A stretch of DNA of 64,000 nt, from assembly GCA_963662945.1 (NCBI GenBank), contig OY759974.1, positions 416,001-480,000 on the forward strand, read 5' to 3'. A model generated the notes under the pieces. It was not told the DNA's origin. It did not search any database and worked only from the letters and a program-made list of their open reading frames with translations. The translations under genes were made by a program, and so were the position numbers. This document shows, one piece after another, positions 1-64,000 of this stretch (the stretch's first letter is position 1; every line of letters starts with the position of its first letter). The stretch comes from Arcobacteraceae bacterium (GTDB taxonomy: Bacteria; Campylobacterota; Campylobacteria; Campylobacterales; Arcobacteraceae).

Positions 1-1008
1 AAATGTTCCAAATTTTTTTGTAAGATTTTTGGCTTCTATTAGATTACCCTCAATTGTTGGGGTATCTTTCATCTGCAAAGCTAAAGAGGATACTCCATTA
101 AAATCTCCTCCAAGAATATTGATAAATCCATCTTCAAAACTTGCTTTTTCATCTTGATAAACACAATTTATCGCTTGTATATCTTCAAGATTTGGCAACT
201 CTTCTTTACTGTTACAAATAATTTTAATACTATTTCCAAGGATTATTCCATCATTTACACTGTCATGTTGTAAAGCTAATTGGAGTGTTTTTCTTTTATC
301 TTTAATATCTCCTATAATTTTGAAAACTTTTCCATCCATGTGTGCACTTAATGATTTTGGTTTTCCTTGAAAAAGTATTTTCCCTTCATTTAAAAGGATA
401 ACCTCATCACACAATGCTGCTTCATCTAAATATGCCGTACTCCAAACAACTCCAATATCTTCTTTGATAAGTTCTTGTACCATTGCCCATAATTCTCTTC
501 TTGAAATAGGATCAACACCAACACCTGGTTCATCAAGAAGCAATAATTTTGGTTTTTTGATTAAAGCACATGCAAGACCTAGTTTTTGTTTCATACCTCC
601 CGATAAATCTTTTGCTAAAAATGATTGAAATAAATCTAGTGAAGTAAAGTCTAAAAGCTCTTGAATTCTGCTTTGTAGTAAATGTTTATCTATAAGCTGT
701 AAATTTGCATAAAGACTAAGATTTTCATAAACAGTCAAATCTTCATATAAGCCAAACTTTTGTGGCATATATCCTATAAGACTTTGTATCTCTTTTGAGT
801 CTGATAAAGTATCAAAACCTAAAACTTCTAACTCTCCACTATCTTTTTTCAAAAGTCCCGCAATGAGTCTAATAAGTGTAGTTTTTCCAGCACCATCTGG
901 TCCTACTAAACCAGTAATTCTTCCACCATAAATATCTAAACTTATTGTATCAATAGCTTTTGTATCTAAAAAAAATTTTGTGATATTTTTAGCACTTACT
1001 AACAACAA
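1..1008 (-). CDS. ABC transporter ATP-binding protein, YbhF-like with two ATPase domains (runs off the window edge)
   Basis: Not in the ORF track; translated by hand from TTG at 1008. Walker A GPDGAGKTT, signature LSGGMKQK, Walker B LLLLDEP; a second domain begins near base 1 (AKNLTKKFGTF). Confidence 0.85.
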   Translation of the reverse strand, partial: MLLVSAKNITKFFLDTKAIDTISLDIYGGRITGLVGPDGAGKTTLIRLIAGLLKKDSGELEVLGFDTLSDSKEIQSLIGYMPQKFGLYEDLTVYENLSLYANLQLIDKHLLQSRIQELLDFTSLDLFQSFLAKDLSGGMKQKLGLACALIKKPKLLLLDEPGVGVDPISRRELWAMVQELIKEDIGVVWSTAYLDEAALCDEVILLNEGKILFQGKPKSLSAHMDGKVFKIIGDIKDKRKTLQLALQHDSVNDGIILGNSIKIICNSKEELPNLEDIQAINCVYQDEKASFEDGFINILGGDFNGVSSLALQMKDTPTIEGNLIEAKNLTKKFGTF

Positions 1009-1022
1009 CTTGTTCTCTTTTA

Positions 1023-1988
1023 TTATTGAAGATTTGGAAATATAATAGTTACAGGCATCCCTTGTCGTATTTTATCATCTTGATTTTCTAAAATGATTCT
1101 AAATCTATATACTAAATCCGTTCTTAAATCTTCTGTTTGAACACTTTTAGGTGTAAATTCTGCTAAGGGAGAAATAAAACTTACCTTTCCTTTATAGACC
1201 TTTGAGGTATCACTATCTGTATAAATATTTGCTTCCATACCTTGTTTAATAAGTCCTAAATATTTTTCACTCATATAACTTCGTATCCAGTAAGTATCAT
1301 CTTTTGCTAACTCAATTACTGTTTGAGAACTATTTACTATTGCACCCTCTTCATAAACTCTTGTAAGCACTGTTCCACTTGTAGGTGCATAAATTTTTGT
1401 ATCTTGTAAATCTATCTCTTTTTGTTGTTTCATTGATTGTAAATATTCAAGTTGTGCAGTTGCTTCTAAAATATCTTCTTTTTCATAACCATTTTCTAAA
1501 AGTTCTACACTACTTTTAGCATATAAATAAAGAGCATTAGCATTGTCATAAGCCATTTTTACATCATCATATTCTTGTTCTGAAACAGATTTAGATTTAA
1601 AAAGTTTTTCCACTCTTTTTAAATCTTTTAATGCTTTATTTTTTGCAACATCTTTTTGAAGTAAAGTAGCTTTTGCTTTTGCTATCTCCTCTTTTCTATA
1701 CCCTTTTTGTAGCTTTTGTATTTTTGCCTCTTGGAGTTTGATTTGGGCATTGATTTGATTGAGATATTCTTTATATAGTTTATCATCTAATGAAGTTATG
1801 ATATCACCTTTTTGAACTCTTTGTCCCTCTTCAAAACTAATTGTATCAATTCTTCCTGCTACTCTAAATCCTAATGATACTGTTCTAACATCAACATTAC
1901 CATAAAACTTTGTATTATCACCCTTTGTATCATAGCATCCACTAAAATAAACCACAATTCCCACTATTAAAAAAAACAATTTCTTCAT
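1023..1988 (-). CDS. HlyD-family periplasmic adaptor, YbhG-like
   Basis: YGNVDVRTVSLGFRVAGRI and AEFTPKSVQTEDLRTDLVYR motifs; directly upstream of the ABC ATPase. Confidence 0.85.
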   Translation of the reverse strand: MKKLFFLIVGIVVYFSGCYDTKGDNTKFYGNVDVRTVSLGFRVAGRIDTISFEEGQRVQKGDIITSLDDKLYKEYLNQINAQIKLQEAKIQKLQKGYRKEEIAKAKATLLQKDVAKNKALKDLKRVEKLFKSKSVSEQEYDDVKMAYDNANALYLYAKSSVELLENGYEKEDILEATAQLEYLQSMKQQKEIDLQDTKIYAPTSGTVLTRVYEEGAIVNSSQTVIELAKDDTYWIRSYMSEKYLGLIKQGMEANIYTDSDTSKVYKGKVSFISPLAEFTPKSVQTEDLRTDLVYRFRIILENQDDKIRQGMPVTIIFPNLQ

Positions 1989-2006
1989 TACTTGCCCTTT
2001 ATATTT

Positions 2007-3218
2007 TTAAAACAAACTTCTAAAAAATGAAAAACCAAAACTTATTTTAGTATTACTTTTATCATAATCTATTAAACTCTCGCCATATCCATTAAATACT
2101 TTTACGTACCAATATGTATTTTTAGAATTACTAACAGGAACAGACCAATCAAATTGTATCGCACCTTTATTTTCTGATTTAAAATTATTACGAAACATCA
2201 ATCCAAATTGATGTTTCCCATATAGATATTTTATATCTATATCTCCATATCCATAATAATCTAGTATATCTGGATTATCATCCCCTTTTGCATTAAGATT
2301 TGTTCCATTATAAAACTCTACACCTTTTCTATCTTCTGGTATTCTATACCAACCCTCAACTTTTAAAAACAGATTATCCCATTGCCAAAATGTAGCTAAA
2401 AACAATCTATCCCATGAACGAGAACGATAACCATCTTGCCCATTTGATTGATGTCTATACCCAAATTTAACTGCTTTTAAATTATTGAGTTTATCTATAT
2501 CGTAAGATGTTGGGATTATAACAAAAACTTCAGGAGTATAGTTCGTTTCTCTAAAAGGCGCTGAATCCGTATATAATTGCCACCAAACATGCTGTGTATA
2601 TCCCAAAGATATATATTCATTCAAGCCAAAAAGATCATAACTTAAATTCTTTTGTAAACTTAGTTGGAATTCAGCTTCTGTATTGCTTTCATATTGTTCA
2701 CTAGTCGATTGTACTGTTGAATATTTTTTTGTATATTTATTTGTATTATATGAAATAGGAAGAATATAATTAGAATGATAAGGTAAAATTCCAAAATCTT
2801 TATTTACTATTTTTCCTACTTCATCTTTAACATTTGGAGAACTTAAATCCATTTTACTAAATATAAACTGTAAAGCTTTTTGTTCTTCAATATCTTCATT
2901 TTCTGAAACAGTAGTATTAGTAGGAATTGTCGTATTCTGATCTTCTAATTGCGTAATATATGAATAAGTTGAAGAAGCTTTTTTATACCAATAGATAGAT
3001 TGTTCTAAATCTTTTCGTACACCCAATCCATTCTCATACAAGTTAGCTAACAAATATTGTGCTTCTTTATTTCCTTTTGTTGCTTCTTGAAGAATAATAG
3101 GATATGCTTGTTTGTATTCCTTGTGTTTATAAAATTCTAATCCACTATTATAATCTGACATATCATTTGCAAAAAGCAAAAGAGAAAGTAAGATTATAAG
3201 AGAAAATATTTTACTCAT
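2007..3218 (-). CDS. pldA: Outer-membrane phospholipase A with an N-terminal Sel1-like repeat
   Basis: PFRETNY, catalytic HQSNG, RSWDR, GYGESLIDY; Sel1 motif AQYLLANLYENGLGVRKDLEQSIYWYKKA. Confidence 0.85.
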   Translation of the reverse strand: MSKIFSLIILLSLLLFANDMSDYNSGLEFYKHKEYKQAYPIILQEATKGNKEAQYLLANLYENGLGVRKDLEQSIYWYKKASSTYSYITQLEDQNTTIPTNTTVSENEDIEEQKALQFIFSKMDLSSPNVKDEVGKIVNKDFGILPYHSNYILPISYNTNKYTKKYSTVQSTSEQYESNTEAEFQLSLQKNLSYDLFGLNEYISLGYTQHVWWQLYTDSAPFRETNYTPEVFVIIPTSYDIDKLNNLKAVKFGYRHQSNGQDGYRSRSWDRLFLATFWQWDNLFLKVEGWYRIPEDRKGVEFYNGTNLNAKGDDNPDILDYYGYGDIDIKYLYGKHQFGLMFRNNFKSENKGAIQFDWSVPVSNSKNTYWYVKVFNGYGESLIDYDKSNTKISFGFSFFRSLF

Positions 3219-3222
3219 AGTA

Positions 3223-3924
3223 TTATTTCACTTGGATATACCCATCTCCAAATAATCCAACCATTAAATCTTTTGTAATAACTTCCGCTTTAATCTTTCG
3301 TGTATCTGTATTAGAAAAAGGGTATACTTTTGATATTTTTTGTTCATATACAGTATCATCACCATCTAATTTATATTTAAAAACATCCCCTACTTTTACA
3401 GTTGAATGATACTTTTGATCAAACTCTAATATAAGTTTTCTAGCTGTTTTACTTTGTATTTGAAAAGCTGTTTTAATAACTTGACCACTTACTACATCTC
3501 CACTTTCAATCTCTTTTGAAATAATCACACCATCAAAGGGTGCTTTTAAAATAGTTTTGTCCAATAGGGCTTCTTGGTATTCAACTTGTGCTTTTGCATT
3601 TTCATAAACCATCTCATAATTATCAAACTTTGCCTGATCGATTAAGTCTTGTACTTGAGATTGTCTATCATAATCTTTTTTTGCATATTTTAAAGTTATT
3701 TCATAGATATGGAGCATAGCTTTTATATCCTGATTTTTTAAAATTGCCAATTCTCCATTTTCTTTTACGATACTTCCAACATCTACGAAAATTCTATCTA
3801 CAATTCCACTACTGTTAAATGCTAAATTTGCACTTTGTTTTGCAACAACTTGAAAAGTTGCATAAACTTCTTGTGCATTTAAAGCTGATATCAATAGAAA
3901 AAAGTAAATAATCACTTTTTTCAT
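3223..3924 (-). CDS. Short efflux periplasmic adaptor (MFP)
   Basis: Lipoyl-like halves (GIVDRIFVDVGSIVK ... LKAPFDGVI) flanking an alpha-hairpin. Confidence 0.75.
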   Translation of the reverse strand: MKKVIIYFFLLISALNAQEVYATFQVVAKQSANLAFNSSGIVDRIFVDVGSIVKENGELAILKNQDIKAMLHIYEITLKYAKKDYDRQSQVQDLIDQAKFDNYEMVYENAKAQVEYQEALLDKTILKAPFDGVIISKEIESGDVVSGQVIKTAFQIQSKTARKLILEFDQKYHSTVKVGDVFKYKLDGDDTVYEQKISKVYPFSNTDTRKIKAEVITKDLMVGLFGDGYIQVK

Positions 3925-5156
3925 TGAATATAATCTTCTAAGTTTTTACCACTATGATAAATAATATTTGCTTTTTTAATCTCTAAATCATACTCAGATG
4001 ATTTTAATGCACTAATTGCTGAATACTTTTCACTTAATGCTTCTAAATACGCAACATTATCCACTAATCCATTTTGATATTTTTTCTCTATAGTATTATA
4101 AGTGCTATTTGCAGCTTTTAACGCAGATTGTGCTGAGATAATTTTTAATTGTGCTATTTCATAAGCTTTAATAGCCAGTTTTAAATCAATACTTGCTTTA
4201 TTTTTTTCATACTCATATTGTGATTTTAAAGAAAGATATTTTTTATAATTACTTTCATAAGTTCTAGTTGTTGCACCAAAATCAAATATCTTCCATGATA
4301 AATTTACTTTTAAAATATTTTGTTCGTCCATTGTTACACTATTTTGATATGCTGGATTATCGTAGTTAAAATCATAATCTGTATACGTATCATCTAAACT
4401 CAAAATTGGATAATTTGAACTTTTACTACTTCGTGCTGTTGATAATTGAGCATTCATTTCATGTTCTAATGCTTTAATATCAGCTCTTAAACTTTCTTGT
4501 TGCAATAAAACATCTTTCATTGTTGAACCTGATTCAATATTTATATCTTTTGTAGTTAAATATTGTAAATTATGTATAATAGTTTGTACTTGAAGTTCTA
4601 TTTCATGAAGTGTTACCGTTGCACTTTGTACTCTTGATACAATTTTATCTACTTCATCACTTGTTGTAGTTCCAACATCTAAAAATCTTTTTAATCTTTT
4701 ATATTGTGCATTTAATTGTTCTATCTCTTTTAACTTTGCTTCTTTTTGCGAGAGAAGAGAATAATAATTAAAATAATAAGTAATTACTTGTAATGCTGTA
4801 CTATTTTTTAAAGCTGTTAAACTTTCACTTGCACTACTTATTGAAGACTTTAAAGCATCACTTGTAGCACCTCTTGCTCCACCATCATAAACTACATAGT
4901 TTACATTTGCCCACGCAGCTCTTGTATTATCTGGAGTTGAAGTTGTTTCTTCATTTGTTTTTGTATATGTACCACCTATTGAAACAGTTGGGAAATACGT
5001 ATTTTGCACACTTTCATATTGATCTTTTACAGATTCAACATTATATTTTGTAGCCGTTATTAATTGGTTTTGAAAAGATTCTTCAACCAATTTACCTAAA
5101 TCTTGTGCATAAATTGTAAATGGAATTACAACTATTGGAAATATTTTTTTTATCAT
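3921..5156 (-). CDS. TolC-family outer membrane efflux protein
   Basis: Signal peptide; two OEP-like repeats (YVVYDGG, WKIFDFG, KYQNGLVD). Confidence 0.85.
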   Translation of the reverse strand: MIKKIFPIVVIPFTIYAQDLGKLVEESFQNQLITATKYNVESVKDQYESVQNTYFPTVSIGGTYTKTNEETTSTPDNTRAAWANVNYVVYDGGARGATSDALKSSISSASESLTALKNSTALQVITYYFNYYSLLSQKEAKLKEIEQLNAQYKRLKRFLDVGTTTSDEVDKIVSRVQSATVTLHEIELQVQTIIHNLQYLTTKDINIESGSTMKDVLLQQESLRADIKALEHEMNAQLSTARSSKSSNYPILSLDDTYTDYDFNYDNPAYQNSVTMDEQNILKVNLSWKIFDFGATTRTYESNYKKYLSLKSQYEYEKNKASIDLKLAIKAYEIAQLKIISAQSALKAANSTYNTIEKKYQNGLVDNVAYLEALSEKYSAISALKSSEYDLEIKKANIIYHSGKNLEDYIQ

Positions 5157-5749
5157 TTTTTTACCTCTATTAAATCAAATATCGTATTTAAGAACTCTTT
5201 TAGTTCATTTTTTATATTTTTCTTTTCTGTCCAAGTTATCATTAAAAATCCTTTTTCAACAGCTAAAAGACCAGTTACTAACTTTGTAGATTCTTGAATA
5301 AGTTCACCTTTTTCAATCCCTTCTGCTATTAATGTTTCAATAGTATTCTTAAAAAACTGTGAACACTCTTGATTAAATTCACACATATTATCATTTTTAG
5401 TTCCCAGATCAATACTAATATATTCTTTATAAATATTTTGATGCTTTTCAAACATCTCATTTTCATTTAATAAAAAGTCAAATAATAAAAAAATCTTTTG
5501 CCTAGTTGATAAATCTGGAGTTATCTGTGTATAAAGATCATCTTGATAGTTTTCTATATGAATTCGAATAATTTCAAAAACAATATCCTCTTTATTTACA
5601 AAATAATCATAAATACTACCCTTAGCTACACCAGCTTGAGCTGCTACTTCTGAAACGGTTAATTTTTTAATTCCTTTTTCAAGAAGTAAATCGATACATG
5701 AAAGAGCAATATCCTTTCTTTTTTGAATTTTATCTACAATAATTGCCAT
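5153..5749 (-). CDS. TetR/AcrR family regulator
   Basis: HTH LTVSEVAAQAGVAKGSIYDYFVNKEDI. Confidence 0.9.
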   Translation of the reverse strand: MAIIVDKIQKRKDIALSCIDLLLEKGIKKLTVSEVAAQAGVAKGSIYDYFVNKEDIVFEIIRIHIENYQDDLYTQITPDLSTRQKIFLLFDFLLNENEMFEKHQNIYKEYISIDLGTKNDNMCEFNQECSQFFKNTIETLIAEGIEKGELIQESTKLVTGLLAVEKGFLMITWTEKKNIKNELKEFLNTIFDLIEVKK

Positions 5750-5762
5750 AAATACCTTTCTA

Positions 5763-5787
5763 AAAATGAATGACCCGTGTTCATTTT
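5763..5787. promoter_or_regulatory. Candidate TetR operator
   Basis: Inverted repeat AAAATGAA-N9-TTCATTTT between a minus-strand TATAAT (5792-5797) and the tetR start. Confidence 0.6.
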
Positions 5788-5840
5788 AAAAATTATATTA
5801 TTTAAATACTTAAAAAAAAGATAAATTCAATATATAGTTT

Positions 5841-6515
5841 TTATAGTGGAGAGATAACATATCTATCTACTTTATATCCGACTCCTTTATGATTTTGGAT
5901 AAAATCTTCTTTTAACACTCTTCTGAGACGACTAATCTCAGCTCTTATTGTTGCATCACTAACAAGATCAGAACCCCATGCATACTCTCTAAAAATATCA
6001 AAATCAATAATTGTGCCAATATTTTTACATAAACACTCTATGATACTGTGTTGTTTTTTTGTTAGTATTTGTACTTCATTATTATATAAAAGTTTATTGT
6101 CTTTTTTAAGGTAACTATAGTTTGGACTAAGAAGTATATGTTCTCTTTTTGTATTATCCATCTGTTCAGATATTTTTTGAACTCTTATAGCTAACTCTTT
6201 CAGATGAAAAGGCTTTTTAATATAATCACTTGCACCTAAATCAAAGGCCTCTGTAATTGTTTCTATATCAATCAAAGCACTTATAAAAATAACTGGAGTA
6301 TTACAATTATTCTTTTTTATACCATGAACTAAATCTATTCCATTTATATTTGGTACATTTATGTCTAAGATTAAAAGATCATATTGTGTTGTTTTCAAAT
6401 CATTTTCAACATCATATCCATCGCCATAAGCGACACACTTATGACCCAAACTTTCTAAATATTCTAAAATAGAACTTTGTAACATTAATTCATCTTCAAG
6501 AAGTAAAATCTTCAT
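5841..6515 (-). CDS. OmpR-family response regulator
   Basis: Receiver (LLEDE, LDINVP, KKPF) and winged helix (GVGYK). Confidence 0.9.
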   Translation of the reverse strand: MKILLLEDELMLQSSILEYLESLGHKCVAYGDGYDVENDLKTTQYDLLILDINVPNINGIDLVHGIKKNNCNTPVIFISALIDIETITEAFDLGASDYIKKPFHLKELAIRVQKISEQMDNTKREHILLSPNYSYLKKDNKLLYNNEVQILTKKQHSIIECLCKNIGTIIDFDIFREYAWGSDLVSDATIRAEISRLRRVLKEDFIQNHKGVGYKVDRYVISPL

Positions 6516-6528
6516 ATTATCACTCTTT

Positions 6529-8103
6529 CTATTTTAATTGAAAACTATACACAAATTGCGTTATATTATTTTCTGATTTTACGTCTATATCCACATGATT
6601 ACTATCACAAATCTCTTTTATTATATTTAACCCCAAACCAAATCCACCTCTTGCATCATTTTCTCTATAATATCTCTCAAATAATTTAGAAGGATTATCT
6701 ATAATATTCCCTTCATTCTTTATTGTAAAAATTATAGCATCATTTTGTTTTATCAATGATATAAAGATAACACTATTTTCATAACTATATTTAATAGCAT
6801 TTGATAAACTATTATCACATACTCTTTGAAGTTGTGTATCATTAAAAAATATATATAAATTATCTTCTATATGAAAATCAAAACTTAAATTATTTCCTAA
6901 GGCAATCTCTTCAAAAAAATCTAATCTAAATTTTAAAAATTCAGAAAAATTGATATTTGTTGGCTTATATTCTATTCTATCTTTTTTTACTAAATACGAT
7001 AAGTCATTATAGATATTATGTATAATTTTAGATCCCGCTTCAATTTTAGACAAATATCTATTCTCTCCATTTTTAAGTTTAAATAGATCTATGTTAGTAA
7101 TAATGATACTTAATGGTGTATTTATCTCATGTATTGCGTTTTTTATAAACTTATCTTGTTTTTGAACTAAAGAATGTGCAAACTGTTCCGATTGTTGTAG
7201 TTTCTTAGTTCTATCATCAACTTTTTTCTCCAAATTGGTATTTAGCTCTTTAAGTTCATTTATCATTAGATTAACATTAAAAGAGATATGTTCAAACTCC
7301 CTAAATGTTAATTTATCTAAATCTATATTATCATAATTTAAAGAAACATTTCTCAATGTTTCTTTAATATTTTCTATATCATTTTGTATCAATAGTGTAA
7401 AATATCTTGAAATCGCCATACTTGTCATAAACAAAGCAAATGCAAACATTAATATTTGAATACTATATTCAAATACTTTTTGTTTATATTCCATTTTTTT
7501 TTGTAATAAAACATTTTCAATATCATCAAGATAAACTCCACTTCCAATCATCCAGTGAAATGGTTCATAAGATATAGCATAAGATATTTTATTGGTGAGT
7601 TTATTTGTAGTTGGTTTGTTCCAAACGTAATCAACATATCCACCCTCTTTTTGTTTGGAAACATCTATCAAGTCTTTTATAACTAATTTACCATTTGGAT
7701 CTTGAAAGTCTATAAGGTTTTTTCCAGCATTCTGTTTTAAAATTGGATCAGCAATATTAATTCCATCATATGTATAAATGAAAATATAACCACTTCCATC
7801 TCTAATATCTCGCATATTTTCAATGGTTTCTACAATTTGATTCTTTATCTGTTCTAGAGGTAATTTATCCTTATATTTATTGTGTTTATACTGTATAAAT
7901 CGCACTGCTCGTAAGGTTTCATTTTTAATAAGACTTTTTTGGGACTTAATATACTCATCTTCAATCTTTATAAGCTCTTTTTTGTGTTCATTATACGTAT
8001 TTATAAACAATATAAGTGTAATGAACAATGTAATAGTAGCCATGAAAACAACAGTAATTTTAGTTACTTGGTTTATACTTTTATTTTTAAATAATCTAAT
8101 CAT
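6529..8103 (-). CDS. Cache-domain sensor histidine kinase
   Basis: Two TM segments, Cache (GYIFIY...GGYVDYVW), H-box HEINTPL, N-box NAIKYS, GFGLGL. Confidence 0.9.
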   Translation of the reverse strand: MIRLFKNKSINQVTKITVVFMATITLFITLILFINTYNEHKKELIKIEDEYIKSQKSLIKNETLRAVRFIQYKHNKYKDKLPLEQIKNQIVETIENMRDIRDGSGYIFIYTYDGINIADPILKQNAGKNLIDFQDPNGKLVIKDLIDVSKQKEGGYVDYVWNKPTTNKLTNKISYAISYEPFHWMIGSGVYLDDIENVLLQKKMEYKQKVFEYSIQILMFAFALFMTSMAISRYFTLLIQNDIENIKETLRNVSLNYDNIDLDKLTFREFEHISFNVNLMINELKELNTNLEKKVDDRTKKLQQSEQFAHSLVQKQDKFIKNAIHEINTPLSIIITNIDLFKLKNGENRYLSKIEAGSKIIHNIYNDLSYLVKKDRIEYKPTNINFSEFLKFRLDFFEEIALGNNLSFDFHIEDNLYIFFNDTQLQRVCDNSLSNAIKYSYENSVIFISLIKQNDAIIFTIKNEGNIIDNPSKLFERYYRENDARGGFGLGLNIIKEICDSNHVDIDVKSENNITQFVYSFQLK

Positions 8104-8162
8104 GCTTTATTATAACACAAAAAATATTGTAAGATTATTGCATTTATGCTATGATATTTTTC

Positions 8163-10031
8163 ATGAAAAATAAACTTATTATACTTCTAATTCTATCATT
8201 ATTTATTATTGCTAATATTGTTGTATATAAAGTCACTGCCATCAATCAAGAACAAAGAATTAATAATACTCTAGATAGTATTTCTAATCAATTACAAATA
8301 CACTATGAACTTCAAATTTATCATCAAACTATTACAGCTAATGCAGCGTATCAAGCTACAATTTCAAATAAACGTGTAATAGAAATCTTAAAAAAAGTAC
8401 AAACAGCTTCTAAAAAAGAAAAAGATGTGTTAAGAAAAGAACTTTATGATTTACTTATTCAAGATTATCATATATTAACATTACAAGGTGTATTACAATA
8501 TCAGTTTAATCTTAAAGACAATACCACATTTTTACGACTACACAAACCAAGTAAATTTGATGATGATCTAACGGATATTCGATACAGTTATACTTATGTA
8601 AATAAAGAGCATAAAATTATCAGAGGATTGGAACAAGGGAAAACAACACACGGATTTAGAAATATGTATCCAATATTTGATGAAAACCATAATTATTTAT
8701 GTGCAATGGAGATATCTTACTCAAGTGACTTGTTACAAATAATGTTAACAGATGTAAGTAAAATACACACACACTTTATCGTTAATAAAAAAGTTATAAA
8801 CATGAGGGCTTGGAAAACAAATGATTTTGTTTCAAACTATATGCAAAGTGATGAAAATGAAAACTATATGATATCTCAAATGAAAAATCATCAAGATTTT
8901 GAACACTTCGAACATTATAAAACTATGCTTAAAAGGTATAAAGACTTTATCTCGCAGTCAATCTTAAAAGATCAGAAGTTTAGTTTTTATGATACCTTTG
9001 ATAATGAAACACTTGTAATTTCTTTTTTCCCAATAAAAAATATCAAAGACAAAAAAACCGTAGCTTGGCTTGTAGCTTATGATACTAATTACTTTATCAA
9101 TGAGACTCTTAGTAATACTTTTTATATGAGATTACTCTCTTTTATAGTTTTTGTTTCTTTAGCACTTTTTATATATCTTACTCTTGCACAAAAAGAAATT
9201 TTAAAAGAACGAGTAAAAAGAAAAACAAAAGAATTAAAAGATATCAATAACAATCTAGAAAAAAGAATAACTGAAGAGGTTGAAAAGAACAAAAAAACAC
9301 AAGAACAACTCTTTAAATCAGAGAAATTAGCTTCAATGGGTGAAATGATTGGAAATATTGCACACCAGTGGAGACAGCCATTGTCGATTATTTCAACTGC
9401 AGCAACGGGTATCATCCTACAAAAAGAGTATGGAAAACTTACAGATGAGCAGCTTCTTCAAAATTGTACAGTTATTGATGAAAATGCACAATATCTATCT
9501 AAAACTATTGATGATTTTAGAGACTTTATTAAAGGTGATAAAAAATCTATTCTTTTTAATCTTCAAGAAACCTTTGAAAGTTTTTTACACCTTATTGAAC
9601 CTTCTATGAAAAATCACAATATCTTGGTCATAATTAATAATGATAAAAATACACAACTAGAAAATCATCCAAATGAACTTATACAATGTTTTATTAACAT
9701 ATATAACAATGCTAGAGATGTTCTAAAACCTTCAAGTTTAGAAAAAAAGTACATATTTATCTCCACACAAGAAACAAAAAAGTTTGTAATAATTCATTTT
9801 TTAGATAATGGTGGAGGTATAGACCCAAATATTTTACCAAAAATATTTGAACCTTATTTTACAACAAAACATAAAAGTCAAGGTACTGGACTTGGATTAC
9901 ATATGACCTATAATCTGATTGTATATGGTATGAAAGGTTCTATTGAAGTAAAAAATACAAATTATTCCTATGAAAAAAAAGATTATACAGGTGCAGAATT
10001 TATCATTACTTTACCTAAACAAATCAAATGA
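8163..10031 (+). CDS. Sensor histidine kinase with periplasmic domain
   Basis: H-box IAHQWRQPL, FTTK, GTGLGL; start moved to ATG 8163 because 8150-8155 looks like the -10 box. Confidence 0.85.
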   Translation: MKNKLIILLILSLFIIANIVVYKVTAINQEQRINNTLDSISNQLQIHYELQIYHQTITANAAYQATISNKRVIEILKKVQTASKKEKDVLRKELYDLLIQDYHILTLQGVLQYQFNLKDNTTFLRLHKPSKFDDDLTDIRYSYTYVNKEHKIIRGLEQGKTTHGFRNMYPIFDENHNYLCAMEISYSSDLLQIMLTDVSKIHTHFIVNKKVINMRAWKTNDFVSNYMQSDENENYMISQMKNHQDFEHFEHYKTMLKRYKDFISQSILKDQKFSFYDTFDNETLVISFFPIKNIKDKKTVAWLVAYDTNYFINETLSNTFYMRLLSFIVFVSLALFIYLTLAQKEILKERVKRKTKELKDINNNLEKRITEEVEKNKKTQEQLFKSEKLASMGEMIGNIAHQWRQPLSIISTAATGIILQKEYGKLTDEQLLQNCTVIDENAQYLSKTIDDFRDFIKGDKKSILFNLQETFESFLHLIEPSMKNHNILVIINNDKNTQLENHPNELIQCFINIYNNARDVLKPSSLEKKYIFISTQETKKFVIIHFLDNGGGIDPNILPKIFEPYFTTKHKSQGTGLGLHMTYNLIVYGMKGSIEVKNTNYSYEKKDYTGAEFIITLPKQIK

Positions 10032-10042
10032 TAAATCACTTT

Positions 10043-10876
10043 TTATTGAAATAATTTGATCATTTGTACTAAAATATTTTCATCTGTATAAACTTTTGTA
10101 AATTGAATTCCACTACTTTTAAAATTTTCATATAATTTTTCATCGTTTTGATGAACATTTTTTTCATATTCTTTAATAAGATTACCACTTAAAGTACCAT
10201 CAAATTTTTGAAATGTCTGAGGATCTGTAAAATGAACACTTCCGATACTTGATGGATGTTCTTCAAACCTATCTCTTACAATTACAGCGATAACTTCATG
10301 TTTTTTTGCCAATAGTTTTAAATTTAAATTTTCTATATTAAAAAAATCTCCAATTAAAAAGATAATAGATTTTTTTCTTATTTTGTGAAATAAATCATTT
10401 GCAATCAGTGTATAATCGACTTTTTTTCCTATTGCTTTATAGTTGTAAATATTTTGTACCATTGCATCAACTGTTATGAGTTTTTTGGTTCTTTTCGTTT
10501 CTAGTTCTACTGTTTCATTTGCAATAAAAGAACTATAAGTATCCCCTTGAGCACAACAACTATATCCAATTATTGCACATATTTCAGCGATTACTTCTTG
10601 TTTTAATCTAGATGTTCCAAAATGAACACTTCCACCTAATATTGGAACAATATTTATATCTAATTCTCTTTGAGCAAGGAAAACTTTCACAAAAGGCTTT
10701 TGCATTTTTGCACTAATTACCCAATCAATTTTCCGTATATCTTCTCCATCTTCATATTCTCTTAATTCAACAAAGTCATAACCTTCACCTTTAAACTTTG
10801 AGGTGTTATTTCCTATTTTCTGTGAAAAAATAGCTTTTTTTGTTTTGATTAATATTTTTTTTAAAACTTTATCCAA
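10043..10876 (-). CDS. DUF58 family protein
   Basis: GEGYDFVELREYEDGEDIRKIDW, GSVHFGT, IGDF motifs. Confidence 0.85.
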   Translation of the reverse strand: MDKVLKKILIKTKKAIFSQKIGNNTSKFKGEGYDFVELREYEDGEDIRKIDWVISAKMQKPFVKVFLAQRELDINIVPILGGSVHFGTSRLKQEVIAEICAIIGYSCCAQGDTYSSFIANETVELETKRTKKLITVDAMVQNIYNYKAIGKKVDYTLIANDLFHKIRKKSIIFLIGDFFNIENLNLKLLAKKHEVIAVIVRDRFEEHPSSIGSVHFTDPQTFQKFDGTLSGNLIKEYEKNVHQNDEKLYENFKSSGIQFTKVYTDENILVQMIKLFQ

Positions 10877-10880
10877 GGCT

Positions 10881-12188
10881 TTATCTTTTTATAATTCTTT
10901 TAAACTCTTCTATCGTTTCGTTTTCACGTTGTTTTAAATATTTTGCAAAATTACTTTGACCAGATTTTTGCACCTCTATCTCCATAGCAATATGTAACCC
11001 TGTACTTGTTTTATCCACTCTTAGTACTGTCCCTTTTGCAAAGGTTTTTGTAAATTTTCTTTCTTTGATAAGTACACTTGGGGAAGCAATATCGAAACCA
11101 AAAGTTAAATCTAATTGCATATTAGGTTTAATATCAAGTTCTAAAGCATCTGTTGTCAATAAAACATATTTTAAAGAGATTTGTTTTGCTTTAAAATCAA
11201 TATGAGTTTTATTAAAAAACATTGTAGCTTTGAAACTTTCATCTGCAGTCAATCTTAAAACATTTTTATCTCTTTGTTGATAATTGATATAATGGGGTTT
11301 TACGAGTCTCATTTTATTATTTTTCAAATCTAAGTTGATAATATTTGCAAATATGTGTTTATTGTTACTTTCAATTTTTAAGACCACATGTTTTTCATAT
11401 TTTGCGGCAACTATCTGTGCTGTTGAGGCTTTTACTTCAAAACTATTTTCATCACAATCTATCAATTCTCCTTGATTATGTATTGTAATTCCTTTATAAG
11501 TACTGATTAATAAAATACTTTCATCATTTTTAACATAATCATTTATATCTTCCAAACATGTTCTAGGAATTTTAATCTTTATGTTTTGATCAACTATTGG
11601 TTCTTTTTTTAATACTTCTTTTTCTTGCTGTACTTCATGAACGATTGTAGGCTTTTGAACAACTTTTTGTTTAACAGGCTCTTGTATATTTGTTTCTACT
11701 ACTTTTTTTTGCACAACAGTTTGTTTCTCTTTAGGAAGGATTGGAGCTGCAGTTATTTTTGGTTTTACAATTTTTTGAGGTATAACTTTTTTTATAGGAG
11801 GAAGGATACCAATAAGCTTATCTGCTAATTGAGCAAAGTTTACAGGTTTCAATAACATCCCTGCTAAACCCATATCTATTGATTGTAAAAGTGTATAGTT
11901 TTCATCACTTTGACTTAAAGTAATAATAATGATATTCTCATTAACTTCTTTTATGTCAGCCAATAATTCTATAGAATCTTTCTTCTCTAAACTTAAATCC
12001 ATAATAACCACATCAGGTTTTACTTTCAAAAAAAGTTCAAATCCCTCTTCTCCATCATAAGCTTGATAAAAATATTTAAATGTTTTTTGTAAATATATTC
12101 CAAAATTTTTCTGTAATGTTTTATCACCTTCTATATATAATAATATCTTATCATTAGCAATATTTTTTAACTTTTCTAAACTACTCAT
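10881..12188 (-). CDS. Response regulator receiver protein with a low-complexity linker and a possible PilZ-like C-terminus
   Basis: Receiver (AYDGEEG, VIMDL, KPV); Lys/Pro/Gln/Val-rich linker; beta-rich C-terminus with RDKNVLR. Confidence 0.6.
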   Translation of the reverse strand: MSSLEKLKNIANDKILLYIEGDKTLQKNFGIYLQKTFKYFYQAYDGEEGFELFLKVKPDVVIMDLSLEKKDSIELLADIKEVNENIIIITLSQSDENYTLLQSIDMGLAGMLLKPVNFAQLADKLIGILPPIKKVIPQKIVKPKITAAPILPKEKQTVVQKKVVETNIQEPVKQKVVQKPTIVHEVQQEKEVLKKEPIVDQNIKIKIPRTCLEDINDYVKNDESILLISTYKGITIHNQGELIDCDENSFEVKASTAQIVAAKYEKHVVLKIESNNKHIFANIINLDLKNNKMRLVKPHYINYQQRDKNVLRLTADESFKATMFFNKTHIDFKAKQISLKYVLLTTDALELDIKPNMQLDLTFGFDIASPSVLIKERKFTKTFAKGTVLRVDKTSTGLHIAMEIEVQKSGQSNFAKYLKQRENETIEEFKRIIKR

Positions 12189-12293
12189 TATTGTACTCTT
12201 TTTATTGATAGATATAGAATAATCTATTTTCTATAAATATTCCCTTAGGATTTTTTGGATACAATTACGCAAATTAAAACTAAAGGGATAAAT

Positions 12294-12515
12294 ATGTTTC
12301 ACGAATATAGAGATATAGTTACAGAATTAAAAACAACAAATGCGCACTTCAAAAAAATTTTTGATGAGCATAATGAATTACACGATCAATTAGATAAAGC
12401 TGAAGCTGGTGGAGTTGATCATATTGATCCAATGGAAATCGAAAGAATGAAAAAAGCTAAGCTAAAACTAAAAGATGAAGCATACGCTATGATTATGGAA
12501 CATAAAAACAAATAG
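12294..12515 (+). CDS. YdcH/DUF465 family small protein
   Basis: MFHEYRD...HFKKIFDEHNEL...KLKLKDE pattern; RBS AGGGA before ATG 12294. Confidence 0.8.
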   Translation: MFHEYRDIVTELKTTNAHFKKIFDEHNELHDQLDKAEAGGVDHIDPMEIERMKKAKLKLKDEAYAMIMEHKNK

Positions 12516-12537
12516 TTTCTTTATTTACAAAATCTTT

Positions 12538-12569
12538 AAAGGTCAAGTTTTTTTAACTTGACCTTTTTT
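12538..12569 (+). terminator. Intrinsic terminator
   Basis: AAAGGTCAAGTT-N5-AACTTGACCTTT followed by a T-run. Confidence 0.8.
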
Positions 12570-12628
12570 ATTATTTAAGTATAGTTTAGATACAATAATT
12601 TAATTTTACAAAAAGGTATAAATAACTT

Positions 12629-15166
12629 ATGGAAAATCTTTTCGAATCACAAGACATAGTTGACATTAAAATAGAAGATAGTATAAAAGCTTCATACCTA
12701 GACTACTCAATGAGTGTTATCATAGGTAGAGCTTTACCTGATGCTAGAGATGGTTTAAAACCTGTTCATAGAAGAATCCTTTATGCGATGCATGACCTTA
12801 ATATGAGTTCAAGAACACCATATAAAAAATCAGCAAGAATTGTTGGAGATGTTATTGGTAAATACCATCCACATGGAGACACCTCTGTATATGATGCGCT
12901 TGTAAGAATGGCTCAAGACTTTGCAATGAGAATGCCACTTGTTGATGGACAAGGGAACTTCGGAAGTGTTGATGGAGATAGTGCAGCTGCTATGAGATAT
13001 ACTGAAGCTAGGATGACAAAACTTAGTGAAGATTTATTAAAAGATATTGATAAAGATACTGTGAACTACGTACCAACATACGATGATACAGGGAAAGAAC
13101 CTTCAGTACTACCTACAAGAATGCCTACGTTGCTTGTAAATGGTAGTGAAGGTATTGCTGTTGGTATGGCTACAAAAATACCACCACATAACCCTACAGA
13201 AGTTATGGATGCATTGATACATCTTATTGACAATCCAAATGCAGATGCTACAGACCTTATGGAATTTATACAAGGACCTGATTTCCCTACAGGTGCTACA
13301 ATATTTGGAAGACAAGGTTTCACAGAAGCATATAAAACAGGTCGTGGAAAAGTAAGAATAAGAGCAAAACATCACATCGAAACAAGAGGTAAAAAAGAGA
13401 TTATCGTTATTGATGAACTTCCTTACCAAGTAAACAAAGCAAGACTTGTAGAACAAATAGCAAATCTATCAAAAGATAAAATGATAGATGGTGTGAGTGA
13501 AGTAAGAGATGAATCAGATAGAGAAGGTACAAGAGTTGTAATCGAACTAAAAAAAGATGCAATGGGTGAAATCGTTTTAAATAACCTTTATAAACAAACA
13601 CCGATGCAAACTACATTTGGTATTATATTACTTGCAGTACATAATAAAGAACCAAAGATATTTAATCTTCCTCAAATTTTAAATATCTTCTTAAATCACA
13701 GAAAAACTGTAATTATTAGAAGAACTATATTTGAGTTAGAAAAAGCAAAAGCAAGAGCACATATCTTAGAAGGTCTTAAAATTGCTGTTGATAATATTGA
13801 TGAAGTTGTTAAAATCATTAGAGCAAGTGCAAATGATACGGAAGCTAGTGAAAAATTAATTGCTAGATTTGATTTGAGTGAAATACAAGCAAAAGCAATT
13901 CTAGATATGAGATTAGGAAGATTAACTGGTCTTCAAATTGAAAAACTAGAAGAAGAGTTACGAGCTCTTTTAACGCTTATAGAAGAATTAGAATCTATTT
14001 TAAAATCTGAAGAAAAATTAAATACTATTATAAAAGAAGAATTAATAGAAACTAAAGAAAAATACAATGAACCAAGAAGAACTGAAATAGAAGATAGTTA
14101 TGATGATATTGATATTGAAGATTTAATACCAAATGAACCAATGGTAGTAACTATCACACATAATGGATATGTAAAAAGAGTACCTATTAAAGCATACGAA
14201 ATGCAAAGACGTGGTGGTAAAGGTAAAGTTGCTGTTACTACACACGATGATGACTTTATCGAAAAATTCTTCGTAAGTAATACACATGATACACTTATGT
14301 TTGTTACAAACTTAGGGCAATTATACTGGTTAAAAGTTTATAGAATTCCTGAAGGTGGACGAACTGCAAAAGGGAAAGCTGTTGTAAATCTTATCAATTT
14401 AAGAGAAGATGAAAAGATTATGGCAATCATCCCTACAACAGATTTTGATGAATCTAAATCTTTAGCATTCTTTACAAAAAATGGTGTTGTAAAAAGAACA
14501 GCATTAAGTGAATTTAGTAATATTAGATCAAATGGGGTAAGAGCTATCGTTCTTGATGATGATGATGAAATTGTAACGGCATCTATCACTTTCCCTGAAT
14601 CACAATATCTAATGATATTTACTGCACTTGGACAAGTTATCAGATTTGAAATTGAAAAAACAAGAAATCAAGGTAGAACTACAAGAGGTGTTAGAGGTAT
14701 TAAATTTAAAGACCCTAAAGATTATGTAGTTGATGCAGATGTTATTGAAAATGAACAACAAGAATTATTAACAGTAAGTGAAAACGGTGTTGGAAAACGA
14801 ACAGAAGTAGAAGCATATAGACTTACAAATAGAGCTGGTTCTGGTGTTATTTCTATGAAATTAAGTCCAAAAACAGGAAAAACTGTAGTTGGAAACGTAA
14901 TCGTTGATGAAGACCAAGATTTAATGGCACTTACAAGTATTGGTAAAATGATAAGAGTTGATATGCAAACTATTAGAAAAGCTGGTAGAAATACAAGTGG
15001 TGTAACAATTGTAAATGTTGACAAAGAAGATAGAGTTGTAAGTATTGCAAAATGTCCAAAAGAAAAAGATGATGAGCTAGATATTCAAAATGCAGATGAT
15101 ATGGCTGGAATTGATTTAGAAGAAAGAAATTTATTAAACACTGATAATAATGGAGAAAATGAATAA
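12629..15166 (+). CDS. gyrA: DNA gyrase subunit A
   Basis: KYHPHGD, AAMRYTE, GyrA-box QRRGGKG, C-terminal pinwheel repeats. Confidence 0.98.
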
Positions 15167-16210
15167 ATGAGTTTGAAATATAATGTAGCTGTAGTGGGTG
15201 CTACAGGTGCTGTTGGGGAAGAATTATTTAGAGTTATGGAAGAGATGAACTTCCCAGTTGGTAATCTTTTACCACTTGCAAGTGCAAATAGTGTTGGAAC
15301 AAACATCACATTTAAAGGGAAAGAATATCCTGTATATGAACTAACCGATACAGTTTTTGAAGAACATGAAGTTGATATTGCATTTTTTAGTGCTGGTGGA
15401 AGTATTAGTGCTAAATTTGCTCATTGTGCTGTTGAAGGTGGTGCAGTTGTTATTGATAACACTAGTCATTTTAGAATGGAAGAAAATATTCCTTTAGTAG
15501 TTCCTGAAGTAAATCCTGAAGATATAGCTTTATGGAGAGAAACAGGAATCATTGCAAATCCAAATTGTTCAACAATCCAAATGGTACAAGTATTAAAACC
15601 ACTTGATGAACTCTATGGTATCAAAAGAGTTGATGTATCAACATATCAAGCTACAAGTGGTGCTGGAAAAAAAGGGATGGAAGAACTTGTAAGACAAATG
15701 CAAGATTTTTTTGCTTTTAAACTAGATGAATCAGAAAAATCTGCTTTTGCACACCAAATTGCTCTTAACGTAATACCACATATTGATGTATTTCAACCAA
15801 ATGGTTTTACTAAAGAAGAGATGAAAATGGTAAAAGAAACTCAAAAAATTATGAAAAAGAAAATGGCTATTGCAGCAACTTGTGTTAGAGTACCTGTTTT
15901 AAGAAGTCATAGTGAATCAATTACTATTAGATTTGATGATGGTGTAGATGCTGATGTAAATGCAATCAGAAGTGCATTAGATAATTTTGAAAATGTAGAA
16001 GTTGCAGATGATGTTGAAAACAACATTTATCCAATGCCAATTATGTCAACAGATACTGACTTAACTTTTGTTGGAAGAATAAGAAAAGATATTTATGAAC
16101 CAAATGTCATACATCTTTTTAATGCAGCTGACCAAGTAAGAGTTGGTGCTGCAACAAATGCTGTAAGAATTGGTCTTAAATGGATTGCTTTACAAGAAGA
16201 GGAGCTTTAA
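15167..16210 (+). CDS. asd: Aspartate-semialdehyde dehydrogenase
   Basis: GATGAVG, IANPNCST, TYQATSGAG, CVRVPV, GAATNAV. Confidence 0.97.
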   Translation: MSLKYNVAVVGATGAVGEELFRVMEEMNFPVGNLLPLASANSVGTNITFKGKEYPVYELTDTVFEEHEVDIAFFSAGGSISAKFAHCAVEGGAVVIDNTSHFRMEENIPLVVPEVNPEDIALWRETGIIANPNCSTIQMVQVLKPLDELYGIKRVDVSTYQATSGAGKKGMEELVRQMQDFFAFKLDESEKSAFAHQIALNVIPHIDVFQPNGFTKEEMKMVKETQKIMKKKMAIAATCVRVPVLRSHSESITIRFDDGVDADVNAIRSALDNFENVEVADDVENNIYPMPIMSTDTDLTFVGRIRKDIYEPNVIHLFNAADQVRVGAATNAVRIGLKWIALQEEEL

Positions 16211-16213
16211 GAG

Positions 16214-16726
16214 ATGTTAGAAAAACTATTTGAAGGTGCTATTTGGAGAAGTAGATTAGTAGTAATACTTGCTGTTGTATTTGGTCTTTTAGGTGCAATA
16301 GTTTTATTTATTGTTGCTTCTATAGATATTTGGGGAGTCGCGGTATATAGTTTTAATACAATTGTAACTGGTGCTCATCCTGAGCATTTTCATGAAGATA
16401 TAGTTGCTGGTATTATTGGTGCTGTTGATTTATATCTTATTGCCGTTGTACTTTTTATTTTCGCATTTGGTTTATATGAACTATTTGTATCAGAAATTGA
16501 TGAAGCTATGGAAAAAGAAAATGCAAATAAAATACTTGCTATTCACTCTTTAGATCAATTAAAAGATAAAATAGCAAAAGTTATCGTAATGGTTTTAGTA
16601 GTTAGCTTTTTTCAAAAAGTATTACATACAAGTTTTGCAACACCATTGGAGATGTTATATTTTGCACTTTCAATCACAGCACTTGCTGTTGGATTATATT
16701 TTTTAGGAAAAGTAGGTAAACATTAA
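16214..16726 (+). CDS. YqhA/UPF0114 family membrane protein
   Basis: Four TM helices; GLYELFVS and SLDQLKDKI motifs. Confidence 0.8.
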
Positions 16727-17775
16727 TGGGGAAAATATTTGTTGATGCGTGTTTAGGTAAAGAGACACCTTATACACCAGTATGGATGATGAGACAAGCG
16801 GGAAGATACCTTCCTGAATATATGAAAGTAAGAGCAGAGGCTGGAAACTTTTTAAACCTTTGTCATGATCCAAAAAAAGCGGCTGAAGTCACTATCCAAC
16901 CACTTGATATTGTTGGTGTTGATGCAGCAATATTATTTTCAGATATTTTAGTTATTCCAGATGAAATGGGTATGGACTTATCTTTTGTAAAAGGTGAAGG
17001 GCCTCAATTTAGTGATCCAATTAAAACTCAAGAAGACTTAGATAGACTTATAGGTGGAGAAGAAGCTTCTAGTAAACTTACTTATGTGTATGACACTATC
17101 AAACTTTTAAGAGAACAATTAGACTCTCGTGGTGACGATAAAGCACTTATAGGATTTACAGGAGCACCTTGGACACTTGCAACTTATATGATAGAGGGTC
17201 AAGGGACAAAAACATACAATATTTGTAAAAAAATGATGTATTCTAATCCTGAACTTTTACATAATATATTAAAAAAAGTAACTGAAGTTGTAAAACTCTA
17301 TATGGAAAAACAAATCCAAGCTGGTGTAGATGTAGTTCAAATTTTTGATTCATGGGCTGCTGCAATTGAACCAAGCAAATATGATGAATTTTCTTGGTCA
17401 TATATGGTTGAAATAGCTGATTATTTAAAAGCAAAATACCCACACATTCCTATTATTATGTTTCCTAAAGGTGTAGCTTCTTTTATAGAAAGAGGTCTAG
17501 TGTACGGAAACTTTGATGTATTTGGTGTAGATTGGGGAACTCCAATGGCACTTGCGAAAGAAAAACTAGGAAGTAAATATGTTCTTCAAGGAAATATGGA
17601 ACCATGTAGACTTTACTCAAAAGAAAGAACTACTGAATGTGTAGAAGCTTTACAAAACATTATGGGTGGCAAACGTCATATCTTTAATTTAGGTCATGGA
17701 ATCTTACCTGATGTACCTGTTGAGCATGCAAAACACTTTGTAAGTGAATGTCAAAGAGTTAGCGGTAAAAAATAG
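16726..17775 (+). CDS. hemE: Uroporphyrinogen decarboxylase
   Basis: [32 protein letters not shown]. Confidence 0.97.
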
Positions 17776-18683
17776 TGAATAATATCATTTTTGGACCTAT
17801 CCCATCAAGACGATTTGGGATGAGTCTAGGAATTGACCTCTCTCCTACTTTAAAACAATGTAACTTTGATTGTTTATATTGTGAGCTTGAAAAGGCAAAA
17901 ACTGTTTCAAAACAAACTGAAGTTTTAGAAGTTGAAGCAATAATCACAGAACTTAAAACTGCTTTAGAAAATCATAAAAACATTGATGTAATAACATTTA
18001 CAGCAAATGGTGAACCAACCTTATATCCAAAACTTTCAACTCTTATAGATGAAGTAGATAAAATTAAAGGCAATATAAAAACACTCATACTTAGTAATGG
18101 TGCAAACATATATGAACCACAGATACAACAAACACTTTCTAAAATAGATATAGTAAAACTTTCCCTTGATTGTGTGAGCCCTACTTGCTTTAAAAAACTT
18201 GATAGAGTTGATGATAGTATAGATTGTACTAAAATAGTAGATGGGATGATAGCTTTTAGACAACTGCATAAAAAACAACTTATCACTGAAACTCTTTTTG
18301 TAAAAACACTTAATGACAATCAAGAAGAGATCAGTAAAATATATGAAGCACTTAAACTTATTAAACCAGATAGAGTGGATATAGGTACCATAGATAGACC
18401 ACCTGCATATGATGTAAAACCTGTAAGTTATGAAACACTACTTTCTATAGCAAATAGTTTTAAAAATTTACCAGTAACTATTGCCCATAGAGATAAAAAT
18501 ATTGCAAAAGAGGAATATAGTGAAGCAGAGATTTTAAGACTTCTTTTACGAAGACCTTTAACACAAGATGATATAGAAAATATTTTTACAAAAAACTCTC
18601 AAGATATATTGAAAACTCTACTAGAAACTAAAAAAGTCTATGAAGTTATCAACAACAATGTGAAGTTTTATAAAATATCATAA
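17775..18683 (+). CDS. Radical SAM protein
   Basis: CNFDCLYC (CxxxCxxC), NGEPTL, N-terminal FGPIPSRRFGMSLGID. Confidence 0.85.
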   Translation: MNNIIFGPIPSRRFGMSLGIDLSPTLKQCNFDCLYCELEKAKTVSKQTEVLEVEAIITELKTALENHKNIDVITFTANGEPTLYPKLSTLIDEVDKIKGNIKTLILSNGANIYEPQIQQTLSKIDIVKLSLDCVSPTCFKKLDRVDDSIDCTKIVDGMIAFRQLHKKQLITETLFVKTLNDNQEEISKIYEALKLIKPDRVDIGTIDRPPAYDVKPVSYETLLSIANSFKNLPVTIAHRDKNIAKEEYSEAEILRLLLRRPLTQDDIENIFTKNSQDILKTLLETKKVYEVINNNVKFYKIS

Positions 18684-18699
18684 TTTAAGCTAAATTTAA

Positions 18700-18728
18700 T
18701 TGACAAAATTGAAATATTTAACTATAAT
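18700..18728 (+). promoter_or_regulatory. Consensus sigma70 promoter for tRNA-Asn
   Basis: TTGACA-17 bp-TATAAT. Confidence 0.9.
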
Positions 18729-18771
18729 TTCGCCACTTAAAAGGAAACATTCTTTTTAAATTCACAAACAT

Positions 18772-18846
18772 TCCGGCATAGCTCAGCGGTAGAGTAGATG
18801 ACTGTTAATCATTTGGTCCCTGGTTCGATCCCAGGTGCCGGAGCCA
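18772..18846 (+). tRNA. tRNA-Asn (GTT)
   Basis: Cloverleaf: acceptor TCCGGCA/TGCCGGA, anticodon loop CTGTTAA, T-loop GGTTCGATCC, encoded CCA. Confidence 0.97.
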
Positions 18847-18932
18847 CAAACTTAAAATCCTTTTTTAAAATTTCATTTTTTAATTTTATATCAAACTTAT
18901 TCCAAAACTGTACTAATTTATAGTTTAACTAA

Positions 18933-19757
18933 TTAACCTTTATCAGCATGTTCAACATGTGTATAACTGTAAGTTTGCGTATAACAATGTAGTAGTTTGT
19001 CATTTTCTTTTTTTCTTTTATAATAATCATCTTTTATAGTTTCAAGATAAGAGGTCACAGTCTTAGAACCTTTATAAAAATTTGAATTTGTATCATAATG
19101 TCCTTTTGTTTGAATACTATCAAACTGTTTTGCCATACTATCAAAAGTATTAAATAATGCATTTGTTGTAACCTCTGTCTCAGAACTAAATACAGTTTTA
19201 GTGGAGTACTTAGCTGTTCTTTTAATATTTTTTACTGTTACTTCAATGTTTTTTGAAAACTCATAACTATAATCTTTTATTGTATAATCTTTTGTAAACT
19301 CTTTATTCAAAGTAAAACTTTCTACATGTTTTACTATTGCTTCAAATTGTATACCAAGATATGTAATGGAATTCCAAGCATCAAATATTGTATTAACAAC
19401 TTTATTTAGTGATTCCAAACAAAGAGCATCTGAAGATTCAAAAGATTCTAATTCTTTTTCAAATAAAACTTTATTTAACACTTCATCATCTGTGATATGT
19501 GCTTTTATATACAATGATGTTGCTTCATTATTTTGCTTTATCATCGTATCTTTTGGATACAAAATATCTATATCTTCTCTCGTTAAATTTTTATACTCAT
19601 TATAAGTTATATTTCTAGGATTTCTTTTTTTATACAATTTATCAAGAAAAGAATGTTTTTTAGAATCGCTATTCTGTTTAGATTTATGAGTATAAACTGA
19701 ATGCTTATTATTTGTTGTATTATTACTCGGTTCTGTGGTTCTTATGGTTATTTTCAT
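18933..19757 (-). CDS. Hypothetical protein
   Basis: 274-aa ORF with RBS GAGGA; no recognised motif. Confidence 0.7.
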   Translation of the reverse strand: MKITIRTTEPSNNTTNNKHSVYTHKSKQNSDSKKHSFLDKLYKKRNPRNITYNEYKNLTREDIDILYPKDTMIKQNNEATSLYIKAHITDDEVLNKVLFEKELESFESSDALCLESLNKVVNTIFDAWNSITYLGIQFEAIVKHVESFTLNKEFTKDYTIKDYSYEFSKNIEVTVKNIKRTAKYSTKTVFSSETEVTTNALFNTFDSMAKQFDSIQTKGHYDTNSNFYKGSKTVTSYLETIKDDYYKRKKENDKLLHCYTQTYSYTHVEHADKG

Positions 19758-19789
19758 CTTTCTTTCCTCGTTATAATATCTTTAATAAA

Positions 19790-19822
19790 ATATTAACAAA
19801 AAGATGTCACAACGCTGTCACA
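19790..19822 (-). promoter_or_regulatory. TGTGACA direct-repeat box plus extended -10 (copy 1)
   Basis: Minus strand TGTGACA-gcgt-TGTGACA-N6-TG-t-TAATAT. Confidence 0.65.
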
Positions 19823-19949
19823 GAAAACACATAAGTTACAAAATCATAAAATAATTTACTCTCAAATCTTTTCTCTTTTAATATGTAAGTATAAATAAGT
19901 TAGAATTATATAATAACTTATTTATAGGATAGAGGGAACAAACTATAGA

Positions 19950-21860
19950 ATGACAAATGAAGATGAAAAAAATTTATTATTGTCAATAAAAATCATACCT
20001 CTAATTATTGTTATACTTGTTGCTATTATAGGAATTATTACTGCTTTATTCATAAACAATCAAAATTTTAATAATGAAATTAAAAATGTTAAAAGCGTAT
20101 ATTTAAAAGAAGAAAAAAATGCTTTAAAACAAGAAGTTTTAAAAATACGCAATAACATCTTAAATGAAAAACAATTAACCAAAGAACAACTCAAAACAAA
20201 TATCAAAGAAAAAGTTTATATGGCACATAGTATTGCTACAAATATTTACGAACAATATAAATCTACAAAAAGTAAAAATGAAATAAAAGAGATAATTAAA
20301 AATGCTCTTGTAAACGTTAGATTCAATAATGGTAGAGGTTATTTTTTTATTTATTCTATGAATTATGAATGTATTTTATTACCTGTTTCTAGACATTTAG
20401 AAGGAACTAACTTTTATAACTTTCAAGATGTTAAAGGTATGTATCTCACTAGAGAAATTATAAAACAAATCAAAAAAGAAAAAGAGGGATTCTTAACTTG
20501 GTGGTATCATAAACCAAATGATATGATTGAACAATATGAAAAAATAGGTTTTAACAAATATTTTGAACCATTTAATTGGTTTATAGGTACTGGTGAATAT
20601 GTTAAAGACTATGAAGAAACTGTAAAGAAAACTATTACTAAGCGATTATCTTTATATACCTATAAAAAAGATTCTTATATATTTATTATCGATAAAAATG
20701 GAGTGATTTTAGCACACAAAAATAAAGATATCATAGGGAAAGATAGAATAGAAACAAAAGATGTTAATAATTTTAGTATTACACATGAAATTACTAAAAC
20801 AGCCCAAAATGGTGGTGGTTTTATTGAATATATATTTCCTCCAACAGGAATAAATAAAATCTCTTATGTGCTACCACTTGAGGAGTGGAATTGGACAATA
20901 GGTTCAGGATTCTATACAAATGATTTAAATGCATTGATTGAAAATAAAAAAAAGACTTTACAAGAACAAAATCAAAAACAAATTAATACTATCATTCTAG
21001 CTTCTATTGTCATTATTATTTTGATTATTATTCTATCACTATCTCTTTCTTACACGATCCAAAAAAGATTTGAAAATTATAAAACCAAAGCACATCAAAA
21101 AGATAAAATGATAACAGAACAATCAAAAATGGTAGCAATGGGGGAGATGATAGGAAATATTGCCCATCAATGGAGACAACCTCTATCAATAATTTCAACA
21201 GGTGCTACAGGAATGAAAGTACAAAAAGAATATGGTCTTTTAACTAATGAAGAATTTAATAAAATATGTGATTTAATCAATGAAAATGCCCAATATCTTT
21301 CAGAAACAATAGATGATTTTAAAAACTTCATTAAAGGTGACCGAGTAAAAGAAATTTTTAGTTTGGAAGAAAATATAAATTCATTTGTTCATTTAGTAGA
21401 AGGCTCTATTAAATCAAACAATATCAAACTTATTTTAAATTTAGAAAACGATATAAAAATAAACGGCTATAGCAATGAATTAATGCAATGTTTTATCAAT
21501 ATCTTCAATAATGCAAAAGATGCTTTAAAAGAACAAGCAAAACAAGATAAAATTATAATGATTTCAACTTATTCTCAAGAAAATACAGCTGTGATTGAGA
21601 TACTAGATAATGCAGAAGGTATAGCAGAAGATATTCTCCCTAAAATCTTTGAACCTTACTTTACTACAAAACATAAATCACAAGGCACTGGACTTGGACT
21701 TAGTATGACTTACAAATTTATTGTTGATGGTATGAATGGAACTATTGAGGCTCAAAATAAAGAATTTCAATATAACCACAAAAACTACAGAGGTGCCGAG
21801 ATAAAAATAGTATTACCTCTTCAAATATTTGATGCAGAAGAGTTAAATTTAGAAAACTAA
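19950..21860 (+). CDS. Double-Cache sensor histidine kinase
   Basis: Two Cache-like repeats (GYFFIY...WFIGTG; YIFII...WTIGSG), IAHQWRQPL, GTGLGL. Confidence 0.9.
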   Translation: MTNEDEKNLLLSIKIIPLIIVILVAIIGIITALFINNQNFNNEIKNVKSVYLKEEKNALKQEVLKIRNNILNEKQLTKEQLKTNIKEKVYMAHSIATNIYEQYKSTKSKNEIKEIIKNALVNVRFNNGRGYFFIYSMNYECILLPVSRHLEGTNFYNFQDVKGMYLTREIIKQIKKEKEGFLTWWYHKPNDMIEQYEKIGFNKYFEPFNWFIGTGEYVKDYEETVKKTITKRLSLYTYKKDSYIFIIDKNGVILAHKNKDIIGKDRIETKDVNNFSITHEITKTAQNGGGFIEYIFPPTGINKISYVLPLEEWNWTIGSGFYTNDLNALIENKKKTLQEQNQKQINTIILASIVIIILIIILSLSLSYTIQKRFENYKTKAHQKDKMITEQSKMVAMGEMIGNIAHQWRQPLSIISTGATGMKVQKEYGLLTNEEFNKICDLINENAQYLSETIDDFKNFIKGDRVKEIFSLEENINSFVHLVEGSIKSNNIKLILNLENDIKINGYSNELMQCFINIFNNAKDALKEQAKQDKIIMISTYSQENTAVIEILDNAEGIAEDILPKIFEPYFTTKHKSQGTGLGLSMTYKFIVDGMNGTIEAQNKEFQYNHKNYRGAEIKIVLPLQIFDAEELNLEN

Positions 21861-21899
21861 AGTTTTGCTTACATCATAAATTATTAAAAAAAACTTTTA

Positions 21900-21933
21900 T
21901 GTGACACTAGATGTGACAACTTTATGATAATAT
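21900..21933 (+). promoter_or_regulatory. TGTGACA direct-repeat box plus extended -10 (copy 2)
   Basis: TGTGACA-ctaga-TGTGACA-N6-TG-a-TAATAT. Confidence 0.65.
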
Positions 21934-21969
21934 AATATGAAAAATTTTAATTAAAAAGGCCTAATAAAA

Positions 21970-24147
21970 ATGCAAAAGAATTTATTAATAATTTTAATCT
22001 TTATCTCTAACTTATTTTCAAGTCAAACACTAGATACAATAAAAAAATTTAATCCAACAAAAGAAGAGATAAAGAATGGTGCTGTAATCATAAAAAGGAA
22101 TATAAATACAACATTGGATAATAACAATTTTGCAACAGAAAAAATATATTATCTTATTGCAATACTAGATGATCAAGCAGCAAAAGACTACAGTCATATA
22201 AAAGCATCCTTTAATTCATTTTATAAAGACTATAAAATTGATTTTGCAAGAGTTATTTCAAAAAATGGAGAGATAGTAAATTTAAAAGATGATGCTGTTA
22301 TTTTAAAATCATCAAATAATAGTTATTATAGTGATAATAAAACTTTAGAGTTTTCCCTACCTAATTTAAAATCTGGTATGTTTATAGAATATCAATTAAC
22401 AAGTACTACTTTAAAACAATTAATCCATAATCATTATTTTGATAGTGGTAATTTCATGAAATTACATACCAACGATAGTTCAAAAATAAGAATTGATGCA
22501 ATCAAAGAATCAAGTGTAAAAATAAAGTTACCTAAAGGACAAAAACTCTACTATAAAGTTAAAAATATTAAAGATATTTTTAGCGTCACAGACCATGACA
22601 CATATACTGAATATGAAGCAAAATATAAAGATCTCCAGCATATCGAACTTGAACCTTTTTCAGCAATACAGTATTCTGAAATAGTACCAAATTATAATAT
22701 CTCTACTACAAAAGATTGGAATTTATTATCAAAACATTTTTTTAAAATATTTAGTGAAAAAACAGTAGTTACTGATGAATTAAAAACCTTGGCTTTTAAT
22801 ATTACCAAAAATAAAAATAGTAATAAAGAAAAAATTTTAGCAATTTATGAATTTATTCAAAAAAATATAAAATATATTTTTGCTAACTTGGGTTCAGGAG
22901 GATATACACCCCATGCAGCAAATGAAATTTTTGATAACCTTTATGGTGATTGTAAAGATCAAACCATATTATTTATTACATTACTAAAAGCTATTGGTAT
23001 AGAGTCTTACCCTACTTTAATTAGCTCATACAATGATGATATTCTAGATAAAAATAGTATTGTTTCTCCCTATTATTTTAATCATATGATTGCATATATT
23101 CCTAGTGAAAATGTCTGGGTAGATAATACAGGTAGTAACTTTAAATATCCTGGTATTACTTATCAATTAAAAGGAAAGTCTTCATTTATTATACAAGAGA
23201 ATGAACCCCTTTTTAAAAAAGTCAATACTCCTTTAAAAAATATTATATATATTACACAAAACTTTAGTATTGAAAATAAACTTTTATTACAAAATATAGA
23301 AATTGAATTAACTGGTGTATTTAGTCAAATTTATAAGTCATACTATGCACAAAATAGTAAAAATCTCAAATTAGGCTTAAAAGGTTTTATAAATCAAGCT
23401 TTTCAAAATAGTGAAATAACTAACTTGTCATTTGTAAATACAGACTCTATCAAAGATAATTTTAAAATTATAATTCAAGCTAAAGAAACTCGAGAATTAA
23501 AGCTAGATGATCAAGTCAATCCAGTTATAACTTATGGTTCAAGTATCATTGATGGTTTTGTATTTAACTTCACAAACTTAGCTTATTTTATTAAAAATGA
23601 AAATAATAAACAAGGTTTTAACTTCGGTTTTGAATATGAAATAATTAGAAAATTTCATTGCTTAGCTCCAACTAGTGATACAAAACCTACTTTAATTCAA
23701 GTACCCACTATATTACAAACAAAGTATTTTGAGACTAATTTTAAGCAAAAGGAAGATGAAAATAATATAATTATCTTGACTAACTTGAAAGTAAAAGAAA
23801 AATCAATAAAACCAAATGATTATAATCAAGAGCTTAACAACTTTAAAAAATTTTTGAATAATTCACAATGGTTATTACAATATAAGTATAATCAATTTTA
23901 TGCAAACGAAAGAAAATTAAAAAATAATAAAGATTTAGACTCACAAATAAAACTAGCAGAATCTTATATGAATAGAATGCAACTTACAGAAGCAAAATCA
24001 CTTTTAGATGGAATAATCAACAACTATCCTAAACATTATCAATTAAATTACACTTATGGAATACTTCTAGGATTAATAGGTGATGATAACTTATCTAATA
24101 AGTATCTTTCAATTGCTAATGAAATTAAACTTGAAAGGAATAAATAA
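21970..24147 (+). CDS. Exported DUF3857/transglutaminase-like domain protein with C-terminal TPR-like helices
   Basis: Signal peptide; YGDCKD, FNHMIAY, WVDNT (Cys-His-Asp triad). Confidence 0.8.
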   Translation: MQKNLLIILIFISNLFSSQTLDTIKKFNPTKEEIKNGAVIIKRNINTTLDNNNFATEKIYYLIAILDDQAAKDYSHIKASFNSFYKDYKIDFARVISKNGEIVNLKDDAVILKSSNNSYYSDNKTLEFSLPNLKSGMFIEYQLTSTTLKQLIHNHYFDSGNFMKLHTNDSSKIRIDAIKESSVKIKLPKGQKLYYKVKNIKDIFSVTDHDTYTEYEAKYKDLQHIELEPFSAIQYSEIVPNYNISTTKDWNLLSKHFFKIFSEKTVVTDELKTLAFNITKNKNSNKEKILAIYEFIQKNIKYIFANLGSGGYTPHAANEIFDNLYGDCKDQTILFITLLKAIGIESYPTLISSYNDDILDKNSIVSPYYFNHMIAYIPSENVWVDNTGSNFKYPGITYQLKGKSSFIIQENEPLFKKVNTPLKNIIYITQNFSIENKLLLQNIEIELTGVFSQIYKSYYAQNSKNLKLGLKGFINQAFQNSEITNLSFVNTDSIKDNFKIIIQAKETRELKLDDQVNPVITYGSSIIDGFVFNFTNLAYFIKNENNKQGFNFGFEYEIIRKFHCLAPTSDTKPTLIQVPTILQTKYFETNFKQKEDENNIIILTNLKVKEKSIKPNDYNQELNNFKKFLNNSQWLLQYKYNQFYANERKLKNNKDLDSQIKLAESYMNRMQLTEAKSLLDGIINNYPKHYQLNYTYGILLGLIGDDNLSNKYLSIANEIKLERNK

Positions 24148-24148
24148 T

Positions 24149-25519
24149 ATGAAAATTAAAATATTTATTATATTATTAGTTATATCTACTAACTTATTTG
24201 GTTTTTTTAATTTTTTTGAAAGTGAACAAGTTAGTCATTTAAAAAAAGAGATTGAAAAAGATTATAACAATGTTGATTTACACATACAATTATCAAATGA
24301 ATACTATAATGAATTTTTAAAATCAAAAGATAAAAATAGTATTGAAAATGCATATTCAGAAATCAAAATTGCCCAATCTTTAAATCCAATGGACTTAAAA
24401 CTCGTAAGTATGTGTTATGAAATTGGATTTAATTTAGTAAAGGAAACTAAGAAACAAGAATTTTTAAATGAGTTGAAAACTTATTTTGATATATTAATAA
24501 ATGCTAACATGAATATTGCTCCAATATCTTATTTGGAATCTATAATTACTCCATATAATGAAGAAAATTTTACTAAACACATTATTTTATTAAAAAAAGC
24601 TCTCAAAGATAATTATAAATTTGTAGACACCTATAATCTTTTGTCTAGTGTTTATATAGATACTAAAAAGTATGATTTAGCTCTGCAAATTGCAAGAATG
24701 GGAACAAAGTTAGCTCCAAACTATTATAGGTTTTATTTAACACAGGCTACTGCTTTACAAGGTAAAATTGATAATAATGAACAGAATAACAATTGTGATT
24801 TGTTTAATGATAAACAAAATGAAGAAATTATAAAATTACTTCAAAAGGCAATTAAACTAAATACTCAAGATACTACATATATGAGACATATGCTCTCTAC
24901 AATATACAAAAGAACAGGAAAAAATAAATTATCTATCTTTTTAATTAAACAATTAGTTGAACAAGACCCGAAAAATCAAGATAATCTTTTGCAACTTATA
25001 GAAAATTATACAGAAGACTTACAAATAGATAAATCAAAAGAACTACTTGCCACTATAACACCCAAAGATAGTGAATTACTAAATTGGTATAATAGTGAAT
25101 ATGCAACTATTTATATATTAGAACGTGATTGGAATAAAGCCTCAGAATATTTTAAAAAATTTTTAGATGGTTCCAAAACAGATAACTTTTATAGATATTT
25201 TACTTATAGTATTATTACCAACCCAAAAAATATCAATTCTTTTAAAGAGCTTGATAATCTTCCAAAATATGTTAAAGTAAATGATTGGCACAATGATTTA
25301 AAACTATTTGTTCAGCAAAAAATTGATGAAAAAAGCTTATTAGCTAAAGCTGATAATATATGTAAAAAGAGTGAGGCATTATATAGTATAGGTATAATAA
25401 ATTTATTAAATGGTAATGAAACCATTGCAAAAAAATATTTTCAAGATACTGTAAATTTAAAAGTTTATAGTTATACTGAATATATTCACAGTAAATACTA
25501 TATAAAAAATTTAAAATAG
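24149..25519 (+). CDS. Exported tetratricopeptide-repeat protein
   Basis: Signal peptide from ATG 24149 (RBS AAGGA); repeated TPR-like helices; NlpI-like C-terminus (CKKSEALYSIG...KVYSYTEY). Confidence 0.7.
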   Translation: MKIKIFIILLVISTNLFGFFNFFESEQVSHLKKEIEKDYNNVDLHIQLSNEYYNEFLKSKDKNSIENAYSEIKIAQSLNPMDLKLVSMCYEIGFNLVKETKKQEFLNELKTYFDILINANMNIAPISYLESIITPYNEENFTKHIILLKKALKDNYKFVDTYNLLSSVYIDTKKYDLALQIARMGTKLAPNYYRFYLTQATALQGKIDNNEQNNNCDLFNDKQNEEIIKLLQKAIKLNTQDTTYMRHMLSTIYKRTGKNKLSIFLIKQLVEQDPKNQDNLLQLIENYTEDLQIDKSKELLATITPKDSELLNWYNSEYATIYILERDWNKASEYFKKFLDGSKTDNFYRYFTYSIITNPKNINSFKELDNLPKYVKVNDWHNDLKLFVQQKIDEKSLLAKADNICKKSEALYSIGIINLLNGNETIAKKYFQDTVNLKVYSYTEYIHSKYYIKNLK

Positions 25520-25523
25520 ATTT

Positions 25524-25973
25524 TCACATTACTTTTACTTTAAACACAAGTTTTTTCATTTTTCCTTCTCCTAAAAGTGGTGCATGTGCATCTGTTGGAA
25601 AAAAAATAGCGAAACTTCCTTTTGAAACTGCAAAGATTGATTCAAACGATTCATGAAAAAATCCATAATCTTTTTCTTTATCAAAAGGGCTAACCCATTC
25701 TTGACACTGAGATAAGCTTTTCCACCCCATAGACTCACCATCAATAAGTGGTATTTGTATATCGATAAATTGTCGATGAACTTCAAGTTTTGCATTGTCT
25801 TTTATTCTCAATGGAGAAATTTCATAAATCATATAAAGTTTATCTTTTATAAGTTCTATTTTGCCCTCTTCAAGAGTCTCTACATTAAGCTGTTTTAAAA
25901 ATCTTGACACCTCACCAAAAAGTGGATGTAAAGTGACATATTTATCAAAATTATCAAGTGTATCTAGTATCAT
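25524..25973 (-). CDS. YhcH/YjgK/YiaL family protein
   Basis: LEVHRQFIDIQ and FAIFFPTDAHAP. Confidence 0.9.
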   Translation of the reverse strand: MILDTLDNFDKYVTLHPLFGEVSRFLKQLNVETLEEGKIELIKDKLYMIYEISPLRIKDNAKLEVHRQFIDIQIPLIDGESMGWKSLSQCQEWVSPFDKEKDYGFFHESFESIFAVSKGSFAIFFPTDAHAPLLGEGKMKKLVFKVKVM

Positions 25974-26136
25974 CAGTATCCTTTATTTGTCGATATTATA
26001 TCAAATCTTGAAAAAATTTATTCTCTCTTCCAATTAAAATTTATAAAAAAATAAACTTATAATCTTATATTATATTTTTAAACTGAAATATGATACACTA
26101 TTCTTACTACAAAACATACAATAGGATTAAGTAAAA

Positions 26137-26481
26137 ATGCGACTTATAGATTTATTTTCAGATTACATTAGAAACAAAAAAGACCTTATAGAATATATTG
26201 AAAAAAGAAAAGATATAAATGAAAGAGGTGAGTTCAATGATGAAAAACTAAGACTTGCTGCACAAAAACTTGAAAGACTCAAAAAAGAATATCCGGAGAT
26301 TTATGATGGGATGTTTGAAACATTAGAAGAATACTATAGAAGAGATGAAGGACATTATGTAGAATATCCTATAAACTTTTTAAAAGAGATTTTGATGATG
26401 TTTGAAAACCATGTTACTGTTGAACAAATTTACAAATCATACAGAGATGGTTTACACCATAAATGTAGGGATGCTTACTAA
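26137..26481 (+). CDS. Hypothetical protein
   Basis: 114-aa ORF with RBS-like AGGA; no motif recognised. Confidence 0.7.
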   Translation: MRLIDLFSDYIRNKKDLIEYIEKRKDINERGEFNDEKLRLAAQKLERLKKEYPEIYDGMFETLEEYYRRDEGHYVEYPINFLKEILMMFENHVTVEQIYKSYRDGLHHKCRDAY

Positions 26482-26485
26482 TATT

Positions 26486-26875
26486 TTATACCAAACAACA
26501 AAGATAACTTTGTTCTTGGTACTTATTTAGCTCTTTTGGATAAGTCACTTCCATTTTCTTCTCATATTTACTTAATGCTTGAGGAGACACAAACACAACT
26601 TCACAAATATCATTTAACTGAATAATTGTTTCTATTTTAAAAGTGATAGCACCACCAGCAAAATTTCCTTTTTTTGAACGTTTTTTAACAATGATTTTTT
26701 CTATTTGATTTTCTTGAATAAATGCTTCAAAACTTTTTTTAAATTCAACTACATTAGCTTGTATTTCATCATCTTCAAGTATTAGTTTTTTTATCTTTAC
26801 ATCAAGATAATTTCCTTTCTCTACAATGCTTAGTATTGCATAATTAGATTTTATCTCTATACCACATATTCTCAT
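26486..26875 (-). CDS. DUF3010 family protein (RNase H-like fold)
   Basis: MRICGIEIK and KRSKKGNFAGGAITFKIE. Confidence 0.8.
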   Translation of the reverse strand: MRICGIEIKSNYAILSIVEKGNYLDVKIKKLILEDDEIQANVVEFKKSFEAFIQENQIEKIIVKKRSKKGNFAGGAITFKIETIIQLNDICEVVFVSPQALSKYEKKMEVTYPKELNKYQEQSYLCCLV

Positions 26876-26922
26876 ATTTTTATCCTTGTATGATTTTATA
26901 TATGATATTGTAACTTATAATT

Positions 26923-27225
26923 TTAGAAGAGATTCATTTCCTTGCATATTGCAATGAAAACTATTTGTAAAATACAAACTAAAATAAATTTCCATAAAAA
27001 TGAAATTTTTTTTATCTTATGCCGAAAAATAAGCATAGCTAAAATAGAACCAACTGTACCACCAACAAAGGTAAAAAACAATAATCGTAATTCTGATACT
27101 CTTGATATATTTTTTTCCACTCTCATAGCTTGTAACTTATCGAAAGAATATAATATAAATGCAAAAATATTTATCAATAGAAAATAGAGTTCTATATATG
27201 TAAGTGTAAAATCTATATGTATCAT
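26923..27225 (-). CDS. DUF1294 family membrane protein
   Basis: YSFDK...RVSE...GGTVGS...FRHK pattern. Confidence 0.85.
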   Translation of the reverse strand: MIHIDFTLTYIELYFLLINIFAFILYSFDKLQAMRVEKNISRVSELRLLFFTFVGGTVGSILAMLIFRHKIKKISFLWKFILVCILQIVFIAICKEMNLF

Positions 27226-27293
27226 TCTGCTTCAAATAAACCTTTATTTTTCTATGATATACTACCCTACTTTAATACAAATTTGGAGTTTGA

Positions 27294-27614
27294 ATGAATA
27301 GTTTACCTATTAATATAAATATTAAGTTTAAAACTATAACACAGCTTATCCCAAAAGAACTTGGAATACGAAAAAAAATCGGCATTTATACTGCGATTGA
27401 TAGTCTAAATCAAACATATATTTTCTTATATATTATACAAAAAAGTAGATTTCTTCAAAAAGATGTGGAAAAGATTGAAGATATTTATACTCTAATACAA
27501 AGTTACACAAATACTAGCTTTAATAAAAAATATATCATCATAGAATCTCCACTTTGTTCAAAAGCAAAAGCAAAGTTAGAAAATAATTCTTGGAGTTGTG
27601 AAAATATATTATGA
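27294..27614 (+). CDS. Hypothetical protein
   Basis: 106-aa ORF with RBS GGAG; QKSRFLQKD and SPLCSKA. Confidence 0.7.
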   Translation: MNSLPININIKFKTITQLIPKELGIRKKIGIYTAIDSLNQTYIFLYIIQKSRFLQKDVEKIEDIYTLIQSYTNTSFNKKYIIIESPLCSKAKAKLENNSWSCENIL

Positions 27615-27940
27615 TGAAAAACGAAATTTTCAACTTTCTAACCAATATTCCAAAAGAATCCTCAGAGGAAATATTTCAAACTATTCTACAAAATGACAAT
27701 ATAAAGGTAGAACGAATTATCTCTTATGGACAAACTACTCCAAAGGATTATTGGTATGACCAAAACGAAGATGAATTTGTTTTAGTTTTAGAAGGTGAAG
27801 CAAAGATAGCCTATGATGATGAAAGTTTATATCATCTTAAAAAGGGAGATAGTCTTTATATAAAAGCTCACCAGAAGCATCAAGTTAGATATACTTCAAA
27901 TCCTACGATTTGGTTAGCAATCTTTATTTCTAAAAATTAA
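27611..27940 (+). CDS. Cupin domain protein
   Basis: ERIISYGQ...WYDQ..DEFVLVLEG, HQKHQV. Confidence 0.85.
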   Translation: MMKNEIFNFLTNIPKESSEEIFQTILQNDNIKVERIISYGQTTPKDYWYDQNEDEFVLVLEGEAKIAYDDESLYHLKKGDSLYIKAHQKHQVRYTSNPTIWLAIFISKN

Positions 27941-28565
27941 TAAACATTTCCAACTTCTCTTTGTCTAAAAGAGTATGTTCCTTATCTATGATTTTTAAGT
28001 CTTTAAGCTTTTTAAGTATTCTTGAAAGTGTTTCTGGTGTCATATGTAATTCTGTTGCTATGATTTTATTTTTTTTATTTTTAAATGATAAGGGATTATC
28101 GTGTATATAAGAAGCTACTTTTGTAGTAGCATCAAAGATAAGACTTCTATTTAAAAGTCCATCCATCCCTTTTATTTTTCTTGTAAGTGATTTTGTTACT
28201 TGAAACGATATAGCTGCATTTGTTTGTAAAATTTTTAGAAACTCATCTTTTTTTATTAAAGCAAAAGTAGAGTCTTCTACACAGATACAAGTTGCGGGAA
28301 AATTAAATCCCTCAATACTTGCCATCTCTGCAATAAGCGTAGTTCCTACAAAATTATGCAAAACAATTTCAGTTCCTTTTGGATCAACTTTATATACTTT
28401 TGCAAAACCATCAATCAATAGATAAAAATAATTTGGTGTATCGCCTTCGTAAAATACAATATTTTCTTTTTTAAATTTTTCTATTGTAGTTATATATGCT
28501 ATATCTTGTAATTCATCACTACTTAATGAACTAAATAAATCTAATTTTTGTAGTTGTTCTATCAT
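27930..28565 (-). CDS. Crp/Fnr family regulator (Nss/Dnr type)
   Basis: cNMP-binding-like domain (FYEGD, IAEMA), HTH MTPETLSR, no N-terminal FNR Cys cluster. Confidence 0.9.
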   Translation of the reverse strand: MIEQLQKLDLFSSLSSDELQDIAYITTIEKFKKENIVFYEGDTPNYFYLLIDGFAKVYKVDPKGTEIVLHNFVGTTLIAEMASIEGFNFPATCICVEDSTFALIKKDEFLKILQTNAAISFQVTKSLTRKIKGMDGLLNRSLIFDATTKVASYIHDNPLSFKNKKNKIIATELHMTPETLSRILKKLKDLKIIDKEHTLLDKEKLEMFINF

Positions 28566-28596
28566 TGTGTAATAGTAGCGAATATCTTTTCTTAGG

Positions 28597-28935
28597 TCAA
28601 GAAAATAATTTATTTTTTAGTTTTAATAACCCTAATTTTACTCCACTAAATCGCATAATTTTTGCTAACTGTTTCCATTGTGATTTTTCATAACAAGGAG
28701 TAGGACACTTTCTACACCTTGGTTTTTCTTCATGTGGACAGTTTTGAAGTTTATCAAGAGAATACTCAAATATCCCTAGACATTCACTACAAAGATTAAG
28801 TGTCGTTGAAAAGTAGAAGTTTTTATAAGGTATATTCTGTTTTATTGGAAATTGATTTGTATGTTTACTAGCACAATAAGTTTGTAAAAAAATTTTTAAA
28901 GTTTCTATTTCATGTTCAAACTTCTGAGTTGTCAT
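28597..28935 (-). CDS. YgbA-like (nitrous oxide-stimulated promoter family) protein
   Basis: YC..KH...CSEC...CPHEEKPRCRKCPTPCY...IMRFSG. Confidence 0.85.
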   Translation of the reverse strand: MTTQKFEHEIETLKIFLQTYCASKHTNQFPIKQNIPYKNFYFSTTLNLCSECLGIFEYSLDKLQNCPHEEKPRCRKCPTPCYEKSQWKQLAKIMRFSGVKLGLLKLKNKLFS

Positions 28936-29570
28936 ACTATTTTACATTTTTGGATGTCATCTTTATAACTTTGTGCTATAAAATCAGCGGCTAAAATCGT
29001 ATCTAAAATATTTTTTTCTATTGTTTTTGTTTCTAAATATTGTGTCATCTCTTGTATTGTTATATCACTTTTTCTTTTCTCTAGTTTTACAATATCATTA
29101 AGTTTTATATTTCCTTCTTGCAATACTCTGACATACCAACCAGTAGCATTATGTTGTTTAATAAACTGAGAAGCTTTATTTGAGATAACAGCCCCAATTT
29201 TCCAACATGGCTGTCGTGGTTGCGTGACTTGTAATAAAACCTCTCCTATACTATACACATCTCCTACACAAACAGTTGTTTCATCTACATCATTTACTAA
29301 AATATTTGCAGAAAATATAGTCATATCCATAGACTCTTTAAATTCTTCTTCATAAATTATACTATGATTTGTTGACGCTATTAAGAGTGCTTTATCTAAG
29401 CCTCCATGATATCTTTTATCTGCTTGTTCATCTTCTTTAATACCATCTTTTGAAATATATGCAATTTGATATGGTTCCCTCTTTAAATACCCACTTTGAA
29501 ACTCTTTTTCTTTTATTTTATAAGATTGAATCTTTCCACCAAATATATATTGGACTGCTATACTATTCAT
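28932..29570 (-). CDS. MOSC domain protein (YiiM-like)
   Basis: DEQADKRYHGG, QVTQPRQPCWK, GWYVRVLQEG. Confidence 0.9.
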   Translation of the reverse strand: MNSIAVQYIFGGKIQSYKIKEKEFQSGYLKREPYQIAYISKDGIKEDEQADKRYHGGLDKALLIASTNHSIIYEEEFKESMDMTIFSANILVNDVDETTVCVGDVYSIGEVLLQVTQPRQPCWKIGAVISNKASQFIKQHNATGWYVRVLQEGNIKLNDIVKLEKRKSDITIQEMTQYLETKTIEKNILDTILAADFIAQSYKDDIQKCKIV

Positions 29571-30160
29571 AATATTGTTATAACCTTATCTTTATTTTTG
29601 AAGATTTCTCTAACTCGTTCTTGCCAAATTTTACCAAATAGTACCTTATCATCTTGTGTTGCAGTTTGTTTTAAAATTTTTTCCATTAGTTTTGGTTGAA
29701 GTGGATTAATACTTACAGAACTTGGGTTGTAAACTACTTCTACAGTTTCTCCCGTATCTAATCTTTGAAGTTTCACATCGGAGGTTATATCTGCATTAAA
29801 CTTCATCAAATCATGTCTAACATAATTACCTCCAATTCCTTTAAAACCAAACTGTTCTGTAGCACCAGTTATTTGTGTAAAGACATTTGCAATAACTCCT
29901 GCAACGCCATCATTACAGTCTTCTTTAAAAGCCACAAAGATTTCACCTCTTTTAGGTAACTCATCTTTATACAATGCTTTTAATCCAGCTTGAGCCATCA
30001 AATATGCACCAGCAACTGTCGGACAACTATGCCCTGCACTTTTAACTATATCTAAATAACTAAAATGCATTACACCATTTTCAAAAATGCCTAAAAAATC
30101 TGACAACTCATCTTGTAAAGTTATTGTTTCTATAGTGCTAAAAAAATCTGGGTATTTCAT
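29567..30160 (-). CDS. FmdE-like protein
   Basis: GHSCPTVAGAY motif; start at ATG 30160 with RBS GAGGA. Confidence 0.7.
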   Translation of the reverse strand: MKYPDFFSTIETITLQDELSDFLGIFENGVMHFSYLDIVKSAGHSCPTVAGAYLMAQAGLKALYKDELPKRGEIFVAFKEDCNDGVAGVIANVFTQITGATEQFGFKGIGGNYVRHDLMKFNADITSDVKLQRLDTGETVEVVYNPSSVSINPLQPKLMEKILKQTATQDDKVLFGKIWQERVREIFKNKDKVITIL

Positions 30161-30221
30161 AAAAATCCTCTTTGTATTAATAATATTACAAAGAGTATAC
30201 AAAAAAGAGAAGGGAAAGATA

Positions 30222-30235
30222 TTGATACATATCAA
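30222..30235. promoter_or_regulatory. FNR/Nss-type box
   Basis: TTGAT-acat-ATCAA, centred at -41.5 relative to a minus-strand TATACT -10 box at 30194-30199. Confidence 0.85.
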
Positions 30236-30244
30236 GATTTAGTA

Positions 30245-30595
30245 TTAGTTTTGATTATCCCAAACAAGTTGTTTAAAGGCTTTCATTGAAGGTTTATCTA
30301 TATTTTTCATCATAGCGACTCTTAAATTATGGATAATCTCTTCATACTCTTTTTTGGGTTTGATAGGATTATCAGTTCGTGACATCGCAATAATTTGATG
30401 TATTTTTTTGTTTAATGGTGTTGGTTCTTTATCTACTATTCCATCATAAACTGACATAAACAGATTATAGTTATCATAATCCATTTTACATGAACCATCA
30501 AGTATTTTCAAAGCTAACAGTGTACAATAATGTAAATCTATCTCATCAAACTCATAGGTTCTTGCCCACTCATAAACTGTGGATAAATCATCCAT
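30245..30595 (-). CDS. Hypothetical protein coupled to the nif-associated clpX
   Basis: ATG 30595 overlaps the 3' end of clpX; no motif recognised. Confidence 0.7.
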   Translation of the reverse strand: MDDLSTVYEWARTYEFDEIDLHYCTLLALKILDGSCKMDYDNYNLFMSVYDGIVDKEPTPLNKKIHQIIAMSRTDNPIKPKKEYEEIIHNLRVAMMKNIDKPSMKAFKQLVWDNQN

Positions 30596-31835
30596 TTTCT
30601 TTTTCTTCAATAATGTTTTTTGCCACTTTTTTATCTTTTACATATTCTAAGATAACATCTGCTTTAGCATCAATAAAATCTTTTGTTATGATACATTTTT
30701 CAATATCATTTGATGCAGGAAGTTCATACTGAAGTGGCAGCATAATTTTTTCTATAATACCCCGAAGACCTCTTGCCCCAACACCTTTTTTCTGCGCAAG
30801 TTCTGCAATTGTTTCTAAAGCTTCAGGAGTGAACTCTAAATCCATACCATCAAGTTCAAATAATGCTTGATATTGTTTAATAATAGCATTTTTAGGTTCT
30901 TGTAAAACTCGTATTAAATCTTCTGTTGTAAGTTCATTGAGTGTTGCAATTACAGGAATTCTTCCTATAAACTCAGGGATTAATCCATAAGAGATTAAAT
31001 CTTTTGATTCAACCTCATCAGTAATATCCGCAAAACTTTCTTTCATAAATCCCATAACTTTTTTTCTATGTTTTTTCTTTTGTTCATCATCTCCAACAAG
31101 ACCAACAAAAGCACCACCACAGATAAAAAGTACATGTGTAGTATCAAATAAAACAGTTTCAGTAGTTGAACTTTTTCTACTTCCTTTTACAGGAACATAA
31201 ACCTCTCCACCTTCAAGAATTTTCAATAATCCTTGTTGAACACCTTCTCCACTTACATCTCTACCACTTGTTGCACTTTCACTTTTATTTGCAACTTTAT
31301 CTATCTCATCGATATAGATAATCCCTTTTTGCGCTCTCTCAACATCAAAATCTGCACTTGCTAAAAGTCGTGAAAGGATAGACTCAACATCTTCCCCAAC
31401 ATATCCAGCTTCTGTTAAAGCTGTAGCATCTGCAACTGCAAATGGTACATCCATAATCTTAGCTAGTGATTTTGCCAAAAGTGTTTTACCACTTCCTGTT
31501 GGACCTATAAGCATGATATTTGATTTTTCTATCTCAACATCTTTAAAAACAGGTCTATCTATTCTTTTATAATGTGAGTATAAAGCAACTGAAAGTACTT
31601 TTTTTGCATCACTTTGCCCTATTACATAATTATCAAGATGTTCTTTGATTTTTGTAGGAACTGAAAGCCCTTTTTGAAAATCTTCTTTTGCTTTTTTCAA
31701 CTCGCTTTTGTGCATAACCATTGAACAGGTTTCTACACATTCATTACAGATATGTGCATTTTCAGCACTAAATATTTTATTTACTTCTGAGACTTTTTTA
31801 CCACAAAAATCACATATTAATTCTTCTTTATTCAT
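30588..31835 (-). CDS. clpX: Clp protease ATPase ClpX (atypical, probably a nif-associated paralog)
   Basis: Zn finger CDFC...ICNEC, GPTGSGKT, GYVGEDVE, RDVSGEGVQQ, GARGLR. Confidence 0.9.
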   Translation of the reverse strand: MNKEELICDFCGKKVSEVNKIFSAENAHICNECVETCSMVMHKSELKKAKEDFQKGLSVPTKIKEHLDNYVIGQSDAKKVLSVALYSHYKRIDRPVFKDVEIEKSNIMLIGPTGSGKTLLAKSLAKIMDVPFAVADATALTEAGYVGEDVESILSRLLASADFDVERAQKGIIYIDEIDKVANKSESATSGRDVSGEGVQQGLLKILEGGEVYVPVKGSRKSSTTETVLFDTTHVLFICGGAFVGLVGDDEQKKKHRKKVMGFMKESFADITDEVESKDLISYGLIPEFIGRIPVIATLNELTTEDLIRVLQEPKNAIIKQYQALFELDGMDLEFTPEALETIAELAQKKGVGARGLRGIIEKIMLPLQYELPASNDIEKCIITKDFIDAKADVILEYVKDKKVAKNIIEEKENG

Positions 31836-31868
31836 TATAAGGCCTTTAGAAGGTATTTAAAATTTACC

Positions 31869-31885
31869 TGCAAGAAATGTTCCTT
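31869..31885 (-). promoter_or_regulatory. Sigma54 (-24/-12) promoter of clpX
   Basis: AAGGAACATTTCTTGCA (GG-N10-GC). Confidence 0.75.
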
Positions 31886-31912
31886 TTAAAAAAGGAACAT
31901 ATTAGTTACTTA

Positions 31913-34120
31913 CTATTCTATAACCATCACCTCATTTTTCCCTAAAAACTCTTTCTCATTTGCACTTGACAATACTAACTGTGCCGTTTTGTCAATCTCA
32001 ATAGCAGCATCATGAGTCTGTGATGCTATCATAGCATTTTGTTGTGTTTGTTGATCAAGAGAGTTTACAGCATCATTAATCTGTTCAATTCCTGTAAGTT
32101 GTTCTTTAGAAGCCATCTCTACATCTTTGATTAAATCTATTGTTTTAGAAATACTTTCATTCAATGCTGTATAACCACTTATCATCTCATCTGCTATTTT
32201 CTTTCCATCATTTGCTTTACCTGTTGCTTTTTGAACTAGAGCTTTAATCTCATTTGCAGCATCCGCAGATCTACTAGCCAAGTTTCTTACCTCTTGTGCA
32301 ACTACTGCAAATCCTTTTCCAGCTTCACCAGCAGTTGCAGCTTCAACTGCGGCATTAAGAGATAAAATATTTGTTTGAAATGCTATTTGGTCAATTACAG
32401 TAATAGCATCATTAATAGCATTTACTTCTTCATCTATCTCATTCATAGCTTGTGTAGTTTGGTTTGCTAAAGCTTCCCCTTTTGAAGCTGATTGAGTTAC
32501 ATCTGATGCTAAATTAGACATTTGGATAATATTGCTTGTATTATTTGAAATATTACCTGTAATCTCTTCTAAAGCTGCTGCTGTTTCTTCTAGTGCTGCT
32601 GCTGCTTCATTTGAATTTATGTTTAATTGATTTACATTTTTAAGTAAAATTTTTGAATTATTATTTAATTGTAATCCACTTTGTTTGTTCTCTAATAATA
32701 TTTGATTTATTATATCCGCTAAATTATTTAAACCTTTAGATACTCCACCTATATCATTTTCTATCCTATCTCTAAAGTCAAGTTGTGCATAACTTTCAAG
32801 AACTCTATATATTTTATTTATATCTTCTGCTATATTATTAGAGGTAATTTCTAGCATATCATTAAATATCACTTTTAATTCATCTAAAGATTTATTTTGA
32901 GTAACTTTTTCTATCCTTTGATGTAGTCTTCCCTCTTTTACTTCATGAACTATTTTTTTTACATCATCTATTAGTTTTACATCTTGTTCTAAAAGAGTTT
33001 TTGTTTTAATAATATTCGTATTTACAACTTGTGCCATTTTTCCTATTTCATCTTGGGAAGTTATCTCGATAAGATGACTTTCATTTGTTTCTTTATTAAG
33101 ATACGCAAAGAAGTTTAATAATCCTGTTTGAAAATTTAAAAGTGGAGCAATAATAGCTTTTTTAAAGAATATAGATATTGTCAATACTATAAATATAACC
33201 AATAACACAATTATCATCAATGCTAAATCAATAATAGATTTTGAACTTTCAAAAGCTATATTTGCCTTATTTATAGGTATTCCAAGTAAAGCAATACCAA
33301 GCTTTTTATTTTGAAAATCAATGATATCTATATAACTATAAAGATATTTATCTGTTGTAACAAATTTTTCTTTAAAAAGTTGGTCTAGATTAATATCATT
33401 TGCATCTTTTAAAAACTTTTCATCTATATTTACTTGAGAAGTGATGTAGTTTTTATATTTTATGTGTTTTGCTTTTGTAGTCATTAACTTAACATTAGAA
33501 ACTACCTTTTCGTCCATTAAAAGTAAAAACTTATTTCCCTCTTTATTAAAAGAATCAACAACTGGGTCTAATACTTGAATAAAATCCAGAGAACCTAAAT
33601 GTTCATTATTACTTACAATAGGAACAGTTGCAAATAAAGTAAGACCTATTTTACCTACTTCAAAAGTATTTACTGCTTTTTGTGTCGCATTTACCTGTAC
33701 AACACTATGTCTAAATTTACTTAAATCATCGCCAAACTTTTCAGGTTTTCTTGAACGTAAGAAAGAATGATTATCATTGGTATGAATATGAATATTTGCT
33801 TTTTTAAAAGTTGTAAAGTCACTCATATTTTTAATCAAATCTTTTAATGCTTCTAAAGCTAACGCTCTGTTGTTTTCTTTAAGTGCTGTTTTTATTGCAT
33901 AGTTATTTGCAATACTTACTGCACTTGTTATACCAATCTCTTTTCTTGCTTGCAATCTAAATTCTGCTTCTGTTTGTAATTCTTCTGCAAGATTGTTATA
34001 AATCTCTTTTTTTCCTTGATTAAAATAGTAATTCAATCCTAGAAAACTTAGTAATAATGATAGTATTGCAATACTACTTATCACTAACGTTAACTTTTTG
34101 CCCAAAGATAAATTGTTCAT
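31913..34120 (-). CDS. Methyl-accepting chemotaxis protein
   Basis: TM-Cache-TM-HAMP layout; [30 protein letters not shown] hairpin. Confidence 0.95.
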
Positions 34121-34351
34121 ATTTACTCTCCAATAATAGTTCTATATATAAGCAATTATAATATCTTAATGTAACTTGAAAATAACTGATTAATTTCATA
34201 TTTTTTAATAATTATTATTTTTCTTCTTACTCACTGTCTTCTTATAAAATCTAGACTATATTAAGACGAGAGTTGTTTATAAAGTTCATTTTGAAAAGTA
34301 GAATAATAAGATTTACTCATAAAATAATAAAATATATCTATTATTGAATTC

Positions 34352-34720
34352 CTAGATTAATCCTAGCTCTTCACTTATATCTTTTATGAGTTTACTAAAT
34401 GGCTTTTTAGATAAATCTTCATTTTCATCTATTATCATAAATCTATCAATAGTTTCTAAGGTTCCATTTTGGAACCTTAAAGATTCATCCAAACTTGAGG
34501 TTCCGAATTAGAACCTCAAGTTATCATATTCATTTTGAGTAAGTTGAAATCTAAAATTTTCAGGAAATCTTTCAGTATTTCTTTTTACTGCCTTATTTAA
34601 ATTTTTCGTTTCTACCTGATAAAGGTCTGCCAAATCTTTATCAAGCATAACTTGTAGACCTCTTATAGTATAAATCTTATTTTGAATAGTTTCTTTTGAT
34701 ATATCTGTTATTTTATCCAT
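34352..34720 (-). pseudogene. ORF6N-domain protein pseudogene
   Basis: IYTIRGLQVMLDKDLADLYQVETKNLNKAVKRNTERFP; in-frame TAA at 34508-34510; frame continues to TAG at 34352. Confidence 0.75.
34457..34522. repeat. Two tandem related palindromes inside the ORF6N gene
   Basis: TAAGGTTCCA-ttt-TGGAACCTTA and AACTTGAGGTTC-N7-GAACCTCAAGTT. Confidence 0.85.
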
Positions 34721-34819
34721 CTAAGATACCTTATATTTTTGTTTATAGTATCACAAAAATATACTTCTATTAAAAAATATTGCATTTTGTCATATTAGTT
34801 TTAAAATTCTATCTACAAT

Positions 34820-34853
34820 ATTTTACCATACAAATGTCACATCCATTGTCACA
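34820..34853 (-). promoter_or_regulatory. TGTGACA direct-repeat box plus extended -10 (copy 3)
   Basis: Minus strand TGTGACA-atgga-TGTGACA-N6-TG-g-TAAAAT. Confidence 0.65.
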
Positions 34854-34868
34854 AAAATAAAAAAATGT

Positions 34869-34902
34869 AAAAAAAAAGCAGGCAAATATTTGCCTACTTT
34901 TT
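34869..34902 (-). terminator. Intrinsic terminator after the SIR2-like gene
   Basis: AGGCAAA-ta-TTTGCCT hairpin flanked by A/T runs. Confidence 0.75.
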
Positions 34903-34925
34903 ATATGAAAAGATTTAAGAAGTTT

Positions 34926-35759
34926 TTATAAAGATTTTAAAAAACTATTTGTATCCTCTTTTACTAACTCTAAGTTATGTGTAGTTATAAACTTATCCTC
35001 TTTTTTACTATGTTCCTCTTTGTTTGATACAACTATCCCTGTATCAAGTCCTAGAGTTATCTCATTTGCTACCATTCTATAAGTATCTCGGCTGAAATCT
35101 ATCCCTAAAAACAGATATGATTTACCTTGTTTGTACCCTTTTAAAAATGGTGGTATCGCATATCCACCCATAGCTTCCGTTAACCAGTCAACAAAGTCAG
35201 CATCACTAACGATAAAATCCATATCAGGAACAGTTGAACCCATAGGTTTAAAAAGGATTGGGATAGAATCGTTTAATTCATCTTTTTCTATTTTGTTGTA
35301 TGTTTTTGTTGGTAAGTCGTATTTGTATACGATAAATCTATCATATCCACCCATAACTCTTGAAACACCAGTTACCATAAAATGCTCTACATCTTCATAT
35401 ACTTTACAACCACTATCATCAAGATTTGTATCTATCATATATTTTGGTTTAATTTCTTTTAAAAATTGGTATACATAAGGAAGGTCATACTGTTTCGAAC
35501 TGTAGATATGATTTGTCATTTGTATGATAAACTCTCTACCTTTTCGTTGCTCCAAACTCATAGCAGCTCTTGTGTACTCATACATAAGTCTTGCACTCAT
35601 AGCTCGACCATTGTTAAGTGCAAGTACCATACTATCACTATCAAATGGAAGTTGTACACCATCAGTAGATTTTACACCTTCAAATACACCCATACCTAAA
35701 AATGGAACGAGTTCACCACTTATTATTTTTTCTTTTATATTATCCATTATACTTCCCAT
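34926..35759 (-). CDS. SIR2-like domain protein
   Basis: VPFLGMGV, IDTNLD, LFKPMGS, FIVSDADF, YLFLG resemble SIR2_2 motifs; alternative start at ATG 35747. Confidence 0.7.
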   Translation of the reverse strand: MGSIMDNIKEKIISGELVPFLGMGVFEGVKSTDGVQLPFDSDSMVLALNNGRAMSARLMYEYTRAAMSLEQRKGREFIIQMTNHIYSSKQYDLPYVYQFLKEIKPKYMIDTNLDDSGCKVYEDVEHFMVTGVSRVMGGYDRFIVYKYDLPTKTYNKIEKDELNDSIPILFKPMGSTVPDMDFIVSDADFVDWLTEAMGGYAIPPFLKGYKQGKSYLFLGIDFSRDTYRMVANEITLGLDTGIVVSNKEEHSKKEDKFITTHNLELVKEDTNSFLKSL

Positions 35760-35784
35760 TTATTATTTTATATACTAGAGGTAT

Positions 35785-35800
35785 TGCATAAGCCATTCCA
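35785..35800 (-). promoter_or_regulatory. Sigma54 promoter of the SIR2-like gene
   Basis: TGGAATGGCTTATGCA (GG-N10-GC). Confidence 0.75.
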
Positions 35801-35861
35801 CTTATAAATAATACTTATAAAATAAAAAAAGTAGTTTTTTACTTTATGAGATAATTAAGGT

Positions 35862-36401
35862 TTAGCCGTGGCAGCCTACACCTGTATATGTTACATATGC
35901 TTTATTAAGTTCTACTTGTAATCTATCTAAATCAAACTCTTTTTCTAAATTTGATGGCATATCCAAAAAGAAAACTGCTCCATCTTTTGAAATTAAAAAC
36001 AATGCTTTTGTAAGTTTATCTTCCATACTACCACTTACTATTTTTGTTCCATACATATTTCCAAATTCATCTTCACTATCAAAGACCATCTCAAACTTTT
36101 TTAATCTATTTTTAAATACAGTAGTATTTTCTAACTTTTCATTGAAAATAAAATAACATTGAATTGGAACTTGTATATTACTCATAAACTGATCTATTTT
36201 TAAAATCTCTTTACTAAAGTTATCACTTGCATCAGGAAAAGAGATAAACAAACTCATAGCTCCATCACTATGACTTCTTTTAATCTCTTTTTTTTCTCCA
36301 TTAACATCAGAAACTTCAAAGTTTTCAGCCATATACCCTATATCGATAAAATCTTCGCACAGTTCGTATTCTTCACCTTTGAATGTAACATTAGATTCCA
36401 T
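35862..36401 (-). CDS. Thiol-peroxidase/redoxin-fold protein lacking the peroxidatic Cys
   Basis: Tpx-like N-terminus (VTFKG...IGYMAENF), FGNMYG, KALFLISKDG; overlaps the nifA stop. Confidence 0.65.
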   Translation of the reverse strand: MESNVTFKGEEYELCEDFIDIGYMAENFEVSDVNGEKKEIKRSHSDGAMSLFISFPDASDNFSKEILKIDQFMSNIQVPIQCYFIFNEKLENTTVFKNRLKKFEMVFDSEDEFGNMYGTKIVSGSMEDKLTKALFLISKDGAVFFLDMPSNLEKEFDLDRLQVELNKAYVTYTGVGCHG

Positions 36402-37911
36402 ATTTTTTTACCTTATAGCCTATTTGTCGTACTGTAATTCCTAACATATCTGCTGCACGTGATTGATTATTATCACACTCTTTCAATGCTTTCATAATCG
36501 CTTCACGTTCTAGTTCATCAAGAGTTTTATTTTCCATTGGAATTGTTTTATACTCTTCAATCAGTTTTTCATTTTTCAATGCAGGAAGAAGTAAAAGCAT
36601 ATCAGCAGCACTAATGCCATCTTCATCCCCCATCAATACAATTCTTTCAATTGTATTCTCCATCTCTCTTACATTTCCAGGCCAAGGATATCCCATAAGT
36701 TTATCCATAGCTTCATCTGTGATTTTCACCACTTTTTTATGATTTTTCATACTTCTTTCAAGAAAGAAATTTACAAGAAGTTTGATATCTTCACCTCTTT
36801 TTCGTAGAGGTGGTAAATCTATTGGAATAACATTCAATCTGTAGTATAAATCCTCTCTAAACTCACCATCTTTTACCATTTGTTCAAGATTTCTATTGGT
36901 TGCTGCTACTAATCTTACATTTACTTTGATTGTTTTACTTCCACCAACTCTCTCAAACTCTCTTTCTTGTAAAACTCTTAAAAGTTTCACTTGCGCACTT
37001 GCACTAATGTCACCTATTTCATCTAAAAATAAAGTTCCTTTATCTGCTAGTTCAAATCTACCTTTTCTTGTCTCTTTTGCATCTGTAAATGCACCTTTTT
37101 CATGTCCAAAAAGTTCACTTTCTAATAAACTGTCAGTGATAGCTGCACAGTTTAACTTCACGAACGGCTCTTCAGCTCTACGACTTCTTTTGTGAATTGC
37201 TGCTGCAACTAGTTCTTTCCCAGTTCCAGTTTCTCCGCGTACAAGTACTGTCACGTCACTTTGTGCAATTCTTTCAACAACTTTGTAGACATCTTTCATC
37301 TTTTTACTCTCACCAATTATGTCACCAAAATTATGCACTTTTGAATCCCACTCCATTTTATAATACTGTTTAAGATCTTTTAATTTCTCTTTTTCATCCT
37401 CTAGAACAAAATGAGAATACATACTTTGAGCAAATAATGAACTAATGATTGACAATATTCTAACAGTATCATCAAATCCCATTTTTGTAGATTTCGTCAG
37501 ATTTGTTGCTAACACACCAATTGTTTCATGTTCTACAATCATAGGAACTGCAATATAAGAAATAGTATCACTACTTCTGTTACCTGATTTATTTAAAAAC
37601 AATATATCATTGTGCACATTCTCAATAACAACTGGCTCCATACTTTTTGCAGCTAAACCAGTAGCACCTTCACCAATTCTATATTCTGAAATGATTTTTT
37701 GATGTTTGTTAAAATTGATTGATGCGAAGATATTTAAAATATCATCTTCTCTTTTATATATAACACAATTTTCTAAATCTAGATTTTTCTTCAACACCAT
37801 AAGGCATTTTTCCAAAGATTGAACAATTTGTCCACGAGAATCAGCTATAATTGTAGCAATCTCTTGTAAAACATTAAGTTCTATTTGTATCAAACTATCT
37901 TCATTATTCAT
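36391..37911 (-). CDS. nifA: Nif-specific sigma54 activator (GAF-AAA+-HTH)
   Basis: GAF (YRIGEGATG), GETGTGKE, ESELFGHEKGAFTDA, WPGNVRE, HTH RQIGYKVKKY; nif context. Confidence 0.88.
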   Translation of the reverse strand: MNNEDSLIQIELNVLQEIATIIADSRGQIVQSLEKCLMVLKKNLDLENCVIYKREDDILNIFASINFNKHQKIISEYRIGEGATGLAAKSMEPVVIENVHNDILFLNKSGNRSSDTISYIAVPMIVEHETIGVLATNLTKSTKMGFDDTVRILSIISSLFAQSMYSHFVLEDEKEKLKDLKQYYKMEWDSKVHNFGDIIGESKKMKDVYKVVERIAQSDVTVLVRGETGTGKELVAAAIHKRSRRAEEPFVKLNCAAITDSLLESELFGHEKGAFTDAKETRKGRFELADKGTLFLDEIGDISASAQVKLLRVLQEREFERVGGSKTIKVNVRLVAATNRNLEQMVKDGEFREDLYYRLNVIPIDLPPLRKRGEDIKLLVNFFLERSMKNHKKVVKITDEAMDKLMGYPWPGNVREMENTIERIVLMGDEDGISAADMLLLLPALKNEKLIEEYKTIPMENKTLDELEREAIMKALKECDNNQSRAADMLGITVRQIGYKVKKYGI

Positions 37912-37995
37912 TATTCATCCAATCTATATAATATATTTTGAATATTATATCATTGTATATAAATAATTTATACATGCTATATGTATAAATTATAA

Positions 37996-38205
37996 TCAAT
38001 CTGCAAGTTTTTTACAAACTTCCTCTTTTGGCAAATTTTTAGGACCAGGTTGTATCCACCAAGTTTCACCATTACTTAATTCAACTTCTCCACCCCAATT
38101 ATCATCATCGCTAAACTCTATTGTTTCAATAGTTTCTTCCATATCTTTTTTAGCTATATAAAAATAAATCTCTCCATCTGCTTCTCTTAACATTACTTTT
38201 GCCAT
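37996..38205 (-). CDS. nifT: NifT/FixU protein
   Basis: KVMLR...YIAKKDMEE...WGG..ELSNG pattern. Confidence 0.85.
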   Translation of the reverse strand: MAKVMLREADGEIYFYIAKKDMEETIETIEFSDDDNWGGEVELSNGETWWIQPGPKNLPKEEVCKKLAD

Positions 38206-38233
38206 AAATTATCCTTTGTATTTGTAAACTATA

Positions 38234-38249
38234 TGCAATATTTGTTCCT
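38234..38249 (-). promoter_or_regulatory. Sigma54 promoter of nifT
   Basis: AGGAACAAATATTGCA (GG-N10-GC). Confidence 0.8.
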
Positions 38250-39897
38250 AATTATTATTAGCAATCATTCTTCGCAAATATCCAAGTAAATTATTCTTTT
38301 GAAGCCATACTTTATAAAAACCTCTTTTAAGTTCATTAACTAAAATGCTATGTTTATATTCATCATTGATATCAGGATAATCATCTCTATGATGTGCTCC
38401 TCGACTCTCTTTTCTTTTTCTTGCACTTAGTACAACTGTTTCTGCAACTTCCAATGCATTTTGTAGTTCTAAAATAGAGATAAGTTCCACATTGTTACTT
38501 CTCCCTTTATCTATACAATGTAAAGTTCCAGCTTCTCTTCGTAAATATTTCAAATAATCCAATGCTTTAAAAAGTGTTTTTTGAGTTCTGCTTATTCCTG
38601 CTAACTCAAACATAGTTTTACCAACAGATATTCTCATAGAGTTAAAGTTCTTTGTTGTATCTTGATCAAAGATATAATCAACTTTTTGTTGGTCTCTTAC
38701 TACAATATTGTAATCTATTGGTAAAAAATCTTTTTTTATACTGTATTTTAAAGCATTTTTTCCTGCTAATTCCCCAAAAACAGCACCCTCTAAAAGTGAG
38801 TTTCCGCCCAGTCTATTTGCTCCATGTACTCCATTTACTGCACATTCACCACAAACAAATAAACCTTTTATAGTAGTTTTTGTCATATTTGCTTCTATAC
38901 CACCCATAGTATAATGTGCAACAGGTTTTACAGGCAATAATTCTGTTCTAACATCAACACCAGCTTGCATCAAAGCTGCTTTTTGAAGACTTGGCAATTT
39001 TGTTTCTATATGCTCTGCACTTAAATGTCTTAAATCTATAAAAACTGATTTTCCCTCATTAATTTCTTTTGAGATGGCACGACTTACAACATCTCTGGTG
39101 TCAAGTTCATTTACAAATCTTTCCCCCTCACTATTAACAAGATAACCACCCTCACCACGTGCTGCTTCACTTACAAGATAACTTGTTTTTATAAAACCTG
39201 TTGGATGGAATTGAACAAATTCCATATCTTTTAAAGCCAATCCAGCTCGCAAAGCAACTGAAAGCATGTCTCCTGTGTAGTCTTGGGCATTTGTACTAAA
39301 ACCTCTATAAAGTCCTGCATAACCGCCACCTGCAAGTACCACAGACTTTGCAGGATAAACCATAACTGAAGAATCAAACCGTCTTAATACAACAATTCCA
39401 CTTACTTTATTGTGCATTTTAGTAATATTCATTACAAAATTATTTACTAAAAACTCTACACCCATAATTTTGGCTTTTTTTATAAGAGCTTGTGTTATTG
39501 CGGAACCTGTTTTATCACCCACATAACAAGTTCTCTTACTACTTCCACCACCAAAACTTCGCTGTGCAATTTTTCCTTCTTCATCTCTATCAAACTCTAC
39601 ACCATAATCTGAAAGTTTTGAAATAATTAAAGGGGCTTGTTCACACATATATGTTACTGCTTTTTTATCAGCCAAACCAGAAGAACCTTTTAAAGTATCA
39701 TCTATATGTTTTGCAATACCTTCTTTATCACTCTTATCTAAGACACCGTTTATTCCACCACTGGCCAAACTACTATTAGATTTAAAAAGATTTCCTTTTG
39801 TTACAATAGCAACTTTTACAGTAGGATCACTTTTTGCTTCAATTGCAGCCATTAAACCAGCAATACCTGCGCCTACAACAATAACATCATATATCAT
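38248..39897 (-). CDS. FAD-dependent oxidoreductase of the SdhA/FrdA/NadB family
   Basis: GAGIAG, EFVQFHPT, SEAARGEGG, HYTMGG, HGANRLGGNSL, ESRGAH. Confidence 0.85.
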   Translation of the reverse strand: MIYDVIVVGAGIAGLMAAIEAKSDPTVKVAIVTKGNLFKSNSSLASGGINGVLDKSDKEGIAKHIDDTLKGSSGLADKKAVTYMCEQAPLIISKLSDYGVEFDRDEEGKIAQRSFGGGSSKRTCYVGDKTGSAITQALIKKAKIMGVEFLVNNFVMNITKMHNKVSGIVVLRRFDSSVMVYPAKSVVLAGGGYAGLYRGFSTNAQDYTGDMLSVALRAGLALKDMEFVQFHPTGFIKTSYLVSEAARGEGGYLVNSEGERFVNELDTRDVVSRAISKEINEGKSVFIDLRHLSAEHIETKLPSLQKAALMQAGVDVRTELLPVKPVAHYTMGGIEANMTKTTIKGLFVCGECAVNGVHGANRLGGNSLLEGAVFGELAGKNALKYSIKKDFLPIDYNIVVRDQQKVDYIFDQDTTKNFNSMRISVGKTMFELAGISRTQKTLFKALDYLKYLRREAGTLHCIDKGRSNNVELISILELQNALEVAETVVLSARKRKESRGAHHRDDYPDINDEYKHSILVNELKRGFYKVWLQKNNLLGYLRRMIANNN

Positions 39898-39900
39898 ACA

Positions 39901-41013
39901 TTATAACCTGTAAAGTAAATCATATTTACTTTTTGGTACTGCTTTTACTTTTGAAATCTCACAATTGTGTTTAATATTTACAGGCACCCTACTTCCAAAA
40001 AGTCCACTTACTATTCCAGGAGTTGAACGAACAAATTGCAATGCTAATTGAATATCACTTTTTAAAGTCATACTATTATCAAGAATAACACCTGTTTCTG
40101 CTGTGAAAGATTTTTTGAAAAGATTCATTTGCAATAAACTTGAACTACTTATAACCCCTAAACCTAATCTATATGCCGCTTGTAAAATCGTACATTTCTC
40201 ACCATTTACTTTTTGTGTTGGTGTTGTGTATGCTGTTGTTTTCCCCATATTAAAAGGTGTTTGAATATATTTAAATCGATGATTTTCACCACCAGCTTTT
40301 TTTGCACATTCAACTAATTTTTCTATCTCTATAGTTTCGTTAATTTCTGACATAAAACCATTCCAAACAGCAACTCCATAACATTTAAAAAGTCCTTCAT
40401 CTGCTAATTTTTCAAATCTTTTAAATATTTTTTCTATTTGTTTATAAAAGTTTTTTTCTCCAAGTTTTAAAATCTGCATCTCTGGATTATGAAGGTAATA
40501 AATATCTAAACTTTCAACTCCAAGATTTTCTAAACTTCTTCTACAAGACCATTCTAAATAATCAGGTGTCATACAATGTTGGTCTAACTCTATATCGTCT
40601 TTTGTTGCAAGTTTTTTATCTATGATGTTTTCTTCTATCCATGTATAAGGATTTTCTGGAAAAGGATAATCTAGTTGGATAAATCCACCTTTAGAACAAA
40701 TTATAAGCTCTTCCCTTTTTACTGCATCTTCAGCATATAATTCTACTAAAGCTTCCCCTATCTCTCTTTCACTCTGTCCATATCTATAGTTACTCGCAGT
40801 ATCTATTAGATTTATACCATTTTTTACAGCTTCTTTAACAGCTGCTATATAATGAAATACATAATTTTCTTCTTTATATGGTTCTTTATTAAATGTACCT
40901 AAACCTAATTTTGAAAATATTAATCCGTTACTTTGTGTAAAAAAGTCTTTATAATGAGAAAACTTCTTGGCAAACTCTAATGTATCTGTTGGTGTTGCTA
41001 CTTTCAGACTCAT
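39901..41013 (-). CDS. Aldo/keto reductase family protein
   Basis: LGLGT, IDTASNY, SKGG, SLENLG...DIYYLHNPE. Confidence 0.85.
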   Translation of the reverse strand: MSLKVATPTDTLEFAKKFSHYKDFFTQSNGLIFSKLGLGTFNKEPYKEENYVFHYIAAVKEAVKNGINLIDTASNYRYGQSEREIGEALVELYAEDAVKREELIICSKGGFIQLDYPFPENPYTWIEENIIDKKLATKDDIELDQHCMTPDYLEWSCRRSLENLGVESLDIYYLHNPEMQILKLGEKNFYKQIEKIFKRFEKLADEGLFKCYGVAVWNGFMSEINETIEIEKLVECAKKAGGENHRFKYIQTPFNMGKTTAYTTPTQKVNGEKCTILQAAYRLGLGVISSSSLLQMNLFKKSFTAETGVILDNSMTLKSDIQLALQFVRSTPGIVSGLFGSRVPVNIKHNCEISKVKAVPKSKYDLLYRL

Positions 41014-41108
41014 TATTTCTTTGCCATTTTTGCGTAAGTTTTATTTGTATAAATTACTATTGCCACTGTATAAGATATAAGTATAAGTGGTAGTATATAA
41101 GTTTCCAT
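41013..41108 (-). CDS. Small 31-aa single-TM peptide (not in the ORF track)
   Basis: METYILPLILISYTVAIVIYTNKTYAKMAKK; RBS AAGGA; TAATG overlap with the AKR start. Confidence 0.7.
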   Translation of the reverse strand: METYILPLILISYTVAIVIYTNKTYAKMAKK

Positions 41109-41148
41109 AATATATTTCCTTTAGGATTTAATCAATTGCTTACAATTA

Positions 41149-41164
41149 TGCAAGTACCATTCCA
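41149..41164 (-). promoter_or_regulatory. Sigma54 promoter of the peptide-AKR-flavoprotein unit
   Basis: TGGAATGGTACTTGCA (GG-N10-GC). Confidence 0.8.
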
Positions 41165-41169
41165 TAAAT

Positions 41170-41970
41170 TTAATACGATTTTAACTTCGCTATCTCCTCA
41201 TTACTAAACCCTGCTTTTATCCTAGCTTCTACATTTATATGCTTATTTTTTTTAAAAGAGTTTGGATAAATTTCATTGACAATTTTGAAATAGTCACAAC
41301 TAAAATTTTCTTTTTTGTCACAACCATATTTATACCAAAAATCACCTTTTTTTACATGACTAACCTCTTCTTCAAGAATAACTTCTAAAGCTGTTACTAT
41401 CGCTTGGGTATTTGGAAAATTTTTTAATTTGTTGATAATCATCATATTTGCATCTAAACCATTTGCTTCCATATATCTAGGAATAAGTGCCATTCGAGGA
41501 ATAAGCTCTAATGTTTTCATGGAAGCATCAAATAATCCTTGATGAACATCATAATCTCCATATTTTTTTCCATATTGTTTAAGTAGTTTTTCAATCATTA
41601 TAAAATGTCGTATCTCATCATCTGCTACTTCCATCCAGTCTTTATAAAACTCATAAGGCATCTTTTGAAATCTATAACACGCATCAAGTGCTAAATCAAT
41701 TGCACTATACTCAATATGAGCTACTGCATGTAAAAGATTTATAATCCCCTCTTTTGTATCAAGTCTTTCCCTTTTTGGTACTGCACTTGTGTGGACAATA
41801 TTACAAATATTTTTATAAGAGGGTTCACTAAAAACTTCAATTGTTTCAAGAGGTGTAAAATCAACTTTTTGATTCAAAAATTCTTCGTATAATAACTGAA
41901 ACTTATAAAACTTTTCTATAGGATTTGTCGATAACAAGGTATCTTTTACATTTAAAAAATAATTATTCAT
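41170..41970 (-). CDS. Ferritin-like DUF455 protein
   Basis: HAVAHIEYSAIDLA, DEIRHF, EANGLD, EEVSHV. Confidence 0.88.
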   Translation of the reverse strand: MNNYFLNVKDTLLSTNPIEKFYKFQLLYEEFLNQKVDFTPLETIEVFSEPSYKNICNIVHTSAVPKRERLDTKEGIINLLHAVAHIEYSAIDLALDACYRFQKMPYEFYKDWMEVADDEIRHFIMIEKLLKQYGKKYGDYDVHQGLFDASMKTLELIPRMALIPRYMEANGLDANMMIINKLKNFPNTQAIVTALEVILEEEVSHVKKGDFWYKYGCDKKENFSCDYFKIVNEIYPNSFKKNKHINVEARIKAGFSNEEIAKLKSY

Positions 41971-42052
41971 AATGATATTATATAATAATTTTATTAATTC
42001 TTTCAGTCATTTTATGCTATTGTATGCAAAATAAAAAATAAGGATTATCATT

Positions 42053-42415
42053 ATGTATTTAGTGGTAGATGATTCACGTATGGCACGTAAAATGGCTGTG
42101 AAAAACTTAACATTAGTTGTGGGAGAAACAGCCAAGATAATTGAAGCACAAGATGGTCAAGAGGCTGTAGAGCTTTATAAGACTTATAAACCGACAATTT
42201 GTTTTATGGATTTAACTATGCCAATTATGGATGGTTTTGAAGCTATTAAAGAGATATGTAAGTTTGATCCAGATGCAAAAATCATTGTAATCAGTGCAGA
42301 TATACAAGAGCTTTCTATGAAGAAAGCAAAAGATAACGGTGCCATTGGATTTATAAAAAAACCTATTAGTCAAGATAATTTAAAAAGTATGTTAACAACA
42401 TTGGGATTGGTATAA
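42053..42415 (+). CDS. Single-domain CheY-like response regulator
   Basis: VVDDS, MDLTMP, KKP. Confidence 0.9.
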   Translation: MYLVVDDSRMARKMAVKNLTLVVGETAKIIEAQDGQEAVELYKTYKPTICFMDLTMPIMDGFEAIKEICKFDPDAKIIVISADIQELSMKKAKDNGAIGFIKKPISQDNLKSMLTTLGLV

Positions 42416-43033
42416 ATGGAAAATATAATTGAATTAAATGAAGATGAAAAAGATTGTTTACAAGAATTAATGAATATCTCTTATGGTGCAGCAACAGCTG
42501 CAATTTCCGAAATAATAGGAAAATTTGCCACATTAAGTATCCCAAATATTGATACTATCTCATCAAAAGATTTAGTTGCACATCTTAATCAAAAACTATT
42601 AAGTAAAAATAAATATTATGTTGCAAATCAACTGATTAATGGCTATCTTGCTGGTGAAAATATTTTTATTATTGATGAAGTTTCGAGCATTAATTTAGCA
42701 CGTGAATTTGATTTAGATGAAGATGAAATAAATGAAAATGAGATCAAAGATATAATCCTTGAAATTACAAATATTCTTTCTTCAGCAACTTCAGGAAAAC
42801 TGGCAAGCTTAGTAGATACAAGTATCTCTTTTAGTGCCCCACACATCACTAAAATAAACTCAATTGATGAATTTGACAAAAGATTTGAGGGGGAATATAG
42901 TCATGTGATTATTATCTCTACTGAATTAAATTTTAAAGAACAAAATATAAAAGGTGAATTGATGATACTTACAAAAAGAGAATCATCAATTTTTCTAAAA
43001 AAAGCACTTGATAATGCTTTAGATAATCTCTAA
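42416..43033 (+). CDS. CheC-like phosphatase
   Basis: Two E-x-x-N motifs (QELMNI, LEITNI). Confidence 0.8.
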   Translation: MENIIELNEDEKDCLQELMNISYGAATAAISEIIGKFATLSIPNIDTISSKDLVAHLNQKLLSKNKYYVANQLINGYLAGENIFIIDEVSSINLAREFDLDEDEINENEIKDIILEITNILSSATSGKLASLVDTSISFSAPHITKINSIDEFDKRFEGEYSHVIIISTELNFKEQNIKGELMILTKRESSIFLKKALDNALDNL

Positions 43034-43047
43034 ATTAGGAATTTATA

Positions 43048-43977
43048 ATGCAAATAGATAACAATATAATTTTTAATACTGTTAATAATGGAATTATTAT
43101 TCTTGATGAAGATTTAAATGTAAAAGCTTGGAATAAGTGGCTTGAAATTTTTACTAAAGTGAAAGAAAAAGATATTATTGGAAAAAGTCTTTGTCAATAT
43201 TTTCCTTATATCAATGAAAAAAAACTCAGAAGAAAAGCAAAAACTGTTTTAGTAACAAAAAATCCTTCTTTTTTAAGTCTTAATACAAATAGATATCTTA
43301 TAAATATCCCTGTTAGTAATGTTACAAATACTGTTTTTGAATCTATGCAACAAGATATTACAATACTTCCTTATGATTTAGAGAAAAAATACATTTGTAT
43401 CTATATTTATGACAATACTTTAATGTGTGAGATTAACCAAAAACTTGAACGGGCAAATGAAGAACTTATTGATATGTCTCATAGAGACCCTTTAACACAG
43501 ATTTTTAATAGAAGATATTTTTCAGAACAATCAAAAAAAATCAAATCATTCTCACAAAGAAACAATAATATCCCATTTAGTATTATAACTTTAGATATTG
43601 ATAAATTCAAAAAAATCAATGATACCTATGGACACTTAGTTGGAGATGAAGTTATCATAAAAGTTGCCCACATTATTGAGGAAGAGGTAAGAACAAGTGA
43701 TATTGTTGCAAGATTTGGTGGGGAAGAATTTGTTATGTTACTCCAAGACTGTGACCTTGACAATGCTTATAAAGTAGCTGAAAAAGTACGACAAGATATA
43801 GAAAAAGCATCTATACCAGTACATATTGATACCGACGTAAAATTTACCGTTAGTATTGGTGTTGCTCAATTTAGTGAAGCAGATAATAATAATATAGAAC
43901 TCACTCTTTCACGAGCTGATGAAGCACTTTATAAAGCAAAAAATATTGGAAGAAATAAAACTGTAGTATCATACTAA
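43048..43977 (+). CDS. PAS-GGDEF diguanylate cyclase
   Basis: PAS-like N-terminus; DIDKFKKINDTYGH; RFGGEEF with I-site RTSD. Confidence 0.9.
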   Translation: MQIDNNIIFNTVNNGIIILDEDLNVKAWNKWLEIFTKVKEKDIIGKSLCQYFPYINEKKLRRKAKTVLVTKNPSFLSLNTNRYLINIPVSNVTNTVFESMQQDITILPYDLEKKYICIYIYDNTLMCEINQKLERANEELIDMSHRDPLTQIFNRRYFSEQSKKIKSFSQRNNNIPFSIITLDIDKFKKINDTYGHLVGDEVIIKVAHIIEEEVRTSDIVARFGGEEFVMLLQDCDLDNAYKVAEKVRQDIEKASIPVHIDTDVKFTVSIGVAQFSEADNNNIELTLSRADEALYKAKNIGRNKTVVSY

Positions 43978-44817
43978 CAGTTTCATTCTAGTTCCAATAT
44001 TTGCCATCCCACACGTATATACTTTACTTGTAACAATGCCATCAATTCCAGTGGCGGCAAACTCTTTTGCATTATTAATATCAATACCTCCAGAAGCTAA
44101 AACTTTAACAGATTGAAATTTTTTATTTTTATACTCAATAATTTTTTCTAAGGTTTCAACAGTTACTTTGTCCATTTGTAATACATCTGCACCATGCATC
44201 ATAACTCTTATTGCATCTTCTAAATTATCTGATTCTACTACTATCTTTTTTTCTGGTACTTTTCGTTTTAAATTATAAATATTTTCATAAAATTCTTGAT
44301 TAGAGTTATAAACTATTCTATGATTCTCAAAAAACACTATTGTTTCACCAAGATTTAATCTATGTGGCATTCCCCCGCCAGTAAGAATTGATTTTATACA
44401 AAACTTTTTTGCAAAAGGAAAAGTTTTTCGTGTAGTTAATAACTCACAATGTTGGTTTGTTTTTTTCATCTCTTTTTTCATATTATAAGTATATGTTGTC
44501 ATTTTACAACTATACTCAAGTAAAACTTGTGCTGGTCTCCATGCTTTATGTACATTGTTATAATCCCCACTAAACTTCAATAAAGTCTCACCTTCTTTTG
44601 CTTTTTGTTTAGAAGAGATATAAAAATCTACATCACAACCCAATAATTTTACTATTCTACAAGCTTCTTCCATACAAGATACAATAACATTTTCTCTCGT
44701 AACGATTTCCAAACTTACATATTTATCTTGAATATCTTGTAAATGTGTGGTTAAATCTAGATATGGAATATCTTCATTTATATATTGTTCTAATTCATAA
44801 TCACTAAAATGTACCAA
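43969..44817 (-). CDS. modD: ModD protein (quinolinate phosphoribosyltransferase-like)
   Basis: EDIPYLDLTT, TTRKTFP, GGGMPHRLNL, SGGI; at the end of the mod cluster. Confidence 0.85.
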   Translation of the reverse strand: MVHFSDYELEQYINEDIPYLDLTTHLQDIQDKYVSLEIVTRENVIVSCMEEACRIVKLLGCDVDFYISSKQKAKEGETLLKFSGDYNNVHKAWRPAQVLLEYSCKMTTYTYNMKKEMKKTNQHCELLTTRKTFPFAKKFCIKSILTGGGMPHRLNLGETIVFFENHRIVYNSNQEFYENIYNLKRKVPEKKIVVESDNLEDAIRVMMHGADVLQMDKVTVETLEKIIEYKNKKFQSVKVLASGGIDINNAKEFAATGIDGIVTSKVYTCGMANIGTRMKLLV

Positions 44818-44846
44818 AAAATTTTCCTTTTTATTTTCATTGTTGC

Positions 44847-44878
44847 TTGGTTTATTTCATTAAAATGAAATAAACCAA
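44847..44878. other. Intergenic stem-loop between the molbindin gene and modD
   Basis: TTGGTTTATTTCATT-aa-AATGAAATAAACCAA, perfect 15-bp stem. Confidence 0.7.
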
Positions 44879-44884
44879 AATGTC

Positions 44885-45298
44885 TTAAGCAATTAATATA
44901 ACACTTGAAGCTTTAAAGATTGCATAAACCGTATCACCTTTTGCAATTAATAAATCTTCAACTGACTCATTTGTCACTATAGCACATATAATACTATCTC
45001 CTACTGCCAGCTTCACTTCACTATTAACTGCACCTTTAATTACTTCTGTAACTACACCTTTGAGATTATTTCTTGCCGTTGCTTTTAATACAGATTTACT
45101 TAAAATAATTGAAGACGCTTTTACAATAGTACCCACAGTATCCCCAATACTCAAACCTAAAGCTTCTTTACCTTCATTTGTCACTGTAGCACAAATATGT
45201 ACCGCATCTGAAACTTCAACTTTAACTTCAGTCATAACTGCACCATTGATAAACTCAACAATTTTACCACTTAATTGATTTCTAGCACTTGTTTTCAT
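44885..45298 (-). CDS. Di-TOBE molybdate-binding protein (molbindin/ModG-like)
   Basis: SARNQL...KASS repeated as TARNNL...KASS. Confidence 0.9.
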   Translation of the reverse strand: MKTSARNQLSGKIVEFINGAVMTEVKVEVSDAVHICATVTNEGKEALGLSIGDTVGTIVKASSIILSKSVLKATARNNLKGVVTEVIKGAVNSEVKLAVGDSIICAIVTNESVEDLLIAKGDTVYAIFKASSVILIA

Positions 45299-45363
45299 TG
45301 AAAACTCCTTATATTAAAATTAAATCCTTTAGCATTTCCGCTAAAAGACTTAAATTTAATATA

Positions 45364-46041
45364 CTAAATAACTTTCTCTTTTTTTTGTAAAATACTTAAA
45401 CTTATAAAAAATATTAAAGATGTCACAACTAAAATACCACTTAAAATCATTGCCAAGTCATACTCTCCATCAAAAACAGCATTATAAATTGCCAAAGATA
45501 CCGTATCTGTTTTTCCTACAATATTTCCACCTAACATTAAAGTAATTCCAACTTCACCTAATGCCCTAGCAGTTGCAATCAATAAAGCAACTACAAGAGA
45601 ATTTTTTATTGTTGGCAAAACAATGAAAAGAAATGTCTTTACTTCACTTTTTCCACTGATAAACGAAGCTTCTTTTATCTGCTTTGGAAACTGTTCTATA
45701 CTTGATTGCAATGGTTTTACCATCAGTGGTAATCCAGCAACAAATCCAGCTATGACAATCCCTGTGAAACTAAATATTAGACTAATGTCAAACTTTTGGA
45801 GAAATGCCCCTAATGCTCCATCTCTTCCCAAAAGCAAAAGGAGAAAAAAGCCCACGGCAATCGGTGGAAAAATTAGAGGCATAGTAACTATGGTATCTAG
45901 TAACCATTTAAACTTTAAATTCTCTTTTGAGAGTAAATAAGCCAAAGGAACACCCAATACTATAAACAAAATAGCACTTACACTAATAGTTTTAACACTT
46001 AATAAAAGCGGTTGTGTTATGAGTGCAAGTTCTATATTCAT
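45364..46041 (-). CDS. modB: Molybdate ABC transporter permease (second copy)
   Basis: PLIFPPIAVG, ARALGEVG, GGNI. Confidence 0.85.
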   Translation of the reverse strand: MNIELALITQPLLLSVKTISVSAILFIVLGVPLAYLLSKENLKFKWLLDTIVTMPLIFPPIAVGFFLLLLLGRDGALGAFLQKFDISLIFSFTGIVIAGFVAGLPLMVKPLQSSIEQFPKQIKEASFISGKSEVKTFLFIVLPTIKNSLVVALLIATARALGEVGITLMLGGNIVGKTDTVSLAIYNAVFDGEYDLAMILSGILVVTSLIFFISLSILQKKEKVI

Positions 46042-46748
46042 TACAAACCATACTTTCTAAATATATCTTTTGAGGTTTGTGTTGCTAAAAATTCTACAAA
46101 TTTTTCACACTCTTTTGTATTACAGCTAGCCAGTTTTCCAGTAACTATCTCAATAGGCGAATAGTATTGTTGCGGTACTTCTATATATCCACCTATTTTA
46201 GCTTTGTTTGCCAAAGTAGCAGTAAGATTTACTATACCTGCATCTACTTCATTTGTAATCACGTAAGTCATAGATTGAGGTACTGTTGCAACTACATACA
46301 ATTTCTCTTTTACACTATCATACAATTTTGCATTTTTTAGAAATTGCTCACCAGCTATACCATAAATAGCTTTTTTTGGCTGAGGCATAGATATTTTTCC
46401 TATTGTATCTTTTGTTAAATCTCCAATTGAAGTTATGCTTTTTCCTTTTGGGTATGCAACTACAACTTTTCCTGTACCTAAATATAAATACTCTTTAAAA
46501 TCTAACTTACTTTTTTTTGATAAAAAGTTTTTATCCCCAACAATTACAGCAATATCAGTTTCTTTTGCTTGAGTAGTTATTTGTTTCATATTTCCAAAAA
46601 AAGCATCAATCTTGTCACCATTTTTTTCATACTCTTTTATCACATCCATCAAAGGTTTTTTATACCCAGCACCAGCTGCTACTTTTAAATTTGCTCCGTT
46701 TACAACTACACCTAAAGCTATCACACTTAATACTATTTTTTTTAACAT
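46041..46748 (-). CDS. modA: Molybdate ABC transporter substrate-binding protein (second, divergent copy)
   Basis: Signal peptide, AAGAGY, AIYG, TVPQ; ModE box upstream. Confidence 0.8.
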   Translation of the reverse strand: MLKKIVLSVIALGVVVNGANLKVAAGAGYKKPLMDVIKEYEKNGDKIDAFFGNMKQITTQAKETDIAVIVGDKNFLSKKSKLDFKEYLYLGTGKVVVAYPKGKSITSIGDLTKDTIGKISMPQPKKAIYGIAGEQFLKNAKLYDSVKEKLYVVATVPQSMTYVITNEVDAGIVNLTATLANKAKIGGYIEVPQQYYSPIEIVTGKLASCNTKECEKFVEFLATQTSKDIFRKYGL

Positions 46749-46752
46749 TTTC

Positions 46753-46780
46753 TTCCTTATATAATAAACTATACAACGAT
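46753..46780. promoter_or_regulatory. ModE box overlapping the modA2 RBS
   Basis: TTCCTTATATA-N6-TATACAACGAT versus consensus ATCGNTATATA-N6-TATATANCGAT. Confidence 0.75.
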
Positions 46781-46792
46781 AGTCAAATTTTT

Positions 46793-47647
46793 TTAAATTT
46801 TTTTTATAAGCGGTGTAAATGCTTTAGTACTTACAATAACACTTTGCCCCATCTTTAAAGTTGTTACTTCTTCATTGCTTACAACAACTTCAACTAATTG
46901 TTGACCAATAGATACAATAGCAATATTAATTACATCTACTTTTATAATATCTAATAACTCTCCTTCAAAAGAAAATTTTTGACTCCCACTAGTTTTAAGT
47001 AAAACATCTTTTGGTAATCCATCATTAATAATTTCACCATAATTTAAAACCACAACTCTAGAAGCTAATCTATAAATTTCACTTGGATCATGACTTACCA
47101 TAATAGTAGTAGTATTAAATTCTTTATGAAGTGTTAATATCTCATTTTGTAATTTTGTTCTCATAGTAGGATCAAGAGCAGAAAGTGGTTCATCCATTAG
47201 AAGTAACTTAGGTCTATTCATCATTGCTCGACATAAGCTTACACGCTGTTTTTGACCACCACTTAATGTGTTTGGCATTCTATGTTGTAATTCTATAAGT
47301 TCTGTCATATTCAAAAGTTTCTGTGCTAATTCTTTATCTTTTTGGACAAAAAGTAAATTATCTATGACACTCATATTTGGAAATAAAGCATAATCCTGAA
47401 ATACAAACCCTATTTTTCTTTTTTGAGCTGCTATTGTGTATGATTCATTTTGCCAAATTTCATCGCCAACTTGAATGATTCCATTTGATTTTTCAAGCCC
47501 TGCCAAGATTCGTAAAAGTGTTGTTTTCCCACTTCCACTTTGTCCAGCAAGAGCTACAAAATCACCTTTTTTTATATCTAAATTGACATTTAAATCCATT
47601 TGTCCATTTGCACCATGTAATTTTTTATTAATATTTATATGAATCAT
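46793..47647 (-). CDS. modC: Molybdate ABC transporter ATPase
   Basis: GQSGSGKTT, VFQDYALFP, LSGGQKQR, MDEP, C-terminal TOBE. Confidence 0.9.
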   Translation of the reverse strand: MIHININKKLHGANGQMDLNVNLDIKKGDFVALAGQSGSGKTTLLRILAGLEKSNGIIQVGDEIWQNESYTIAAQKRKIGFVFQDYALFPNMSVIDNLLFVQKDKELAQKLLNMTELIELQHRMPNTLSGGQKQRVSLCRAMMNRPKLLLMDEPLSALDPTMRTKLQNEILTLHKEFNTTTIMVSHDPSEIYRLASRVVVLNYGEIINDGLPKDVLLKTSGSQKFSFEGELLDIIKVDVINIAIVSIGQQLVEVVVSNEEVTTLKMGQSVIVSTKAFTPLIKKI

Positions 47648-47671
47648 TATTATTTCCAATCTCTTATAATT

Positions 47672-48214
47672 TTATGCAAATTCAACATTGCAAGCAAATA
47701 CTCTTTTATAAAGTTTTAATTTTTTTGTAAGTGGTAACCATTTTATAAGTAGTGTTGCTAAGGCTTCCCATAAAGAAACCCAACCTGCAACCAACATCCC
47801 TTCTGATACTATTTTGATGAAAAAATTCTCACTACCTCCTGTAAGCAGTGCACATGCAGTAAAAAATAATCCTATTACTATGAAGATAAAACTATTCTTT
47901 ATCTGCTCTCTCATCTTTTTTTTCTCTAAATCTTGTAAATATGAGAAATAATGTTTAATACTATTTCTTACTTTTTCTTGAAGTCCCTTATCTACTTTTT
48001 CTTCAATATAAAATTTAATATAAAAAGATTCTTTTCCTATTTCATTGACACTTTCTATTATATATTCTACAAGTTCTTGATCCAAATCTTTTTTTGAAAA
48101 AGATGATTTTTTATCAAACTCATTATATAAATCTTCAACTTTTACCGCTGATACTTTAATGATAACCTCTCCATTATCACTTATATCATATCGTTCTAGA
48201 ATCTTTTTTTTCAT
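47672..48214 (-). CDS. Hypothetical protein with two C-terminal TM helices
   Basis: 180-aa ORF between modB and modC; GWVSLWE. Confidence 0.7.
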   Translation of the reverse strand: MKKKILERYDISDNGEVIIKVSAVKVEDLYNEFDKKSSFSKKDLDQELVEYIIESVNEIGKESFYIKFYIEEKVDKGLQEKVRNSIKHYFSYLQDLEKKKMREQIKNSFIFIVIGLFFTACALLTGGSENFFIKIVSEGMLVAGWVSLWEALATLLIKWLPLTKKLKLYKRVFACNVEFA

Positions 48215-48217
48215 AAC

Positions 48218-48910
48218 TTATATCCCAGAGTTTTTATTTACTTTGCCATTAAATATATAAACACTTAACAACACTAAGAAACTAATCACTACCATAATTG
48301 CACTATAAATATGTGCCATTTTATAATCCATAATCTCAACAAATTCATAAATAGCAACTGATGCTACTTTTGTTTCATTAGGAATACTTCCACCAACCAT
48401 TAATACAACTCCAAACTCTCCAACTGTATGAGCAAAAGTAACAATAATTGCTGTCATTAAAGCTGGTTTTATATTTGGTATTGCAACTTTAATTATAGTT
48501 TCTACTTTTCCTTTTCCACTTATATAACTAGCTTCTAGCATATTTTTATTGATAGACTCAAAACCACTTTGAAGGGGTTGAACCATAAATGGTAAACTAT
48601 AAAAACAACTAGCAACAATAAGACCTGTAAAGTTAAAAACTAATTTCACTCCAAATACATCTTCAAAAAACATCCCTATAGGAGAGTTATGGGATAATGC
48701 AACGAGAATATAAAATCCCAATACAGAAGGAGGTAATACAATTGGCAAAGCTGTTAATGCTTCTAAAAATGGTTTTGCTTTTGAAGTAGTTTGAGATAAA
48801 TACCAACTCAGAGGAATACTAATAAAAAATAATATTGCAGTAGTAATCCCAGCCAATTTAAAAGATAATAAAAAAGGCTCAAATTCTATAGTTTGTAATA
48901 ATTCAATCAT
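48218..48910 (-). CDS. modB: Molybdate ABC transporter permease
   Basis: [29 protein letters not shown]. Confidence 0.92.
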
Positions 48911-49304
48911 TTATAATTTCCCCAATTGAGAGTTCACTTGCTTTTATCAATGCAGTAATTTTATCACCTACTTTCAAATCCATTTTTAATGAAGAGTTTA
49001 AAGTAATGATTGACTCCAAAGTAGTATCAACAAATGAAAGTTTCACACTACTTAAAAGTTGCCCATTTTCTATTGAAACAATAGTTGTATCAAGTTTATT
49101 AGAATAGCTCACTTCTCCACTAAAATTTTTTGCAATTGCTATGTGAGATGGTTTAATAAGTAATTTTACAACCGTACCAACTTGTATTTCATCACTCAAA
49201 CCTAAACTCATCATTGATAAAGTTTGACCTTTTAGGTCAAACTTCACAATATGCAAATTATCACAATTATTAATTTGAGATACAGTTGCAATTAAACTAC
49301 TCAT
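48903..49304 (-). CDS. TOBE-domain protein
   Basis: ESIIT...[15 protein letters not shown]. Confidence 0.85.
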
Positions 49305-50056
49305 GGTACTAAATATCCATATTTTTTGAATATTGCTTTTGCTTTATCCCCTAAGATAAAATCATAAAAAGCTTTTGCTTCACTATTATCTTGAGCATTT
49401 TTAAGTATTACAATACCTTGATTAATTGGTGTATATAATTTTGGATCAACATCTGACCAATTAATACCCTCTTTATATTGAGCCATTTTAGGACTATATA
49501 ATGAAGACTTTGCAATAAATCCAATATCAGCAGCTGTTACAGCATATGATACTGTTTGAGAAATTGACTCTGCATATACAAATTTTCCTTCTACTTTATC
49601 ATAAACATTTGCATTCTTCATAGCTTCTACAGCTGCTTTTCCATAAGGTGCAGTTTTTGGATTTGCAACAGCAATTTTTGCTATATCTGCACTTTCAACT
49701 AAATGAATACCTTTTGAAAAATCTTGTTTTTTACTACTTAAATATGCAAGACTACCTTGAGCATAAACAATTGGCTTCGTTATAGCAATTCCATCACTAT
49801 ATAAAGCTTTTGGGTATTTCATATTTGCAGCCATAAATAATTGATATGGTGCACCATTTTTTATCTGAGCAGTTAACTTTCCACTACTTCCAAGTGTAAC
49901 TTGTACTTGTGTATCTGGATTTGTTTTATTAAACTCAGCTTTTAATTCATCAATAGCATAACTAACATTTGCAGCAACTGCAATATTTAATGTTCCTGCA
50001 TATAAAGAACCAACAAATAATAAACTTCCTAAAACTATTTTCTTTAACATTTTCAT
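49301..50056 (-). CDS. modA: Molybdate ABC transporter substrate-binding protein
   Basis: AVAAN, GSSGKL, NGAP, ANPKTAPYG. Confidence 0.92.
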   Translation of the reverse strand: MKMLKKIVLGSLLFVGSLYAGTLNIAVAANVSYAIDELKAEFNKTNPDTQVQVTLGSSGKLTAQIKNGAPYQLFMAANMKYPKALYSDGIAITKPIVYAQGSLAYLSSKKQDFSKGIHLVESADIAKIAVANPKTAPYGKAAVEAMKNANVYDKVEGKFVYAESISQTVSYAVTAADIGFIAKSSLYSPKMAQYKEGINWSDVDPKLYTPINQGIVILKNAQDNSEAKAFYDFILGDKAKAIFKKYGYLVP

Positions 50057-50060
50057 CCCT

Positions 50061-50843
50061 TTATTTTCCTATCATCACATCAGATGATTTTATAATAGCA
50101 CTTACACTATCACCAATTTGTAAATCTAAATTTCCTGTAGCATTTTTGGTAATAACAGATGCAATTTTATCCCCATTACCTATATCTACTAAAACTTCAC
50201 TGTTAATCTCACCTAAGTTTATATCAGTAATCTTACCTTGAAATTTATTTCTTGCACTTATATTGAGACTTAAATCAGTTGTTAAAAGAACTGAACTTGA
50301 TTTGAAAATAGCTACAACTTCATCTTTAAGCTGTAAATTTAAATTTTCTATTGCACCATTTGTAATAACACTTACTAATGTATATCCACTTTTTAATTTT
50401 ACATATACAGAAGAATTTACTTTTCCTTGCTCAATGTGTTCGACTGTTCCTTGTATCTGATTTCTTGCACTTATTTGCATTGAAAACCTTTCTAGAGATT
50501 TAAGGGCTCCTGTGTTAAAATCTGTCATCTTTGTCAATTGTGATAAAAACTTTTCATGTTCTTTTTGAAGAGTCGAATATGTTTTAATTAAGTTTTTACC
50601 ATAAGGTGTCACTTTTGCACCACCACCTCCAACACCACCTGTAGATTTCTCTACAACGGTTGTTGGACAAAGGTTGTTTATGGCATCGATAGCATCCCAT
50701 GCAGCTTTATAGCTCATGGGTACCTTTTTTGCAGCTTTACTAATAGAACCAGCCTCTTCTATATAACTTATGAGTTTGATTCTTTTTTCTAGTAGTAATG
50801 GTGTATCGCTATTAAATATTGTTAAAGATGATGAAAATTCCAC
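50061..50843 (-). CDS. modE: Molybdate-responsive regulator (wHTH plus two TOBE domains)
   Basis: GSISKAAK..MSYKAAW, GGVGGGGA, SARN twice. Confidence 0.92.
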   Translation of the reverse strand: MEFSSSLTIFNSDTPLLLEKRIKLISYIEEAGSISKAAKKVPMSYKAAWDAIDAINNLCPTTVVEKSTGGVGGGGAKVTPYGKNLIKTYSTLQKEHEKFLSQLTKMTDFNTGALKSLERFSMQISARNQIQGTVEHIEQGKVNSSVYVKLKSGYTLVSVITNGAIENLNLQLKDEVVAIFKSSSVLLTTDLSLNISARNKFQGKITDINLGEINSEVLVDIGNGDKIASVITKNATGNLDLQIGDSVSAIIKSSDVMIGK

Positions 50844-50849
50844 ATTGAG

Positions 50850-50877
50850 TTCCTTATATAAACTGGTACATAACGAT
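50850..50877. promoter_or_regulatory. ModE box overlapping the modE RBS
   Basis: TTCCTTATATA-N6-TACATAACGAT. Confidence 0.75.
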
Positions 50878-50913
50878 TTTTAAAAAAAATTCGCTATTCC
50901 CAACAAAAATATT

Positions 50914-50941
50914 ATCGTTATATAACTTAATATACAATGAA
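50914..50941. promoter_or_regulatory. Second ModE box upstream of modE
   Basis: ATCGTTATATA-N6-TATACAATGAA. Confidence 0.75.
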
Positions 50942-50946
50942 TATCT

Positions 50947-50978
50947 AAAAAAAACTAGAAGAAGTATCTTCTAGTTTT
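50947..50978 (-). terminator. Intrinsic terminator after nifK
   Basis: AAAACTAGAAGA-N4-TCTTCTAGTTTT with a T-run on the minus strand. Confidence 0.8.
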
Positions 50979-51008
50979 AATCTGTAAATTTCGAAATTAC
51001 TATTGAAA

Positions 51009-52556
51009 TTATCTCACACAATCAAAGAAATAATCTGTTTTAGCTATATCTTTTGTTTCTTCATCTAATTGATCAAGAACAGAGTTTGTAATCCATGTTA
51101 ATAGATTTAAAGCACCTTTATAACCACTCATAGAGTATCTATGTAAGTGATGTCTATCAAAAATTGGGAAACCAATTCTGATTAAAGGTATTTTTGTATC
51201 TCTGTATAATTCTTTACCGTAAACATTTCCGATTAAGAAATCTACAGGCTCTGTAAATAATAATGATCTTAAATGCCATAAATCTTTACCAGCCCAGATT
51301 TGACAATCACTTGCCCAATCAGATTTGTCAATGATTGCTTGCATATCTGCTTCCCAACCTTTTCTTGGAGCATTGTGACATAATACGTGAGTTGGAATAC
51401 CACCCATTTCAACGATAAATGAAACAAGACCTAATAAGAAATCTGGATCACCATAGATTGCAAACTTTTTACCATGCATATATGGGTAAGAATCTTGCAT
51501 TGCATCTACTAATTGTGCTCTTTGAACTTTAAGAGCTTCAGGAACTTCTTTTCCTGTTAATTCAGCTAATTTCATTACAAACTCATCTGTACCAGCAAGT
51601 CCTATTGGATTACAAGTTTCGTATCCTTGTTTCCATTTATTTTTAATAGTCTTAGCAGTTTGAACTGTAGAATATTTTTGTAAAGAGATAGTTGCTTTAG
51701 CATTAATAGCTGTTTTAGCATCTTCCATTGAAGTACCACCAGCATATAGTGAATATCCACCAGCTCCAGTATTCCATTGCTCTTCGTGGTCACCTAACAT
51801 TACAATTTTGTCAGAGAACATTTTTGAAATTTCTTTAACTTCAGCTAATGATCCTAAGTATGGTTCAAAACCTGGAATAATGTTAATTCTTTCTTCATCT
51901 TTAACACTTGCTTCTTTACCGATACTTAATTGCTCAAGCATAGATTTCATCATATTATCATAACCTGTAATATGTGATCCAACAAATGATGGTGTATGAG
52001 CATAAGTTATTGGTAAATTATCTAATTCACCCTCAGCTTCATCTTTAGCACCGATAATAAATGCACCTAAGTCATCCCCGATAACTTCTGCCATACAAGT
52101 TGTAGATACAGCTATGTGTTCTGGTTTGTACATTGCATTACAGTTTCTTAAACCATCTTTCATATTTGCTAATCCACCGAAAACCGCTGCAGATTCAGAC
52201 ATAGAGTCAGAAACACATGGTGTTGGTTCTTTAAAGTGTCTTGTAAAGTATGATCTGAAGTATGCAACACATCCATGAGAACCATGTACATAAGGCATAG
52301 TATTTTCAAATCCAAGAGCAGCCATAATAGCACCTAATGGTTGACAAGCTTTAGCAGGGTTAACTGTAATAGCTTCTCTTGCTAGGTTTTTTTCTCTGTA
52401 ATCCCAAGATTTAGTCCACTCAGCAACTTCTTCAACTTTAGCAGGATTAACTGCACCCATTGAACCTTCGAATTGTTTTTTCGCTGCAAGAGAAGTTTGG
52501 TATTCTTCTTTTAAAAACAGCTTTTGTCCGTTTACTATATTATTTACATCTTGCAT
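51009..52556 (-). CDS. nifK: Nitrogenase MoFe protein beta chain
   Basis: NPAKACQPLG, HGSHGCVAY, TTCMAEVIGDD, GFPIFDRHH. Confidence 0.98.
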   Translation of the reverse strand: MQDVNNIVNGQKLFLKEEYQTSLAAKKQFEGSMGAVNPAKVEEVAEWTKSWDYREKNLAREAITVNPAKACQPLGAIMAALGFENTMPYVHGSHGCVAYFRSYFTRHFKEPTPCVSDSMSESAAVFGGLANMKDGLRNCNAMYKPEHIAVSTTCMAEVIGDDLGAFIIGAKDEAEGELDNLPITYAHTPSFVGSHITGYDNMMKSMLEQLSIGKEASVKDEERINIIPGFEPYLGSLAEVKEISKMFSDKIVMLGDHEEQWNTGAGGYSLYAGGTSMEDAKTAINAKATISLQKYSTVQTAKTIKNKWKQGYETCNPIGLAGTDEFVMKLAELTGKEVPEALKVQRAQLVDAMQDSYPYMHGKKFAIYGDPDFLLGLVSFIVEMGGIPTHVLCHNAPRKGWEADMQAIIDKSDWASDCQIWAGKDLWHLRSLLFTEPVDFLIGNVYGKELYRDTKIPLIRIGFPIFDRHHLHRYSMSGYKGALNLLTWITNSVLDQLDEETKDIAKTDYFFDCVR

Positions 52557-52557
52557 A

Positions 52558-54024
52558 TTAAGCTCCTACCTCTTCTTTTTCCCATGGTGCTTTTGTATGA
52601 CTCCAAACTGGTGAGTTCATAGCTAAGTCCATATCTTTTGCGAATACTGCGAATGCATCATAACCATGGTATGGTCCAGAGTAATCCCATGAGTGCATTT
52701 GTCTAAATGGTAATCCCATTTTTTGGAATACATATTTCTCTTTAACTCCAGATGCAACTAAATCTGGTTTTAATTTTTGAACAAATTTTTCTAATTCGTA
52801 TTCATTAACATCATCATAGATTAATGTTGATCTTTCTAAATCTTCTTTTGTTCTTTTGTAATCATCACCGTGAGCAAATTCGTAACCTGTTCCGATAACT
52901 TCCATACCTAAATCTTCGTAAGCTCCAATAACGTGTCTTGGTCTTAATCCACCAACGTATAGCATTACTTTTTTACCTTCTAATTTAGGTCTGTATTTAG
53001 CAATAACTTCATCAGTCATTTTTGTATATTTAGCTATTACAGCTTCTGCTTTTTCTTGAACTTCTGGTCCAAAGAACTCAGCAATTTTTCTTAAAGACTC
53101 AGTAGTTTTACTTGGTCCAAAGAAGTTGTACTCCATCCAAGGTATACCAAACTCTTGTTCCATATGTCTTGAAATGTAGTTCATAGATCTATAACAGTGT
53201 AATAAGTTAAGTTTTGCTTTTGGTGCGATAGCCATCTCTTTATATGTAGCATCTCCTGACCATTGTGCAATAACTCTTAATCCCATCTCTTCTAATAATA
53301 TTCTTGAAGCCCAAGCATCTCCACCGATGTTGTAATCTCCAATGATAGCTACGTCAAAATCTGTAGATTCAAAATTTTGTCTGTGTGAAGCATCTGGCAT
53401 AACTTCATCTCTAATCATATCGTTAGCGATATGGTGACCTAAAGATTGAGAAACCCCTCTAAAACCTTCACATGAAACTGCGATTGTTGGTTTATTAGAT
53501 TCTTTTTTATGTACTTTTGCAACAGCTTGAATATCATCCCCGATAAGACCGATTGGACACTCAGATTGAATTGATATACCATTATTTAATGGGAATAACT
53601 CATCAATTTCTGTTAAAGCTTTTTTAAGTTTTGTATCTCCACCGAATACAATATCTTTTTCAGAAAAATCTGTTGTAAAGTTCATTGTTACGAATGTATC
53701 AACACCTGTTGTACCAATGTAGTAGTTTCTTCTACCAGCTCTTGAATATTGTCCACAACCTACTGGTCCGTGAGAAATATGGATCATATCTTTAATTGGT
53801 CCCCATACAACACCCTTAGAACCTGCGTACGCACAACCTCTTTGAGACATTACACCTGGAACAGTTTGTTTATTACTTCTTGTTTTATCACAAGCACCTT
53901 TTACACCCTCTGGGCTATCAACACCTAAGTGCTTTGCTCTGTTTTTTGCAGCTTTTGCAGGGTAAACAGACAGTACCTCTTCGATAGCTTCTTTTTGTAA
54001 AGCTTCTAATTCTTCGTTTGCCAT
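52558..54024 (-). CDS. nifD: Nitrogenase MoFe protein alpha chain
   Basis: [21 protein letters not shown]; FeMo-co ligands HCYRS and QMHSWDY. Confidence 0.98.
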
Positions 54025-54051
54025 AACTTTCCTTTCTTATTTTGAAAGAGG

Positions 54052-54090
54052 AATTAAGAGAACTAAACTCTTAACTCTTAACTCTTAATT
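54052..54090. repeat. ACTCTTA x3 tandem repeat with an inverted copy, upstream of nifD
   Basis: AATTAAGAG (54052-54060) and (ACTCTTA)3 (54067-54087). Confidence 0.75.
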
Positions 54091-54101
54091 TTTTAACTTA
54101 A

Positions 54102-54461
54102 TTACGCTACTTTAACTCTGTAAAGATTCATATCATCTAATTTTTTACATAAATCTTTTGTAGCTTCTCCATCAACTGATTTAGAGATTTCTGAAATTTG
54201 GTATTTATTTGTGTAATAAATCATTTTGAAATCATCTTTTGCAGCAACTTCAGAATTTGTGTAGTAATCTACAAACGCTGTGTGAGCAAATGTTCCTGCT
54301 GGAACTTCTATAGTTTCTAATTGAACACCTTCTCTTGTTTCACTTGTTAATGTAACAGTTTTACCTGCTGCATCAGTACCTTCTTCTACTTTAGCTATAA
54401 CTTTATCAAAAGCTACATCGTTCCCTTCACTTGCTGGAAAATGATAACCACATACAAACAT
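54102..54461 (-). CDS. Uncharacterised protein encoded between nifH and nifD
   Basis: 119-aa ORF, strong RBS AGGAG, codon usage resembling nifHDK. Confidence 0.85.
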   Translation of the reverse strand: MFVCGYHFPASEGNDVAFDKVIAKVEEGTDAAGKTVTLTSETREGVQLETIEVPAGTFAHTAFVDYYTNSEVAAKDDFKMIYYTNKYQISEISKSVDGEATKDLCKKLDDMNLYRVKVA

Positions 54462-54517
54462 AATTTTCTCCTGTTGTTTAATTTTTATTTTGTTTATTTT
54501 AATTTTTTTATTTTATA

Positions 54518-54537
54518 CTTGAGGAGTTAACCTCAAG
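54518..54537. other. Stem-loop downstream of nifH
   Basis: CTTGAGG-N6-CCTCAAG with no T-run on the minus strand. Confidence 0.6.
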
Positions 54538-54564
54538 ATTTGAAACCTGAAATCTTAATAAATA

Positions 54565-55572
<1,008 letters not shown>

Positions 55573-55736
55573 TTATCTAGTTGCCTTATTTAAGGGCCTT
55601 ATAAGTATTTAAGATAAAAATTATCTTATTTGTTAATTTAAAATTGTTGTTATTTTGTAAGAACATTTTTGGAATTTTTCCATTTACAAAAATGTTTTTG
55701 TAAAATTTATAACTATTTACAAAAAGTAGTTATTAA

Positions 55737-55752
55737 TGTAGAATAGGCAACA
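55737..55752. promoter_or_regulatory. Candidate NifA upstream activator sequence
   Basis: TGT-N10-ACA about 200 bp upstream of the nifH -24 element. Confidence 0.5.
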
Positions 55753-55776
55753 TTAAATAACTTCTAAAGGGAAATA

Positions 55777-57189
55777 ATGAAAACTCAACTCAAAATGTCT
55801 AACTTACTTAGTATGAAAGTTAGAATATATCTCTATATTTTTTCTTTATCAACTTTACTCTTTTCTCAGAACTATTGTATTAACGTATGTCCTTTTATTG
55901 ATAGTATTACTAATAGTGAACTTGTGTTTAATCTTTTTATAATATTTTTGATACATATTATTGTAAGAGAAATTTTGTATAAAGTATTTAATACCCCATT
56001 TAAAAATTTAACTTTACCTAGACATGCTTATTATTTATCTATTATCTCATGGATGATTGCTGGTATAGCTGCTTTTATATTACATTTTTTTAAATATCCT
56101 ACATTTCCAATAGGAAGTCATATCAAACTTCTTAGCAGTTATTGGATACTTGGTGCTGCAATTTTATCACAGCTTGAATATATATTATTCGAAAAAAGAT
56201 TTAAAGAGATTGCTACGAATGTTGATATTTCTAAATATAATGAAAATATTTCGAAAAGAATAGTTGAGAGCTTTATTATTCTTACTGTTGCCCCAGCAAT
56301 AACTATTTTTTTAATACTAGCTCGATACTATCACGATAATGTTTTTAATAACTCTCATATTATTCAAGAGATAGGTTATGTTATAGCACTATTTGTCATA
56401 ACTGCTATTGCATCATCCCTCCTATTTTCAAAAATGTTAAAAAAAGATACAAAAATGATATTAAAAAATATTAAGAGTATTCAAAATGGTAATTATCAAA
56501 TCAATATTGATATTACAAGAGCTGATGAACTTGGAGAGATATCAAATGCAATAGAACATATGGCTACAAAAATTGATTCTTTAAATCAAGAGATTGTTAG
56601 CACCCAAATGGAAGTTGTAAATAAAATGGGTGAGATAGCTGAAACAAGAAGTAAAGAGACAGGAAATCATGTTAAAAGGGTTGCTCTTTATACAGAAGTT
56701 TTAGCTTTGAAATATGGTATGAGTGAAAAGGAAGCTGAAATTCTAAAACAAGCAAGTCCTATGCACGATATTGGCAAAGTTGGAATTCCTGATAATATTT
56801 TAAATAAAACAGGTCGTCATACTATTGAAGAGTTTGAGATTATGAAAACACATGCACAAATTGGTTATGATATATTAAAGAGTTCTGATCGTCCTATATT
56901 AAAAGCTGCTGCAATAGTTGCTTATGAACATCATGAAAAATGGGATGGAACTGGTTATCCAAGAGGACTAAAAGAGGAAAATATTCATATTTATGGTCGT
57001 ATAACGGCTGTTGCAGATGTATATGATGCACTTGGTAGTGATAGATGTTATAAAAAAGCGTGGGATGAGGGAAAAATTTTAGAATTGTTTCAAGAACAAA
57101 AAGGGAAACATTTTGACCCTACTATTATTGAAATATTTTTTGAAAATATAGATACCTTTAGAAAAATACGAGATAGTTTAAAAGATTAA
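55777..57189 (+). CDS. Membrane HAMP/HD-GYP phosphodiesterase
   Basis: Several TM helices, HAMP (RADELGEI), ETGNHV, MHDIGK, HHEKWDGTGYP. Confidence 0.9.
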   Translation: MKTQLKMSNLLSMKVRIYLYIFSLSTLLFSQNYCINVCPFIDSITNSELVFNLFIIFLIHIIVREILYKVFNTPFKNLTLPRHAYYLSIISWMIAGIAAFILHFFKYPTFPIGSHIKLLSSYWILGAAILSQLEYILFEKRFKEIATNVDISKYNENISKRIVESFIILTVAPAITIFLILARYYHDNVFNNSHIIQEIGYVIALFVITAIASSLLFSKMLKKDTKMILKNIKSIQNGNYQINIDITRADELGEISNAIEHMATKIDSLNQEIVSTQMEVVNKMGEIAETRSKETGNHVKRVALYTEVLALKYGMSEKEAEILKQASPMHDIGKVGIPDNILNKTGRHTIEEFEIMKTHAQIGYDILKSSDRPILKAAAIVAYEHHEKWDGTGYPRGLKEENIHIYGRITAVADVYDALGSDRCYKKAWDEGKILELFQEQKGKHFDPTIIEIFFENIDTFRKIRDSLKD

Positions 57190-57197
57190 AACTAAAT

Positions 57198-57232
57198 AAA
57201 AAAACTCCCCAAGGATAACCTTGAGGAGTTTT
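57198..57232. terminator. Bidirectional terminator between the HD-GYP and PII genes
   Basis: AAAACTCCcCAAGG-N4-CCTTGaGGAGTTTT. Confidence 0.75.
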
Positions 57233-57282
57233 AGAGTTGAGTAAAACTTTAGTTTTAATTCATAGAGTATTAGTATAAAATA

Positions 57283-57633
<351 letters not shown>

Positions 57634-57636
57634 CTA

Positions 57637-58851
57637 TTATGCTTTTTTGAATTCTGGGTAACATTCAAGACCTGTCTCATGAATATCTAAACCATTGATT
57701 TCTGTCTCTTCATCTACTCTTAATCCAACGATCATATCTAGTATTTTCCAGATTATGAATGAAACGATAAATACGAATGCTCCAATTACTACTACACCTT
57801 TAAGTTGTGCCATAAATGTTGCACTTTCTGTAAATAATCCTACTGCTAATGTTCCCCAGATACCTGCTACTAAGTGAACTGATAATGCACCAACTGGATC
57901 ATCTATTCTTAGTTTATCAAAGAAAGGAACTGCTACTACTACTATTAAAGCACCTACTGCACCTACACCGAATGCGTACATCATACCTGCATCTGGAGCT
58001 GCTGTTACAGAAACTAGACCTGCTAATGCACCATTTAATACCATTGTTAAATCAACTTTTTTATAAAGTATTTGAGTTAAGATTGCTGCTACTATTGAAC
58101 CTGTTGCTGCTGCCATATTTGTATTTGCAACTACCATAGCAATACCAGTAATATCATCTTTAGAACCTAATGCTAATTGAGAACCACCATTAAATCCGAA
58201 CCATCCCATCCATAGAATGAATGTACCTAAAGTTGCCAGAGTAAGGTTTGAACCTGGAATTGGTTTTACTTTACCATCTGCTGTATATTTACCTTTTCTT
58301 GCACCAATGATTAGAACACCTGCTAAAGCTGCCCAACCACCAACACTGTGAACGATTGTAGAACCAGCGAAGTCAGAGAATCCTGCTAATATACCACCAA
58401 GTTCTGATCCACCCCATGTCCAGTGACCTTGTAGAGGATAAATTACACCACTTAAAAGAACAACGAAGATTAGGAATGGCCATAATTTCATTCTTTCTGC
58501 TACTGATCCACTAATTACTGAAGCAGCTGTTGCTACGAACATTACTTGGAAGAAGAAATCTGATGCTTTTGGGTATGTTGCATCTGCTGCATTTGCCATA
58601 TCTACTACTGATAAGCTTCCCATAAATGCTCCACCTTCTCCATACATTAGGTCATAACCTATGAAGTAGTACATTATACAACTAATTGAGAACAATGCTA
58701 AATTCTTTGTTAAGATTGTTGCATTATTTTTTGATCTTGTAAGACCTGCCTCTAACATCGCGAATCCTGCTGCCATCCACATAACTAGTATACCTGAAAT
58801 AACGAACAAGAATCCATCTAAGATAAACTTGACATCATTGAAATTTTCCAT
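57637..58851 (-). CDS. amtB: Ammonium transporter
   Basis: GFAMLEAG, DFAGSTIVH, GWFGFNGGS, IDDPVGALSVH. Confidence 0.96.
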   Translation of the reverse strand: MENFNDVKFILDGFLFVISGILVMWMAAGFAMLEAGLTRSKNNATILTKNLALFSISCIMYYFIGYDLMYGEGGAFMGSLSVVDMANAADATYPKASDFFFQVMFVATAASVISGSVAERMKLWPFLIFVVLLSGVIYPLQGHWTWGGSELGGILAGFSDFAGSTIVHSVGGWAALAGVLIIGARKGKYTADGKVKPIPGSNLTLATLGTFILWMGWFGFNGGSQLALGSKDDITGIAMVVANTNMAAATGSIVAAILTQILYKKVDLTMVLNGALAGLVSVTAAPDAGMMYAFGVGAVGALIVVVAVPFFDKLRIDDPVGALSVHLVAGIWGTLAVGLFTESATFMAQLKGVVVIGAFVFIVSFIIWKILDMIVGLRVDEETEINGLDIHETGLECYPEFKKA

Positions 58852-58936
58852 CTTGGAACTCCTTTTATTTTAATACCATTTTTGATATTTGTAAATAAAT
58901 TATTACATATTTTTTTTATTATTTTTTCATATATTG

Positions 58937-58953
58937 TGTATATATTTTATACA
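58937..58953. promoter_or_regulatory. TGTATA-N5-TATACA palindrome upstream of amtB
   Basis: TGTATA-TATTT-TATACA; same motif upstream of glnA. Confidence 0.6.
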
Positions 58954-58974
58954 TTACGCATAAATTTTTATTAT

Positions 58975-59007
58975 AAAAAAAGGGTGATAGGAAAACCTAT
59001 CACCCTT
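58975..59007 (-). terminator. Intrinsic terminator after glnA
   Basis: AAGGGTGATAGG-N4-CCTATCACCCTT with a T-run on the minus strand. Confidence 0.85.
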
Positions 59008-59033
59008 CCAAATAGTTTTTAACTATTTAATTA

Positions 59034-60461
59034 TTAACAAGAATAAGTACTAATAAACTCAAACGCAGTTGGTCTAGCTTCATCTGGCCAAACTTGTGTT
59101 TCAAATTTATATCCTTGGTAAGTATCTATAAATTCTTTTGTAAATACAGGTTGTAAGAATTCATTATCTCTAATTAAAGCTTCTAAAGAACCTCTTAATG
59201 TATGTGGCATTTGAGGAATACCTTTCTCTCTAATCTCATCTAAACTTAATTCAAATAAATCTTCATCCATTGGTCCTACTGGTACATCTTTATTTTTAAT
59301 ACCATCAAGTCCAGCCATCATCATAGCTGCAAATGCTAAATATGGACAAGCTGTTGAATCTGGGAATCTCATCTCAATTCTTGTTGCTTTTTCACCAGCT
59401 CCATAAGGGATTCTACAAGATGCAGATCTATTTTGTGAAGAGTATGTAAGAATTGAAGGTGCTTCAAATCCTGGGATTAATCTTTTGTATGAGTTTGTTG
59501 ATGGATTTGTAAATGCAGCAACTGCTCTTGCGTGTTTAAAAATTCCACCTACATAGTTTAATGCCATCTCTGAAAGATTTCCGTATCCACCTTCTTTGTA
59601 GAATAAGTTTTTACCATCTTTCCATAATGATTGGTGTACGTGCATACCATTTCCATTATCACCATAAAGTGGTTTTGGCATAAATGTACAAGTTTTACCA
59701 TTTAAGTGTGCAACCATTTTACATACATATTTGTATTTTTGTACATTATCTGCAGCTCCAATGATATCTGAGAATACTACTCCAATTTCACCTTGTGCTT
59801 GTGCAACTTCGTGGTGTCCAAGAACAACTTCTAAACCAACCTCTTCAAGAACTTGCATCATCTCTGCTCTTAAATCTACCATAGAATCTGTTGGTTGTAC
59901 TGGGAAGTATCCACCTTTTGTTCTTGGTCTATGTCCCATATTTCCACCATCGATTTCATATGAATCAGCCCATAAACCTTCAGAAGAGTCAACTTTGTAT
60001 CCAGCTTCGTTAATATTATCAATAAACTGAACATCATCAAAAATAAAGAATTCATTTTCTGGACCAAAATATGCTGCATCAGCTATACCTAAATCTTCTG
60101 CATATTTTAATGCTTTTTTAGCAATACTTCTTGGACATTTTTCATACATTTGTCCTTTATAAATATCATATACATCACAGAATAAGATAACTGTACTATC
60201 TGCTGTAAATGGATCTAAAAATGCTGTAGCAACATCTGGTTTTAATAACATATCTGATTTATTAATTGGTTGCCATGCATCTACAGAACTTCCATCAAAT
60301 GGCATACCATTTGTTAAGTTATCTTTATTTACTGCGCTATACATATAAGTTAAATGATGCCAAGCACCTTTAATATCTGTAAATCTTAAATCTACAAATT
60401 TAACCTCATTCTCATCACAAAACTTAAAAAACTCTTCTACATTGTTTACAAATTTTCCCAT
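59034..60461 (-). CDS. glnA: Glutamine synthetase type I
   Basis: [41 protein letters not shown]. Confidence 0.98.
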
Positions 60462-60538
60462 TTGTTCTCTCCCTTTTTTTCTTGTTAATTTAACGCGATT
60501 ATGATGACATAAAATACAATAAAATAAAAGTGTTTTAT

Positions 60539-60555
60539 TGTATATATATTATACA
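60539..60555. promoter_or_regulatory. TGTATA-N5-TATACA palindrome upstream of glnA
   Basis: TGTATA-TATAT-TATACA. Confidence 0.6.
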
Positions 60556-60564
60556 ATATCACTT

Positions 60565-61149
60565 TTATTTATTTTTTTCTATAACTTTATCTATTAAACC
60601 ATATTGAAGTGCTTCTTCTGCACTCATAAAATTATCTCTTTCAGTATCTTTTTCTACTGTTTTAATATCTTGTCCTGTTTGTTCTGATAATAAATGATTT
60701 AACAACTCTTTTATTCTTAATATCTCTTTTGCTTGAATAGCTATATCTGTAGCTTGACCTTGCGCTCCACCTAATGGTTGGTGTATCATAATTCTACTAT
60801 GTGGTAAAGAATATCTTTTCCCTTTTGTTCCTGAACTTAATAAAAAAGCACCCATTGAAGCTGCTTGTCCTATACAAATAGTACAAATATCTGGTTTGAT
60901 ATAATTCATAGTATCAAAGATTGACATACCACTTGTAATAACTCCACCAGGAGAGTTAATGTAAAGGTAAATATCTTTTTCTGGATCTTCTGCTTCTAAA
61001 AATAGTAACTGTGCAACTATTGTTGATGCTACAGCATCATTTACTTCACCACTTAACATAATAATTCTATCTTTTAAAAGACGAGAGTAAATATCGTAAC
61101 TTCTCTCCCCTCTTCCACTTTGCTCAACCACATAAGGTATATAACTCAT
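60565..61149 (-). CDS. clpP: Clp protease proteolytic subunit
   Basis: [24 protein letters not shown]; start at ATG 61149 (RBS AAGGA). Confidence 0.96.
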
Positions 61150-61182
61150 ATTAATCCTTTTTGACAATTTGATCTAATTTCT

Positions 61183-62163
61183 TTAAACCGGTAAAACCCT
61201 AATATTTTCATCCACTTTTTGTTTCAATGTAGACTCAATAGCATACAATGTTCCTGTACTTCCTGTTGAACAAGATGAACATGCTCCTAGATATCTTATA
61301 TAGATATCATAGTATGGTGTATTTTCTTTAATATCAATAATTTCCATATCTCCACCATCCATTACTAACATTGGTCTAATATATTCTTCTATAATTGCAT
61401 CTACTGCTTTGATTCTTTGAACTATTGTCATTTTATCAAATGAGTTTTCACCACTTTGTGTTGTATCTGCTGCTGCACTTAATTTCTCTTGTTCCATTGA
61501 TGCTTTTACTTCTGCTAAGATATCTACTAGATATACATCTTTTGCTTCATGTCCACCTGGGCGGATACATGATTTACAGTAACTTCCTGCTGTTGTTTTC
61601 TCAATAATCTCTTCTACTGTTTGAAGGTTATTTTCTCTTATTGCATCTACGATATCTTTTCTTGTTTTTCTTGCACATTCACAAACGATATCTTGGTTTT
61701 CTATTTCACTTCGCTCAACTCCTTTGTATTGTGCTGCTGCTTCAAGGATTACATCGTATGCCATTACTGAACAATGCATCTTTTGAGGTGGAACTGCTGG
61801 AGTATTTGGTTCATCTCTTAAAAATGCTTCCACTTCTGTATTTGTAATATGGATTGCATCATCTACTTTTCTACCGATACATAGTTCTGCCATAGCATCA
61901 CTTGAAGCAATAGCTGTACCACAACCGAAGCTTCTAAATTTTGAATCAAGGATTGTATCTGTTTTTTCATCTACCAACCAGTAAAGTCTTACTGCATCAC
62001 CACAAGACTCTGCACCAAAGTCTGCAACAATTAATCTTGCACCTACTTTATCTGCATCTTCTTGAGTAAATTCACCAAGTGCTCTTGGGTTATTCATTCT
62101 ATCTTGTACTTTTCTACTATATTGTTCCCAAACGTTTCCTGTAACTAATTCATCTCTTGCCAT
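61183..62163 (-). CDS. nifU: Fe-S cluster scaffold NifU
   Basis: IscU domain (SCGD, FGCG, KMHC), [2Fe-2S] domain (CEC...CKSC), Nfu domain (GACSSC). Confidence 0.95.
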   Translation of the reverse strand: MARDELVTGNVWEQYSRKVQDRMNNPRALGEFTQEDADKVGARLIVADFGAESCGDAVRLYWLVDEKTDTILDSKFRSFGCGTAIASSDAMAELCIGRKVDDAIHITNTEVEAFLRDEPNTPAVPPQKMHCSVMAYDVILEAAAQYKGVERSEIENQDIVCECARKTRKDIVDAIRENNLQTVEEIIEKTTAGSYCKSCIRPGGHEAKDVYLVDILAEVKASMEQEKLSAAADTTQSGENSFDKMTIVQRIKAVDAIIEEYIRPMLVMDGGDMEIIDIKENTPYYDIYIRYLGACSSCSTGSTGTLYAIESTLKQKVDENIRVLPV

Positions 62164-62197
62164 AATATTTTTCCTTTATAATTTATTCTCTATTGTA

Positions 62198-63391
62198 TTA
62201 ATCGTGTAAGTGTACACTAAAAGCTTGTTGTTTTGCATACGTCATAGATATATTTCTAAGACGAACTACAGTTGACTTCACTTTCTCAATAACATAATCT
62301 ATCTCTTCTTCTGTTGTAAATTTACTCAATGCAAACATTACTGTTGCATTTGCTATCTCTGTTTTTTCACCTAATGCTTCAACTACTGCACTTGATTCTA
62401 AATCTTCACTTGAACAGCTTGAACCTGTTGAGATATAGATACCATGTTGATTCATATCCCAAAGCATCGCTTCCCCTTCAACACCTCTAAAAGAGATTGC
62501 TACAAGGTTTTTGAGTCTTTTTACTCTTGGTACATAAGATTTTGTATCTGGTATTTTTAGAAGTTCATCTTCTAGTTTATTTCTCAATTTTTGTGTTGTA
62601 TGATCCATAAAAGAGAGGTTTATATTTGCTAGTTCTACAGCTTTTGCCATTGCTGCAACACCGTTATTATAAAGAGACCCACCTCTTTTTCCACCCATTA
62701 CATTTTTTGCACCATGGATAAGTGTTGTATATGGCGCTCCTGCTTTTATATACATTAAACCTACACCTTTTGGTCCATGGAATTTATGTGCTGAACAGGT
62801 AAAGTAATCTACACCTAAGTCTCTTACATCTACTTTCATTTTCCCCATTGCTTGGGCACCATCACTATGGAAGTATACGTTATGTTTTTTTGCAATTTCA
62901 CTTATTTTTTTAATATCTTGCACTGCACCTGTTTCATTTGAAGCCATAAGAACAGAGATTAAACATGTTTGAGGAGTAATTGCTTTTTCTAGTTCATCTA
63001 ATTTAACAAGACCATTTACATCTGTTCCTACGTAAGTAACTGCCATACCCATATCTTTACAGAATTTCAGTGGAGATTTTATACTTGAGTGTTCTGCCAC
63101 TGTTGAAATGATATGATTTCTACTATCACCTTTTAGGAAGTTATGCAAAAATGTTTTTATTACTGCGTTATTCCCTTCTGTTGTTGAAGAGGTGATGATA
63201 ATATCATCTGCATCATCTGCACCTATTCCTTCATACAATGTATCATAGGCATCATTTAACAATTTTCTTGCTTCTATACCTTTATTATAGATTACATTTA
63301 TATTTCCGAACTTCTCTATACTCTCACAGTAAACCTTCTGTACTTTTGGGTCTATTGGGGTTGTTGAGTTATTATCTAAGTATACTTCCAT
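62198..63391 (-). CDS. nifS: Cysteine desulfurase
   Basis: YLDNNSTT, SAHKFHGPKG, STGSSCSS; upstream of nifU. Confidence 0.9.
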   Translation of the reverse strand: MEVYLDNNSTTPIDPKVQKVYCESIEKFGNINVIYNKGIEARKLLNDAYDTLYEGIGADDADDIIITSSTTEGNNAVIKTFLHNFLKGDSRNHIISTVAEHSSIKSPLKFCKDMGMAVTYVGTDVNGLVKLDELEKAITPQTCLISVLMASNETGAVQDIKKISEIAKKHNVYFHSDGAQAMGKMKVDVRDLGVDYFTCSAHKFHGPKGVGLMYIKAGAPYTTLIHGAKNVMGGKRGGSLYNNGVAAMAKAVELANINLSFMDHTTQKLRNKLEDELLKIPDTKSYVPRVKRLKNLVAISFRGVEGEAMLWDMNQHGIYISTGSSCSSEDLESSAVVEALGEKTEIANATVMFALSKFTTEEEIDYVIEKVKSTVVRLRNISMTYAKQQAFSVHLHD

Positions 63392-63416
63392 TATATTATT
63401 TTCCTTTTTTATTATA

Positions 63417-63758
63417 TTAATTTTGTTCTGAAACTTTACACGTGAAACAATTTATCTGATCTTTACAATCCTCACACGCAGGAGCAATTTCACCAATACT
63501 ATCGTATATAAATTTTTTCCATAATTTGTCTTGTGGTTTCAAATCAAACAAAACTGGAAAATGTTCTTTCATAAATTTACCCATCTCTAGCCTGCTTTTA
63601 AAACCCAAATCTTGATAAAGATGATTTTCCATTAATGAAGTTTTCGCAACATGTACTGAGATAATATCTCTTGCTCTATCATTTTTTGCATATTCTTGTA
63701 AAAAGGATATCACCTTTTGTTCTAATATTTTTAACGGCGTTTCACTTTTTATACTCAT
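63417..63758 (-). CDS. nifQ: NifQ-like molybdenum-processing protein (short form)
   Basis: HLYQDLG, FP, WKKFIY, C-terminal PACEDC.....CF. Confidence 0.8.
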   Translation of the reverse strand: MSIKSETPLKILEQKVISFLQEYAKNDRARDIISVHVAKTSLMENHLYQDLGFKSRLEMGKFMKEHFPVLFDLKPQDKLWKKFIYDSIGEIAPACEDCKDQINCFTCKVSEQN

Positions 63759-64000
63759 AATGTCATCTCCATCATTTTACCATTTACAATTTCACCAAAT
63801 TCTACCCCAAATTCAAAACAATCCATTAGTTCTTCTTTTGTTGGAATAAGTTTGATTTTTTTAGGTTCTAAGGGAACTCGAAATTTTAAATTTTTTAATC
63901 GTCCTTGCATCATATCTACAGCTTCGCCACTCCACCCATACGAGCCAAAACAACCACCAAATTTTCCTTTTTTCTCTAATAACATCATACAGCTAAGTAG
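63755..64000 (-). CDS. C-terminal flavodoxin domain of an FprA/flavodiiron-type protein (partial)
   Basis: FGSYGWSGEA motif; frame open to the window edge. Confidence 0.7.
   Translation of the reverse strand, partial: LLSCMMLLEKKGKFGGCFGSYGWSGEAVDMMQGRLKNLKFRVPLEPKKIKLIPTKEELMDCFEFGVEFGEIVNGKMMEMTL

Follow-up and report, generated by a model that had tools for sequence, protein, structure and literature searches.

The DNA stretch analyzed here (the window) comprises 64,000 nucleotides from an Arcobacteraceae bacterium. On its minus strand it contains a compact operon directly upstream of nifT and nifA. A sigma-54-type promoter element (TGGAATGGTACTTGCA, 41149–41164) with GG-N10-GC spacing is followed by the Shine-Dalgarno sequence AAGGA (41117–41121), 8 nt before the ATG (41108) of a gene for a 31-residue small membrane protein of an unannotated family (41013–41108), recognized by its reading frame and its conservation. 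The TAA stop codon of this gene shares one base with the start codon of a 370-residue aldo-keto reductase (AKR) gene (ATAATG; 39901–41013), and no strong Shine-Dalgarno sequence lies directly before the AKR ATG. After a gap of 3 nt follows the gene of a soluble SdhA/FrdA-type flavoprotein of 549 residues (38248–39897), which has Asn41 at the position of the histidine that binds FAD covalently. The stop codon of the flavoprotein gene overlaps a second sigma-54-type motif (GGAACAAATATTGCA, 38234–38248), which is located 43 nt ahead of nifT. The next genes are nifT (37996–38205; TIGR02934, 66.2 bits versus a cut-off of 41) and nifA, encoding the sigma-54 activator (36391–37911; TIGR01817, 511 bits, just under the cut-off of 528.85). 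Promoter, ribosome-binding site, peptide, TAATG coupling and 3-bp gap are all located on the minus strand where the original prediction had placed them.

For comparison, 80 related Campylobacterota loci were gathered via the AKR out of 131 relatives; since the loci were picked through the AKR, all counts refer to AKR-bearing loci and not to all Campylobacterota nif islands. The flavoprotein gene directly follows the AKR gene in 80 of 80 loci, and nifT and nifA are found downstream of the pair in 73 and 68 of them, respectively. The association with nif is thus very strong by context, as had been proposed. The conserved gene order is AKR, flavoprotein, nifT, nifA, ORF179, ORF277 and clpX, and ORF179 overlaps the nifA stop codon. 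A gap of 3 nt or less, or an overlap, separates the AKR and flavoprotein genes in 71 of 76 loci, and because of this proximity both enzymes would be made in fixed proportion. In five of the seven loci lacking nifT, less than 2.7 kb of sequence follows the AKR start; another, L080, has nifB divergently upstream, and L034, also without nifT, is a close relative of L080. In 65 of 74 sources nifT lies 10–40 nt behind the flavoprotein gene and has no promoter motif of its own. The second motif precedes nifT in only 9 of the 74, at −43 in five of these, including the window and its close relative L001. No terminator-like site was detected on the minus strand between 36200 and 42100, including the stretch between the flavoprotein gene and nifT. 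Transcription would therefore run on from the operon into nifT in most lineages. Rfam searches of the window and five loci at the gathering score, and of 37800–42100 at E≤1, gave no known riboswitch or leader; a tRNA elsewhere was the sole match. A NadC-like ModD gene is located in the nif island of the window, and nadA is absent from this island. The operon is also present in cultured strains, e.g. Sulfurospirillum arcachonense DSM 9755, Sulfurimonas sp. CS5 and Arcobacter iocasae.

The loose pattern TGG-N8-TTGCW has 12 matches in the window versus 3.78 expected, a number reached by none of 100 shuffles. A sigma-54 motif was found at most 300 nt upstream of the AKR gene in 74 of 78 sources, compared with 0/78 and 3/78 for control stretches within genes and an average of 1.0 in shuffles. 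The assignment of the operon to the sigma-54 type is thus supported. TGGAATGGTACTTGCA has the −24 GG and −12 GC elements of a nif-type sigma-54 promoter at a spacing of 10 nt. It resembles the nifH promoter of the window (TGGAACACTATGTGCA, 55523–55538) in the GG-N10-GC arrangement and in the TTGCA −12 box, and belongs to the same class as the nifH promoters in nine sources (the window and eight related loci). No canonical NifA site (TGT-N10-ACA) was found in the roughly 600 nt that precede the operon in the window. In the whole window this pattern occurs 31 times versus 24.5 expected, with no match near the operon promoter, and it is rare upstream of the operon in related loci. It is likewise missing near most nifH promoters here, being found within 400 nt upstream in two of nine and downstream in two more. 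Its absence consequently does not discriminate, since it is mostly absent before nifH in these bacteria too. Motif and position together suggest transcription of the operon from a sigma-54 promoter of nifH-like type and its co-regulation with nif.

The flavoprotein matches the Pfam domains FAD_binding_2 (317.3 bits) and Succ_DH_flav_C (84.8 bits). Its best solved relatives are SdhA (337 bits), FrdA (291) and NadB (234), and its predicted structure (pLDDT 77.5) superimposes best on E. coli FrdA with a TM score of 0.87, compared with 0.71–0.75 for NadB. At the FAD-linked histidine of E. coli SdhA and FrdA the protein reads KSNSSLASGG, and Asn41 occupies this position in all 76 full-length flavoproteins; FAD is presumably bound non-covalently. 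Asn41, Phe115, His231, Glu244, Arg247, Arg268, His328, Arg362 and Gly365 are invariant in the 76 orthologues. These include the counterparts of FrdA His233, Glu246, Arg249, Arg288, His356 and Arg391, all kept in 76/76, while FrdA Thr245 corresponds to Ser in 51 orthologues and to Thr in 25. Neither TIGR01812 (524.7 bits, cut-off 567.3) nor the TfrA profile NF004900 (442 bits, residues 2–528 on positions 7–542 of 546, cut-off 718) is reached at threshold. In tblastn searches of the entire window and of the 80 loci, E. coli FrdB, FrdC and FrdD as well as SdhC and SdhD had no match at E≤1e-3. The original description of an orphan SdhA-like flavoprotein, in which the covalent-FAD histidine is missing and beside which no Fe-S or anchor subunit gene lies, therefore holds across the orthologues.

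The AKR scores 98.8 bits against PF00248 (gathering threshold 24), but only the first half of the profile is covered (residues 36–218 on positions 2–142 of 291). The catalytic tetrad Asp71, Tyr76, Lys108 and His175 is invariant in 27 of 27 sequences and aligns with the corresponding residues of pdb entry 1qwk. Cys106, Cys147, Cys157 and Cys274 are conserved as well. The predicted structure, with a pLDDT of 65.7 and poorly modeled residues 1–53 and 291–370, is a (beta/alpha)8 barrel, and all Foldseek matches listed are AKRs with a probability of 1.00 and TMq values of 0.46–0.53. The C-terminal region presumably resembles the cofactor-binding segment of other AKRs. No NCBIfam model came near its cut-off for this protein, and in the ESM Atlas both operon enzymes fall only into generic clusters of AKRs and SDH/FRD proteins. 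With E≤1e-30 the subfamily comprises 295 representatives, including plant proteins and fusions to unrelated domains; because it is widespread outside nif contexts, the AKR alone says little about diazotrophy. Among the longer proteins no AKR-flavoprotein fusion was found, which is a weak test. In one fusion (P0244, 843 residues) an N-terminus resembling aKG-HExxH peptide hydroxylases is joined to an AKR of the same subfamily. SDR/epimerase-like or MslH-like parts occur in other long relatives. The operon AKR thus appears to be a catalytically intact member of an uncharacterised subfamily of about 370 residues that probably uses NAD(P)H.

In the 31-residue peptide (METYILPLILISYTVAIVIYTNKTYAKMAKK) an uncharged core is followed by a Lys-rich tail. 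The original prediction had proposed to look for it upstream of AKR orthologs, and it was indeed found in 43 of 81 sources. Among 32,636 stop-to-stop pieces, its profile matched 43 at E<1e-3, and each of them lies on the AKR strand and ends between 159 nt before and 8 nt after the start of the AKR gene. In the related loci inspected, the peptide ATG has a ribosome-binding site of the AAGGA or GGAG type in front of it. The window copy matched no Pfam or NCBIfam family, none was matched by more than one of 33 copies (best E 0.02), and the best hit of the PDB profile search had an E of 1.2. A RiPP-type peptide serving as substrate of the enzymes was considered and set aside, as 37 sources have no peptide and identity to the fused AKRs is no more than about 33–37%. 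Judged by its conservation, the peptide is a genuine small single-pass membrane protein, although a dispensable one.

Taken together, the operon probably encodes a lineage-specific, nif-co-expressed cytoplasmic module in which a fumarate-reductase-type enzyme that works without quinone is combined with an NAD(P)H-dependent carbonyl reductase. Needing neither quinone nor Fe-S subunit nor membrane anchor, the flavoprotein would most likely reduce fumarate or a closely similar C4-dicarboxylate, and the AKR would use NAD(P)H to reduce a carbonyl group as part of this process. Fumarate reduction is the presumed catalytic direction, and the module may assist diazotrophy on the redox or metabolic side. 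Against this reading stands that AKRs have no known means of passing electrons to a flavoprotein.

It was also proposed that the module serves NAD precursor synthesis. If the flavoprotein were the L-aspartate oxidase (NadB) of the cell, the operon would boost the synthesis of NAD while N2 is being fixed. Some orthologues carry this name in their source records, the covalent-FAD histidine is missing as in NadB, the TIGR00551 (NadB) model gives 414.5 bits, and the ModD gene of the island is NadC-like. However, this score is below the cut-off of 452.75 and below the scores of the SdhA/FrdA models, both sequence and fold are nearer to SdhA/FrdA, and the island has no nadA. In PMC10249383, Glu121 is described as a catalytic base specific for L-aspartate oxidase with a neutral counterpart in SDH/FRD enzymes, and Ser389 is listed among the active-site residues of L-aspartate oxidase. 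In 76 of 76 orthologues these residues are replaced by Phe115, as in E. coli SdhA and FrdA, and Gly365, as in E. coli SdhA. Since the dicarboxylate-binding and catalytic residues are kept while Phe and Gly replace Glu121 and Ser389, the flavoprotein is, by its sequence, FrdA-like and not a NadB. A role in NAD precursor synthesis is accordingly not supported, and we regard the NadB assignment as highly improbable. A redox or energy sensor reporting to NifA, i.e. a functional stand-in for NifL, is distinctly unlikely as well. In its favor, the pair lies directly upstream of nifT-nifA in nearly all loci; NifL itself is a flavoprotein, and there are AKRs that serve as sensors of pyridine nucleotides. 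Nevertheless, the catalytic and substrate-binding residues of both enzymes are invariant across families, as expected for catalysis, there is no PAS, GAF or other signalling domain, and ORF179 is better placed as candidate NifA partner by its overlap with the nifA stop. A bolder form of the enzymatic interpretation, which we consider unlikely, is that both enzymes constitute a new kind of NAD(P)H:fumarate (or NAD(P)H:O2) oxidoreductase dedicated to diazotrophy. Hydride from NAD(P)H would be transferred by the AKR to a keto-dicarboxylate, e.g. in the conversion of oxaloacetate to malate, and the flavoprotein, with its non-covalent FAD, would re-oxidise this carrier, with fumarate or O2 as electron acceptor. 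If true, this would constitute a soluble redox valve or O2 scavenger protecting or balancing nitrogenase in microaerophilic Campylobacterota. The pair might even feed or poise the low-potential electron supply to nitrogenase, and the conserved peptide would tune a membrane partner in the same regulon.

Two further explanations concern the peptide. According to the original prediction it may be a membrane anchor, which would make it a minimal SdhC/D substitute tethering flavoprotein and AKR. The hydrophobic sequence with its basic tail, the position behind the same promoter as both enzymes and the translational coupling to the AKR in the window, with the peptide stop at most 12 nt from the AKR start in 30 loci, would suit such a role. 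The peptide is missing, however, from 37 sources with at least 200 nt of upstream sequence, and at least 12 gains or losses were counted on the AKR tree. In 11 loci it forms a separate unit with its own promoter motif, 64–159 nt from the AKR gene, and a second promoter motif and a leader hairpin lie in between. Furthermore, only about 10 residues are outside the membrane span, and there is no Fe-S subunit to bring electrons to a membrane site. Since it has been lost many times, the peptide is not an obligatory anchor, and the tethering role is very unlikely. Alternatively, the ORF could be a mere leader or coupling device for AKR translation with a functionless product. The one-base overlap and the weakness of the ribosome-binding site before the AKR ATG in the window would agree with this, as would the noise in dN/dS, which exceeds 1 in some pairs. 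In close pairs, for which alone this ratio is informative in an ORF of 31 codons (distant pairs are saturated or biased), it is 0–0.2. In an alignment of 33 copies Tyr13 does not vary and at least 90% have Tyr20, and the YTNK-type tail and the hydrophobic span persist across families. Such retention of amino-acid features speaks against a functionless product, and in the 11 loci mentioned above the peptide is unable to couple translation because it stands alone at this distance upstream of the second promoter motif. A pure leader ORF is hence rather improbable.

The favored fumarate-reductase-type module gains interest from its hosts. Campylobacterota are major diazotrophs of the dark ocean and of sediments, and it is poorly understood how their nitrogenase is fed and protected. 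They lack NifL and, to our knowledge, also the Rnf and Fix systems studied elsewhere. In the openly accessible literature searched, we found no description of an AKR-flavoprotein pair in Campylobacterota nif clusters; this agrees with the module having been called undescribed. Because it is linked to nifT-nifA across the sampled lineages and has a nifH-like promoter, the operon is a strong candidate for a nitrogen-fixation helper that is specific to this lineage and has so far been missing. In addition, the recurring database name L-aspartate oxidase is corrected for the flavoprotein, and an unannotated family of small membrane proteins is added to the putative nif regulon.

Among known enzymes, E. 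coli FrdA and SdhA (pdb entries 6awf, 1kf6 and 1nek) share both Pfam domains, the dicarboxylate-binding and catalytic residues and the fold (TM 0.86–0.87) with the operon flavoprotein. In contrast to them it is shorter, has Asn for the FAD-linked histidine, is paired with an AKR in a nif island, and has no FrdB/SdhB or anchor genes beside it. E. coli NadB (1chu, 1knp) is likewise soluble, partner-less, of similar size and without the covalent-FAD histidine, at about 35% identity, but differs at the Glu121 and Ser389 positions. TfrA and the soluble fumarate reductases (5glg, ‘Fumarate reductase 2’, and flavocytochrome c3, 1d4c/1qjd) are also quinone-independent fumarate reductases; the operon flavoprotein, however, has no TfrB, heme or extra donor domain, and the solved soluble fumarate reductases match it weakly (104–145 bits). 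The operon AKR shares PF00248, the Asp-Tyr-Lys-His tetrad and the TIM-barrel fold with COG0667-type AKRs such as YdjG, YghZ/AKR14A1 and AKR11B. It is only 17–23% identical to solved AKRs, and differs from the COG0667-type enzymes by an N-terminus that is about 20 residues longer and by an insertion between Lys108 and His175.

All elements of the module are located on the minus strand. A sigma-54-type element with GG-N10-GC spacing, TGGAATGGTACTTGCA (41149–41164), precedes the sequence AAGGA (41117–41121), which lies 8 nt 5' of the ATG (41108) of a 31-codon ORF (41013–41108; 3.6-kDa product METYILPLILISYTVAIVIYTNKTYAKMAKK). The ATG of the aldo-keto reductase (AKR) ORF (39901–41013, 370 aa) overlaps the TAA of the peptide gene by one base, and the flavoprotein ORF (38248–39897, 549 aa) begins 3 nt past the AKR stop. 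Directly 3' of the flavoprotein gene is nifT (37996–38205), with nifA (36391–37911) downstream of it on the same strand. On the upstream side a gene for a ferritin-like DUF455 protein (41170–41970, minus strand) ends 6 nt before the sigma-54 motif; at this position it was found only in the window and in one related locus, L003. The closest relatives of AKR and flavoprotein share 90–94% identity and stem from uncultured Arcobacteraceae.

The window is a low-GC nitrogen-fixation island that contains nifH, nifD, nifK, nifS, nifU and nifQ besides nifT and nifA, and also modE, two mod transporters, modD, glnA, amt, glnB, clpP and clpX. Between nifK and the module lie two sets of molybdate transporter genes, two genes with a Mop domain, modE and a NadC-like modD (43969–50843, minus strand). 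In many related loci, modC or modD is directly followed by the promoter of the peptide or AKR. A cheY-cheC-GGDEF trio on the opposite strand (42053–43977, plus) is inserted between modD and the DUF455 gene, an arrangement common only to the window and the closest Arcobacteraceae loci (L001–L003, L008, L010). Between nifH and nifD, a 119-aa ORF (54102–54461, minus strand) without Pfam or NCBIfam match is kept with 63–85% identity in every related locus in which that interval was captured. The mechanically listed nifH ORF starts at GTG (55539, minus strand) and overlaps the nifH sigma-54 promoter TGGAACACTATGTGCA (55523–55539). Since NifH homology is found from residue 25 onward, the true start is probably an ATG near 55470.

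For comparison, a pattern search in a single genome of each species gave 131 AKR relatives, and the best 80 of 131 loci were kept. These were gathered via the AKR, so the counts cover AKR-bearing islands, not all Campylobacterota nif islands. All taxonomically named loci among the best 80 of 131 belong to Campylobacterota. Carriers of the operon that exist in culture include Sulfurospirillum arcachonense DSM 9755, Sulfurimonas sp. CS5 and Arcobacter iocasae. Downstream of the AKR gene, these 80 contain the flavoprotein gene (80/80), nifT (73/80) and nifA (68/80), and further downstream the two window ORFs ORF179 (63/80) and ORF277 (52/80) as well as clpX (47/80). Five of the seven loci without nifT stop less than 2.7 kb past the AKR start. 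The remaining two are closely related Sulfurovum loci; L080, the one annotated, has nifB divergently upstream. The upstream side of the module is variable, with nifHDK, mod genes or the cheY-cheC-GGDEF insert. AKR stop and flavoprotein start are at most 3 nt apart or overlap in 71/76 full-length cases. The order promoter, peptide, AKR, flavoprotein of the original prediction was confirmed, and the two enzymes form a tight, universally linked pair under a nifH-like promoter.

ORF179 (35862–36401, minus strand) is next after nifA, whose 3' end shares 11 nt with the ORF179 start, and the ORF179 product has only a weak Redoxin/thiol-peroxidase-like match. ORF277 (34926–35759, minus strand) follows, with a weak SIR2_2-like match. 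In related loci clpX comes next; a gene for an ORF6N protein and one for an MCP separate ORF277 and clpX in the window. The nifA-ORF179-ORF277-clpX block recurs in most loci, and in bacteria that lack NifL the ORF179 product is a candidate partner of NifA.

The window has 12 occurrences of the loose promoter pattern TGG-N8-TTGCW versus 3.78 expected, and 0/100 shuffles reach 12. With such window-wide enrichment, the module motif on its own is therefore weak evidence. For the related loci, the pattern GG[ACT][AT][CT][AG]-N4-[ATC]TG[CT][AT] was searched up to 300 nt upstream of AKR and found in 74/78 sources (the window and related loci), versus 0/78 and 3/78 in two in-gene control stretches and a mean of 1.0 in shuffled upstream sequence. 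The consensus of this motif, GGAACAC-N4-TTGCAT, equals the nifH promoter consensus (55523–55538 in the window, and eight loci). With these comparative data, the weak single-motif evidence turns strong. No canonical NifA site TGT-N10-ACA was found near the module promoter; this site is just as seldom found in front of nifH in these bacteria, so its absence at the module is uninformative either way. In 65/74 sources nifT lacks its own promoter motif and starts about 10–40 nt past the flavoprotein gene, and no terminator-like site was found on the module strand between 36200 and 42100. Consequently, the transcription unit is best described as peptide-AKR-flavoprotein-nifT. An extra sigma-54-type motif, GGAACAAATATTGCA (38234–38248, minus strand), that overlaps with the stop codon of the flavoprotein gene occurs in the window and in a handful of other sources, including the close relative L001. 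Promoter motif and transcription unit together suggest co-regulation of the module with nif.

The flavoprotein consists of the Pfam domains FAD_binding_2 and Succ_DH_flav_C and scores below every curated NCBIfam cut-off (SdhA/FrdA 524.7 versus 567.3, TfrA 442 versus 718, NadB 414.5 versus 452.75). Among solved relatives, bit scores decrease from SdhA (337) over FrdA (291) to NadB (234). For the structure model (pLDDT 77.5), the best superposition is that on E. coli FrdA, with a TM score of 0.87; NadB structures reach 0.71–0.75. In an alignment with E. coli NadB, SdhA and FrdA and 76 full-length orthologues, Asn41 occupies the position of the FAD-linked His. The counterparts of FrdA His233, Glu246, Arg249, Arg288, His356 and Arg391 are invariant in the 76 orthologues, and that of Thr245 is Ser or Thr. 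No homologue of FrdB/SdhB or of an anchor subunit was found in the window or the 80 loci. The noted lack of both the covalent-FAD His and an adjacent Fe-S or anchor gene was thus borne out. The flavoprotein is of the FrdA type, has no partner subunits, retains the complete fumarate site and probably binds its flavin non-covalently. In this enzyme family, loss of the covalent flavin link generally lowers the flavin potential, which favours fumarate reduction over succinate oxidation. The N-terminus opens directly with the dinucleotide-binding fold (MIYDVIVVG...), so the protein is presumably cytoplasmic.

NAD precursor synthesis by a NadB-like enzyme had also been proposed, and some orthologues bear the database name L-aspartate oxidase. 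According to the accessible text of PMC10249383, the position of Glu121 in L-aspartate oxidase is neutral in SDH/FRD enzymes, and this Glu is taken to act as a base on the amine of the substrate, deprotonating it. NadB Glu121 is replaced by Phe115 and Ser389 by Gly365 in 76/76 orthologues, as in SdhA. Since the oxidase-specific Glu is Phe throughout, the name is unlikely to be right, and the NadB proposal was not supported.

The AKR matches the Pfam AKR profile over its first half only. Asp71, Tyr76, Lys108 and His175 do not vary among 27 sequences and align with the tetrad of a solved AKR, so that the enzyme counts as catalytically intact. All returns of a fold search are AKRs (17–23% identity); the structure model is moderate (pLDDT 65.7), with both ends poor. 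An exhaustive representative search gave 295 clusters at E≤1e-30, mostly of about 370 aa and 30–50% identity, from varied sources including a plant. The AKR is accordingly a member of a broad subfamily that is uncharacterised. In fused distant members (about 33–37% identity), the added part resembles an aKG-HExxH-type peptide beta-hydroxylase (P0244, P0327), the lasso-peptide epimerase MslH (P0310) or an SDR/epimerase domain (P0320, P0330, P0336). Such fusions hint at a role of parts of the subfamily in natural-product or peptide tailoring. A search among longer proteins, a weak test, found no AKR-flavoprotein fusion.

For the peptide, a rule-based collection of 27–36-aa ORFs that abut the AKR start gave seeds from 29 loci, and a profile built from them was searched against all 32,636 stop-to-stop pieces of 15–150 aa from both strands of the loci. 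All 43 matches at E<1e-3 are on the AKR strand, with their ends in the interval from 159 nt upstream to 8 nt past the AKR start; 14 are in loci without a seed. The peptide is present in 43/81 sources and absent from 37 whose upstream sequence measures 200 nt or more; one source has no upstream sequence. It has no Pfam, NCBIfam or PDB family match. The pattern is ME, a hydrophobic span and a YTNK-type basic tail, and the 33 aligned copies all have Tyr13, with Tyr20 in at least 90% of them. Close pairs have dN/dS values of 0–0.2 (window versus L008, 0.12) and 602 unsaturated pairs a median of 0.45; some pairs exceed 1, and values are noisy for so short an AT-rich ORF. The peptide abuts AKR in 30 loci. 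In 11 loci a second sigma-54 motif and then a leader of about 100 nt separate it from AKR, and 8/11 of these have a first motif upstream of the peptide. Judged from its conservation, the predicted peptide is real, a sigma-54-linked small membrane protein that is old in the module and often lost. Its role as a membrane anchor was not upheld: missing from 37 sources, with at least 12 changes on the AKR tree, it is therefore not an obligatory anchor or substrate of the enzymes.

A branch of Halarcobacter/Arcobacter loci (L025, L028, L030, L044, L049, L051, L073–L075, L077, L078), to the exclusion of the window, has a conserved leader about 110–155 nt before the AKR start. It lies 3' of the AKR-proximal sigma-54 motif and includes the box CCTTTTGTA; together with a T-run, its hairpin AAGAGTA...TACTCTT gives it the look of a terminator. 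The outer stem is sequence-invariant, with a compensatory change in only 3/10 pairs, and Rfam gave no match. The leader may be an attenuator or a protein-binding site.

Taken together, the flavoprotein would be a cytoplasmic, quinone-independent dicarboxylate (fumarate) reductase and the AKR beside it an NAD(P)H carbonyl reductase, the pair presumably serving as a redox or metabolic helper of diazotrophy. That both enzymes cycle a keto/hydroxy-dicarboxylate and pass electrons from NAD(P)H to fumarate or O2, serving nitrogenase as a soluble redox valve or O2 scavenger, is a speculation we regard as improbable. Of the originally predicted nif-regulated redox module, the sigma-54-type, nif-linked redox enzyme pair stands, and the NadB and membrane-anchor ideas are not supported. 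Searches of openly accessible full texts gave no description of the pair or the peptide. The accessible portions of PMC12029903, PMC11474244 and PMC4674564, on Campylobacterota diazotrophs, name nifT and nifA and not the module genes. Within the AKR subfamily, only the Campylobacterota branch is tied to nif. The module is new and lineage-specific, and it is assembled from known kinds of enzymes.

Follow-up and report, generated by a model that had tools for sequence, protein, structure and literature searches.

An uncharacterised acidic protein encoded between nifH and nifD in the nitrogenase operons of Campylobacterales

A small gene, here called gene X, is located between nifH and nifD in the nitrogenase operon of an Arcobacteraceae bacterium and of its relatives. 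Its product (X) is very probably a well-expressed, acidic 13-kDa protein that is dedicated to nitrogenase. Judged from sequence, gene order and distribution, X is probably a nitrogenase accessory protein of a new family and an as yet unstudied helper or regulator of nitrogen fixation. As a tentative reading, to which we give clearly less than an even chance, X may be a roughly stoichiometric, direct binding partner of the Fe protein NifH in the Campylobacterales-type nitrogenase.

Gene X and its operon

The features of the operon are listed in Table 1. All positions refer to the window, i.e. the complete stretch of 64,000 nucleotides that was analysed.

Table 1. Positions of gene X, its operon and further features in the window.
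Feature	Position	Strand	Basis or remark
NifA-type activator	36391-37911		
nifT/fixU	38029-38205	-	PF06988, 61 bits
Terminator-like hairpin after nifK	50951..50978	-	12 pairs + T run
nifK (MoFe protein beta)	51009..52556	-	
nifD (MoFe protein alpha)	52558..54024	-	TIGR01282, 827 bits
10-bp stem-loop, X-nifD spacer	54051..54077	-	fold z -2.30; no U-tract
Gene X	54102..54461	-	119-aa acidic protein, uncharacterised family restricted to Campylobacterales nif/anf operons
Ribosome-binding site of gene X, AGGAG	54468..54472	-	six bases before ATG
7-bp stem-loop, nifH-X spacer	54518..54537	-	fold z -1.96; A-rich, not U-rich, tail; not terminator-like
nifH (Fe protein), 304 aa from ATG at 55479	54565..55479	-	Pfam Fer4_NifH, 400 bits; TIGR01287, 424 bits
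About 12 inserted codons in nifH (roughly residues 84-95) relative to solved NifH	55195..55230	-	
Sigma-54-type promoter-like element TGGAACACTATGTGCA (GG-N10-GC) upstream of nifH	55523..55538	-	by eye

The open reading frame of gene X consists of an ATG start, 119 codons and a TAA stop. The protein has a pI of 4.74, with 20 Asp and Glu residues against 13 Lys and Arg residues, and its only Cys residues are at positions 4 and 105. The reading frame, the acidic character and the strong ribosome-binding site that an earlier note had read from the same DNA are thereby confirmed. The signal AGGAG or AAGGAG also stands ahead of the X homolog at nearly every one of 70 related loci (77 analysed).

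On a codon log-preference index X scores +0.061 (out-of-sample), compared with +0.10 to +0.19 for nifH, nifD and nifK and -0.26 to +0.03 for 19 other genes of the window; the index is biased, as both reference sets were scored in-sample. With this bias, X leans in the direction given by the earlier note, which had described its codon usage as similar to that of nifHDK. Operon place, ribosome-binding site and codon usage make it plausible that the product is abundant. Of 23 sequencing runs found in a survey, 20 contain part of the window. Six of these 20 are sediment metatranscriptomes, which hold 0.07-0.12 of the words of the window, shares too small to serve as evidence of expression.

The median dN/dS of X is 0.161 (59 operons; 1453 usable of 1711 pairs). 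In the same operons the medians are 0.059 for nifH, 0.090 for nifD and 0.112 for nifK. These values indicate that gene X is a real gene under purifying selection, far beyond chance.

The promoter-like element upstream of nifH has GTGCA instead of TTGCW and was hence missed by a strict pattern scan. The ORF finder places the start of nifH at a GTG at 55539, within this element. The likely start is the ATG at 55479, which has AAGGAG ahead of it; the TIGR01287 match (cut-off 394 bits) begins at residue 5. No sigma-54-like element was seen between nifH and gene X. Of the two terminator-like sites on the minus strand in 50800-55900, one lies within nifH; the hairpin after nifK is the only one located between or behind the genes. 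Gene X apparently shares one unit, from sigma-54 promoter to terminator, with nifH, nifD and nifK and would have no promoter or terminator of its own.

The spacers on the two sides of gene X measure 103 nt (nifH-X) and 77 nt (X-nifD). The corresponding medians in related loci are 79 and 45 nt (n = 77). Individual spacers flanking X in related loci are between 0 and 323 nt in length, and those that are long fold strongly (-119 kcal/mol at the lowest).

More broadly, the window is a neighbourhood of nitrogen-fixation genes that includes modE- and modABC-like genes, glnB-amtB-glnA, nifU, nifS and nifQ. The nifT/fixU gene, too short for the list of open reading frames of 80 aa, is flanked by the gene of the NifA-type activator and a gene for an FAD-binding oxidoreductase. 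Divergent from the nifH promoter region, a membrane protein of the HD-GYP type (MASE10-HAMP-HD_5) is encoded on the plus strand (55777-57189), possibly a c-di-GMP phosphodiesterase. A clpP gene is located between glnA and nifU (60565-61167, minus strand), and the same nif/mod neighbourhood contains a clpX-type gene further along (30588-31835, minus strand).

Linkage of X to nitrogenase across genomes

X and NifD occur in the same 16 of 41 relatives. In 80 loci from species-representative genomes, a NifD-type gene directly follows X in every case. In 78 of these, nifH directly precedes X; the two remaining loci are cut off by the contig end 78-166 nt ahead of X. Among 22 further operons, which include a divergent clade, the order nifH-X-nifD was recovered by a motif filter in 21; in the remaining operon (L105) no nifH passed this filter.

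The same picture emerges from 401 Campylobacterota genomes, of which 50 match the X profile and 51 contain a nifD match at E≤1e-100. Above the curated cut-off, nifD is present in 49 of the 401 genomes, and X is located immediately upstream, on the same contig and strand, in 49 of 49 (adjacency read from coordinates; the genome samples are draws, not censuses, and relatives are not independent). X is single-copy and found only beside nifD or anfD in the genomes searched. The exception in copy number is one genome with two copies (L065 and L068), described below.

Two deviating nif clusters are informative. The nif genome without X (G039; locus L094, G039:C14:3500-11500) carries a high-GC cluster with the order nifH-nifI1-nifI2-nifD-nifK-nifE. 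Both small genes match Pfam P-II (79 and 64 bits), NifD has 544 aa, and NifH has 274 aa and is devoid of the insertion described below. This cluster, in a genome of the same bacterial order, is of a different nitrogenase type and was probably acquired separately. The second cluster is a ruin (G326; locus L093, G326:C1:1434000-1441500), in which nifH is split and nifD, nifK, nifE and nifN are present in fragments. Here the remnant of X is fused in frame to the tail of nifH and the invariant TNKYQ motif is lost. Because of the linkage in 49 of 49 genomes and of these two exceptions, X appears to be confined to one nitrogenase type, to occupy the position that nifI1 and nifI2 take in another type, and to be lost together with the nitrogenase.

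The earlier note had predicted a nitrogenase-associated factor. Strict synteny, complete co-occurrence in the samples, decay together with the nitrogenase genes and the copy in an anf operon strongly support this part of the prediction, and the position between nifH and nifD is conserved well beyond the window. The particular functions that it suggested for X, as a chaperone, an O2-protection protein or a switch-off protein, stay candidate roles. That X is a passenger gene unrelated to nitrogenase, or no functional protein at all, is hardly credible. The lack of a known family or fold match would fit a passenger. Against it stand the dN/dS of 0.16, the conserved ribosome-binding site, the position next to nifD or anfD alone in every genome searched and the joint decay with a dead nif cluster.

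Sequence family, fold and comparison with known nitrogenase proteins

A Pfam search with X returned no family; the closest entry is DUF3108_like (PF21347) with 15.7 bits (cut-off 27, E 0.014). This identity is rejected: the score is under the gathering cut-off, the feature match of 0.89 comes with recognition below threshold and the AF2 model is alpha/beta. The NCBIfam search gave nothing meaningful.

In total, 286 database proteins match X at E≤0.001, and the 120 listed are 78-94% identical. A separate profile search covered the best 120 of 390 hits, beyond which any remote relatives would lie. At E≤0.001, a HMMER search over 1.84 billion representatives yielded 21 proteins. Among them are one representative of the close family, several fragments and eight divergent members of full length (118-137 aa, 33-43% identical), as well as P0135, a probable chimeric call, and two giant repeat proteins. 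The giant proteins (P0123 and P0141, SdrD_B/CARDB) match with a 29-residue motif at each repeat start and a single-comparison E of 0.008-0.05. They are rejected as relatives because the score of a short motif is summed over the repeats, i.e. the match is due to chance. Among odd-length family matches no informative fusion of X was found: P0135 (157 aa) looks chimeric and P0049 (148 aa) looks like a wrong start.

The source names of the homologs among the matches listed are 'hypothetical protein' except for one JGI label, 'ABC-type Na+ efflux pump permease subunit', which is without sequence support. All named homologs among these matches belong to Campylobacterota, except one MAG labelled Marichromatium, whose protein shares a 90% cluster with a Sulfurospirillum protein. 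The hosts named are Arcobacter, Halarcobacter, Marinarcus, Sulfurimonas, Sulfurovum/Sulfurovaceae, Sulfuricurvum, Sulfurospirillum and unclassified Campylobacterales.

In 80 members of the family the positions kept at ≥99% are M1, F2, G5, H7, F8, P9, A10, G13, V21, A62, N85, Y87, Q88 and D97. The N-terminal segment is invariant and a YTNKYQ patch is located at the start of a helix. His7 is present in 80 of 80 members and Cys105 in 77 of 80. Cys4 is present in 62 and is replaced by Leu in the other 18, and CGYH is no Cys-ligand motif. The Cys-based CGYH site hinted at in the earlier note is therefore not upheld.

The AF2 model of X is of the alpha/beta type (mean pLDDT 87.8, pTM 0.82; 23-row alignment). 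In the fold search the only neighbour that stands out is the N-terminal domain of long-form DapD (PDB entries 2rij and 3r5a), with a Foldseek E of 0.01 and TM of 0.42-0.47, and a VIA Z of 5.0 (rmsd 4.4, 105 residues), a Z below the level commonly reached by chance. Homology to this domain is rejected, with an hhalign probability of 0.11% for the X profile against the N-terminal 151 aa of the genome's own DapD, and no functional link is apparent. A sequence profile search of the PDB with X returned SpoIIQ at E 0.2 alone. Thus X matches no characterised family, with a best structural Z of 5.0, in line with the earlier note, which had called the gene uncharacterised.

X was compared with the small proteins known from other nitrogenase systems. 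Nearest to it are NifI1/NifI2 in position, AnfG/VnfG as small proteins of the structural operon, and Shethna protein II, CowN and NifM in possible role; by sequence X belongs to none of them. NifI1 and NifI2 are likewise small proteins encoded between nifH and nifD, and in the phylum sample the nifI1-nifI2 pair and X are mutually exclusive occupants of this slot. However, NifI1 and NifI2 are two genes and belong to the P-II family, whereas X is a single gene that gives no PF00543 hit at E≤1 and has an hhalign probability of 0.08% against three PII proteins. The statement that X is not PII-like, made previously from the sequence, holds. The genome itself contains five PII-family matches. One of these, a divergent gene (61.5 bits; G000:C1:713448-714505), immediately precedes nifW and nifZ in a second nif cluster, which is separated from the window by about 235 kb.

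AnfG and VnfG are stoichiometric subunits of the alternative nitrogenases. They resemble X in length (~115-125 aa) and in their location inside the structural operon. Their genes lie between the D and K genes, in contrast to the position of X between H and D, and X does not match TIGR02929 or TIGR02930. Moreover, a true AnfG coexists with X in one operon (L068).

Shethna protein II (FeSII) is small and acidic, like X. According to a 2026 review, FeSII binds the nitrogenase components and its gene is located away from nif (PMC13474568). The hosts of X include strains reported, in another paper, to fix N2 with O2 as the electron acceptor (PMC12029903). X differs from FeSII, a ferredoxin of the [2Fe-2S] kind whose four Cys ligands are conserved: X has two Cys residues, of which Cys4 is not conserved, and shows no ferredoxin match. 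CowN is, like X, a small accessory protein of the nif regulon without a cofactor, but X gives no NF033689 hit at E≤1 and a separate CowN is encoded elsewhere in the genome (G000 487617-487901; 72 bits, cut-off 48). X is not NifT, NifW or NifZ either: PF06988, PF03206 and PF04319 give no hit, and all three proteins are found elsewhere in the genome above their cut-offs. A search of the genome for DraT gave no match, but the control genomes were silent as well, so that this negative carries no weight.

X might be an adaptor for electron delivery or metabolite sensing that links the Fe protein to a ferredoxin, a flavodoxin or a small-molecule signal; this is quite unlikely. Its invariant N-terminal loop, GxHFPAxxGN, includes His7 and might serve as a ligand or docking site, and the acidic surface may be likened to that of electron-donor proteins. 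But X has neither a cofactor-binding motif nor a family match, and its neighbourhood points to no particular donor.

Candidate partners of X

A first indication of a partner comes from a genome of Candidatus Marinarcus sp., in which the nifH-X module is duplicated. One copy leads nifH-X-nifDK (L065) and the other leads nifH-X-anfD-anfG-anfK (L068), 11.7 kb apart. The anf genes of L068 (2908-7727) are all above the curated cut-offs, with AnfG matching TIGR02929 at 139.9 bits. This Fe-only nitrogenase operon is headed by a near-identical copy of the Mo-type nifH and X, and no distinct anfH is present.

Between the two loci, NifH is identical in 301 of 304 residues and X in 117 of 119. At the DNA level the copies are 96-97% identical across nifH, X and the preceding ~200 nt, and this identity ends exactly at the stop codon of X. 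Homogenisation that simply stops where nifD and anfD are no longer alike would give the same block end. The alpha chains encoded downstream of the two copies match NifD of the window at 89% and 34%. Since a near-identical X precedes both nifDK and anfDGK, nearly the same X would serve two catalytic components that share one Fe protein.

The second indication is an insertion in NifH. The matched span is 12-15 residues shorter in each of the 23 solved NifH sequences, and in the three alignments shown (3/3) solved NifH has a 12-residue gap at this position. An insertion of 9-13 residues and variable sequence is present in every X-linked NifH whose segment was extracted. NifD and NifK contain no comparable lineage-specific insertion relative to solved structures. 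A search with the insertion region returned 34 proteins at E≤0.001 from 38 candidates; the six matches named by organism are all Campylobacterales or Sulfurimonas, from which absence elsewhere does not follow. The AF2 model of NifH (27-row alignment) has a pLDDT of 35.6 and is useless for placing the insertion, probably because the alignment is too uniform.

We tentatively favour NifH as the partner for three reasons. Two different catalytic components are preceded by the same intact nifH-X module, the insertion in NifH is the only lineage-specific structural change among the three structural proteins, and X bears no cofactor or enzyme signature (no conserved Cys pairs, no enzyme-family match). 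X would thus bind NifH directly and in roughly stoichiometric amounts, and NifH rather than NifDK would be its target. As an extra, lineage-specific partner X may stabilise or gate NifH, and it would act neither as an enzyme nor as a metal-cluster protein.

Alternatively, X could bind the catalytic component (NifDK, AnfDGK) at a shared surface, e.g. the docking face for the Fe protein, and serve as a switch-off or protective cap like NifI1/NifI2 or CowN. We consider this possible, if doubtful. X occupies the nifI1-nifI2 slot of the one X-less nif cluster in the phylum sample and is always located directly upstream of the D gene. On the other hand, the copies of X in L065 and L068 are near-identical although the alpha chains behind them are so different, X has no PII similarity, and the genome already possesses CowN and the PII gene beside nifW and nifZ. 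Furthermore, neither NifD nor NifK has a lineage-specific feature that would match X.

Evolutionary distances were compared as well. Over 80 operons, X distances give partial rank correlations of 0.25 for the NifH insertion, 0.42 for the remainder of NifH and 0.48 for NifD, the highest value and one in favour of the catalytic component. In a smaller operon set the corresponding values are 0.52 for NifH, 0.23 for NifK and 0.01 for NifD, the NifD matrix being affected by outliers. Distance correlations (Mantel, partial) do not single out NifH or tell the partners apart and are confounded by shared history. Similarly, two types of X (Cys4/Tyr6 and Leu4/Phe6) track two types of insertion in 78 of 80 operons; this match is one clade-level split in the tree, not a series of independent events. 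It may be that the insertion and X are unrelated to each other and became fixed once in one ancestor.

A third candidate role is that of a maturation or folding factor of the Fe protein, i.e. a stand-in for NifM, needed transiently to obtain active NifH with its insertion. We regard this role as unlikely. NifM may be dedicated to NifH, as X would be as a partner or maturation factor, and the duplicated module links X to nifH. The genome contains no NifM above the cut-off (best match 64.5 bits versus 168.2, as for generic PPIases), and weak fold matches to PPIase and trigger-factor domains are found at noise level (Z 2.2-2.4). However, NifM is a PPIase, whereas X matches neither a PPIase domain nor TIGR02933 and has less than half the length of that model (256 positions). 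No chaperone or isomerase family matches X, and its place in the structural operon and its strong ribosome-binding site suggest amounts well above those of a catalytic chaperone. Many diazotrophs lack NifM, and lack any replacement for it, which also counts against this role.

How X would act on NifH, if NifH is its partner, may only be sketched. Judged by the Fe-protein structure of A. vinelandii, the insertion would be located in a hairpin turn far from the MoFe-docking face. Therefore, the insertion by itself would give no gating mechanism. A more far-reaching proposal is that X is a cofactor-free gatekeeper seated on the NifH insertion. It would reversibly lock or shield both the Mo and the Fe-only nitrogenase during O2 or ammonium shocks and would replace NifI1/NifI2 or Shethna protein II in these microaerophilic chemolithoautotrophs. 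This proposal is speculative, and we would be surprised if all of it held.

The literature searched on nif clusters and nitrogenase regulators, with subscription journals and supplements outside the search, yielded no description of X. Table 3 of one paper (PMC4674564) and a figure legend of another (PMC12029903) give the nif genes of X-bearing organisms as nifHDK, without X. The 2026 review expects new nitrogenase regulatory proteins (PMC13474568). In two papers, Campylobacterota (Sulfurimonas, Sulfurovum and relatives of Arcobacter) are described as major dark chemolithoautotrophic N2 fixers of sulfidic sediments (PMC11474244; PMC12029903).

The nitrogenase operon of these Campylobacterota thus has a fourth gene, which is always present in the samples searched. 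Even a dispensable X would be notable, given its location in the pathway's most conserved operon. Should X prove to modulate the Fe protein or the catalytic component by binding to it, X would be a new member of the short list of direct regulators and protectors of nitrogenase. In that case X would bear on the transfer and engineering of nitrogenase and would also be a marker gene for this nitrogenase lineage.
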